Below the pieces are notes generated by a model that was not told the origin of the DNA, searched no databases, and saw only the letters and a list, made by a program, of their open reading frames with translations. A stretch of DNA of 63,151 nt, counting the filler, from Dugesia japonica (lineage: Eukaryota), in NCBI GenBank assembly GCA_001938525.1. It is 6 parts of 6 records of this genome, joined end to end, with 100 filler letters (N's around TTAATTAATTAA, not from the genome) between each part and the next. Parts side by side here need not be neighbours in the genome. Positions count along the whole stretch, not along the records: positions 33,077 to 43,560 come from MQRL01617069.1; 5 more parts are not named here. The stretch is one strand, 5' to 3'. Numbering within the stretch: the first letter of the stretch is position 1; each line of letters begins with the position of its first letter. A program made the translations under genes and the position numbers. This document shows positions 1 to 63,151 of this stretch, one piece after another.

Positions 1-27
1 GCGGCAGTGCGGACATATCTCACTACT

Positions 28-1056
28 GCCCTTAAAATCACCAACTATTATTCCACAATTCATATTCTTATCCAAATATCTAATATTTCTCACTATGGAT
101 TACATATATGCTGTGGTATAATTATAGTTTTCAAAATCTTTAGCATATATGTCTCGAAAATCAGTTTTTTTTCAAGGAAACAGAAACAGCATTTAAATTT
201 CGAAATTTTATACTATAGCTTTTATAATTACCATTATATGTTCTCTACTTTGAAATGTAACCAAAATAAAGCCAGGTAATCGATGATTACCAAAGATTTG
301 TTTATTATAAAATGATGAACTATATTTACTAATTGCAAATGCAACGACTTCATTGGTTCTTGTTACACAAATAGCATTTTGCATTTTAGCCCCAATTGAT
401 GAGCAGCTATTACTAAGGGTTCAACTCGTACACATCTAACCATTAATTTTGCATCTAGTAATACATATTTTAGTTCATAGGCTGCAGATTCCAAATAAAT
501 CTTAGAAGATGATCTTTGAAATCGAATATGAACATTGACTCCTGGAATAAGGTATTTTGGTTGATTCATAAAAATGAGTTGTAATGAACCGCATAGAGAC
601 AATTGCTTTGATATTGTAATAGACGTTTTTCTATCTGCTCCTGTTTTCTTTCCCATTGCTGCAGGACAGACATTCTTACTATCACCATTATAATTCATTA
701 TAGTTTCAATTAATGCTTTGTGAATATATGATCCATTTCTATCTTTAATTTTTATATTATCAAACGAAATAATTACATCTTTAAAAGGTTTTATGCAACA
801 TATAGTTACTAGGAACCTTATTATGAGTGTCAGCCAAATCTTTACCTGTCTTATCAACTACCTTTACTTTAATATAAAATGAAGTATCAATTAAATCCCA
901 ATTTTCTGTTTATGATCCATTTATAAAAACCTCCACGTCACTTTGTGATTCAGATATTGAATTCATAGGAAAGACATCTTCGAAAGTACCACTTTCAATT
1001 ACAGCTTGTGAAGATGGACGATCAAAAATAGATAATTCAGTTTTACCGCAAATCAT
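28..1056 (-). pseudogene. Polinton/Maverick (adintovirus-like) major capsid protein, disrupted, copy 1
   Basis: Minus-strand translation from ATG at 1056: MICGKTELSIFDRPSSQAVIESGTFEDVFP..., then FMNQPKYLIPGVNVHIRFQRS, DAKLMVRCVRV, IFGNHRLPGFILVTF, YNGNY. These are typical Polinton MCP motifs. Several frameshifts and stops; paralogous to 8622-9457. Confidence 0.85.
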
Positions 1057-1200
1057 ATTTCAAGTATTGTTCCATTTCCTTTCATTCGTTTGTTTATACG
1101 CGATGCGAGTGATTTTTTACGTTTTCTATAAGTTGGTATTGTTTTAGGTTGATTTGATAGCATATTAGTTATTTCAGATGGTATTACTTCAAATGTTTGC
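1053..1200 (-). pseudogene. C-terminal part of a small basic Polinton core-like protein preceding the MCP
   Basis: Translates to ...RKRKKSLASRINKRMKGNGTILEI*, homologous to ...KRKKSRSSGINQRMREHGTILD* of ORF 9457-9669. Confidence 0.7.
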
Positions 1201-3756
1201 TACAAATACAAATAATATTTGAATAAAACTACAAATTGAATAGGGGTGAATGATTTTTGGTATTTAGCAAAACTTTTCTATATGATTTTAATTTAAAGAT
1301 GAATACCGGTACTGCAATACCGTCCTGATAAGTAATGAATGGTGGGCTTAATGCTTCCTCACCACACGCAAATAATAAAGGTATTATTTTAGGTGACTGA
1401 TTTTAATACAACTTAAAAGATAGTATATCAGTTTATAAACCACTGTATTATTATAGCAATAACAATTAATAATTAATAAATATGAAACAAATAATATTTT
1501 ACAACAGATTTATATTTGTTCGAAATAATCAATTCAAAATTACCTTAAATTGCTATTTATTAGCTGTTAAAAAATTTCTAAAAAACTGCTAAAATTTAGT
1601 TTAGAGAAAATTTATAATGACAACTGCTATAATTTAGCTTCAAATTTATTACTGTTATTTAGCTTTGAATTTAATTCACTACTATTTAGCTTCAAAATTT
1701 GCCTGAAAATACTGAAATTCAGATCAGTATTTNTACTGATTTTTTAGAAAACAACTTGTGTGCGTAAATGTACTTAACCTTTAAAATTCCGAATTAACGA
1801 GAAAAATTATTGATTGCATTATTGTTACTAATTTTAGTTATTAGAATTTAATTTTTCATAAATAAATTAATATTGCGATTTGAATTAAATAAAGTTATTG
1901 TATTTAAACAAACTAAAAAATAATTAACTAAATAAATCTAAATATATAAAATATGAAACTAATTATATTATTAATGTAAGCCTAGATTAAAACCCTAGCA
2001 TACTCTTGAAAATCCCCTGAAATTTATTTCTGAAATGAATTAATATTTGCAGAAATATAATTTTTAAATAATTTGTTGTTTTCACCACATATTTCGACGT
2101 TGGTACATAAATAAATGTAATATTTAATATCAAATTTATTCAAATTTCATGTGTTAAATATTGTATTCACGAAGTTCACGTGTGTATGTGTATGTGTTGC
2201 GTTAATGAATTTATTCTGATAATTTAACTTAATTTTCTTTATTAACAAAGTTTTTTTCATTCATTTTCTTCTTTCATCTAAATATGAAAAAAATCAGCTA
2301 GGGAAGTTAGTAAAATTTATTTTCAGAAAATTACATGAGCAATTTACGCAATTTTTCGTTTAATAAACTTTTCAAGTTTTATTTTTATTTAAAATTCAAA
2401 CCATCAAGTAGTAAATTAAGAAACTTATTCTTATTCATTAATTTCATTTAATTAATGAATAAACAACTCGTCTAAACGATAAGCAATGNNNNNTGTTGCT
2501 ACAAAAAATGTATGGAGAGAAAAATTTATTTATTTTTACTTATTGATTAATCATATTAATTGATATGTAATTTGTAATTTGCAGATATTGATTACTTAAT
2601 ATTTATTATATAGATGGAATGTTATAATGAATCTTTTATTGATGGCAATTTGTCTACACCAAAGATAACTTGGAAACATAGTNNNNNNNNNNNNNNNNNN
2701 NNNNNNNNNNNNNNNNNNNNNNNNNNNNNNNNTCCTGGCTACGCTACTGATGGTCATACAAGATAATTAACAAGTAAACAACTTAAAAAAAATATTGAAA
2801 TGGTTGAGACCTTGCCAGAGCAAATTATGGAAGTTAAATAGAATATTGAACCAAACCTCTCAATTCGCAGAACGATAAATAATATTATTCGTTTATACAA
2901 AGAAATGTATTAAGAGAACAATCTACAGATATCGATATCACAATTTTTAGAGAAAAAAATAAATTTTTAAAAGATTTTAAAAATAATTTCTAAAAACACA
3001 TGCAATTTTTTGAACGAAATGTTTTGCATGCATTGAGTTTCTCGATTTGTCCGTTTCAACAGCACCAGGAATATTAATGGAACCGAGTACTAAGCGATTT
3101 ATATATAGTAAAAAATTTAATTAATGAATAAACAACTCGTCTAAACGATAAGCAATGCAACTTGTTGCTACAAAAAATGTATGGAGAGAAAAATTTATTT
3201 ATTTTTANNNNNNNNNNNNNNNNNNNNNNNNNNNNNNNNNNNNNNNNNNNNNNNNNNNNNNNNNNNNNNNNNNNNNNTATAGATGGAATGTTATAATGAA
3301 TCTTTTATTGATGGCAATTTGTCTACACCAAAGATAACTTGGAAACATAGTAAATTTAATTATAAAAAATGAATTGCATTTTAAGTTGTTTGCAATTAGT
3401 AATATAGATCTGTGTAACTATTTTTTTAATTTTCTGTAACAAAAGTTTGAATATTTTTATAATTTATATTGAATAAATAATTAATTATGACTCNNNNNNN
3501 NNNNNNNNNNNNNNNNNNNNNNNNNNNNNNNNNNNNNNNNNNNNNNNNNNNNNNNNNNNNTAAGTAAATTGCGGTTTTTACAATTTTCGCTTTTGATGAT
3601 TTACTAACTAAATTTTTTTTATTATAAAGTATGTAATAATTTTGAAACGCGTTTTTCATTAAAGTAATATTATAAAAATTTTATTTTAATTAATTATTGA
3701 AAATTTTCCTCTGCACTTATAGAAAAGATGAAAAATAAATATATTAAAATAAATTT

Positions 3757-4560
3757 TCTATGAGTTCAAAAAAAGGTAATAAAGTTGCGTTGACTACTCG
3801 AAATATTGATGTTGATAAAGGGACCGAAAGCGAACGTTAGTTTTGAAAATTTAAAAGTGAAGATGAAGGTTTTTAAAATGACTAAGAACGTTAAAAGAAC
3901 CTTGCAATTAACATTGATGAATTGAAGAAGTTAGTCAAAACCTATCCCCGTAGAAATCGGGTATAACTCACGAATTGACAGAAAATCAAAAAAATTGTGA
4001 TTATGTGGTATCGCCAGTAGGTGTTTTGCGCGACAGAAAAGAACTGTTTCTTGATCAAATTGTGATGCATGACGAAAAGGAATACAACAAACGTCGACAT
4101 TCTGCGCGAGGGTTAAATTAAAATTAAGCTCCTAAACATTTTCTTTAGAAAAAGCTGTGTCAATGGAAAGTTAGAGACTGTTTGGGGATATCTCCAGGTT
4201 AGATCCATGACAGCTTCGTGAATACTGGTGAAACAATTACAACAGAAGCTTATTACGATTAAGTTGCTGAAATTAATCAAAAACGAAAACTACTTTATCC
4301 AGTACTTTTTCATTAACAGAAAGAAGCCACTACTTCTCTATGACAGTGCCCGATCACTCATTACACAATCTACGCTACAAAATTTAAACCAAATAGGCCA
4401 TAAAATTCTGACTCACTCAGCATAATTTTCTACTGATAAACATTTTTCAAACATTTAGACAAGTTTTTGAACAGAAAAATATTCAACAGCCTTGAGGCTG
4501 TGATTAATGCCTTCAAAAAATTTGTTTCACCTAGTTCTCCGGATTTCTATTCTATTTGTG
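3757..4560 (+). mobile_element. Degenerate mariner transposase relic
   Basis: YEFKKG-type N-terminus, HDEK, LLYDSARSL (HDNARPH equivalent) and HFFKHLDKFL C-terminal block; many stops and frameshifts. Confidence 0.75.
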
Positions 4561-4740
4561 TATACTCGAAAACTTTAGATAAAAAATGAATTGACACGAA
4601 AAAATTATATTTGAAAAGAATAAAATATAAAAAGTAAATTTTCATTAAAATAAAGTTCTTTTGCAATACGATCCTGATTTTCACTAATTTATTTAACCAC
4701 TACATGACACATTCTCTCTGCAACATATGTGGCTATTACT

Positions 4741-6560
4741 AGTAAATAGATAGTAGCGGAGAACCTCGGGACACGTTCGATTACATCATCATAGGATAAA
4801 TGACGTAATTAAACTTAATCCTAATGTTTTTTCCTTGTGTATTTAGTTGGGAAAATTTTTGCACACAAATTATGTCCTGAGATTAATTATATCGGTGAAA
4901 TTTTACGTAATATGATTAAGAGAGGGTACTTTTTCCAGTGTATTTAGTTGAAAAATTTTTTAGGCTTAATAAGCGGCACTATTTTTTAGGCTTTTTAAGT
5001 GGTAATATTTTTTAGGCTTTTTTAGTTAATAAATTTTTTATACTTTTTAAGCAGCAATAATTTTTCAAGCATTTTAGTTAAGAAAGTTTTTTAGGCTTTT
5101 TAAGAAGTAAAAGTATGGTAGACTTTTTACTTGGGAATTTATTCGGTGAAGTCGAATAAGGTCTATTTTTAGTTAATTCAGGGGAATTTAGCCGAATATT
5201 TCCTCGGGAATGGTTAGTTTGGTTCATTTTTGGGCGATTTGGTCAATTATTTCTTCGGGATTGGTCAGTTTGGGCAAACTTGGTTGGTTTTAGGTAATTT
5301 TTGGACTATTTGGTTAGGAATTTATTCAGTGAGGTTGATTTTTGATTGTTTTTAGATGATTTTTGTCAAAAGTTTTCTCGGTGAGGTTAAATAAGGCCAA
5401 CGTTTTGTTGGTTCAGGTGAATATGATCCAATATTTCCTCGGGATTTATATTTTTTGGTAGTTTAGATGAAATTGGTTGAGAATTTCTAGGTGAGGTCGA
5501 ATCTAGGCAAACTTGGTCGGTTTTAGATGAATTCGGTCAAATGTTTTTCTTCGGGAATTGTTAATTTGGGTAATTTTCAAGAGAATTAGTCGAAGATTTT
5601 CTCGGAAATAGAAAATTTGGGTAATTTGTAGGTGAAATTGGTAAATTATTTTCTCAGAAATTATTAATTTGGGTCAGTTTTGGACAATTTGGTCAATCAT
5701 TTACTCTGTATTGACATACTTGATAAATGATTTGGTCACAAGGGTAATTTTTTAAGTTAATTCGGTCGAATATTTCCTCAAGAATGGTTAATTCAGGTTG
5801 GATTTGGACGATTTTGGCAATTATTTACTCACAATGGTTAGTTTTAGGTGAATTTGACTGATAATTTTCTTGGTCTGGCTAGTTTTGATTAAATTTTAAA
5901 TAAATTCATGTGAAAAGTGGAATTTGTTTAAATTTTCAAATTTTTTAAAAAATTTTTATGGAATCCGGACAAACCGTTCATGTTGTTTAAATAATATGAA
6001 AATTTAAAATTTTTTAAATGAAGTTTTTATGGGAGTCTGGGTGAACAGTCTACATTTTTGAAAATATATGTTCTATATCTCAGATTTTAAAGAATTTTAT
6101 AGCAAACTGCTGAAAATTTTACGCGATCATTTTACACAAATAAAAAATTTTCGAAAATATTTTCCATCTTAAAAATGTTAAGAAAGTGTCTATTCGATAG
6201 ACAAACTTTTGCTTATTCCAAATATGTTAACTTAAAATCGTCAAAGTTAATACTCGATGAAATAAATGGGGTTTAGTGGTGAAAAAATCTCAAATATTTT
6301 GAATTTTTGTACTCAATTTTCTCTGCTTTTATAACTCGAATTATTTCAAATTTGGTATTATTTTACTCAGGAAGAAAAGTGACTAAGCAAAGTTAAAATA
6401 TCGTTTCAGGAAAAAAAATTCCTAATGAATATGTATAGCCGTCCTCCCGGATTTGTTAACTTTTTTATAAAATATCAAAAGTATCTCAAAGTCTATAATA
6501 AAATCATCTATTTGATAAAGAATTTTTCGTTGATCAAGAATAACATCATAATTAACATAA
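4741..6560 (+). repeat. Non-coding repeat starting with an AGTA..GATAGTAGCGG terminus, followed by G/T-skewed degenerate tandem repeats; probable Polinton-related terminal region
   Basis: 4741-4890 is homologous to 62997-63151. About 5150-6560 is homologous to 30890-32290 (shared blocks such as CTCAATTTTCTCTGC and TTTTACTCAGGA..AAAAGTGACT..CAAAGTTAAAATATCGT). Confidence 0.6.
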
Positions 6561-8154
6561 CATAATAAATGATTGTTTTAAGATATAATTTTTAAAATAT
6601 TAAACGAACAGTTCCCAAATCTTAAGAATAAATCAGTTAACTAGGCACCAGAAGTATACTGGTACAAAATCAAGCAAATACACAAATATCAATGTCCATT
6701 CAATAACCAAAACATACTTATATGATACAATCAAATGTTCAAATAGATGCGACTGCTGTGTAAGATTAAAGCTAAGAAATACAATCAATCGTTTTATACA
6801 ATAAAACTTTGTATATTTATTGGTTTATTTCAAAGATATGTTATTTAATTGTTATTTATATCCAAGTGTAAATGAATATTAATACAATTAATAACATACG
6901 GATCTCATCATTATTAATATTAGTTTCAATAGACAAAGTTATGGTTTCATCATTAAAAACATCGGGTTTATCATGAAAATACTGGTTTGGTGATGGTAAA
7001 TACAAGCTTTATCATGTAAATAATGTTTTTATAATGAAAATATTGGTTTTATCATTGATTATAAGACCCTTAAATTATATATATTCTATATACTACATTA
7101 TGATTTATTGATATTTTCAACACTTAGACCAATACAGAGATAAGTAAGTAATACTTATTCAACTATTCCTTATTTAAACTAGGTTTCACTTCATTCTTAG
7201 TAAGTATTTTAAGATTTTATAAAATTACATAGTAGTTGACAACGATTATCTGAAATGGCATAGTAATAGTTAAAACGTTATGAAATTACATATTAGTTTA
7301 TAAAAGGCATATAAAATTGCACAATAGTTAATAAAATTAATCGGAAATTTCATAGAAATCGATAATTTTTTCAAAATCATATGTAAAAGAATGGGAAAAT
7401 AATTCAATTAAACCATAGAAGTAACAAATTATTTTATGAAATTTCATAGCAGTCGATAAAAATAATATAATATTGTATAGTCGTCACAAAATACTCTTTG
7501 AAATTGTAAAGAAGTATTAAAACATTTTATTAATTTGTATAGAAGTATGCCAGATGAATGCATAATGTGGTATATTTCATACCTAATATGAGCTTACAAT
7601 ATGATTACAATATAAGTTCAAAATTAGTGCAATATTAATATTAATCATGTGGTGTTCTAGCATCATTCAAGGAATACATGGATAATAATGATTCTAATAC
7701 TGACAAGTTTCATGAACCACTGATTCATTCATATAATTACTTAGTAAAACATCTTGATTTCAAATGCTTATATTTGCAGGTAGAATATGTAAACATATAC
7801 AACTCTCACTATCATCACGTATTAACATATACAATATTTGTTATCATCACTTTTATATTGATTATTCAGTTAATAGGTTAATCTGTTAATCGCTTATTCC
7901 AAATAGCCAGCTCTATAATTCAAATATTAACCCTTAATCCATACTTTACAGACAATAAACTCAAATAAACCGGTTATTAATTATTCCAACATTTTTATCT
8001 TTATTTAGTAAATTCCTTTGAAAATAGACCCTCTAATTTTTAGAATAAGTTATTAAACCAATCACTTGTCTATTCATTCTAAATAATCCAATAGCTTAAG
8101 ACATTTGACTATTAATTTCAATGAAATATTAACCAAGTTCTTAAATCTCTATGG

Positions 8155-8615
8155 ATTTTCTTGGCATGGCGTACATAGTAGTGTCCGTTTGAATTCTTTC
8201 GCAGATAGGTATATGTTTTTCAAAAGTCTACTCCAAACGAAATCCATTAAAACAATGGGGACATCATAATGTCTGTATCCTTACTCAATTTGATTTTATA
8301 TCCCGGTTCATTAAAAGATTTAAATGTAATACTGCGGTATAATTAATTTATCTTTGTTTTCAATCAGTAATAAATTAATCTTCTTTCCACCAAAAACTTT
8401 TGATCGATGTATGATTTCGAGGTTCGGATATTTCATTACCACATCATCTTCACTGTCTTCAATACATTGTGAATTCCATTATAAGACATTTATTGAAAAA
8501 CACGGATTTCTTTTTTCAAACTTTCTAATATCTTTTTATTTCATCGGTAAATCCACTTCATTATACTTTAATTCGGACTTTAATCCTTCGATAATCAGTG
8601 TTTTTCGATAAGGGA
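8155..8615 (-). pseudogene. Polinton protein-primed DNA polymerase B, N-terminal region fragment
   Basis: Minus strand reads LKYNEVDLPMK*KDIRKFEKRNPCFSINV...KINLLLIE...YTAV...CPHCFNGF...FEKHIPIC...MP, matching the 'FP.K.KDI.KFEK.N..SINV...NLLLI...HY...C..C...F....H...C' block of Polinton PolB. Not annotated in the ORF track. Confidence 0.7.
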
Positions 8616-8621
8616 AAGGAA

Positions 8622-9457
8622 AGTAGCATTGAGGTGTCTAAATATTGAACTTGAGCTTTTATAGCCTCCATTTAATTGTTCTTCACTTTGAAATGTGATT
8701 AGAATAAAGTTACGCAAACGACGATTGCCAAATATTTACACCTTGTTTTAAAATGAAGAACTATCTTTATTAATAGCAAAAGCAACTATTTCCTGGTTTC
8801 TTATTGGTTACATGGCATTTTGCTAATATAACTCAATGCAGAAAGATCAACTCGTACGCGTCTAACCAATAATTTTGGATCCATTATTTCACATCTAGGT
8901 TCATCATTTAGAGATTCTAAACACATTTCAGAAGATGCTCTTTTCATTCGAATTTGAACATTAACTAGAGAAATCAGATATTTTTCTTGATCCATAAAGT
9001 CAAATTGTATTGATTCACACAGAGAATGATTTCTTTATACTCTTTTTTCTATTTGCTTCTGTTCCATATCCCATTGCAGTAAGACATATATGCTTACTAT
9101 CACCATTATAATTCAGTAAAATTTCAATCAATGCTTTTTGAATATAAGTTCCATTTTCCCCTTCAATTTTGTAAATACTAAATGACAGAATTACATATTT
9201 GAACAAGGTGTGAAACATAGTTTCTGACTTCTCATCCAATTCCTTTCTAGGCTTATCAACTACTTTTACTTGTATAGACAAGAGAGTATCATTCAAATCT
9301 AAATATTCAGTTTTTGAACCATTTATAATAAAAACCACATCATTTTTTAGATCAGATATTGGATTAATTGGAAACACATCTTCAAAGATCCATACTCAAT
9401 AACCGCATATGGAGATGGTTGATCAAAAATACACAATTCAGTTTTTCCGCAAATCAT
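8622..9457 (-). pseudogene. Polinton major capsid protein, disrupted and 3'-truncated, copy 2
   Basis: MICGKTELCIFDQPSP..., FIINGSKTEYLDLNDTLL.I.VKVV, MDQEKYLISLVNVQIRMKR, PKLLVRRVRV, IFGNRRL. Confidence 0.85.
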
Positions 9458-9903
9458 TAATCGAGTATAGTTCCATGTTCTCTCATTCGTTGGTTTATAC
9501 CTGATGACCTTGATTTCTTACGTTTTTTATTTTGTTTTGCAAGTTGTTTTCTATGTTGTTTTGTTATAGTATTAGTTATACTATTGGGTATCTTGCTAGC
9601 CATGTTTGTTGGCAACATGCTTGGTACTTTCGGTATCATATTGGTTACTCCAGACGGTAATGAAGACACTACATTTCTAAGTTCAGCTAATGTATTTTAT
9701 TTTAGGGTTGGTAGTATTTTTCCGTTATTTGCTAGCACATTCTGAGAAATTTTCATACCAAATGAACCAATAAATTAAGGAATTGGCAAAGCATATCTTC
9801 CAATTGTTTGCAACCAACCAGATCCATACTGTTTTCCAATAAAGTATGGCAATTCACCACAAACTTGACCGGTATTAAACAATACTACAATTTCAGGATT
9901 CGT
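9457..9903 (-). pseudogene. Polinton/adintovirus small virion protein with amphipathic helix and basic tail (pVI-/cupiennin-like)
   Basis: Reconstructed (M>T)NPEIVVLFNTGQVCGELPYFIGKQYGSGWLQTIGRYALPIP*FIGSFGMKISQNVLANNGK...KRKKSRSS; lies between penton and MCP; two internal stops. Confidence 0.6.
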
Positions 9904-10950
9904 TTATTTTTCGAAAATGTAATGTTAAATGAGTTTTTATATCTTTTGTAAACGAAATTAGTTGTTCGCTATCATCACGTTTCTAAATTGTATATACGCG
10001 ATGTAGAAATAGGCAAATACGTGAGATTATCAATAATTCTTTGAACCACTTTATCATTTTCCTGTTTATTTAAATAAACTGTTTTCAAAAGAGGAACATT
10101 TACATCACCTACAATGATCGGTTTGACAATACTACTATAGATGAACATTTGATTATTACACTTTAGTAGTTTAGGTTTCTTAATATTCTTGAATATTTTA
10201 CCTGGTACATTGATGTTAGTTTGAATATATTGCGGTGTTTCTAATTTAAGAGTATTTATCAAGATTGAATTGAATGTAATACTTCTAATTTTATATCTTA
10301 TTTCAAATTTCAATAACTGATCAAGCTTTAATGTTAATGATTTAAATAGTTTTGAACAGTTTTTATTAATATATTTATTTAATTGATTTAAATTCTTTAT
10401 GAATAATTCATCCTCAAATCAAAAAAAAGTTAAAGAAACTATAACTAAGTTTTATTCTTTCAATAGGGTCATCGGTTTTAAATGATTGTATGTTAATTGA
10501 AATTTGATGGTCAAAATAATGGTTAATTGTTTTATTTAAATTAAATCGTTTTGCATTCTCCTCACTATCAATTGACAAAACACTCTCTGAACAAACCGTA
10601 CTAGTATAATTACAAAATGTAATGGTATTTCGATTTGACAATATATGGGTATCAACACCACTAAATGTTAGCTGTGGTCTTACATAATATAAACTGATTG
10701 ACTTGCTTTTGTTGTCAATAGTAACAATTATTTCTCGTATTATAAGATGAAATTCTTGATATTGAATCTCGACATTACTATGATACGGAAAAGGAGAATA
10801 TACATATGTGAAATCTATCATGGCTACTTCCCAATTACCTTCCAAGTAAATCGGATTTTGAAGCTCAACATTAAACTTGCTAGCTGTATTTTTCAGGTGA
10901 ATAATAGGACTACTATTACTTGGTAAAAGTGTAAAGAAATTATTTCTCAT
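9893..10950 (-). pseudogene. Polinton minor capsid protein (penton), frameshifted
   Basis: N-terminal FFTLLPSNSS...NTASKFNVELQNPIYLEGNWEVAM; C-terminal MFIYSSIVKPIIVGDVNVPLLKTV and LTLHFRK. Confidence 0.85.
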
Positions 10951-10963
10951 TGTTGATTAAATA

Positions 10964-11308
10964 CTATGCAGATATCCAACTAGGATATTTATATACATGC
11001 CACTTTACATAATATTGTTTATTCTGTTTTGTACCTTTTAGCCTTACAATTTTTTCAATTCTGAATACTGATTTCGGAGGAATCACTTGTAGTTCCTGTT
11101 CATAAAACTTTCCCTGCACAATATTATTCTCATAATCTTTAATGACATACATGACAAGATTCTGACTGGTATTGATTTTAAATATTTGAAACACCTCATC
11201 ACTCCAATAAGTATTAAAATTCTTAATGAATGAAAAAGTCGATACCTTTGAAATTCTAACGTTGTCACCAACTTTATATTTTGGTTTTTTTATTTGCTTT
11301 AAATGCAT
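10964..11308 (-). pseudogene. Polinton retroviral-type integrase, C-terminal region with chromodomain (DDE core missing)
   Basis: PKYKVGDNVRISK..F.K....WSDEVFQI...GKFYEQELQ...FRIEKIV...YYVKW..Y..SWI. Confidence 0.85.
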
Positions 11309-11391
11309 TTATGATATTAAAATTAAAAAATCTATATATTTATTTGTCCTGTGCGCTACTATCCCACTACTCTATATTTATAAGATAAGGA

Positions 11392-11586
11392 CTGCAATCG
11401 GTAATAGACAAATAGGACGATGTTTTAGCAAAAAATGAATTTGATATGGGTGAAGCAGATATTATTCAACATGCTATCAACACGGATAATACCAAACCTA
11501 TCAAGCGAAGACCATATGTTGCACCATATAAATTAAGGGAGGAAGTTAAACGACAAATAAAATAATTAAAAAATAATGAAATAATA
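11392..11586 (+). mobile_element. Gypsy pol fragment (pre-RT region), same family as 33077-38553
   Basis: EFDMGEADIIQHAINTDNTKPIKRRPYVAPYKLREEVKRQI versus EFDMGGTNIIKHIIDTSNARPIKQRPYVAPYALRPEIKRQV at about 35380-35500. Confidence 0.8.
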
Positions 11587-11686
11587 NNNNNNNNNNNNNN
11601 NNNNNNNNNNNNNNNNNNNNNNNNNNNNNNTTAATTAATTAANNNNNNNNNNNNNNNNNNNNNNNNNNNNNNNNNNNNNNNNNNNN
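11587..11686. other. Artificial contig spacer
   Basis: 44 N + TTAATTAATTAA (stops in all six frames) + 44 N. Confidence 0.95.
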
Positions 11687-12075
11687 ATTTGTGTATTCCA
11701 CGAAGCCAGACAACCCCATAAGTTCTGCATCAAGATAAATTCGGAAAGAAGGTCATGATTTGTGTCTGGTGGAACTTTAAAAGTGTTACGCGCTTCGAAC
11801 TGGTTCCGAATGGTCGTGTTATCGATGCTGAACTCTACTGTCAGCAACTTGGCTGTGTTTACGATAGATTGGTGGAGAATTATCCCACTTTAACCCGCCT
11901 TATTTAACCAGAACAACTCCTAGAAGACAAGGAGAATCGGTAATGTTACACAGTGTCGAGGTTTTACAGCTCAGACGTTACACCATCTGACTGCAGTCTT
12001 TCCAGATCTATGTAGCACTATTTGAATGGTTCTCGATTTCAGTCTTTTGATGAAATTGAAAAGCCGTGCTAATAG
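11687..12075 (+). mobile_element. Mariner transposase 3' relic, inside an intron of the MTCH-like gene
   Basis: KKVMICVWWNFKSV..FEL....IDAELYCQQL; SDVTPSDCSLSRSM.HYLNG.RF.SFDEI. Confidence 0.8.
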
Positions 12076-12274
12076 TTATTCACAGCTTAATTAATATTAA
12101 TTTTATCATTAAAAAAATATTGAAATTGTTCAGTTTATTTCTATTTTTTTAATCCTTAAAATTTAGTGTTGATAGTTTTCAAACATAGTTTTTATTAATT
12201 AAGTAATACGCAGTTTGAATTTTGTAATAACAATAAAGCATTATTAAAATGAAAATATTAATTAAATTAATTAC

Positions 12275-12975
12275 TTTGTAAAAGCCTTTCCAACCACTTT
12301 CTTTGAATATTGAAACCAAAGCCTGATAAAACCACGCATTACTAGTTTCGTCAACTACAAAATCAGCCATTTGTCTTGTCATAATCACTAATAAAAATAA
12401 CCTTTGATCATATTTAAGAATATTATCTGTTAAAATCTTACAAAGTGCATTATAATTTTCAATGAATTAATCAACAATTAAATTTAATATCAAATTATTT
12501 CAGATAAAAATTGTTGAAAGTAATAAATTTTACCTTTAAATGGATGTGTAATAATAACTTCATACAATTTGAACACTGATATTTCCATTAAAATTACTGA
12601 AAATTCTGACCATGAATTGCTTTCCATTACATCTTCAATTTCATCTGCTTGAGAATTTTCACAAACACGCTGTGCAATAATTTTCTGACTGACATTACTT
12701 AATGTAGTAAAAGATAATCTAGCAAACAGCCCGGTTGTAAGGATGTGAGCAATTCCCCGTTTTTCATACATATAAAAAACATATCTTCCTATCCAAGGAT
12801 AGCGCCAAGATTTTTTGGTTAAATTAACAAGTGAAAACAAATTATGCCCCATAAAAGGTTCCATAGGTTCATGGCCCAATTGAATAAGAATGGTGACATA
12901 TTTTAATGGATTAAATATTTGAGGAAATAATAAACCTAAACTTTCACTGTTAGAGGAATCATCTGCAGGTAACAT
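12275..12975 (-). CDS. MTCH: Mitochondrial carrier homolog (MTCH1/2-like), first two exons (12975-12534, 12387-12275); remainder lies beyond the contig end
   Basis: NPLKYVTILIQLGHEPM.P, YPWIGRYVFYM..KRG....TGLFARL; GT-AG splicing restores HPFK/VIMTRQMADFV...SIFKESGWKGFY, matching the MTCH2 pattern. Confidence 0.8.
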
Positions 12976-15900
12976 AGTTATTTCTCAGTATTGGCCAAAT
13001 TTTTTCTAAAAATAGCTTTAAGTAACAATTCAAAATAATTAAATTAATTAGAAAATTTAAACAGAAAGTAAAATTGAGAAAAAAATAAATTGAGAAAATT
13101 TAATTGAATTTTGTAACTTTTTGTATATTTCTATTTCTTAGTTTGTTAATCAATTTTGAAATAATAAAATAACTAATTGAGGTTACTTAATTTATAAATT
13201 TCCCAACAATGGATACCACTTATTACTTTCATCTTAAATTTTGAATCATGATTGTTTCAAAAAACTTATGACAACTTTATAATTTATCTTATGCAATATA
13301 TAAATTATACATAAAATAACATGACTTAAGTTTACAAAGTAAATTTTTAAGTAATATTATTGCATAAATATTAAAATCAAAATATTTATTAATTTTTAAA
13401 TTTAATTCACATAAATATTATCTTCATTATTCAAGCAACCTTTGATAGCATCGTTAAGGTTTTTATTACAAAATTTGTTTATAAATAAGAATCGACAATA
13501 TACGTTTTATTGACTAAAAAAAGTTAGACACAATTAGCAAAATCAATACACTTTTGAGATAGAACTCAGCGAAAATAATAAAGAAAGTATACAATATATC
13601 AAGGTTAGAGACAGGTGAATTGAAACTATTAAGAAAAAGCAAGGCGTCACTTTTAGAAAATAGAAAACATAAGTAAACGTGTGTAAACAAATCCATTGAT
13701 TTTTTTTAAAAAGGAAATTTACTAAACATGTGTAAACAAATAAATAGTTGTATTTGCATTATTTCTTTTACATTCTGATTAATTGCGCTGCATAATTCGA
13801 ACTTATTACAGTAAAACAAGCAGTAATATGACTAATTTCATTAACTTAATCATGTTTCGAATTAAAATTATATTATAATAACTTTACAAAATTTTTAATG
13901 TTTGATGAAGAATTTATAGTACTTCCCAGTGCACTAGAAACGTGTATTTTATTAAAATAATAGAATTTATTAACATTAAATTTGATAATGTCATCTCAGT
14001 CCATAGCGATTTTTATTAAAGTTTTACTTCATCACAAAAATTAAGTAACCCTTCTAAAATTTCGAAATGGAATCAATAATTATTTTATCTCAGGCATAAT
14101 GGAAAACATAGAAAAGATTTTGTTATGACTGGATTGCAAATTGGGCGTTCAATACAAGATGTGAAAAGAATTGTAAAAAGAACTAGGTGTTAATGGAGAT
14201 CATCTGAATAACTTGGTGAGTTCATTATTTAGAACGAGAAATACTATATTTCGTCAAGTTTCTCGTTGATAATAAATACTCATTTTCCAGGAGACAGATA
14301 ATTTAAATAAATAATAATAATATGTATAAAATTTTGTTAATGAACTAGAGATTTGTGAAGAATTTGTGTCGAAAATTTAATGTTTATATTTTTTCAACCC
14401 AATATTAGCTGTCTCATAAAGCCAATAATAAACATAGTACTTGTGAAAACAGTGGCACCAAGAAAAAACTATACGGTGGTTTTTGTTGGGGTGAAACACT
14501 TGAGATTGAAAAATAAACCAGCGATTAGGTACCCCTGAAATTCGAAAGAATGTCATAAGAAAGAAAACGAAGAATACAAACAACAGAAGGANNNNNNNNN
14601 NNNNNNNNNNNNNNNNNNNNNNNNNNNNNNNNNNNNNNNNNNNNNNNNNNNNNNNNNNNNNNNNNNNNNNNNNNNNNNNNNNNNNNNNNNNNNNNNNNNN
14701 NNNNNNNNNNNNNNNNNNNNNNNNNNNNNNNNNNNNNNNNNNNNNNNNNNNNNNNNNNNNNNNNNNNNNNNNNNNNNNNNNNNNTATCATCTCACAGAAA
14801 ATAAACAAAACCGAATTAATTAGCAAAAGTAAACAGCGAAATTAAATTAAAGTTAATCTAGAACAACAAATTAATATTTTGGAAGAAAATAAAATAATTA
14901 ATTTATTTATTTAAATAAAATAAATTGAACAATTTAAAATAAATTATTTTTAAAAGAAAAATAATTGTTTCATGAAAAAGGGCAAAAACAATGACTTCCC
15001 ATAGTGACAAAATTAGCAATTAAAATGATTCTGCTCAGGAAATAGTCGGAGATCTTGAAAATCTAAGTTAAAAAATCGTCAGGAATCTCAAAGAAAAGAT
15101 ACAGGGGTTTGAAGGTTAACCAATGGATTCGAAGTCCAAAAATATCAACCAATAAAAAGAGCTCACATGACGTTCAAGCCAATGGAAACGTCAGAAAAGT
15201 CATACGATTCCCAATAACCAATGAACGGCATGGGGGTGTGAAAAGAAACCGGTATAAATACCGATGAAAATTTCACCAAGAATCGATCTTTATCAGGTAA
15301 AATATCGAGTTTGACCGGAAAATATTTAATTATCACAAAAGGTGATTATTTTTATTCTTTGATTCATGGTGCAACGATTTCCGACTTAATGTATTATAGA
15401 AGTTATAGAACCCACAATAATCAGTGTCGTTATGAAGATGGGGATCCAAATTCATGGTTAATTGTTACGCAATTGGTGGTCATGAAAAATCAAATAATTC
15501 CTGTGTGCTTGCTCCGGATCGGGATTCAGTCATGTTAATTTGTTTGCTTATTATAATTGTTAAATTTATGTATCAGTAACAGTAAAATTTAGAATATATT
15601 TGTTCATTCGTTGAATTCTTCTATTCCTTATAACAGTAAAAACATAAGGTATTGATTTTTTAACCTAAAAGTAGTAATTAAGAAACTCGGTTAAAAATGT
15701 TTAACCGTTAATGCGAAAAGATTTTAATAATTTAGGACCTCATAAATGATAAAATGTAATCTAATAAACGAGTTATAAGCTGAAGTCTAATAAACTAATG
15801 ACTGATAAGTAATAAGTATGATTTGTAAATCNNNNNNNNNNNNNNNNNNNNNNNNNNNNNNNNNNNNNNNNNNNNNNNNNNGATAAGTAATAAGTATGAT

Positions 15901-16059
15901 TTGTAAATCAAGCGAGTATTATGAAATTTGGACCCAAACCAAAGGAGTGCGAGTCAACGACTCCATTCCGAAGATCTGAATTTTTGGGGACACCAGATTA
16001 AATTCTTGGCGGGGTTTTATTAGGCCAATCTCCCTAGACATAATTATTAAAAAATCGAC

Positions 16060-16420
16060 CCACATAGATAAAACCCCAGCATTTTTATCAATTGGTTTAG
16101 CAAACTAGTAAGTATATTAGCGGTAACAAATAAAGACGAAGAAACAATTTTCGGAATAATTTTAAACAGATGGATATATCGTTTCGGCAAACCGAAGATC
16201 ATATCAGCCGACAGAGAAAAAGTATAGGAAAGTAAGTTCATGTTAGGAAAGTTTAATATTAAACAAGAGTTCAGCTCTACATATCAACACCAATCCAATA
16301 GGCTTGTAAATGGAATAGATTGATCTAAAAGATCACAGTGTCACTTAAAGGAAATTGTGTAAATAAAAACTAAGATTTATTTCTAACAAGAATTGAGTTC
16401 AGTATAACCGCTTCAAGAGT
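16060..16420 (+). mobile_element. Gypsy integrase fragment; upstream 15000-16015 may be its LTR and PBS (TGGCGG at about 16007)
   Basis: FSKLVS..AV.NKDEETI...ILNRWIYRFGKPKIISADRE...FNIKQEFSSTYQHQSN. Confidence 0.65.
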
Positions 16421-16504
16421 AAATTAAATAATTTAAATAAGTAATAATTTTTCTAATTTTGTAATGTAAATTAAAATGCATGAAAGGAACAGTCAAACAA
16501 GATA

Positions 16505-16660
16505 AAATAATAATGATTTGGGGATGACTTGTCTCACATGATGTTGGAAGACTTCGTAGGTTAAAAGAAACAATATCGTCAAATATTAATTATACAGATG
16601 TACCTTCAGCAAACAAATGTTTCCCAGATGGTAATTACATTTTCCAGCACGACAACAGTT
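16505..16660 (+). mobile_element. Tc1-like transposase fragment
   Basis: IMIWG....DVGRL....FPDGNYIFQHDN. Confidence 0.6.
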
Positions 16661-16791
16661 AAATCAAAAGAAGTAACGTCCATTGAAAGTTTATTCAATG
16701 AGTTCAAAATATAACTCTTAATATATAAATCTTAAAACCCAATATATTAACAAATATTTAGCTTTTATAAATATTTGACTTCTCTCTCTTT

Positions 16792-18950
16792 CTAGAATCT
16801 GTATCTCTTTAACCATTTGATTCTTCTAAATCTGTAACCTTGAAGAGTTTCTAAACTAATTTGGTGAGGTGTTAGAAATTCAGTCTTTTTATAAGAACCT
16901 TCATAGAGTAAATCATTCTTCTTCCGTTTTTGAGGGTCTTTCCTTACTAGCACGTCTTCACCTATTTCGAATTCGCAACTAACATGGCTATTTTCTTGAT
17001 TTATCATTGTCTTTAATACTCGTTTAATATTATCGTAAGCCTTAGTTATAATTTCATTCTCTCCAAAGTTGTGTTTCTTATTTGTGTGAATATTTATCTT
17101 CCTTCTATAAATGATTTCCATTGGTGAGAATCGCGTTGACTTTGATACAGTACAATTGAATGCAAACTCTACTCTAGGAAGAAGCTTATCCCACGATCTT
17201 TCCTCCTCTCTTGCTTTCATTGAAGTCACTATCAGGTCTCGAACTGTTATGATTGCTCATTCAGGTAATCCATTAGATTTATGTTTATATGGAGATGTAA
17301 AAATTCATTAAATATTAAACTTATTAGCTAGATTTTGTAATGATTTCCCTTCAAATACTTTACCACGGTCTAACAATTTTCTGTGGCTTTCCAAATTTAA
17401 AAATCCAGTGGTTTAGTAGAGTGATTTTTACAGCGATTTCATTTTGATTGTTTGTTGCAGTAAAACTAATCATTTTACTAAATTGATCATTGATAACAAT
17501 TATATATCTTTTATATGATCGGCCAATATCTATATATGCTATATACATAACGATTTGTTCCATAAGATTACTAACTTCGCGATTGGAATAAATTTCTCTT
17601 GAACCTTTTCACCACTTGTTTTCCTGCGCATGAAAAATTTACATTGTTGTATTATATTTTGAATATCTTTATCATATTTGCTAAGAAAAAATAATCTGAA
17701 GCATATTTTATAGTTTTATATTCCAACATGATATAAATCTTTATGTACTTTATTAAAAAAATCGTTTATTTTATTTAGTGATACTGCAATTTTACGAATC
17801 CCATCACGTTCAATGCTTATCAAATTGTTTTCTACAAATAAATTATTCAAGTATTTGCTGTAAATTTATTCGTTTGGATCTTTAAGAATCTCTTTGTCTT
17901 TTACGGAGAGGTCTTTATCACTTTAATAAACAATTTGTTCCTCTTAAATCTGTTAATATAGCTATAGAAATTGCCTAAAGAATCATTTAAGACACTCAAA
18001 TATTTGACTTTAGACATCTAGACATGTTCAGTTTGACATTGAGAACAATAACTTAAAAGAATACGAGACATGCTATCTACATTTGTGTGTTGCTCACCTT
18101 TCCTATATATGAGCTCAAAATTATATTCTGCCAATCCGGTTATAGAGGTTTAAAATTGTGGTGTGATTAGTTTATGGGAAGCTTAATAAATTCCAATGCC
18201 TTGTAATTGGTTCGTGCTACAAAATTTTTACCATATAAATAATGACCAAAGTGCCTGATGAATTCATTTAACGCCAGCAATTCTTTACGTGTCACGCAAT
18301 AACCTTTTCATGAGCCGTAAAAAATTATCACTTCACGACCGTTTTGAATTTGGCTCAATATTGGACTGATACCACTAAAGCTAGCATCAGTATCCAATAT
18401 ATATTGGTTGCTTGAATCCGGAAAACCTAATATTGAGCAGTACGTAAAGGTTGCTTGATATCGTTAAAGCTTGTTTTGCACTCTTCAGTCCATTCAATTT
18501 CTCGTTGATGGCCATCCGTTGCAGCATAAAATTGGTTTTGCAAGTAACTAAAAATTCTTAACAAACTTCCTGTAATAGTTTGCCATGCTTAAATAGAAAC
18601 GCAATTGCTTAGTACATTTTGATGTTTCTGCTTTTGCAATTTCTAAGACCTACTCTGAATAAGGCCTCAATTTGTTTTTGCTAACTGTATGGCTCAAATA
18701 AACAATTCATTTTGATATAGTTTAAATTTATTGGGATTGATCTTGAGACCAAAATTCTGAATTCTTTGAAATACATTTTCAAGTATTTTATTGTGTTTTG
18801 ATCGACTTTTTGCAAATATTAACAACTTATCAATATATACAACTACACCTTTAAATAAAATCCAATCCAAAATTGTATGCATCAATTTTTGAAACGTACC
18901 TAGAGCAGTTGATAACTAAAATGGCATACGATTGTAGCAATATTTTACTA
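16792..18950 (-). mobile_element. Degenerate Ty3/Gypsy pol (RT-RH-IN)
   Basis: YNRMPF, TFQKLM, VVVYIDK (YxDD), LDTDAS, CVTRKELLA, HTNVD, FGKPQKI, WDKLLPRVEFAFN, YEGSY in Gypsy order. Confidence 0.85.
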
Positions 18951-19299
18951 CATAAATCAAGTAAAAAAGAATAATGATATTTATATCCTGACAATTACAA
19001 AGCCCAAATATATTAATATAACTTTATGATGATCCTGGTTGTAACTTGAAACATGATATTTATTGTATTTTTTAAGATATCTATCTTGGAACAAGCAAAT
19101 AGGTTTTAAGATACTTCTGACAAGTGGATGATAAAAATATTAGNTCTAAAATTGAAAAGGTGCCTATTTAGTAAATGGTTCCAAAGTTACATTCCAAACA
19201 AGTTATTTTTCGTAAATATTAGAAAATTTATATTTTTATAATAAGACAAAAAAATAGACATTCAAGTGATATCCTAAAAAATTCATCTAAGCAATTTAA

Positions 19300-20165
19300 C
19301 CTCCACAATACGGAAAACGACATATGAAGCAACATACGTGATTATTTCTGCTCTGGGGTTAAGATCTACTAAGTTACAAAACATGAAAAAATAGTACAAA
19401 TGATTTAGAAGCGAAAAATCGGATCTTTAGGATTTTCTACATCCTGAAAAGTCAAGGAAATCTGCGAATAAAGACCTGGAGAATTTGTTTGATAAAATTC
19501 CATTTCAGACCCAAGGAAGGCAAACTCAATCGACTATATTCATCCCACTCAAACAGCTTGCATGAGAGTGCCGCACAGTTTTACTACAAAGAAAAAGAAT
19601 AGACGATACGTAAAAAGATTTAACAAGAAGGAGTTTCTGCACAAGATCATAACGGAAGATGTAATGTGGATATATTAGNAAAACATAAAACGAAGGAAAT
19701 CTCGCGTTCTTCCATGTAAGCCTCTCTCAACTGTTGTCAAGTCCAAAAGCCACGTAGCCAAAACCTTGCTGTGCATTTGGTGGGACTAGGTAAGAGGGAT
19801 ATACTATAGGTTGATGAAACCAAGCGAACAATCACATTGGAAAGGTACAAGAGGCAACTGAACCGTGAGAGAGGTGCTCGAGAAAATATCCCATTTGATG
19901 GTGCTGGAACTAAGTCTGCCATTCTTCTGCTGACAATACCCAACCACGTACTTCGAAGACCACTGTGAACTATATTTCCTTTTTAGGTTGGAAACTTCTC
20001 CTTAATAGCACTAACTCACCTGATATTGCGCCACCGGATTATTATTTATTCCAGTCTCTTCAACATCACTTGGCTGATTCGCGGTTTGAAGCAATTGATG
20101 ATGTCCAGAAATCTTTTTACCGGACCTGGATTCGCCACATCCCTCTAAGGCATGTAAACTAGTGA
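19300..20165 (+). mobile_element. Degenerate mariner transposase
   Basis: FLHKIITEDVMWIY, LLCIWWD, NSPDIAPPDYYLFQSLQHHL. Confidence 0.8.
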
Positions 20166-21039
20166 GCGCAGAACAATGACAACTGAGTAAATTTTTTTAT
20201 GGAAATTATATTCTCGTGCAGGGTGTCTAAAAGGGGGTGGGGGTCACGAGTCACGCTCCCCGAAAAAGGGCTTTAACCAAGATAATCCTAACCTTCCTAC
20301 AGACCGATTTGACTCACGACTAAGAATATTTTGATTCCCAAGAAACAAATGTAATCAATTACTCCAGAAATTATCACAAGAATTATTCTTTAGNTGCGCT
20401 GAGACATCAAACAAGCTGCACGCGCGCAGCTAAGCGGGAACATTGAATACATACTCAATGAATGCGATTATTTCCGAGATTGATTTGCAATTATATCTTC
20501 ATTTTATTAATCTTTTCCATTCTGATATTAATATTAAAAATAGGCACCTTTTCAATTTGCAGACCGAATATAAACCAATGGAATACGATGATAACAACAA
20601 CCACAGAAATGAATGTAGAAATTATGGATTATACAAAACAAAAATTAAGTATAAGAATAGTTTTATTGACCATTAACAAATATTTAAATATCCACAAATT
20701 TCAATATATCGATTAGATTTCAAATAATTTCAACAAAGCAGGAAAGAAGCATAGCATTAGTAAACGAACAATTTGTACATAATCCAACACATATCAAAAG
20801 CTCTAAAGTATATACAAATCATATAATTAATTCAACATTTCCAATTGTTCATTGAGTTCTGTGTACAATCTCTGCATGCGCAAATTTAGAGCAAATAGAG
20901 GTAGAATTTCTTTTAGTATTTCACGTTTTGAAAATCGCTNNNNNNNNNNNNNNNNNNNNNNNNNNNNNNNNNNNNNNNNNNNNNNNNNNNNNNNNNNNNN
21001 NNNNNNNNNNNNNNNNNNNNNNNNNNNNNNNNNNNNNNN

Positions 21040-21910
21040 AATAATAAATACAAATAAATCAATGAATAATATTTAAAATAATAAATACAAATAAATCAAT
21101 GAATAATATTTAAAATAATAAATACAAATAAAACAATGAATAATATTTAAAATAATAAATACAAATAAATCAATGAATAATATTTATAATAATAAATACA
21201 AATAAATNNNNNNNNNNNNNNNNNNNNNNNNNNNNNNNNNNNNNNNNNNNNNNNNNNNNNNNNNNNNNNNNNNNNNNNNNNNNNNNNNNNNNNNNNNNNN
21301 NNNNNNNNNNNNNNNNNNNNNNNNNNNNNNNNNNNNNNNNNNNNNNNNNNNNNNNNNNNNNNNNNNNNNNNNNNNNNNNNNNNNNNNNNNNNNNNNNNNN
21401 NNNNNNNNNNNNNNNNNNNNNNNNNNNNNNNNNNNNNNNNNNNNNNNNNNNNNNNNNNNNNNNNNNNNNNNNNNNNNNNNNNNNNNNNNNNNNNNNNNNN
21501 NNNNNNNNNNNNNNNNNNNNNNNNNNNNNNNNNNNNNNNNNNNNNNNNNNNNNNNNNNNNNNNNNNNNNNNNNNNNNNNNNNNNNNNNNNNNNNNNNNNN
21601 NNNNNNNNNNNNNNNNNNNNNNNNNNNNNNNNNNNNNNNNNNNNNNNNNNNNNNNNNNNNNNNNNNNNNNNNNNNNNNNNNNNNNNNGAATAATATTTAT
21701 AATAATAAATACAAATAAATCAATGAATAATATTTATAATAATAAATACAAATAAATCAATGAATAATATTTANNNNAATAAATACAAATAAATCAATGA
21801 ATAATATTTATAATAATAAATACAAATAAATCAATGAATAATATTTAAAATAATAAATACAAATAAATTAATGAATAATATTTAAAATAATAAATACAAA
21901 TAAATCAATA
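21040..21910. repeat. 37-bp AT-rich minisatellite spanning an N gap
   Basis: Unit AATAATAAATACAAATAAATCAATGAATAATATTTA(A/T), repeated on both sides of the gap. Confidence 0.9.
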
Positions 21911-22807
21911 GTTCCTGATGGCTTTCAAAGAATCAATAGTGTTGCGGATACTCATTGACATTATTGGTACAAAAGTAACAACAAATATGTTCTCAAATAT
22001 CTTACAAAACAGTGTTGATATGCGCCCCTATCTACCTACTACTATGGAGTTAACTCCATAAAACATAAAGTTGAGAAAAGCAACAAGATTTATTAAAATT
22101 ATATTTATTTTGATGGCCAATCAATGTTTTCCTTAAATGGTCCTGATCCTTATTGTTAGTGTATTGTTAGTATTACGAATGTATATATCAAGAGCATTGA
22201 CACTAAAATACAAAAACATTCTAAAAGTGAAATGAATCGATTTGGAATATAGATAGTTCATATATTGGACAGTTTTGTGTAGTTTATTCATTAATAAATT
22301 GAAATAGCTACGTTTCTTTATATTTTTTGATTAACCAATTAATATTTCATCAATTAAGTAATATGTTGCCTCACTTATTATTCTTATAGGTATTGCGTCA
22401 TCCATAGTTAATTATTAAATAGTTAATCATTAGTATTTGATTATTGATAAATCAATAATTAAATTATATAATTATTCAATAGTTAATTAATAATTAATCA
22501 ATAAAAAAGCATTAACAATTATTAATTAATAAATAATTATTCAATAGTTAATTAATAATTAATCAAAAAATGATTAAATTAAGTAATTAAATAACAAATA
22601 ATCAATAAATGATTAAATTATATAATTATTCAATAGTTAATTAATAAATAGTTAATCATTAGTATTTGATTATTGATAAATCAATAATTAATCAATAAGA
22701 AAACATTAACAATTATTCAATAATTAATTAATAAATATTCAATAAATGATTAAATTAAAAGATTAATTAATAAATAATTATGCAATAGTTAATCAAAATA
22801 TAAACAT

Positions 22808-24120
22808 ACCAAGATATGGGGATCCCAATTTGATTTGGTTGATGTATTTATGGGTCCAAGAAAATTATGGCAAATATCTCTAACACGTGTTTCTTTGTCT
22901 AGAGGTAAATTATTATGATATTCACAATAACCATAAATAAAATATCATCTCTACCAGCTTCAATTAGATGTCGTATCCATAATAACAACCAATATTTATA
23001 CTCTTCTGGGGAATTGAGACTCTCAGCAAGTCTTACCTGAATTTCTAACCTATCAAGGATCAGTTCGAGTTTAGTGGCAACACTGAACGTTGTGGAACTT
23101 GAGATAATTATTAATCAATCAGAAAATACAGAAATCAGTAGCAACTACTCGTTATAAATTGATTCACTAGCCTGCATTAAAGCTAATGGCTTGAATATTA
23201 GATTTTTGCTCGATAATTTTGAAATCGACCAAAATTCTGATTTATTAGAATTGTTGAATACTTCTTGCCAGATTCCGAATGTCTTGTTAAAATAAAATGA
23301 AGATCCTCCATCAAAAGTCAAGCTGATATTGCCTTCAGTTGATATAGAAAGATTTTTAACAAGATTTTTGTCTCCATCATCTATTGAGCCGCAATATTAA
23401 TAATAGTAATCAATAATGTAGTAAATGCAAACCGGTTAAAAGATGCTGAAAAGATTCTTTCAAAAAAACCACAAAGGGGGTTATTGACCACACATAAAGA
23501 GTAGCCTTGATTGTAACAGCCAATAGATATCTACCGTCACAAACAAGATGTGTTAATCCACTATCCAATGAGAAAGGAGCTTGTATTCGACCACCTTTCA
23601 AATAAAATGTATGCAAAAACCCACAAACATCTCCGACAAATAGTTTATCTCTATTAAAACAAAAAAGGAAAATTGGAAAGAAAATTCTCAAAAATATACT
23701 TAAAATGAGCCATTGCACTAATCTGTTTGGTTTGAGTAATTTCCCATAATTTCTGATCGTTGTTATTTACACATATTTTATAGATTTTAGAATCATTTGA
23801 GTTGTTATTTGAAGTTTTACTACCACTACCATTTTCATTAATAATTTTAACAACAAAATGATCATTTTCCCCTGGCAACAAACACAACAAAGAGAAATTG
23901 TGTTTAAGAATATTTTGAGTTAACATTAATCTTTTTTCAGTAATTGATCCTAAAATAAATTTATTATTAATAAAAAACAAAAAAATGTTTGTAAAAATAA
24001 TTTTGTTTACGAAGTTCCAAAAAATTATATTTGAAAAATGAGTAAAAGTCGAATTCACTTTTAACTAATAATTTCGTATTGAACTTGTTACCAGATCAGT
24101 ATGGTCAAAGCAAAAATTTC
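22808..24120 (-). CDS. HIRA: HIRA histone chaperone, C-terminal Hira domain exons (partial; short introns)
   Basis: GFLHTFYLKGGRIQAPFSL...YLLAVTIKATLYVWSI; GSSFYFNKTFGIWQ; LEIQVRLAESLNSPEEYKYWLLLWIRHLIEA; LEICHNFLGP. Confidence 0.8.
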
Positions 24121-24133
24121 TGAAAATTTGTAT

Positions 24134-24233
24134 NNNNNNNNNNNNNNNNNNNNNNNNNNNNNNNNNNNNNNNNNNNNTTAATTAATTAANNNNNNNNNNN
24201 NNNNNNNNNNNNNNNNNNNNNNNNNNNNNNNNN
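24134..24233. other. Artificial contig spacer
   Basis: 44 N + TTAATTAATTAA + 44 N. Confidence 0.95.
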
Positions 24234-25319
24234 AATTTGATCCGATCAAAAATTTTTTGATCCCAAAAATCTTAGAAAAAAAAACCATCACAAAAATAGT
24301 GTCACAATCGTAATGTGTTTCCGAGCCCCCCCCCAGCGCCATGTGAGTGTGACAGTGCGCTACTATACCCCTACTTAGATATGCTTATTGATATCCTTGA
24401 AACCTTATATCAAATAATCAAAGATGACATCAAATACTGTGTAACTGAAATGGTTTGGATAAAAATAAAGGAAATAACTGGAGTGGATATCAAACATGTC
24501 ATGGACATCTTTTACAAATACCATGAGAATGAATGCAGTGATTGTGAAGAAACAAAAACCAATTTAAAAAGAAAATTTCTGGATTCTATTTTTTGCGATA
24601 GTATTAATTAAAGACATTGTAATTTAGTTGTAATTTCATTGTATTGATGTCTAATAAAATTTTTAACTTAACTTGTTGACTTAATTTTTATTAATATTTG
24701 TTGTCGTTAAATAATTTATAATGTGTAATAAAAAAAAATTAAAAAAAATTTTAAAAAAAAAATTTTAAAAAAATATATTGAAACATGATTTTCACCATGA
24801 AGGAAGCATTTTACGGTACAAGTTCATGAGACATTCCTATCTTACTTTTTTTTTCCTATCCAACAATATCTTTTGTCTTTCAATAAAATGAAAAGTGGGT
24901 TGATGCGCCATTATCTACTTACTCTCACGTCCTTCTTTTTTCACCATGAAGGAAGCNTTTTTCGGTAATTATTCTTTAGACAATGTATAGTCAGTTTTTA
25001 ATTCTAAGATCAACGATATCATTTTCAAGTTGAAAAATTCAAAGCTACCTCCCTAAAGTCAAATTTCTTAAAATGTCAAATATCTCAAATCTGAAGTATT
25101 TTCTCTGATAACAATGGATATATAAAATGTAGACAATTAAATTCTCTACCTCTTGCATATAAGCGTTTTGGGACTTTTATTCAAAATGGTGGAGATAAAC
25201 CGCTTTGAAATCTTTAAAGGGTAATATGTGTCCCGCCAACACACAAATCGAAATTTTGGAGATGGCAGACGTTCTTAGAATTAAATTTTAAATCTATATG
25301 TTTAAAGTTGAATTTCCTA

Positions 25320-25744
25320 CCACCTTTCTAAAACCGGGTGATGTTATCGTAATATATGATCTGTATCAGGATGCAAACAAATAAAAAGACTTTAATAATT
25401 TATTTACAAAAATAAGCAGACATTGTAATGTGACTGTGATATTCATNNNNNNNNNNNNNNNNNNNNNNNNNNNNNNNNNNNNNNNNNNNNNNNNNNCACG
25501 TAATTTAAATGTACAATACTTGGTTCTATTTAAAAACCCTAGAGATCAAACAGTTGTCAATTTTCTAGCATACCAGGCATATCCTAATAATAGACAATTT
25601 CATATTGAATCATTTTAAGATGCAACAATAAATCCACATGATTATATTTTTCTCGACTTTACACAACAATGTCCAGATGAACTAAGGATGAGAACCGATA
25701 TTTTCAATCCTGAAGGTGTTAGTGTGTATAAACAAACTAAGTAA
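25320..25744 (+). pseudogene. Polinton FtsK/A32-like packaging ATPase, C-terminal half
   Basis: VIVIYDL (Walker B), LFTKISRHCNVTVIFI, LNVQYLVLFKNPRD, DAT.NPH.YIFLDF, RMRTDIF. Confidence 0.85.
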
Positions 25745-25759
25745 GTATTATATTTTAAA

Positions 25760-26220
25760 ATGACGAAATGTAAGAAAATTATAGTTGATCAGATCTAAAG
25801 TATTCCTAAAGTGAAGAAAGATAAACGATCAAAAATGCGTATAATAAAAAGGGTGGAAAGAGGAAACAAAGTAATCAGTTGAATGTGTTTAAGAAACTTG
25901 CAAACCTGTATGGTAAGAAAATGAAGAACACAAACGGAAAATGGACATCGTTATAAACAATTATGGGTAAGTTATATTATTAAAGAATAAAATGAAAATT
26001 CAACAAAGTATTCCATTTTTTACATCGTTAATTAAATCTCAAAGATCAGCGAGAATGCAAATTTTGAAATCATTTCCAACGTTTGTTTTGGATGATTTAA
26101 TAGAAATTATTATAAATATTGTTCGCGAAAATGTAAATGGGAGCAATGCAAGAAAGGAAGTATTGAAAAAACATAAATGAACTCTATTAACACGATAGTC
26201 AAGCGTTTTAATAAAATCAT
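25760..26220 (+). pseudogene. Two small Polinton genes after the ATPase: a Lys/Arg-rich ORF and a core-like protein (25992-26180)
   Basis: Same order and sequence as 38745-39234 and 54654-55125 (SIPFFT.LIKS...ILxSFP...DDL.EIIINIVRENV). Confidence 0.65.
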
Positions 26221-27470
26221 ACGTAAACATTATTTTATTAAATGATGATATTAATTTAAATGCTCTGAATATAATAATAGTATTTACAGCTTTTTTCTTT
26301 TAATGTGACTTTCAAATATTTGCACTAATGTTTGATTAATTAAATTATATCACATTATACAATAGATTAAATGTTAGAAGCCTTAGTTTTTTTTTATCTA
26401 GTTTTATTACAAATCTTTACTTTTAGGTATTTACCATAGAATTCAAAGAAGGATTTTTAGTTTAGCTATTTTCAAGATTTCTTCACAATATTTAAAAAAA
26501 TATTCTTTTATATAATTTGTATATTTTAAAAAACCTTTTCAATTGTTATCTTAATTTAATAATTTATTAATATATTTAATAAATGTCATCATAAAAATTC
26601 TTTCATTATTTATTTAGTTCATTTTAAAATTTTATATATTTTAAAATTAAACTCCATGTTAATGATGAAACAATAATAATTATAATAATAATAATAATTA
26701 TAATAATAATAATAATAATATTAAATGAATAGATGAATAATGATACATTCCAAGAATCAAAAATATTTTTTGGTTATGAAAATTTATTTTCTTAAGAAAG
26801 CAATCACTATTGAATGTTATGACATGGTTATATTTAAAAATTGTAAATTCGGATTCCTTATAAAATATCTTAGTGGAAATTAAATTGAAAGATTGAACAA
26901 TAATTTATTGATTGCTAAGCCAAGATTGCTAAAATTTGATCAAGAATCATTTTTCATCAAGAAAGTCAACAAATTAGGTATATATAATGAAAACGGAAAG
27001 CGGATTAGACAATTACCTGATGAACTTCATGCTCGAATAAAAATAAAATTATTATGCTTAGAAAGTGATCAAGATTAATTTCTTCAATCTTTCATATCAA
27101 TAAAAATGAGAATTTGCAAAATAGAATTTAAGAGTGATGATGAAAACTAGACGATGAATATTTATTCACTTTCTGATTTATTGTTTTATTCACTAATAAA
27201 TAAATCTGCTTTCATTTAAATTTTTTTTTTCTAATTTGATTTTATAAAATTATTTATACTTTTTCGAGTAATAATATATATATATATATATATATAATCT
27301 TTGTATTTTATTTTAATATCTCAATTATTATTGTTTCATTTTAATTTCTTTATTATTTATAGAAGAGAATATCCAAAAAAACAGGCTCCATTAATAGAGG
27401 AGTTGGTCGAATCCATTCATTAAATGAGATATAGTTTGATTATTCTCAAGAGGCCTAGAAATCGAATGAT

Positions 27471-28095
27471 ATGAGTAAAGTGAGAGAAATTATTTACAGA
27501 TTCCTAAAAAGGGAAAGTTTCAATGATGCAGAAGTTAACAAAATAGAAGTGATAGGAAAATTTGAAAAGAAACAAAACGTAAGAGTTTCGTATGATAAGA
27601 TGCAAGGGAGACCTAGCATTTCACTGATGACCAATGGTGACCAGTTTGATTGTGTGTTAGATACAGGAGCAAGAATCAATGTAATTAGCATGAAAGGATT
27701 CAGTAGAGAAACAATGTTAGAAAAAAGCGAAGAACGATTGAATTGCGCCAATAACAGCTCATTGGATACAATTGGAAAGATACTTGTGGAAGCTGTAGTT
27801 TCAGAGGTGTGCAAGGAAGTAAGATTTATGTTAGTAGAGAAACTAATAGCAGATCTAATTGGTGGAGTGGAATTTCAAAATATATTTTGAAATCATCTTC
27901 AAAAAAAGTGCAGGATAGACACAATCATCGAGAAAGATTTGTTTGCAATATCGAGGTAAATTTGGAAGGCAGATACAGACGGGTGAACGATTGAGACATG
28001 CAATGAAGATTTTAGAAATTAACAAAGATCATAGATTGACTGCGATTATTCAGAATAATGAAGATGTATCCATGGCGGATAAATGGAACATTAGA
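27471..28095 (+). mobile_element. Gypsy protease region fragment
   Basis: CVLDTGARINVIS, CANNS.L.TIG, DLIGGVEF; ends at ADKWNI at the start of RT. Confidence 0.75.
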
Positions 28096-28753
28096 TATAA
28101 ACTCCTATTTTAACAAAAATGCACTATAACTCATCAGAGTGTTATCATGCTGATCGAGGTCTGTAACCCACATAGGCATTTTAGCACATAGTTACCTTTG
28201 GCAATATATAGACGGGTTGTAAAGACCGGGTCAAATACACCTTCAAAACACAAACATCAACAACCCACACATATACACTGACAATCTGTCTCAAATTTCG
28301 ATTTTTCAATAATTACATACACACACACCAGCACCATAGAATGTGTATTCAAACATGCAAATAAAGGAACTTTAAAATCTGATCAGATCAAAAATTTTAA
28401 TAAAAATTAGTTAATCACATCCAAAATCAATATATTCATCAGTTGGGAGGTTTGAATTGACCAATCAGATTAGTGGTATCATGACGACATATCTCCTACT
28501 AAGACCTTGGAATTTTATTGACAGTACAATGAGATAGAATGTGTGAATTTAGATTCTTTATTTTCGACTACTGATCTTACGTTCGTGATGTATTAAGACT
28601 ATAAATAAATAATCCAAATTATTTGTTATCAAAATAACGTAAATGTTTTAGTATTTCCATTTATTAATTTTCAAATTAAATATTAAAACGGCATTTAGTT
28701 TACAAAATAATTAAGCAGAAACCACAAAGAATTTAAGTCAAGCAGTGTCCTAC

Positions 28754-29425
28754 ATGGAAACAGATAAGGCGTATATTCGAAGGTGTATTCTGTATGAAAG
28801 TCAGCATGGAAAAAATTCAACAACAGCATGAGATTCTATTTGTTTCATTCTCGGAAAAAATGTAGTGTAATTTCAGTGTCACAGACAAACAACGTTCTAG
28901 TGCTACTATAATGTACATCAATGAATGTCTAGAACAACTATTCTTTTATAATTCGACACAGACACATACGAAAAGGAGAAATGGTAATCAAACATGATAA
29001 TCCAAAACATTAAAAATCATGGATAAATCCCAGAGTACCATTAACATCAATTGCAAAGCAAATTCGTTTTGGATAAAAGGATAAAATAACAATTCTTTCC
29101 GATTGATGTAACACTTGAAGCTGAAACCCCTTTTAGTAGAAAGAAAATTGTCACAAATTGGTTAAAAGAAAATATAAACCAAAATGAAACTATGCTGGGA
29201 AATCTTGGAGCGTATTTATCAGACATTGCTCAAATGATTATCATTTGTTCCGATCAATGCATCACGCCTTGTGCGATGCACACTTTCAATCAATGATAGC
29301 CATCAGAGATAGGCTAGACAACTTTATCGCGTCCAAACATCCAGATGTGTATCGAGATAAACTTCATCAGCTGACCTGTAAGATGGCTTAAAGTATAAAT
29401 AACAACTGCGATTGCTTTGATTGAA
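28754..29425 (+). mobile_element. Internally deleted mariner relic
   Basis: METDKAYIRRCILYE start; YHLFRSMHHAL...RLDNFIASK C-terminus. Confidence 0.75.
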
Positions 29426-29722
29426 AAATTTGTCAATTTTTAAATGAATTTCGAAATTAACTGAATCAAAATACCAGCAGCAACAAATGAATTTTTTCTG
29501 AGTTTAAACAAGATAAAATTCAATGATTGCCATTCAATTTGCTTGGTTAAAAATGCATTGAAACATCATAAAAGCGGAAAATAATAGAGACAAATTTTAA
29601 AACACTGAAAATATATTATTATTATTTATAGTTAAATATTTAAGATGGCAACTAAATATAATTAAAGTAAAAGAGATATTTAATAAATTATGTTGTTATG
29701 TTGAGTACGCAAAATATATTTT

Positions 29723-30714
29723 CTATAATAACGAATTTTTAATCATTTCATCTTCAACAAGATCTTTAATTTGACGTCTAATTGAAGGATCTTTAGCAAA
29801 ACAAGAATCAATAAATGCTTTGATGTTCGGATCGAATTTATTAGGTAAATTGTATTCAATGTTGCCAGTTTCTATTATTTTCTGTTGTGCCTCCGGCTGG
29901 CTCATCGAAGGATACGGCCTTTTACCTTTACAAATAAAATTAAACAAAATTACCCATTATTATCTCAATACCAGTGACGATTTTAACTAATACAGCACCA
30001 AACGACCACACATCACACGGGAATCCATATTCCCTGCTGTCAAGTATTTCAGGAGCCATATATCTCACTTTGATGTAACAAAATACATCCTGTTCATCCT
30101 TTTTCATAATTGAAGAAGTTACTCTATTTTCGTGATAGTTTGATAAATTAAAATTCGACAATTTCAGATTATTGTTAACACCAACAAGAATGCTTAATGC
30201 TAGAAACAATCAATTATTTCTCCTTGATCAATAAACATTTACGATTCAAAACTCGATAAACTATTTTTAAGTCATGTAAGAAAAATAAACCCTCTAAAAT
30301 CTGTGCTGCCCACTTAAGAATTTGTGTCAAATCAAATTCTTTATTCTTCAAATAATAACTCAATGTTCCCTGAAAAATGAAATCCATAAATACATTTTAC
30401 AAATAATTTTTGATTACTCCAATCATATTCTCCATAGCAACATAGAATGAATCATCATCTACGTAAACATCATTTAATTGGATAAATCTTGAATGCGATT
30501 TTGTGAATAAGAATATTTCCAATTCCTTCAACACCCAATCGTCTTTTTTCCAATTTTTTGAAATAATATTATATTTCTTGATTAATATATCTTCTTTTGC
30601 ATTATTAGTAGCGAAGTAAATTTCCCAATTTTTCTGTTTGAAAATAGATTTTCCTTTCTCTATACCTTGAAATCTTAATGGAAAATAATAGCACTGAAAA
30701 ATAAAGCTAAACAA
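29723..30714 (-). CDS. Protein kinase-fold gene with short introns; probable pseudokinase
   Basis: ILIKKY, LKELEI, FYVAMEN, QILEGLFFLH, YMAPEIL, CDVWSFG, DPSIR; catalytic loop reads YRVLNPLSILV and DFG reads NFN. Confidence 0.75.
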
Positions 30715-30889
30715 GGAAACAAAATGTAATTATTTGTATTCATGTATTATTAAAATGACGACTCATAATTTACGAGTTATATATCATTTATAATATGATA
30801 TAAAGTTTTAAATTTGTTAATATTAAATGATATTATTTGTTGAAATAATTCATTATTAGTAAACAGTTTTTGTTTAAATAAATAATTAG

Positions 30890-32290
30890 GGAAAGTGTTT
30901 AATTTTAGAGTAATTGAGTCAAAATTTTCATCGGTCTGGTTGAATTTGGTTCATTTTTTGACGATTTGGTTGAATTTTTCCTTGGTAAATTAGTCAATTT
31001 CGAGTCAGCTTTTGGGAGATTTTGCCAATTATTTACTTGTATTTTTAGTTTGGGTAATTTTTGGTTGAATTTGGTTACATATTTATTCTGGGTGGTTAGT
31101 TTGGATGATTTAGTCAATTATTATTCGGTTTGGATAATATTGGTTAATTATTTGTTCAGAATGGTCAATTATTTCCACGATAATGGTTAGCTTGGTCAAT
31201 TTTTGGGTGATTTAGTTAAATCTTTTTTTGAATATGGTCATTTTTGGATAATCAGGGTCAATTATTTCCCCACTGTGCTCAGATTTTGGGGGATTTGGTT
31301 AATTATTTTGTCAACATTAATACACTTGGTCAGTTATTTACTCAAGATGGTTGATTCTGGGTCGTAATGGTCAATTATTTATTCACGTGGGTAGTTTTTT
31401 GATGATTTTGGGTAATAATTTTCTTGGTATGGATTATTTAGTCAATTATTTGATCAGATTGGGTAATTTTAGGTATATTTGGTTGACAATTTCATCGGGA
31501 TTATCAGTTTGGGTTGGATTTTACGGAAAATCATTTAAAAAAGTCGAATTTGTTTAAATTTTCAAATTTTATACATTCTTTGATCAATTTTTATGGGAAT
31601 CAAGAGCATATTAAATTTTGAAAATTTTCGAAAAAAATGTTTTCGAAATTTTTACATCAATCGATGCGGAATTCGATGGAGATTATTTTTCACAAAAAGA
31701 ATTTTTCAAAAATATTTTTTCTTATCTTTACATAAAATAACCATGTATATTAAATGGAGAATTTTCCGCTTTTTCCAAATATTTAAACCTTAAATCACCA
31801 AACTTTATCCGGGATGAAATAATTGAAGTTTTGTCTCGAAAAATCGCAAATTTTGAATTTTGGCACTCAATTTTCTCTGCGTTACATAACAACTATGGAC
31901 TCATATTATGTCATTTTACTCAGGATGAAAAAGTGACTGTACAAAGTTAAAATATCGTCTAGGCAAAAATGCTTCCTAACGAAGATTTACAGCTTTCCTT
32001 CGGGATTTGGTAACTTTTTTCGAAAGTAACAAAAGATTTTTAAAACTTGTCGAAATTAGTAATATTCGATAGAGAATTTTTCACTGATCACGAGAAACCA
32101 CCTAAAATTATCAAACCTTATAGAAACAAAGTTATATTGAAAAAACATGTACTTAATTAACAATTATATTAGTTGCACTTCGAGTTTTGTAAAGGTTTTT
32201 TTACCCGATTTTTACTATCAAAGTATCTATTAGATAGAGAATTTTAGAATGAGTAAGAAAACATGGTCAAAAGTCAATAAACATTTACCT
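30890..32290 (+). repeat. G/T-skewed degenerate tandem repeat plus conserved block; same family as 5150-6560
   Basis: Recurrent TTGGT(C/T)AATTATTT units followed by shared unique blocks. Confidence 0.7.
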
Positions 32291-32976
32291 TAATAATATT
32301 AAAGTATTCTCCGAGGAATATTAACATTAATAAAAACATAATTACTTGGTCGTTGGTTTCGATTGTCAAAAACAAATTTTGTCTTGTTTTAAAATTTTTT
32401 ATTTCTCAATAATTAAAATTAAAGTAAAACATACTTACTTGGTCTTACAATAACCGATAGTCATTTTAGCAAATATTTTAGTAACATTTTGATAAATTAT
32501 TTTTCTACAATGTTCTTAAGTAAAAATTTGTAATTTTTCGCTATACNNNNNNNNNNNNNNNNNNNNNNNTAGCACTGAAAAATAAAGCTAAACAAGGAAA
32601 CAAAATGTAATTATTTGTATTCATGTATTATTAAAATGACGACTCATAATTTACGAGTTATATATCATTTATAATATGATATAAAGTTTTAAATTTGTTA
32701 ATATTAAATGATATTATTTGTTGAAATAATTCATTATTAGTAAACAGTTTTTGTTTAAATAAATAATTAGGGAAAGTGTTTAATTTTAGAGTAATTGAGT
32801 CAAAATTTTCATCGGTCTGGTTGAATTTGGTTCATTTTTTGACGATTTGGTTGAATTTTTCCTTGGTAAATTAGTCAATTTCGAGTCAGCTTTTGGGAGA
32901 TTTTGCCAATTATTTACTTGTATTTTTAGTTTGGGTAATTTTTGGTTGAATTTGGTTACATATTTATTCTGGGTGG

Positions 32977-33076
32977 NNNNNNNNNNNNNNNNNNNNNNNN
33001 NNNNNNNNNNNNNNNNNNNNTTAATTAATTAANNNNNNNNNNNNNNNNNNNNNNNNNNNNNNNNNNNNNNNNNNNN
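32977..33076. other. Artificial contig spacer
   Basis: 44 N + TTAATTAATTAA + 44 N. Confidence 0.95.
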
Positions 33077-34424
33077 GAAGCATTAGGATTAGTCGAAAAA
33101 GGAGTGGATACTAAGTGTGGAGTAGCAGTGACAGTAACAAATTATAATGGTCTATATCTATCAACAAAGTAAATTAAAGATGCCAGACCAGAGTTAGATA
33201 AATTGGACGTAAAAATAGCTACATATTTCAACAACAAAATTGATTTCCTGTATCATGAAATATTGAGACAAGTAGATAAAATATATACGGGTACCATGAT
33301 GGATTATTGTAAAGTTAAATGAGAGTTGTTGAGAGCAAAAATGGCAATGGTAGTTACAAATCCCGATTTGGTTGCACCACTTCTATTTGAGGAAAAAGGA
33401 ACGTTAGGAAGGATAGTGGGATAAACGTTAGTGAGCTTTAAATGTAAACCAGTAGCTGTTACGCTTACAGATCATGAAAAATGTACTAATGAACTACCGG
33501 TAATTTATAAGGGAGAAAAAGTATTTTTGTTCCCAATAACAAAAATTCTAACAGATAAAAATTATCAACCAAAAGTGATTGAAAAATGTAGTAATATTCT
33601 TGATCCCATGTACAATTTAACTAACGAGGTATGGATCACAGTATCAGATAGAAAGACAGCACAAACTCTACTGATGATGGAAATGATAGAGCTCAGTAGA
33701 ACAACAGAATTAGAAATAATTGATAATATGGAAAATCGTGGTATTTATACAATAAATGATATCGAAAAAGCAAGGAAACACATGCTTTTCAAAGAGAAAA
33801 AATAATATCGATAATGGTTGATAAAGTATCTAGAGGGAGTAATGGAGATGATGTAAATTTTGAATCACTATTACACGCAGATCATTTTAAAAAAGCAATG
33901 CGTAACTTTTTAGATAGATTTTTAGGGAGAATGCAATGGTTTGGCAATATATTCTCATGTATTTTATTTGGGTGGTATGTCTTAACATTTTTAAAATTAG
34001 TGGGTCATCAAATACTTTCTTTAAGACAACTACATGCAGTTTTTGGTTATACATGGAAACTAGGAGCATGTTTCTGCCCATTTATTGCAAAACACATGAT
34101 TGTACAAAACCATAGTGAAAAAATAAAGAACCTAGAAAAACACCGAGGTGTATATACGATAAACATGGATGATGAGCAAGAGCTTAAAAAATTAACTAAT
34201 GATAGATCATCAGAAACAGAATATAAACCATATAAACAAGAAAATATCGAATTAGAACANNNNNNNNNNNNNNNNNNNNNNNNNNNNNNNNNNNNNNNNN
34301 NNNNNNNNNAACTAATGATAGATCATCAGAAACAGAATATAAACCATATAAACAAGAAAATATCGAATTAGAACAGATAAAAACAGATGAGTCAGCACAA
34401 TATAAATATCAAAAGAATTACTCA
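33077..34424 (+). pseudogene. Env-like class III fusion glycoprotein (chuvirus G / herpes gB-like), C-terminal half with TM region, part of a Gypsy polyprotein
   Basis: YFNNKIDFLY...C...NPDLVAPLL..KGTLGRIVG*TL..FKCKPV.V......C.NELPV.Y....FLFP.TKIL...C...P.Y; then TM block WFGNIFSCILFGWYVLTFLK...LHAVFGYTWKL.A. Three in-frame stops and one A-run frameshift near 33800. Confidence 0.75.
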
Positions 34425-37400
34425 ATGTCAGCCATAGATTCGGACAATAATAGACCCACAACCGATATTATAATAAATGGAATTAGTATATCTTCATTAA
34501 TAGATACAGGAGCAGTATGCTCAATAATAAAAGAGTCATGGTTAAGTAAAGCTCAAAGACAAAAAATAAAAAATTATAAGCCAGAAGGTATAAAATCATT
34601 CACAGGCCATATAATAAAAACAAAAGGCATAATTGAATGTACGGTTTCAATTGGACAAGAAATTGTTACACATCCATTTAGAGTAATGAAAAATGGAACA
34701 CAGAATTGTATTTTAGGTATGGATTTTCTGGCAAGATTAAAAGGATACGTCATTGATTTGCAAGATAGCACAGTGAAAATGGTAACATCATTACCAGTAC
34801 TGGATGGAGGTCATTTGATATGTGCAACAGAACTAATAACAGCGGAACGCTGTAGTGAATGTATAATACCTGTACATACAGAAGTTTAAAATTACAAATC
34901 ATATATTGTTGAACCAAATGAGAAATTGATAGAGAAACATAATTTATCAATGATGCCCGGATGTGTAGAACCAAGAAAAGGAATAATACCAATGAGAATA
35001 GCCAATTATAATAATTACGACGTGATACTTCAAAAAAACACAAGATTAGGAAAATTGTTTGAAAATAGAAACGAATATGAAATATATGAAATTTTAGTTG
35101 AAGACCAACAAAAGAAAGTGAATTTACAGAAGCAGAATAAACAAACCCCGAATACGAAATCAACAAAAAAGAGTTGTCAACTAAATAAGCATGAACTATT
35201 TGAGCTTATAATGGAAAAACAAGTGAAAATTAACAAAATAATTGACAAAGAACTAAAAAAGCAGAAGCAAACAAAATATTACGAGAAAGCAAAAATAACA
35301 AAAACAGATCTTACAATAAATCAACGACAACAACTACAGAAATTATTAGACAAATATGAAGATGCATTCACTAAACAGGAATTTGATATGGGAGGAACAA
35401 ATATTATAAAACATATAATCGATACAAGTAATGCAAGACCAATAAAGCAACGACCATATGTAGCACCATATGCGTTAAGACCAGAAATCAAAAGACAAGT
35501 AGCGGAACAAAAAGCGAATGGAATCATACGAGATAGTTTTTCTCAATGNNNNNNNNNNNNAGTACCAGTTAAAAAGAAAGACGGTGAGATTAGAATGTGT
35601 ATTGATTATAGAAAACTTAATGAAGTCACAAAAAAAGATACACACCCATTTCCAAAAATACATGAACAATTCAATAAGCTAATGAAAGCAAAATACTTTG
35701 CAAGTTTGGATGCTAACAAAGGTTATAATGTAATTCCAGTACAAGAAGAGGATCGAGAGAAAACAGCATTCTGTACTGATGATGGGTTATATGAATTTGT
35801 TAGATTACCGTTTGGGTTATGCAATGCACCAGATACATTCCAGAGATTAATGAACACAGTATTAACAGGTATTGAACATGTAGTTGTGTATATGGATGAT
35901 ATACTCATAGCATCTGAAACATTTGAACAACATTTGAGTAATATAGAAAATGTATTGTCCAGAATTAGAAAAGCGAATATTAAATTAAAACCGACAAAAT
36001 GTAAATGGGCAGAGGAAAGTGTTTTATTTCTCGGACGTATTGTATCATCAAGAGGATAAGAGCCAAATCCAGAAAATGTAAAAGCGGTCCAAGATTTTAC
36101 AGTACTAAAAAGTGTAAAACAATTACGAGGATTTAATAAATTAGTGGGATATTATCGTCGATTCATACAAGATTTTGCAAATATAGCAGCACCATTGGTA
36201 GAATTAACAAAAGGTTTGAAAACAAAAGGGGAAAGTAAAAATGTCATGATTGTAGAACAATTAGATGAAAAATCAAAGAAGCCTCAGAAAAAATGGGGCC
36301 CAAAACAACAAGAAGCCTTTGATATATTAAAACAACAATTGCTAACAGCTCCAATATTAAGATATCCTGATTTTAAAAAGCAATTCATAGTAATGACAGA
36401 TGCAAGTGAATACGCTATGGGAGCAGTGCTCCGTCAGGAAGACGAAAAAAATAAAGATTATGTAATTGCATATGCCAGTAGAATGTTGAAAGGAGCCGAG
36501 ACAAGGTATTCAACAATTGGAAAAGAATATTAAGCTATCATATTTGCGTTAAAGCAGTTTAGACCATTTATATTTGGAAAGGAAATATTTATCCGAACAG
36601 ATCATAAACCCTTAGAGAGTCTATGGAAAAATAAAGACGCGTCTAGTAGAATACTGAAGTAGGCAATGAAAATTCAAGATATGAGTGTACGTATTATATA
36701 CAAGCTAAGTAGAGCGAATAAAAATGCCGATGCGTTATCAAGAATTCCAGAAGTAAATATATTGGAAATGATGTCAATTGTTATGACAGGAGCAAACCCA
36801 AAACATTTTTGGATGAGCAAAATAAACATAAAAAAATACAGGAGATTAAAAAGATGATGCTTCAGGAAAAGAATATTAAATATAAAATGTATAAGAATTT
36901 GCTTATGTACAATAATTTAGGGAAAAATCTGATAATTGTACCAGACTCTCTAAAACAATTATTTTTATTACAATACCATGATGGAGCGCTCGGAGGACAC
37001 CTGTCTAGTAGAAAAACCACGTCAAGATTACTACAAAAATACTATTGGGATAATATCAAAGAGGATGTCAAGAAGTGGTGTCAAGCATGTAGTATCTTTG
37101 CCACAAGAAAAAATACAGAAACAAAAACCAAAGTTCCACTGCAACCAATGCCAATACCCAGCTCACCAATGGAAACATGTGCAATGGATTTTTTTGCAAA
37201 TTACCAACAACTATAAAAGGCAATAAACATATATTAGTATTCAATGGCTATTTTACAAAGTGGACAGAGGCATTTCCTAAAAAAGATGAAACAGCAGATA
37301 CAGTAGCAAAGTTATTAGTTGAAAAGATAATATACAAATATGGAGCGCCAAGAANNNNNNNNNNNNNNNNNNNNNNNNNNNNNNNNNNNNNNNNNNNNNN

Positions 37401-38030
37401 NNNNTTTGATATTAAAAAAATAAATACGACGGCGTATCACCCACAAACTGATGGGTTAGTTGAAAGATTTAACAGTACACTATGTAATAGATTGGCAGTT
37501 TTCGTAAATAAACATCAAAATGATTGGAATCTATTCATTAAACCAACATTTTTCATGCATAACACAACTGAGAACGAAGCCACGGGATATTCACCATTTT
37601 ATCTTATGTATCTAAGACAAAATCATAAGCCAATAGATATAACATTTGAGCCAATTGTGTCACAATATATGGATAATACAGATTACGTCACGAAAATTCA
37701 AGAAAGATTACAAGAAGTATATAAACAAGCCAATCTAAAAGTAAAATTCAAACAGGAACAATATAAAGACTATTATGACAGAAAAGCTAAAGAACATAAT
37801 TTTAAAGTAGGTGATAAAGTAAGGATAAAGACACCAGTTACACAAAAAGGATTGACAAATAAATTAGCAAGACCATACAAAGGTCCATATGAAGTAGTAA
37901 AAACAACTCCCACAAATTTACACATATTAAAAAACAAAAAAGATGATCCCATAATTGTGGAAGTTAACCGATGCAAAATAACAGAAGCAGAGATTGTACC
38001 TGAAAAACAACACAAATATAATCTTAGATC
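34425..38030 (+). mobile_element. pol: Ty3/Gypsy pol: PR - dUTPase-like spacer - RT - RNase H - integrase (few stops and frameshifts)
   Basis: LIDTGA/ILGMDF, RMCIDYRKLN, LPFGLCNAP, YMDD, MTDAS, RTDHKPL, NADALSR, H-x6-H...CQAC zinc finger, YHPQTDGLVERFN, YKGPY, YNLRS. Confidence 0.95.
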
Positions 38031-38553
38031 ATTATCACAAAATACATTACCACTTTTTGCACTAACTTTATTAACATTAATGACAATAAGTGAAGCTCAA
38101 TTAGAAGAAAAACATGGTTCTACTTACATAACAAGAGTTATTTATTCGAAAAAAATTATACTCAGAGCACCGGAAGATAAGTAGAATATAACACATGTCT
38201 CTGGGGATATAAAAGATAGACCAATTGCATACACCCCGGACATAGATCCTGTTTATATCGAACAAGAATATAGTTTTGTAAGGATGCCATTGAAATTTAG
38301 TAATGGGATGGGTCAGATAGAGATAAAAGGGTTAGAAGCTAACACGAAATAAAGAATCTGGATACGTGTGCGAATAGGTAAATACGGGGTAGTAGAACAG
38401 CATATATTTACTACACTGCCTAAGAAACGAGAACAAGAGAAGTTAAGCGCAACAAAGTTACAAATAAAGACACAATTTATGACTATCTTGACAAAACAAG
38501 AAAAGTTGAGTACAACCAAACCACAAACAGAAACAAGTATTATTGCATTTTAG
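38031..38553 (+). pseudogene. In-frame extension after integrase: signal-peptide-like stretch, FN3-like domain, Thr/Lys-rich tail
   Basis: LPLFALTLLTLMTISEA|Q; the same frame read through two stops gives ...QIEIKGLEANTK*RIWIRVRIGKYG...HIFTTLP. Confidence 0.55.
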
Positions 38554-38744
38554 TATTTATAAAAAACCTTATTAATTTACTGTTTGTAAAAATCTTTTTA
38601 ATTATAATTATAATTAATTATAATAAAAAAACTAATTATTAATTAATTATAACTAATTATAAAAAAAATAAATAAATAAAAAAAAATAATTAAACAATAA
38701 AACATTTATTAAAATAACATTTAATTCTCAAAATATTCAACCAT

Positions 38745-39234
38745 CTTCAGAAAAAGAAGAAACAATCGCATAAGAAACATCGTTTAAATAAAAGGAAACA
38801 AATGAAAAGGTTTTAAAAACTTGCAAAAAGGAATGGAAAGAAGCTAAAAATGATGAACAGAAAGAAATATATTATTATAAACAAAGAAATGGTGTGTATT
38901 ATATTTATAAATAAAGATGAAATTACAAAGAAGCATTCCGTTTTTACAACTTTGATTAAATCATCAAAACCTTTTGGAATGCGAATTTTGCAATCATTCC
39001 CACCATATTTTATAGATGATTTACTTGAAATTATTATAAATATTGTTCGTGAAAATGTAGATTTGAGTGCAGCCAAAATGAAAACAGAAAAAACATAAAA
39101 TAACTTTATTAACGCTTGTAAACACAAAACATAGAAATACAATTAGACGAGTAATGAATACTCAAGAAGGTGGCTTTATAGCAGCATTACTACCAATTGC
39201 ATTAGCTGCATTAGGCCTAACTCATTTCAAATAA
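38745..39234 (+). pseudogene. Polinton small genes: basic ORF tail and core-like protein ending QEGG-FIAALLPIALAALG
   Basis: Homologous to 25760-26220 and 54654-55125; retains the GG motif and hydrophobic C-terminal peptide. Confidence 0.7.
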
Positions 39235-39399
39235 ATAATGGTTGACTTTATAGGAAAATTAATAATTATTACAATAGAATTAACTCAAATGAACAATAGG
39301 TGGATAGCAATCATTTACCTAATCTCTGCCTATTTGAATTTATTATTAGAATTATTTTCTATTTAACTACATAATTTGCTTTACTTGTTGGTTTTTCAT

Positions 39400-39680
39400 T
39401 TGTTTGAGCTCTTAGCCACATACTGCTTTGGCAACCAAACACAAACCAAATGATCTAGGTTGGGAAACAATGCAACACCCATCGTACTCGTCAGATCTAG
39501 CACTTTCGTATCTATTCCAATCACTTCAAAAAAATCTAAACAGAAAACCAGTTCATTCAATGGAGGATATCAAGGAGTGTTTGGAGAAGTTTTTGCAGAA
39601 AAGCTCTAAAGTTTTTATGAAATCAACTTAACTTCGACTTTTAATTTTTATGAAAATAATGCAGAACTTATTGTATAACC
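39400..39680 (+). mobile_element. Mariner 3' fragment
   Basis: LGWETMQHPSYSSDLALS..YLFQSLQ. Confidence 0.75.
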
Positions 39681-40769
39681 CAATAATTAGGAATATTATG
39701 TTTTAGGGGTAATTTTGATTTACGATTTTAATTGATTGTCATTAAAATTGAAAACTTGTCTACTGCTTCGTATTTATTGTTATTGTTTCAGGAAATTCTA
39801 TTGGTGTTTGAATATATAAATAATTAAGACTTAAATTTAAATAATTTAAAATTAAATAAATAAAATTTGTTATTTCAAACCATTTGTTTATCTAATCTTT
39901 CCATTTAAATTGAATAAAAATTAATTTTAAAAAATAAAATTAATTTTCTAAAATATTTATCAAACTTTTTTATAAAAATTCAATCTTCGTAGTGATAGCT
40001 AGAACAAAATTCCGTTCAGACACTTAAATAACTTAGGCGTTATTAATGATTAGTAAAAAAAATAAGTAAATAAAAATTAGGAAATAAAATATTGATTTCT
40101 CTGACATTTTGGCAGTTTTTTTAAATTTTCGTATATTAGTACAAATAGCTTGTTTTTTAATTCATTACATAAACTCCATTTTATTTTATACATGTCTCGT
40201 ATTTTTCATTCATTCATTATATTTGCACGGGCCTTTACAGGTCTGTTATAAAAAACCGGTAGAATTTCTTGCCAAATATTCTGAAAATTTGCTTTTAAAT
40301 TTAAATTTCTTATTTATCTTATCTTATTCTACTTTTCTGATTGAAAATAATAAACGTTTTTTGTATTAAAAATTTTCAGTTTATCTAGACTCTAAAAAAT
40401 GACTCTTAAATAAACTTCAATACCAAATCTTATATTTTTGTATCATGTTAGCGAACTTAACCAATTATTGCAAATTGTAACGAATACTTTTCTTTGACAA
40501 ATAAAAATAACAATTAATGTTATTTATATTAGATTTTTAATAATTGTGTTAATAAAATTGGTTTATGCATTCTTTTTAAGTTACATTTTATTAAGATTAA
40601 TAAACGAACTCCATTTAATTAAATATTTATTTGCTGCAATTAAATTCGATGGAATAACCGTCATTATCCGACAATAAAAGATTACTAAAAACAAACTATT
40701 TAAAAGCTTAAATGATTATATAATTTCAATTTTGCATTCTCAATAAATAATCAGAAAAATAATTTTAAG

Positions 40770-41560
40770 AATTGTGTTGAATCCGTCAATTTAACATTAA
40801 TTTTAAGATTTAATGCCCTTATTAACAAAGTTTAAGCATCACTCTCTCTAATAATTATTAAATTTACTGCTCAAATTTTAAAAATCAGAAAACGCTATTA
40901 AATTTATACATTTTCGTAGGGACTCAACAATATTACTCTTTCAACTATTTCGACCATGGTTTTGTGCTCTAGTGCAGAGATGACGGGGAGTCTCTCCGAT
41001 GTATGTGGCGTTATATGCATTACATTTAAATTGATAGACCAAATCGTTAGCACAAGCCTAAAGTTGTTATAGATTAATTATTAAACATATCTATAACATT
41101 ATGAGATCGTGATACAACTTTTATATTTAAACTAGCCTTAAGAGCATTTTTAATAGAAAGTTAAAATTTTTAAAGCCTTTCAAATAAGGTAAAGATAAAA
41201 GAATTTTAGGAATTGTTTCTACAACATCACATACCTTAGTGTGAGATAAATTACCATTTAATTTATTCAAAGTTTCATAGATTAATTTGTCTGTAAACAA
41301 TTTAGAATACCCATTATTATGAATGTAATGGTTGTTATGCTACATACATTGGAAAGCTATTATTTTAATGAAATAATAATATAACTGAATAAACAATTTT
41401 ATTTATAATAAAAGGTTTTAAAAGCAACAGATCACAATTGTTGTTCTTCTTTTTTTCATTTTTTTCCATATTTAGGCTATGCATTCTTCAGGAACAATGG
41501 TTCAGTAAATGCTGATTATAAACTTTGAAATGACAATTAAAATTAAATTCATTTAATTAT
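40770..41560 (-). mobile_element. Internally deleted Penelope-like retroelement: pseudo-LTR, RT thumb/linker and GIY-YIG endonuclease
   Basis: Minus strand: NNGYS...LSLPYLKG...LVYQFKCNAYNATYIGETPRHLCTRAQNH; upstream 41385-41560 matches 53930-54095 and carries a decayed hammerhead motif. Confidence 0.8.
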
Positions 41561-41589
41561 TATTATTTTAATTATTAATTATTTAATTA

Positions 41590-41628
41590 ATTAATAATAA
41601 TAATAATTATTATTATTATTATTATTAC

Positions 41629-41665
<37 letters not shown>

Positions 41666-41715
41666 NNNNNNNNNNNNNNNNNNNNNNNNNNNNNNNNNNN
41701 NNNNNNNNNNNNNNN

Positions 41716-41772
<57 letters not shown>
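41590..41772. repeat. (ATT)n microsatellite
   Basis: Long ATT run spanning a gap. Confidence 0.95.
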
Positions 41773-43560
41773 GTAACTAGATAGTAAAATAAGTAGGCGT
41801 GTAATTTAGCTGAGGCTATCTAGATTTTTTGACTCGATAATATAACCTGAAGAATATAGTCTCTTTATATTTACAATCGACAAATTAATAATTACCTCAC
41901 TCAGAAGTAGGTGTGTATAATCTGCTAGTCAATAATTGATGAATTAGTCACCCAAGTGTGAATATGGAAGCCGTAATATAGATTAGTATCTAACCACTAA
42001 CCCTATTGAGCCAATCTGCAATCTCTGTCAGGATAAGTCATGATTATTCATTCAAAAAATGCTGCAATAGTCTAATCTAACTTTAACTCTGTTACAATAG
42101 TGGATTTCTTTTCTAGAATTGGAATATTCAATCGTCTCAGCTAATAACCGTGACCTAATGTTATGCTTCATTCATGATGGATCATTTTTTTATATTCTAA
42201 GTCTTAGATCGAATAGAGAAGCTAGGCGATTAAAGTCGATATTCAATCTGCGTCCAGGCATAGAGCAACTCCTAGGTGACAATGCGTTCATAACCTTGAA
42301 TGAAATATTATAGCTCTCGTGATGGAATTTGAAAAGGTGATTTTCATGATAAGTTGGAGACAGTTAACAATGTTGCAGATCCGTTGGCAGTCAGCTAACA
42401 CTGTTATCACCCAGTTAGCGGAAGAACTTCATCGAGTGTAACATTTAATAAATTGAAATCTTTCTGATTAGTATTATTATTATAAAATCTTTTTTTGTGA
42501 AGGATATTTATTTTATTGATGTTATTAGGGTAGTTACCATTGACGGAATGATTAGTCTTAAAAAAATATATTTTTTTGCGTGATTGATGTTTACCAATAA
42601 ATCGGTTATTCTATCATGAGTAAATCTTGCAGTAACGGACACTGTAGGTCTATCTACTACCTCTGACATCACAAATAATATAAACTATGGGGATTACTGC
42701 ATGTTTGAGGAATTTTAGAATACCTCATACTGAGTATTGACTGTGTCATGATGGATATTATCATCCAGAGATTATTAGATTTACTTCTATTATATATTCA
42801 TTTTAGCAAGGGCTTTCTGGGTACCTTTTTTTCAGTCAGTATTATAGTTAAAAGTCGGGTAAGGCAGAATAAATGCTTTCCATACATACAGGTAAAAATC
42901 AAATAAATCTCTTTTGAATCTCCTTTATCAATATGTTAATTAAGGAATAGATTTTCCCATGGATGACATACTAAAAACCACCCTCCGGTATTTGCGACAA
43001 GAACGGGAGTGATCCCGTAGGAAACAGTTTATCAGCCATCTACTATTTCCCAATCTCATTCCGTCACCAGACGAATTGGACCTCCTTTACCTGGTGCAGT
43101 TGAAATGGACGAGAGAGACTGACTACCATATTTGATTTGATTTTCTCAATCAATGGAATTAAATATAGTGGATTTGTTTTACCTGCTCATGACTAATTGT
43201 TAATTATGGTGGTTTAGTGTAATATAACCTAAATTTTGTTTTTATAACTTGTTGTAGAGCCAAATCCAACTAATGGAGTCTATTTGGGAACGGATAGTCG
43301 ATCGAAAAACTCGCTGTATAATGTTTAGGCGCCACCATAACCCTAATAACCATCATGCAGGCATCTTGGTAGATCGATCGAATTTGCCTCCCTTTAAGGC
43401 CACAGTAACTCGCATTCAGAACTTTGGCGAGAGGTTAAATTTTCAATAATGGAATGAGCCAATGCGTAGCCACACTACACCTTTTGATTACCAACCTCCG
43501 GCCCCACCCCCAGTCGTGCAAGCCTTCATCACCAATTTGCTCTGGGGCACTAGGGAACCC

Positions 43561-43660
43561 NNNNNNNNNNNNNNNNNNNNNNNNNNNNNNNNNNNNNNNN
43601 NNNNTTAATTAATTAANNNNNNNNNNNNNNNNNNNNNNNNNNNNNNNNNNNNNNNNNNNN
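43561..43660. other. Artificial contig spacer
   Basis: 44 N + TTAATTAATTAA + 44 N. Confidence 0.95.
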
Positions 43661-44363
43661 AATTTGGTGTTTATTGTATGAATGAATAATTATAATTTTT
43701 ATAATTTCAGATAAAGAATGAATTCCAGATATTTAAATTAAATACATTAATAACTTTATTATACATGTTTTTATTTAGCATTTTGTTGATCACTTATTAT
43801 TTTAGCTCAAATAATTTAGTGGACATTTTTCTCTTTCTTCTTTTGTGTAATTTTTAGAAATATAAATTATCACTTAGTTTATTTAAAATTTTAAAAATAT
43901 GTTTTACTAAAAATTTCTATAAAATGCATTATGAATTCCACATATCCAAGAAAAAATAATTTGTCATAATTTTGATGGAATAGAATTTTACAAAATATTT
44001 TGATTAATATTGAAGATGGAAATCATATGATTTTGAATCATGAAGTTAGTTTAAGTATTTAAAGGTAAAAAAGGATTTAACTTTTTTCGAGTAATAATCC
44101 AANNNNNNNNNNNNNNNNNNNNNNNNNNNNNNNNNNNNNNNNNNNNNNNNNNNNNNNNNNNNNNNNNNNNNNNNNNNNNNNNNNNNNNNNNNNNNNNNNN
44201 NNNNNNNNNNNNNNNATTTGGAGATCAGTAATGAAAATAATTTACTAATATATGTGTTATTCCATTTAAATTTATTTTCCACTATTATTAATTATTTCAT
44301 TGTCGTAATTATTCCATATTTCAAAAATATCAAAACGATTTTTTCTATTTTCATAGATTGTTC

Positions 44364-44388
44364 AATATTTCGGCTATGCCTTCTTCAG
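44364..44388 (-). ncRNA. Minimal hammerhead ribozyme motif (Penelope type)
   Basis: Reverse complement is CTGAAGA-A-GGC-ATA-GCC-GAAATATT; flanks GTTT/GAAC can form stem I. Confidence 0.65.
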
Positions 44389-44528
44389 AAACTATTGCTC
44401 AATTCATTCTGGCTGTGATTTAATTTAATGTTATGATTGGTGACCAATGAAAATTAATTTTAATCGGATTAATTTAAATTGTGTTTCGATTTAAAAATTT
44501 ATAACCAGAATGAATTGTGCAATAGTTT

Positions 44529-44553
44529 CTGAAGAAGGCATAACCGAAATATT
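44529..44553 (+). ncRNA. Minimal hammerhead ribozyme motif, inverted partner (one stem II mismatch)
   Basis: CTGAAGAAGGCATAACCGAAATATT within an inverted repeat (44332-44414 / 44504-44586). Confidence 0.55.
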
Positions 44554-45194
44554 GAACCATCTATGAAAATAGAAAAACATCGTTTTNNNNNNNNNNNNNN
44601 NNNNNNNNNNNNNNTTAAATTTGTTTTTCAAAGTATTTGTTTAATACATAGATCAATGGTTAAGTTAATTTTTATGAAATTAAATTTTAAAACGAAAGTT
44701 TTAAGATAAAAAATTGTAAAAAGAAAATTTCAAATTTAATCTCAAAAATTAATCTTAAAATTAATATCAAAATTGATTTTATTGTCGAAATTTTTTCCGC
44801 ACCCCCTTTTAACTTATGATATTAAATAAATTTGTCTATAGTTTTACTTTGTCACAATTCCTTTCAATTTCTTAACCAACATTATTTTAATTTTTATTAT
44901 CGTCATGTTCATTTCTCGTCAATGTTATTATTTTATTATTTCAACTTTTTTTCGGATAATTTTTGAATGTTGAATTTATAAAATTAAATGACAACATAAA
45001 AATTAAAATGAAAATATTTCACATTAATAAAATTAAGAAAATAAATTCATTTAATATTTATTTAATCAAATTAATAAATAATAATGAAAATATAATGCAT
45101 TTTATTTTCATTTTCCAAATTAAATTCTTATTTAATAACAAATAAGAACTATCTAAAAGTGAACATAAATTTTTAAAACATTTTGTTGAATTAC

Positions 45195-46190
45195 CACAGT
45201 CATTGCAAATTGTTCCTTGAATATAAGGTCTTTGTAAAGATTGATTTCTTCTTTAAAAAAAAATACAATAAAATTAATGGTTTTATATTGTAAGATTTAT
45301 CATTTTTATTTAGTAAAAACAATCATTTCAAAAGAAAAATGTTGAACCTTCGTTTGTAAATTACAAGTCCAATCAAATTAAAAAAATTTTATTTATTTGG
45401 TCAACCAAAATTCTATAGAAGAAAATAAAGAAAAGATAAAGATGTAATATTTTTGTTATTAATAGCGTACTTTTCAAAAAAAAAATTTCAAACTTTTTTT
45501 CCAGTTTAAATTACATCAATGAATCACATAATTTGTTTAATATTTTAATCAGGTCATCAAACTTCTTGGGGACAAAGCATTTGTCACAGTTAATTTAGAA
45601 CAGTAGTTGGCAACCAATGAAATTCCAGAATCATTTTCTGTTAAAATTTTAAATCATATTTTACTTAACGTCAATAAATACAACAATGTTGCTGGCATTT
45701 AAAATCAATTATGATGAATAATAAATCATTTTTCTATTGGTATAAATATAATTGCAGCTGATTTCTTTACTAATATTCGGTTGTAACATAATTTTCGTGA
45801 TTTTGTTTATGGTAAACTAGTTTATTTAACAAATTTATTATTGAAAAATAACATTTATTTGTAATGATTTATGGTGCTCTACAATACTTCAGTAATTTTC
45901 CATTTACTTTTAATCGCGGTCTAAAAGTTGCAGAAGCGGTCCTAGGTATTTGTGATGTATTCGAAGAAGATGCAATGGCCTGAAGTACAGGAGAGTATTG
46001 GTTCATCAAGTTCCGAAATGCACATTCGACCTCCAAGATACTTGCCACTTCGTAAGACCATCCAAGTTTGATGGGGACCATTTGATTATTATATTGAAAA
46101 AGGTTGGACGTCATACATGTAAATAATTGGCCAAAAAGATGAACAGCAATGGCGGGGATTCCATTATTGATTGTGTTGCGCTGGAACAGA
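45195..46190 (-). CDS. Possible exons of an unidentified host gene
   Basis: GC-richer open segments (about 46190-45910, 45640-45555, 45250-45195) with plausible GT/AG borders; no recognisable domain. Confidence 0.35.
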
Positions 46191-46539
46191 CGGAAAAGTA
46201 GAAGGCATTTATTTAAATTGATTAACTAAACAAAATGAAACTACGAAAGAAATAAATTTAGAAAAAAATAAAAGAAAGTACTAGTAATAAAAAGAATTGA
46301 TTAAAATAATAAAATAAATAATTATTAAATAACTTAACTGCTTAAAAAATTAATAATCACGAAAGAATGAGAAAGTACAAGTGAATCTTTAATGAAAGCA
46401 TGACTCAATAAAATAAAAGAATTATTTAAAATTAAAGGAATTATATATTCGAGAAGAAATATAAGTAAGTAAATAAAATATCAAATGGGAAAAGTATGAA
46501 TAAAAGCTCAGAAAATAAAATTAATTAAAGAAATATAAT

Positions 46540-47797
46540 ATTAAAGTTGTAGAAAAGTAATGAGAAAATTTTATATCAAAATCAAAACTATTTTATTTAT
46601 TAACAAAAAAATTTAATCATTTATATAATTGCCATCATTATCAATAACACATTACCATCTATTCGCCAACGAATGAATCCCATCCGAATAAAATTTGACT
46701 TCTTTTTCAATAAAATACTTAGAGAGATCCAATTTCATGTCTTCTAAACCTTTATAAATTTTACTTCCTAAAAAGTGTTCGAGAGAACGGGAAAGGTAAT
46801 AATCTGACGGGGTAATATCGGGGCTATATGGTAAATGTTGAAAAACTCCAAACCCTAAATCTCTGATTTTAATTTAGTCATCTTTGAAGTGTGTAGTTTT
46901 GCGTTATCATGAAGAAGAATAATGCCTTTTCTGTTAACCAATTCAAGGCGTTTCTTTTAAAGTATCTAATTTTCCACAATACAATTCACTGTTAATTGTT
47001 TGTCCTGATTCCAATAGCTCCTAATACAATAGTCCTTTAAAATTCCACCGACAGACAGTAATGCTTTTTTTGATGAAAATTTGATTTTAGAAACGGAAAT
47101 GCTGATTCATCTGGACTTAAATATTGGTTTCCTTTATGTGAATTGTCATACATAACCCACTTTTCATCGGATGTTATTATTTGCTGAAGAAACGGATTCT
47201 TTTTATTACGAATAAAATTTGAATTGCAAAATGTAATCCTTAAAGATTTTTGATTTTTATTCAATTTTTATGGCACCCAAATTCCTGCCCGAAAAAACTT
47301 TACGATTTGATGTTAATGGTCTCTTATAGTTTTTCTATTGACTGATATCTTATAGGATTACTCTTCACAACTTTGCTTTGGATCTGATTCAACCAAATGT
47401 CTAAAAATTTGATTGTCCACCAATGATGGTCTTCCCGATTTTGGATTGTCCTCAAGACGTCTGTTGCCATTTCAGAATCTTTCATACCAAAGATAACATT
47501 GGGGAACACTTAGACTATTATCATTATAAATTGATTTTAAACGATTAGCTGCATCTGAAGCATTTGTGCCCAAATCGAATTCATATAACAAACAATGTCT
47601 TACATATTTCTTCACAAAATCTTTGTTAGCCATTTTTAAATACAAATTTTAAACAATATTTACTGTAAAATTTATTAACTGATATATTTAAACGTAAAAT
47701 CAATTTTGGTTACATTTGTAAAAAAATTTTTAATTCTTCAATAATAACATAACAAAATGAATAAATTTTTTTCTCATTACTTTTCTGCACCCCAAAT
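46540..47797 (-). mobile_element. Full-length (about 1.26 kb) but decayed mariner with TIRs
   Basis: TIRs ..AGAAAAGTAATGAGAAAA (46551-46568) and TTTTCTCATTACTTTTCT (47769-47786); VRHCLLYEF, WVP, ITSDEKWVMYDN, HDNA, YSPDITPSDYYL, DGNYI. Confidence 0.9.
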
Positions 47798-49199
47798 AAT
47801 AAAATAAGACTCAAAAGAAAATTAAAAGAAATAATAAAACATAAACAGAAGTAATAATCGATAAGAAATCCTGCTTATAAATGAAATAACTGAATTATAT
47901 GCAAAGGGAAAAATAAAATAAATTCAAGATAGATAACAAAATAGAAAATAGTGATCAAGTAAGAAAGATAAGAAAAGGTGAAAAGTATGGATTAAATAAT
48001 TATAAACGCAAATGTAACATTCGGTGAATCAAACGAGAAATATATTAAAGAAAATAAAAGAAATTAATTGAAATAATAAAAGAAATTAGTAATCAATAAA
48101 TTAATGAATTAATAAATTATTAAATTAATGAGTTAATAAATTAATAAAATACTAAATTAATAAATTAAATTAATAAAAAAAATTTATTAATAAATTAATA
48201 AATTAAAAAATTAATAAATTATTAAATTATTAAATTATTAAATTAATAAATTAATGAAGTAATAAACACATTAGTTGTCATGTAATAAATCATTGAGTTC
48301 TAAAAACTCATCTAACAAACCTTATGAAAAACTAATTTATATTTTTGTAACTATATTAAATTATTAATATGTGAACTGTATGTTATCCCTATTTATAAGT
48401 CAATACAGACTTTTATAAAAAATATTATTATCAACATTAAATTATATTATTTTTTAAATTCATTCGTCCCAGTTCAGTGGTAACAATTTTTATGGAACCA
48501 GCACGAAATGAAACATGCATTTTGAGTAGCGTACATTCACAAATTTATGTGAACAACGTATATTGTGAGCAAAGATCTGAAATTCTGTGTAACGGGTGAG
48601 CACCGCGCACGACTTAAAAGAATAGTATATAATCCTAGCAGTTTTTGAAAGAAAATAGTCTTAAAAATCTTTAATTTTGAGCTCTTACCAGTTTAACTAG
48701 ATGAAACTCTTAAGTAGCAATTTAAATCTATAAAACATAGGAAAATCGAAGTAAATATTTTTGAATTTATTTTCAAATTTTTAATATGTTAATTAATTAA
48801 AATTGTCCACGAGATCATTTACCATTAACGAATGCTATTAAAGTGATTAAAGATAAAGATTATATGGAAAGAATTACTATGAATAAGTATCATAGAGTAT
48901 GCTGAAGCAATAATAAAGTAACTTAATATGAATTGAGATAATGATAATTTGAAAACGAGTAACTTATTAATGAGAAAAAATGATTCGTGATGTAAAGAGT
49001 ATGGATGAATACGATGATACTGATAGATATAGAACGAGTTGGTAAGACGAAGTGGAAGTGGTTGACCCTTGCTTAATTTTGTCTAATTATTAATAATGAA
49101 GTTTGTACTATTTTATGGCTAATACTGTTATATTTGAATTGAAAATATCACCTTTATGATTATTTGTTTATGATTTATAGATTGTTTGATAATTTATTC

Positions 49200-50147
49200 A
49201 AAGTTTTATTATATAGGATTTTTCAACAAAACAGCGCTTTTGAAAGATTTCTGAAAAGTAAAGAAATCAGCAGAAAAACTGTACTCCAAATGCATATGCA
49301 TATCAAAGAAATCTCTACTCTTATAAATCTCAGAATTAGTTCAGTACACTGAATCATAACTGAAATATTGTTATTAAAATGCGTCCATGCAAGGTGGGTT
49401 CCTCAACGAATAACAGAGGATCACAAATTCCGAAGAATAAATTTAGCACAAAAGTTGCTTAGAAATCTGAACATTCATACTGTGGTCGTTGACGAAAAAT
49501 GGATNNNNNNNNNNNNNNNNNNNNNNNNNNNNNNNNNNNNNNNNNNNNNNNNNNNNNNNNNNNNNCAGCCAACAATTGCCAGAAGAAAAATATCAGACAT
49601 GAAATTTCATATAATCGTTGCCTGTAAAATTTTGTAGTAATTTCCGTTTTCAAGTTTTAGAGCGCAACAAATCTATTAATGCTAAACGTTATGTGGATTT
49701 CCTTCAAACTATCTTGCATAAGATAAGAGTTGGACATTTAGAACTCATGCAAGACAATGCTCGTCCCCATGTGGTTGTCATGACACAGGCCTTCTGTGAA
49801 TAACATGGAATTAAAATTCTAAGGAAATCTCCTTACTATCCAGATATGAATTTATTGGATAGGTTTGTGTTCAGAAATATTGAATTTGACAGAAGGAAAA
49901 CACGATTTCTAAATATTAATTCCCTATCCGAATATCTGGCAAATTTTATGAAAATAAAAATGACAAAATTGAAACTGTCGACAGAGTTTGAACATCTGAA
50001 AAATCACCTCCATGAAGTAATTAAGAAGCATGGAGATTATATCTAATTCATTTTGTTTGTATATATATATATATATATAGTTCTATAGGATATTTTAAAT
50101 ATTTTAGAGTTTCTAAAAAAACGCTGTTTTTTTTTGAAACACCCTAT
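49200..50147 (+). mobile_element. Divergent DD34D mariner-like transposon, 5'-truncated
   Basis: RWVPQRIT, VVVDEKW, MQDNARPH, 34 codons to the D of PDMNLLD; 3' TIR TTTTGAAACACCCTATA. Confidence 0.8.
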
Positions 50148-50321
50148 AGCTTTAACAATTTGGTTAGACTTTTTTGGTTAATAAAACTAATTTTAGGAAC
50201 AGGTACTGAGAGGTTTAATAAATTAATTTTACTTGTAAAAAAGTACACAAAATATAAATTATTTATGTAAAAACTAACTACAAAAACACATATTTAAATA
50301 ATTAAATGTATTAGTTAAACA

Positions 50322-53300
50322 TTGTTGTTAGTTGGCAAAAGTATTATAATTAAATATTTTTCCCAGACCATCGGTTGAGAAACACTGATTTATGTGACCC
50401 GTATGTATGTTGTGATTGATGCGACCTGTATGAACATTATGAATGAATGATGTAATAAATTTCTCGAACAGCTGCATCACTTATATTCCCGTATTTAAGA
50501 ATGCAATTGGTTTGAAATTGGCACTTTTTATTAGAATATCATTTTATGGAATTAGTTTTAGTTCTGGATATTAATATGGCGACCACGTTAAATACAAGTG
50601 AACTTATTTGATTAATTCCGCAGCCAAAGTTGTTCTCCGCAAATATGGATATAGAAGAATTCGTAGTGGAAATAAGAAATTATTTTGATTTAATTCAAAT
50701 TAATCCAAATCAAAGAAATATATTAATTCGAGCTTTCGCGGTCGAAGATGCAAGAAGACAATTAGAGAAGCTCACTGATTCTAATAATTATGAAGAAAAT
50801 CTACGAAGATTATTTGGTAAATTCAGTAATCTTGCAAAGACTTACAAAATGCGTTACAATATCGAAAATGGAATAATTCAATCGAAGAATATATCGAACA
50901 AGTTGAAAAGAATGTGAAGAAAGTAATGCGACACAAATTGACGTCGACGAAACTTATCGAATTTTTATTAAAGTAATATTTGGATGATAAAACAATGATA
51001 GAAGAAGTGGCTGGATTTGTGTATACTGAATCTCTTCTCAAATAAAAATCAGATAAAGAGCAAAATGAAGAAAATTAAGATCAACGAGGAACGACTCCAG
51101 TGAAATATATAAAAGAAATTTTAAAATCGGTTGAGGAAAGAAATCGAAATACAGATATTTCAATTCTCAATAAACCAAGTTATGCCTAAGTTACAAGACT
51201 AAAATACAATGCGTATCCATATCATCAAAGTAATGTTCAAAGTGAGATGATTGGAAAAATAAATCACGGTCAAGAATCAAGAAATCAATCTAAAATGAAA
51301 GACAATTTCAATGAAGACCAATCTATACAAAATCAATGAATTCTGACAATTATTAGAAAACTATTCGATGTTATGAATGCCAAGAATTCGGCCATATCAG
51401 AAGAAAATTTCAGAACTTCCGTTGCACAACGTGTCAAAGTCGAGGACATTTAAGTCGAATTTTTTTTTGAATCAAGAAAAAATCACAGAAAAGAATATTT
51501 CCAATGGAAAAATTATAATAATTATAGATCTCAGAATTATGAGGAAAGGAGATTTTCCAATCGGTGTTATCGAGTTGTTGCACTGGATGATGTCTGTTTT
51601 CAAACTGGTGATATTACGGAAAACGAAGGAAAAATTATTGGAGATGATACTGTGAATGAATGTGACTGTATGTCTGTTCATACTTTATGTTTGAAAGAAT
51701 GTTCTGAAAATTATTTAGATTTTTTTGTTAATTCCAATAATTCTTTTGATAGTTTTAATAATTATTTGGATATAATGATTACAGATTTAAATTTTGAAAA
51801 ATATAAAAATATTACTTTAAATGTTAATAGAAACAGCGTAGTTATTGGAAATAAGTTAGATGAAGGGCCGTTTTATTGTTTATATTTAAATTAAGTTATT
51901 TATGCGTGTTTGTTTGATACAGGAGCAAAAATTAGCGTTAAAAGTTTAAAGGTATTTAAAGAAATAAATAGAGTTTTAGAATCAATAGAAAAATCTTTGA
52001 AAATATTTTGCGCAAATGGAAATGCTTTGAAAATATTTGGACACTGTTTTCTAAATTTAAGATATAAAGGCATAAGTATCCGAAATTATAAAAGGAATAG
52101 ATATTTTCGAAAAATTAAATATAAGCTTAGTTAATATGAATGCATTAATTTCTGGTTAAGATATGAAACATATAAAGTTATGTAATTTAGAAGATAAATA
52201 TACAAAGGAAATTGCAGATTTTTAATAGACAGGAAGCTTTAAACTCATAAAAACATTATAGGAAAAACTCATCCATTATATAAAATAATAATGAATTTAG
52301 CAATATTTTATGGCAAATAAATGAGATATAGGAAAAACGAATATCTTAAAGCCTCTGATTATGACAAATTGTGAACCAATAGTTGTACCTCATAAACGAT
52401 AGCCAATACATTATGTTGAGAAAATTAAGGAAATTATTCAGAATTAGGAGGAAAATAAAATAATATCGAAATGCGAATCCCCATGGAACTCCACAATTGT
52501 ATGTGTTCAAAAAAGAATTCAGAATGTGCTAAGATTTTTGGTTGTAAAATAAAAATGCAATTAGACCTGCATTCCATTTTCCGAATGTGAATGAAATGAT
52601 AGATTCATTACATAGAGTTTAGTTATTCTCATCAATAGATCTTGGAAATGCATATTACCAAGTTGAATTCAAAAATGAAAACGGCATTCTCTACAAAATA
52701 TGGACAAGATCATTTTAATGTGATGCCATTTAAAATTGCCGCAGAGCCATCTACATTTCAGAAATTAATGACGATTATTATAGGAGATATGAATTGGAAA
52801 GAAAGTTTGGTCAACCTGGATGATGATTTAAGTTTTTTCAAAAACAATTGATGACCATATTTCAATTTTACACAAGCTATTTACTAGGATATCTAAATCT
52901 GATTTACGAATTAGTCCTGATAAGCGTAAATTTCTAGTATCAAAAATAAAATATTTAGGTCACGTAATTAATACTGACCGAATACTGACTGAAGTGGAAT
53001 CCATAAAGACATTTAAAAAACTGTGTTGCGTTAAACACTTCAGAAACCTTTTGGGTCTAACTAATTACTATAGTAAATTCATTGAAGGATATTCTCAGCT
53101 AGCAAAACCACTAGAATTTTTATTAAGTAAGAAAGAAAAGAAAATCATTTGGACATCTGAAAGTGAAATAGCATTTGAGAAATTGAAAAAGAAAATGTCA
53201 AATGCTCCTATATTATCTCCAGATTTTAGTCGTAAATTTATCCTGAATACGGATGCAGGTTTTGACAGTCTTGGTGCTGTATTGTCGTAAAAAGATAATT

Positions 53301-53930
53301 CTGGAAGAGAAAGAGTCATTGCTTACAGTTCAAAAAGTAGTTTAAACATGAAGTTGAATATTGCATTACTAGAAAAGAATTACTTTCAGTATTTCACTTT
53401 ACTTAACACTTTAAGTATTATTTATACGGAAAACAATTTGTATTGCGAACAGATAACTTTTATGTTAACAACAAGAAAACATATTACAGCTCAATTTCGA
53501 AATTAGATAAAAAAAAGTATACAGGAAAAAAGTATACTATAGTATATTTGCAATTATCGATCAGTTTAGAAAACATATTTTACTAAAAGCAGTAAAAAAT
53601 CAAGATGATAAAACGTTAATAAAGATTTTAAGAGAATGCTGGTTACTGAAGTTTGGCTTACCAAGATCGATTTATGTTTACCGTGGAAGATGTTTTTTAT
53701 CCTCATATTACAAAGATTTGGCAAAAAAAATTAATTTTAAAATAGAATATTTTAGTCTATACCACCATCAAGCAAACGGTCAAGTAGAACACAATTTCGG
53801 ACGATTACGGATTATATATTGCTGGGTTGAAGATAAATTATTGAAAAATTCGGAAGAATGTTTACCTCAAATAGAATTTACAGTGAATTCGACAATTTAT
53901 ATCCAAAAAAAATTGAATTTAATCAAATAA
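50322..53930 (+). mobile_element. Degenerate Ty3/Gypsy element: LTR-like region, PBS, gag with zinc knuckles, PR, RT, RH, partial IN
   Basis: PBS at 50577; CYECQEFGH and CTTCQSRGH; FDTGA; SPWNS; NLDD; NTDAG; YHHQANGQVE. The LTR start is approximate. Confidence 0.85.
50577..50587 (+). promoter_or_regulatory. Primer binding site TGGCGACCACG (complementary to the 3' end of a tRNA-Arg type)
   Basis: TGG start immediately upstream of gag; sequence recalled as matching tRNA-Arg(TCG/CCG) 3' ends. Confidence 0.6.
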
Positions 53931-54095
53931 ATTTAATTTTAATTGTTATTTCAAAGTTTATAATCAGAATTTATTGAACTATTGATCCTGAAGAAGGCAT
54001 AGCCGAAATATTGGAAAAAATGAAAAAAAGAACAACAACAATTCTGATCTTTTGCTTTTAAAACATTTTATTTTAAATAAAATTGTTTATTCAGT
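53930..54095 (+). mobile_element. Penelope pseudo-LTR with hammerhead motif at 53988-54012
   Basis: CTGAAGAAGGCATAGCCGAAATATT; the whole block is the reverse complement homolog of 41385-41560. Confidence 0.7.
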
Positions 54096-54195
54096 NNNNN
54101 NNNNNNNNNNNNNNNNNNNNNNNNNNNNNNNNNNNNNNNTTAATTAATTAANNNNNNNNNNNNNNNNNNNNNNNNNNNNNNNNNNNNNNNNNNNN
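54096..54195. other. Artificial contig spacer
   Basis: 44 N + TTAATTAATTAA + 44 N. Confidence 0.95.
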
Positions 54196-54384
54196 CCCAG
54201 CTTTCGACGTATAAGTTAAAAGCTTTTTAGCCGAATTACAAATTCTTAGATTCATTCTCTTTTTCAAATAGTATTTTCAAATACTTGTCACTTTTAACCT
54301 TGAATTTATATTGTTTACATATTCGAAAGCTTATTTTCTTGCGTTACTTTGCTTCAAAATCTATTTCTTCAAGGGGTAGTCATA

Positions 54385-55125
54385 AACCCGCAATTTAAAT
54401 GTAAAATACTTGGTTCTATTCAAAAATCCTAGAGATCAAACTGCTGTTGATTTTCTAGCAAGACAAAAATATCCAAATAACAAACAATTTCTGATTGAAT
54501 CATTTAAAGATACAACAGAAAATTCACACGGATATTTATTTCTTGACTTTACACAACAATGTCCAGATGACTGTAGAGTGACAAAAGACATATTCAATAC
54601 AAATGGTATCACAGTATATAAACAAAATAGGTAATTTTCTTAATATTCTAAAAATGACAAAATTAAAGAAATTTGTAGTTGATCAAGTAACTGATGATGT
54701 TGTGAAACGCCAAAAAATATCTTTTATGAAGAAAATATATCAAAAAAAGAGAAAACAGTCGCATAAGAAACATAAGAAAAAACGAGTAAATAAAAGAAAG
54801 CAAATGCATATGTTTAAAAACTTACAAAAAGGAGTGAAAAGAAACTAAGATTGATGAACAGAAAATAGATATTATTGTAAACAAATAAATGGTATGTATT
54901 ATTTTACTAAATAAAGATTAAATTAAAGAAGTATTCCGTTTTTTACCACATTAATTAAATCATCAAAACCTTTTAGAATGAGAATTTTGCAATCATTCCC
55001 ACCATATATTAAAGATGATTTACTTGAAATTATTATAAATATTGTTCGTGATAATGTAGAATTGAGTGGGACCAAAAGGAAAGCATTGAAAAAACATAAA
55101 AACGAATATCAGCGCTTGTAAATAC
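54385..55125 (+). pseudogene. Polinton ATPase C-terminus (to 54634), basic ORF (54654-54848) and core-like gene fragment
   Basis: RNLNVKYLVLFKNPRD...HGYLFLDFTQQCPDD; syntenic with 25320-26220. Confidence 0.8.
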
Positions 55126-56549
55126 AATAATTTCTCCATATTTAGCATTAAAAAGCTTGTCGAACAGTTATTTTGTTTAGCTATCTAAAATCTAAACACA
55201 ATTAAATATATTTTTTACCTTTCTTCCATACACTCACGAATGGTGTATTCCTCGGTGATTTATCCCCAATTTTAATTGAAACAGCATCTGAGTGGATAAC
55301 AGTGACCATCGAGGGAACTGACACCACCTCTTGGTGAATTGAAACACCACCCATTGTTTGGATTCATCTTCACTAAATACGAATGCAATACCTACAGATA
55401 CGTTGGAAAAATCAAATTTTTGATTGATCCACGACTATGAATAAGGCCTACAGACCATAGAACAGCGGGTCCTCAAACTCGTTAAGAAAAATGAGATATG
55501 AGACAGTTCCCTCATCTTTTCTCGTTTGAGCCATTTTGGAGCTCTCACAAGACATTTCCTAATAGTTCCATCTCAAAGATAATATACAACAAAAAAAAAT
55601 CATAATAATAATTAAGAAGATGATCATGGCCTAGTGAATGTCACTATCATCTAATGGTGAAATAGTTGGTAATGTTTAAGTAATAAATTATCAATTACAA
55701 AGTAGGTGAACAAGATATTTAAAACCTTCACTAAAATTATATATTTGATTTTTGAATTCATTAAAATCTAAATAACTTCCCTTTACTACATGAACTATTA
55801 ATTATAAATTTCTAATTAATAAGGGAAAATTTCGTTAAATCATAAAAAAAATGCAAAAACAATATTTTTTGCCAAGATACTAAATTAAACCAGACTGCAT
55901 GAACCGATAAAATAATCAAATAATAGAAAATGTCATAGGAAAAACAAAAATATTTCATGTGATAACCGAACTCCCGTTTAACTACACATCTTGTTTCTCA
56001 TAATATTCTGTACAGCAAATCATCATTTCTCAGTCCCCTCATTTCATCCATAAAACACTTACTTCTTGTTTCACCATTTGATCCCATTTTATTGTAACGA
56101 ACTAAATTTTTCGCAATTCCTTTTTATTTTCTCAGTAGAAACACGGAATCGTTGTTTTGCAATTCATTCTCTTTTTTTCTCAATAATATTTAGCATATTT
56201 GTCTATTGGTAGCCCGCTCGTCGCCTTTCTGTGGAAGATACTTAGATTATAATTGTTAAATCATAATAATAAACAAAACAAAATTTATCAATTTACTTTG
56301 CAGTTTATCCTTCAGGTCCATTTGTCCAAATAGCAATTTTACTGCACAAATTAGTGAGTTCATATGCATTGGCCAATGAGAAAAAAGAAGGTATACTAAA
56401 ATTTAGTGTAAATATCGTTCAATTTTGGACATCAAATCATCATAAATTTTTAACCAAAATTAGCAATTAGAATTATCAACTGAAATTTTTAAAGAGTAAA
56501 AATTTAATTGATTTTTTATTTTTATTTTCAACCACGGTTTCCGACTTGG

Positions 56550-58370
56550 CAGCACCATCAGTTAGAAAAAATCAAATTAAATAGTTGGCATAGCAACCAA
56601 AAATAAAGTATAAGATTAGTAATCGGATGGTAGTGGCACATAAGTGCATGAATAGTAGACAATTTCTGGTGTACTGAATTCATGTATGCATGATAAATCA
56701 ATTAATCACAGAAAATAAATGGTTACGCATGAGTGCACAGAAGATAAATAGTTGTATACAAGTACACAGAAGATATATAGTTGCGCATGAATGCATCAAA
56801 GAAAAGCATTGGTTGCCAGTTAGATATAATGCAATCAAATCGGCGTAACAACTAAAAAGCAATCAGGTGCTTGCTCCGGACCATCGATGGCTCATGTAAG
56901 TCTTTGTTTAATTTATGTATTCTACGGTTTAATAATTAATAGAATTTTAATAATGATAATAAAGCTTTCTGTAATCAAATTTCTTTTGTAAAGGGATAGG
57001 TAATTTATTTAAAAGTTACATAATGGTAAATAGGTTTTCATTGAGTAATGATAGTAATTAAAATTTCCCATAAATGATTTATTATAGTAATATTTAATTA
57101 ATGTTTTACATTTATAATGTCTTATCATGATAATTTGTAACTATAATACAAAGATATATGTGATATGTGTTTTAATAATATTAATCAATGTGTGTAGATT
57201 TGTAATAAATTTTAGTAACTTTAAGTTTCGTTCTTCAATTACAATAACATGGCATCACGATCATTGCTGGAACTTATCAACTGGTTAAATGACAAAAGAT
57301 GTTTTCGAAGAAATTTACAATTGGAGAAAATATTTAAAATCATATTACCGAATTCGAAAAATTCGCAAAAGAACACAATGCTCAGAGAAGTTATTGAAAA
57401 GTTTAGAAGAAGATGCATTTTTTGAACTAAAATCAATTCCAGAGTTTAAATCGAATAAATTGAATTATGAATGGCTGAATACAAAGTTATTTGAATTATA
57501 TCAAATCAAGTCAACCAAGGTAACTCCAATAATTAATATTTTATCCTTGAAGCAGGAAAATATGACTCTTATACAGTATTTAACTGCTATAAGAGTTGCT
57601 GGAATTTGAAAATGCCAGATTATAATAAATTTGATAGAGAAAAGACTCTCTTATCAATATTTTTGAAAGGGGTTAATAATCGTTTGGCAGCCAGAGCCAC
57701 GGAAATTATGAAACCAAACACTCTGATAGAAGCTTTTAATTAAATGAAAAAGAAAGATAAAAGTCGACATAATGATAAATTGCGAATTATTAGCAATAAT
57801 GTTAATACAGAAAAATGGAAAGAAATGAAAATTTTAAAACATAGAATAATTGAGCTTGAAAATCGAATAAAATATTTGGAAAGAAACCATAAAACAGATT
57901 CTCCAAAGTATGCAGTTTAAAAGTTCAAACAAGAAATAAAATGTTATAATAGCAATGGGAAAGGTCATATTACTCGAAATTGTAAAAAACCATTGCTATG
58001 CAGGAACTGCAACAAATCCGGACATATATCTTGATTTTGTCAAGCCGCAAAAAGATCTAATATTCAGAAAGAAGCTTTACAAAGGCTAGAAGAAACGAAT
58101 GACGATTCGAATATTGAATATGATGAAGCCACTTGTGATTATGAAAAGAAATTTGAAGATAATAATGAATTTTTCAAAATTGTTTTGAAAGAAAGGAAAG
58201 ACAAAAGGAAACAAAAAGAAATATCAATTACCCAGACTATATTATTAAGTTGGATGAAAATATTGGAGTTTCAAGAAACAAATTTCCAATTCAAAAAGGA
58301 TAAAGAACAATGATATCAGTTACAAAAAGGGAACCCGCAGCAAATAAACAAGTAATCAAATACAATAACC
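56550..58370 (+). mobile_element. LTR retrotransposon 5' part: LTR ending ..TAACA (57249), PBS TGGCATCACG, decayed gag with two CCHC knuckles
   Basis: LKQENMTLIQYL, IFLKG, CYNSNGKGHITRNC, CRNCNKSGHIS*FC. The LTR start is uncertain. Confidence 0.65.
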
Positions 58371-58476
58371 ACTAAAATATGAAGGGGAAAAAAGCCATAA
58401 AATAATTACCTAATCGACTATTATTTTTAATAATAAATTATTATTTTTACTATTAAAATTTTCAACATTATTTACA

Positions 58477-58611
58477 TTAACCTTTACAACTCGAGCGTTC
58501 CGAAAAATTCAAATCTATCTGGACACAGGAAATTATCAATCTATATATAATTTTTTTACGTCTATGTGTATGCGTGTGAATTTGTCACAACGCTCGAGTT
58601 ATAAAGGTTAA
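58477..58611. mobile_element. piggyBac-type MITE (127 bp) with TTAA target duplication
   Basis: TTAA-CCTTTACAACTCGAGCGTT ... AACGCTCGAGTTATAAAGG-TTAA; 19-bp TIRs with one mismatch. Confidence 0.85.
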
Positions 58612-59334
58612 TATAAATTTTAATTTTTAGAAATGTTAATAGTTAAAATACAAAAATATTTCTATAAGAATAAAAACTTCAGTAAAATTAAATGTTGTTT
58701 AAATTTTTTTTACTTGACAAATGCGCATAAAATTAGAAATAATTCGGTAAAACTTTCAATATTCCTGTTAAAATAACAAAACTTGTATCACTTTAAATAC
58801 ATTTTTTGTAAATTGTCAAAATTAAAATATTCCCAACATTATTATTTTGAGAATGGATTGAGACATTTAAATTTTTTGATAGTTCGATTGTAGTTCTTAA
58901 CGTAAATAATTAAATAAATAATTAAATTACCTTTGTTAAATGAGTTTGGAGAACTCATCTAATCAGTAATTTCAAAACTCGATTCCATTGCAAAATTTAT
59001 TCACAAACAAAATTATGACCAACACTATTTGTTTATTCAAACTAATTAAAATACATGTTTTATTTTCAAGTTTTCTTTTCTTAAAACTCATATGAGGTTA
59101 TTTAAAATTTTCATTCAAACTTAAAACAAATTTTACCTTATTATTTACAAGTAATTTGAAATTTAACAAAATACACATTTGTCATATAGATTTTTCATGC
59201 ACAATTAAAAGATTTTTAAATAAAATATTTTAAGAAAAACGATCACCAGTCACAAAAATTTCAACTCGCTTTACAAAATATACTAACAACCTTTATAAAT
59301 TATATGTAGAAAATTTAAAAAAATTAAAAATTAA

Positions 59335-62300
59335 TAATTAAATTGAAATTAATGACTTAATTTAATTAATTAGAATAAATAAATGTATTAATTTTTTTAA
59401 ATTTAATAAATTAGATGAATTAATTATAGACAAATAAATAATTTAGTGTATTTGTTGAAAAAAAGATAATTTAATATGATTTTCATTTTTATTTAAATAT
59501 AAAATTATATATAATTTGAATATATAATTTAAAATCTTTTGAATATTTGAATATTGAATATTTGGAAATAATGATATTTTAAAAATTGAAATTTTCTAAA
59601 CGTTTTGAGTTAATTACTAATTTTTAAATAATCAATTTCAATCAGATTTGATAAATATTTAACTTTTTTTAATTTGGTAAAAAAAAATTGTTTTCTTTTT
59701 TTGTGTTTGCATTCTTTGATAATAAATTTGGAAATGGAAACTGTTAGTATTTTGAATTCAATAATGATTGTCGCAAATTCACCTATCATCGTTATAACTC
59801 GTTTTTTTTAATACAGGAATGTGCAATCATTAATCATTTAGAACTGTGTCTCGCAAACTTTTTTAGTCTGCAGCACACCAAATTTCTTTTTTTATTCATT
59901 CTGTTTTAAATACTTGTCATTCTAAAGATTATACAAGGTATATTACCAAAGAAATTCTAGAATTCTTTTAGATTCTAGAAAAAAATTTATATTTTGATGT
60001 GCCGCAGACTAAAAAAGTTTGCGAGACACAGCTCTAGATTCTACATTCTAGAATTTTATTAAAATTTAACATCTCTTGCGGCACACTTGAATTTCATCGT
60101 GGCACACAGTTTGCGAGACACTGATTTAGATACACTAAATCAGACATGCGTGAACCTTTGCTTATTTTTGCGTATTATGTCATAATTTTGATATCTCTAG
60201 TGTAAAGAGATTTATTTTGTTTTATTTTTCAAAGATAAAATAATGTTTCGATTTATTCAAATCTTGCAAAAAAAGAATTAAATTTAGAATAAATTACTTT
60301 AGTATATTTTGAATTATTGAAGCTTAAACCCAAAACATTATTGTTATTTTAAACATTTTTGTTTCTTGTAGCTCCAGTACGCCAATGAGTTGCACAGTTT
60401 TTTTTTGAAATCACATATACATACATACAGTGGCATATAAAGATTATTATTTAATCGGCAATTCCATATTACGTCACACGCGTAATAATTCCAATTAAAT
60501 TCATTGGTTACGTAATCGGATAGAAATTTAATTTGTTGCTTAGTGGAATTAATTAATTTTTTATTGAAATTTTCGGGTGAACATCCCAATTTTTTTAATT
60601 TTTCAAAATTAATATTTATGCTCATATTTCAACAATTTTATACCAATCTGTATGATGAGGTTAATTTTCGGATTTTTCAATATTTAACATAGATTGTTTC
60701 GAAAAATTGAAAATTTCTCAAACTTGATCATCAATTTAATCTATTTGATAGAACATTTTACGCTGATCAAGAATATCGTCACTTAAAATAGCCAAAATTT
60801 ATAGGGAAAATCAATAAAACAAGTGTGAAATAAATGATCCATCGCAGGATTTGATAATCAATCTGTCTATTTGATAGAAACGTTTTTACTCATTACGAAT
60901 AGCATTATTAAAATCGTCTAACATTTTAACTGAAGAAATAAATTTAAAAAACTAGTATTTAATATTGGTAGCTCTGTGAAGAATATTAACATATTAAAGT
61001 AATTAATCAAAATAATATACATTAAAATATACACAAAGTTAGATAAAACCAACTTATTTTACCAAAAATTCTAATACATTCATTTTAATTGGATTAATTT
61101 TAATTTGAAATAATTTTAATTAGATTCTCCTAGAATAAATCACTAGTTTTACTGTATCAACAACATTTTATAATACACAAATGTTTTAAAATCATTTTTA
61201 AACGTTTTGTTTTACTCATTATGAGCATTCATTGCAATTGTCTAAATACACCAAAAGCCGATATTATTTATTTATAAATACAAAGGAGTTTTTATTTTCA
61301 TTTATTACTCGATTATATCTTAGTTTTGACTGATATCATTGGTTGTTTTTTATTAACAAATTAAAACAAGTTAAATATTTATCAAATCTCATTGAAATTG
61401 ATTATTTAAAAATTATTTAATAACTAAAAACGTTTAGAAAATTTCAATTTTTAAGCAATTATTAAATTTGTATTATTATTCTAAAATTTTAATTAAATCA
61501 TTTCAAAGATTTTAATTTATTTATTCAAATTATTTATAATATTATTTTAATACTAATGAAATTCACTGAGATATATGAATATTTAAATATATCAAAATTT
61601 AAATTATTTAATATTTAAAATTAAATATTCCAAATATTATAGATTTCGCCAGCCTCCTATAAAATTTATCGATTTGAGGTGATGATAATCTTGATCAGCA
61701 TAAACGCCTCTATCGAATAGATTCTTTGATGATCAAATTTGAGATAATTTTAATTTTTCGAAAAAGCCTGAAACATTTAAAAATAAAAAATGATCTCCGT
61801 CCAATTCTCAACAGATTGGTATAAAAACTTTTGAAATCTGAGCAAAAATATTATTTTTGAAAAATTAAAATAATTTTTTTGGACTGTTCATTCGGATTCA
61901 CATAAATATTAGAAGACATTAGACAATTATTATTTATAATTGCTAGGTGAATTGGCTACAATCCTTGTTAAATTCAAAATACCAACAGTTTCTATTTCCA
62001 AATTTATTATAAAAGAATACGAACACAAAAAAAGAAAACAAATTTTATTTTAACCCAATTAAAAAAAGTTAAATATTTATCAAATCTGATTGAAATTGAT
62101 TATTTAATAATTATTTAATAACTTAAAACGTTTAGAAAATTTCAATTTTTAAAATATTATGATTATTTCAAATATTCAAAAGATTTAAAATTATATATTC
62201 AAATTATATATAATGTTATATTTAAATAAAATCATATTAAATTATCTTTTTTTCAACAAATACACTAAATTATTTATTTAAGCGTTTATTTATCTATAAT

Positions 62301-62385
62301 TAATTCACCTAATTTATTAAATTTAAAAAAAATTAATACATTTATTTATTTTAATTAATTAAATTAAGTCATTAATTTCAATTTA
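59335..62385. mobile_element. Non-coding foldback element with long inverted arms
   Basis: 59335-59760 is a near-perfect reverse complement of 61970-62385; about 60560-60790 is a looser reverse complement of 61670-61900. Confidence 0.75.
59840..60123. mobile_element. Small hAT-like MITE/palindrome nested in the foldback
   Basis: CTGTGTCTCGCAAACTTTTTTAGTCTGC / GCAGACTAAAAAAGTTTGCGAGACACAG, plus a second end GTTTGCGAGACACTG. Confidence 0.6.
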
Positions 62386-62389
62386 TTAA

Positions 62390-62960
62390 GTGGTTAGGTG
62401 GACACCAGACCAGGATGTTTACATTATCCTAGGTGTGAATTTCCACGCCTTAATGTAAACTATGAAATTGACACCTTAGGTGTGAACTTTCACACCTTAA
62501 TGTAAACAATGGTTATTGATACTCAAGGTGTGAATTTTCACACCTTTTAAATAAACCAACGTAGGTGTGAAATTTCACACTTCAGTTGACCTCAAATAAT
62601 TTTTTTGTTTTAATTAACATGAAAAAATTTCATACATTATTTATTTTATTAAAAAATTAAAAGTGTGGTGGATTGAGCATTAAAAAATTCAAATTNNNNN
62701 NNNNNNNNNNNNNNNNNNNNNNNNNNNNNNNNNNNNNNNNNNNNNTGAGCATTAAAAAATTCAAATTAATTTTTTTATTGTTTTAATTAACATGGAAAAT
62801 TTAACACCTTATTAATATTATAATAAAAATTAAAAGCGTTGCGCATTGAACATTATAAAATTCAAATTAATTTTTTTGTTTTAATTAACATGAAAAATTT
62901 CACACCTTATTATTTTTATATTAAAAATTAAAAGCATGACGCATTGAGCTTTATAAAATA
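62390..62960. repeat. Tandem hairpin repeats (GGTGTGAA..TTCACACC, about 47 bp) followed by units of about 125 bp
   Basis: Four to five hairpin copies at 62395-62582; TTAATTAACATG.AAAA units at about 62610, 62783 and 62881. Confidence 0.7.
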
Positions 62961-62996
62961 CATTATTCTTATTCTTATTAATATTATTATTATTAT

Positions 62997-63151
62997 AGTA
63001 GATAGATAGTAGCGGTCATAGCCAGCACACATTCAGCAAGCCCCCCGCCCCCTTTACGTAATCAAATTTAATAGGACTAAGTGGCTATACATTTTCCTGA
63101 GTATTTAGTTGGGAAAATATTTTGCACACAAATTATGTCATCAGATTAATT
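62997..63151 (+). mobile_element. Probable Polinton-type terminus (AGTAGATAGATAGTAGCGG...)
   Basis: Begins abruptly after an AT-rich flank; homologous to 4741-4890. Confidence 0.6.

Follow-up and report, generated by a model that had tools for sequence, protein, structure and literature searches.

The segment 33077-38553 of the 63,151-nucleotide stretch of Dugesia japonica DNA analysed here (the window) very probably represents one copy, broken and cut at its 5' end, of a multi-copy Ty3/Gypsy retrotransposon that carries a fusogen of the chuvirus/herpesvirus gB type directly ahead of protease (PR), reverse transcriptase (RT), RNase H (RH) and integrase (IN). The element is likely of the gag-env-pol type of flatworms, and an intact copy would produce one membrane-threaded polyprotein. 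The gene order is probably Gag-Env-Pol rather than Env-Pol. An env in frame ahead of pol has been in print since 2019 for the planarian element Burro, and gB-type GAG-ENV-POL elements are published for flatworms; the gene order adds no novelty, and the window holds a further decayed copy from a large family. Only the predicted second surface protein encoded after the integrase looks undescribed.

A decayed Ty3/Gypsy copy

The features of the element, with the evidence for each, are the following:

32977-33076, no strand: gap composed of N44, a 12-nt spacer and N44, directly upstream of the glycoprotein (G) fragment
33077-33802, + strand: class III fusogen ectodomain, carboxyl-terminal part (long central helix and beta region), with 3 premature stops (PF24664)
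33760-34257, + strand: membrane-proximal region of G, transmembrane (TM) helix, second hydrophobic Cys-containing segment and cytoplasmic tail, in a different frame from 33077-33802 (PF24664; hydropathy)
34194-34375, no strand: two identical 66-nt copies on either side of assembly gap 34260-34309, an uncollapsed overlap (exact duplicate; independent contig)
34464-34736, + strand: aspartic protease, DTG at 34503 (PF13975, E 4.8e-11; PF00077, E 2e-8)
35568-36038, + strand: reverse transcriptase with YMDD, Ty3/Gypsy type (PF00078, E 1.5e-35; best PDB match Ty3 RT)
36294-36752, + strand: RNase H (PF17919, E 4.2e-28; PF17917, E 4.8e-17)
36938-38028, + strand: integrase with H2C2 zinc domain, core and GPY-type carboxyl terminus, one frameshift and one N gap (PF17921, E 5.3e-18; rve_3 and MLVIN_C weak)
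38044-38097, + strand: predicted signal-peptide-like hydrophobic segment, in frame after the integrase (hydropathy 2.2 over 11 residues)
38098-38436, + strand: all-beta domain carrying 2 premature stops and the FN3-like motif GL-x-x-x-T, weakly predicted to be an Ig/FN3-like sandwich (motif; structure model)
38432-38553, + strand: stalk rich in Thr/Ser, containing a direct repeat spaced by 63 nt and followed by a stop (sequence; hydropathy)

Pfam profile search of the window places the domains on the + strand in the order G, PR, RT, RH, IN, of which PR-RT-RH-IN is the order of Ty3/Gypsy (Metaviridae) Pol. Compared with PDB sequences, a set without any BEL/Pao RT that gives pairwise matches rather than a reference tree, the RT is closest to that of Ty3 (E 6e-42), followed by a match at 1e-20, foamy virus (3e-15) and HIV (1e-7). 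The integrase core matches the homologous proteins P0008, P0015 and P0025 at 44-48% (tblastn).

The copy is dead. It is interrupted by nine premature stops (33170, 33320, 33422, 34887, 36057, 36531, 36660, 38182 and 38350) and three frameshifts (about 33790-33805, 36720-36750 and 37190-37215). Its relatives are numerous, with 3,801-5,247 contig pieces per run covering all 30 bins in three larger sequencing runs. Three RNA runs of 10.5-13.6 million records yielded 19, 298 and 19 reads matching the element, most of them less than 90% alike and fitting only partially, with none on 38069-38692; at so thin a cover these reads are uninformative on splicing, strand or expression.

Because position 33077 follows the gap at 32977-33076, the copy lacks the first ~260 profile positions of G, the part that would carry the fusion loops (domain I); they lie outside the window together with gag and any 5' LTR. 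Within the window, tblastn with nine homologues gave no match to the amino terminus of G upstream of 33077, and neither Pfam nor tblastn of homologues detected gag, the sequence starting inside G at the gap. No paired long repeat flanks the element within the window, where its 5' end is lost at the gap. Because Gag, LTRs and PBS are outside the window, the 5' half of the element is deduced from homologues (32-49% identity).

The fusion glycoprotein and its junction with Pol

The product of 33077-34257 is, by sequence family, a chuvirus-G/gB-type (class III) fusogen. PF24664 (Monjiviricetes_fusion) matches above cut-off in both G frames, over profile positions 261-494 of 653 on 33077-33802 (E 2.2e-36) and 491-636 on 33760-34257 (E 4.2e-13), and the window covers the carboxyl-terminal ~60% of G. 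The BDV_G profile also matches 33077-33802 (E 2.9e-4). Hydropathy puts the TM helix at about 33946-34005, and five cysteines of the 33077-33802 part are invariant across nine aligned sequences. According to the preliminary description of this DNA, a glycoprotein with patterned cysteines and a TM block lies before the protease and belongs to the class III fusogens; the former is confirmed here and the latter supported. Foldseek with a partial, low-confidence G model (pLDDT 55) gave 21 matches at E<=1e-3 in a viral library, led by a chu-like G (1.7e-8) and including Borna G and herpes gB, while no PDB structure was matched at that level, the 36 matches listed being all herpes gB with a best E of 6.6e-3. 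A wide structural search with the same model returned generic long helices only, and no fusogen was among the PDB sequence-search matches for G.

G and PR are separated by the assembly gap 34260-34309, flanked by exact duplicates (34194-34259 and 34310-34375). The duplication had been noticed before, with a length of 65 nt that is corrected here to 66. The G-tail frame runs through its left copy and the protease frame through its right one, both in one register; the uninterrupted frame previously claimed holds from the G tail to the protease and is lost in the rest of the copy to its premature stops and frameshifts. Removal of the gap and one duplicate leaves 152 codons from the TM anchor to the protease, the range in homologues being 128-389 (12 rows). 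The G-PR junction recurs in one independent sequencing contig, with a spacing of 188 letters versus 306 in the window; this single contig has a spacer 2 short of the collapsed window spacing of 190 and shows G-PR adjacency, not frame. A gB-type ENV is found upstream of a Ty3/gypsy POL, within 2 kb and in frame before PR, and in the window no gag was detected by Pfam between the two, as originally stated. The in-frame fusion of G to Gypsy Pol is supported by natural homologues that hold both in a single ORF.

It is exceedingly improbable that chance, or a misassembly across the N gap, placed an endogenous fragment of a chuvirus-like G next to the pol of an unrelated Gypsy element. The junction does sit on an assembly gap, but the exact 66-nt overlap spans that gap, the independent contig bridges G and PR, and homologous proteins that match the window's G also match its Pol, in order. 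Chance juxtaposition is refuted by the homologues that carry both in a single ORF.

The homologue set comprises 23 proteins, 13 of which have at least 150 residues after G and are long enough to judge; a protease match follows G in one ORF in all 13. P0008 and P0015 code for G-PR-RT-RH-IN, and P0014 for G-PR-RT-RH, in a natural single ORF. Gag signatures are found ahead of G in two homologues (Retrotrans_gag in P0009, zf-CCHC in P0018), in agreement with the upstream position first proposed for Gag, and a hydrophobic segment is present just before G in P0008, P0009, P0015 and P0029. The nearest G homologue is P0029 (49%), with which the window pairs in a 12-row tree of G at a support of only 85/82. 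P0029 and P0004 have before G a W-I-x3-GGW motif, which is taken here to be Bcl-2 BH2, and P0023 has a weak Pfam Bcl-2 match. The protein homologue search retained 3 of 1,592 candidates for the G ectodomain, none of 297 for the G-tail frame and none of 53 for the integrase carboxyl terminus and extension start.

These homologues bear on two further readings. In the first, Gag, Env and Pol of the same gene order would be made in unequal amounts via spliced or frameshifted RNAs, and Pol would not normally be tethered to Env. A Gag:Env:Pol ratio of 1:1:1 is unusual for retroelements, which counts in favour of this reading. ENV-POL gaps of up to 2000 nt were accepted in PMC13524379, whose available text does not state that all are in one frame. 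Unequal synthesis is nevertheless unlikely, given that G and PR share one ORF in all 13 informative homologues and that Burro is described, in the available part of PMC6431247, as a single ~4,900-amino-acid ORF. No RNA joint was listed in the three RNA runs, whose cover is far too thin to judge.

The second reading, advanced in the preliminary description, is an undescribed Env-Pol lineage with no Gag between or before Env and Pol. It is in line with the absence of gag from the window and with a G that is not near-identical to those of six published Schmidtea families (9-17 of 29 residues by eye, in the sole overlapping stretch). It is very unlikely, considering that the window is cut at the gap inside G, that Gag signatures precede G in P0009 and P0018, and that the gene order is already published, as far as the available text goes, for Burro (PMC6431247) and for flatworm GAG-ENV-POL elements (PMC13524379). 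In view of these two published cases, the latter being gB-type Ty3/gypsy elements, the earlier view that chuvirus-like G is known from BEL/Pao elements and EVEs rather than amino-terminal to Gypsy Pol is not supported.

A predicted surface protein after the integrase

The range of the preliminary description also holds the post-integrase extension (38044-38553), which was absent from its finding. The structure model of the extension is all-beta (pLDDT 37); its best VIA match is to cytokine-receptor domains (Z 5.2) and its top Foldseek match is FN3 (E 0.078). No Pfam profile or PDB sequence match was obtained for the extension. No TM helix follows the stalk in the window copy, and in relatives the extension ends in a predicted TM helix. 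Contigs of one sequencing run jump back from 38534-38540 to 38450-38453, and other copies therefore have further stalk repeat units. Counterparts of the extension exist by position in three long homologues (P0008, P0015, P0025). The window extension does not match them above shuffled sequences (355-996 of 1000 reach the score); among the homologues, the score is reached by 1 in 1000 shuffles for P0008 versus P0025 and by 3 in 1000 for P0008 versus P0015. The post-integrase product is a candidate attachment protein, with a weakly predicted Ig/FN3-like head.

In the Gag-Env-Pol polyprotein proposed here, the Gag portion would stay in the cytosol. An internal signal sequence before G, suggested by the hydrophobic segment of the four homologues, would lead G into the ER lumen and be cut by host signal peptidase. 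The TM helix of G would bring the chain back to the cytosol, with Pol hanging on the G tail; the tethering of Pol to the membrane through G, as first proposed, would be plausible. A second signal sequence after the integrase would then export the Ig/FN3-like, Thr-rich domain, TM-ended in relatives. Once budding concentrates the chains, the element-encoded protease would cut RT and IN loose, and G would mediate fusion into further host cells.

A more far-reaching version, put forward tentatively and rather doubtful at present, is a two-protein entry machine in one polyprotein. The gB-type fusogen before Pol would be complemented by a post-integrase membrane protein on the secreted face, built of a signal peptide, an Ig/FN3-like head, a Thr-rich stalk and a TM helix, as the receptor-binding partner so far missing for gB. 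Until cut by the protease, Pol would be membrane-anchored at both ends, a polytopic, flavivirus-like strategy in a retroelement. Entry of gB-type retroelements without gD/gH/gL is called unknown in section 11 of PMC13524379, in its available text. The signal-peptide and beta-sandwich module after the integrase would provide a concrete attachment candidate, making this question testable. A fibronectin domain on gB-type GAG-ENV-POL elements was not found in the literature searched, though papers behind subscription, or the figures and GitHub data that accompany PMC13524379, may cover it; the words "fibronectin", "polyprotein" and "accessory" do not occur in the main text of that paper as available.

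Comparison with known elements

According to the available text of PMC13524379, gB-type GAG-ENV-POL Ty3/gypsy elements are known in Nematoda, Bryozoa and Platyhelminthes, including six Schmidtea families. Smed_errantivirus_1-6 have, like the window element, an HSV/gB-type ENV before a Ty3/gypsy POL with compact G-PR spacing. Compared by eye over the 29-residue ENV stretch with which G begins in the window, Smed_errantivirus_3 agrees at 17 positions and the other five at 9-15. This match and a low GC content point to a flatworm element. The window copy differs from these families in being dead and 5'-cut, and within that stretch none of the six is near-identical to it.

Two further kinds of element are cited in the same text. 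Like the window element, the non-canonical ERVs of nematodes (Sacco et al. 2022, as cited in PMC13524379) are Metaviridae with ENV and POL in flipped order; their hosts are nematodes. In BEL/Pao elements of mosquitoes (Dezordi et al., as cited in PMC13524379), a chuvirus G of the same glycoprotein family is associated with a BEL/Pao and not a Ty3/Gypsy Pol.

The planarian element Burro (GYPSM1) was described in 2019 with an env that lies between gag and pol in the same frame and matches mononegavirus fusion glycoproteins (PMC6431247, section 7, in the available text). An env in frame before PR is common to Burro and the window element, and the BCL2-like motif before env of Burro has a parallel in the Bcl-2-like motif or match of the window's homologues P0029, P0004 and P0023. 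Burro is of giant size, with BCL2, BIR, MATH and ankyrin domains; the corresponding 5' half is missing from the window. Between its PR and RT, Burro has a dUTPase-like domain, found by HHpred; the window, compared by Pfam only, has no dUTPase match at 34770-35090. In the window element, unlike in Burro as described in that text, G joins a single protease directly.

Layout and decay of the element

The Ty3/Gypsy copy that extends from 33077 to ~38553 was outlined in the preliminary description as a glycoprotein with a transmembrane (TM) segment followed by protease (PR), reverse transcriptase (RT), RNase H (RH) and integrase (IN). Three-frame translation combined with Pfam, used to read its coding content, bore this out:

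33077-33802 (+), PF24664 Monjiviricetes_fusion, profile positions 261-494 of 653, E 2.2e-36 (Pfam)
33760-34257 (+), PF24664 Monjiviricetes_fusion in a different frame, profile positions 491-636, E 4.2e-13 (Pfam)
near 33946-34005 (+), single TM helix
34464-34736 (+), protease (Pfam)
35568-36038 (+), RT (Pfam), with RNase H and then integrase downstream
37981-38550 (+), frame continuing past the integrase end

As the element begins at a scaffold gap, the window lacks gag as well as the N-terminal part of the fusogen G, up to profile position ~260. The copy carries 9 premature stops and 3 frameshifts and is dead. Five of these stops are read differently by most of the aligned depth among the public-run contigs and reads listed, showing that much of the decay is specific to the window copy. 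Contig pieces covering 33077-35540 number 3,801-5,247 in three larger public runs, the largest class being 90-95% alike; the element is therefore a diverged multi-copy family.

The assignment of G to its family rests mainly on Pfam. Its ectodomain fragment was modelled with poor confidence (pLDDT 55); in the model, beta strands come after a long central helix. Among viral models, Foldseek gave 21 matches at E<=1e-3, chu-like glycoproteins at the top (1.7e-8) and Borna G and herpes gB included. With the same poor query, herpes gB accounted for 36/36 of the PDB matches listed, none significant (best 6.6e-3), and a wide structural alignment returned generic helices only. Pol has the PR-RT-RH-IN order with Gypsy-type Pfam models, and Ty3 RT is by far the closest solved relative of its RT.

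Just upstream of the element, between two N gaps, 32570-32976 is 100% identical to 30689-31095, a 407-nt duplicate that is probably an assembly duplicate. Another repeat family (38747-39127, 54740-55127 and 25868-26191; 83% and 72% alike) begins ~200 nt past the element, and its summed contig depth is very high. A frame near 39165-39225 contains a GGFIAALL-type motif, which may correspond to that of Polinton/adenovirus core proteins. Several decayed and possibly Polinton-like ORFs at 8900-11310 (-) give only a weak chromodomain in Pfam (E 0.01). Decayed retroelement remnants with RT/RH/IN pieces and protease lie at 52307-53789 (+), 16849-18942 (-), 11320-11586 (+) and 27459-27887 (+). Host-gene-like exons at 23413-23766 (-) match HIRA (PF07569, E 3e-7), and those at 29700-30729 (-) match a protein kinase (PF00069, E 6e-4, with more kinase motifs present).

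The junction between G and protease

The N gap at 34260-34309 sits between two identical 66-nt copies in the same reading register. Exact flank overlaps of at least 8 nt occur at 6 of the 34 N runs of the window, and uncollapsed overlaps are thus recurrent in this assembly. A search with the G-tail frame against 1.84 billion representatives yielded 23 proteins. In thirteen of them G is followed by 150 or more residues, always with a protease match there (weakest E 0.008, 23-sequence search); the other 10 stop within 32 residues past G. The same homologous proteins match the window's G and Pol in order. P0008 and P0015 encode G-PR-RT-RH-IN within a single ORF; Retrotrans_gag precedes G in P0009 and a zinc knuckle does so in P0018. 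In P0025 (4,844 residues), G is accompanied by several protease-like repeats, by ankyrin repeats and by Pol. The TM anchor and the catalytic motif are 572 nt apart in the window as assembled, or 152 codons once the gap and one of the two 66-nt copies are removed, and the distance in homologues is 128-389 (12 rows, two near-identical). Record 25, a 1,096-nt contig of public run X9, spans 33951-34127 and 34434-34741 with a spacer of 188 letters versus 306 in the window, confirming the adjacency of G and protease but not the frame. Judged from these comparisons, the junction is natural.

Among the relatives P0025, P0018, P0008, P0004 and P0009, protease-like domains recur several times in tandem between G and RT, and ankyrin and C2H2 domains occur as well; P0025 has 7 PF13975 stretches, some after integrase. 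P0015 (HBK71150.1) is a G-PR-RT-RH-IN polyprotein filed as a hypothetical protein of a Flavobacteriaceae MAG, probably a eukaryotic sequence misplaced in a bacterial bin.

A hydrophobic segment lies right before G in P0008, P0009, P0015 and P0029, and a TM helix follows G in homologues. This arrangement suggests that Gag would stay in the cytosol, that G would reach the lumen after signal-peptidase cleavage, and that Pol would be cytosolic, hanging on the G tail until its own protease frees it when chains cluster at budding. It is also possible that the products arise from spliced or frameshifted RNA instead. Threading of a single chain would agree with the membrane-tethered Pol proposed in the preliminary description, with Gag added in front.

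The region downstream of integrase

The frame past integrase encodes a signal-peptide-like segment, a region of ~110 residues that is predicted to form beta strands and contains an FN3-like motif, and a Thr-rich stalk carrying a 63-nt repeat, of which other copies appear to have extra units. All three homologues reaching past integrase (P0008, P0015, P0025) encode there a hydrophobic segment, then an ectodomain-like stretch and, farther on, a TM-like helix; two of them carry the FN3-like motif. Sequence similarity of the window domain to theirs is not significant; the P0008 domain scores above shuffles against those of P0025 and P0015. Structural matches of the window domain are Ig/FN3-type sandwiches below threshold (Z 5.2; E 0.078). 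No paper on this module was found, and "fibronectin" is absent from the text of PMC6431247 and the main text of PMC13524379. It is the part of the element worth following.

Relation to published elements

The feature is real and correctly read, but the copy is degenerate and belongs to a type of element already in print. Its host is probably a flatworm. P0029, the nearest G homologue (49%), has a W-I-x3-GGW motif, which we take to be Bcl-2 BH2, ahead of its signal segment. A motif at this position before G is what the description of planarian Burro, with BCL2 ahead of env, would predict. According to PMC6431247, Burro env lies in frame between BCL2 and PR, matches mononegavirus fusion glycoproteins and is presented as the first known env to lie between gag and pol. 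PMC13524379 describes a gB-type ENV in GAG-ENV-POL order in nematode, bryozoan and flatworm elements, crediting the nematode ones to Sacco et al. 2022, and lists for Schmidtea mediterranea six families whose intact copies number 1-215. A comparison by eye of the 29 residues with which G starts in the window shows 17 matching positions with the end of the ENV stretch published there for Smed_3, and 15, 12, 11, 11 and 9 with the remaining five families. Over this stretch, too short to decide, the window G and the Schmidtea ENV appear related and not the same sequence.
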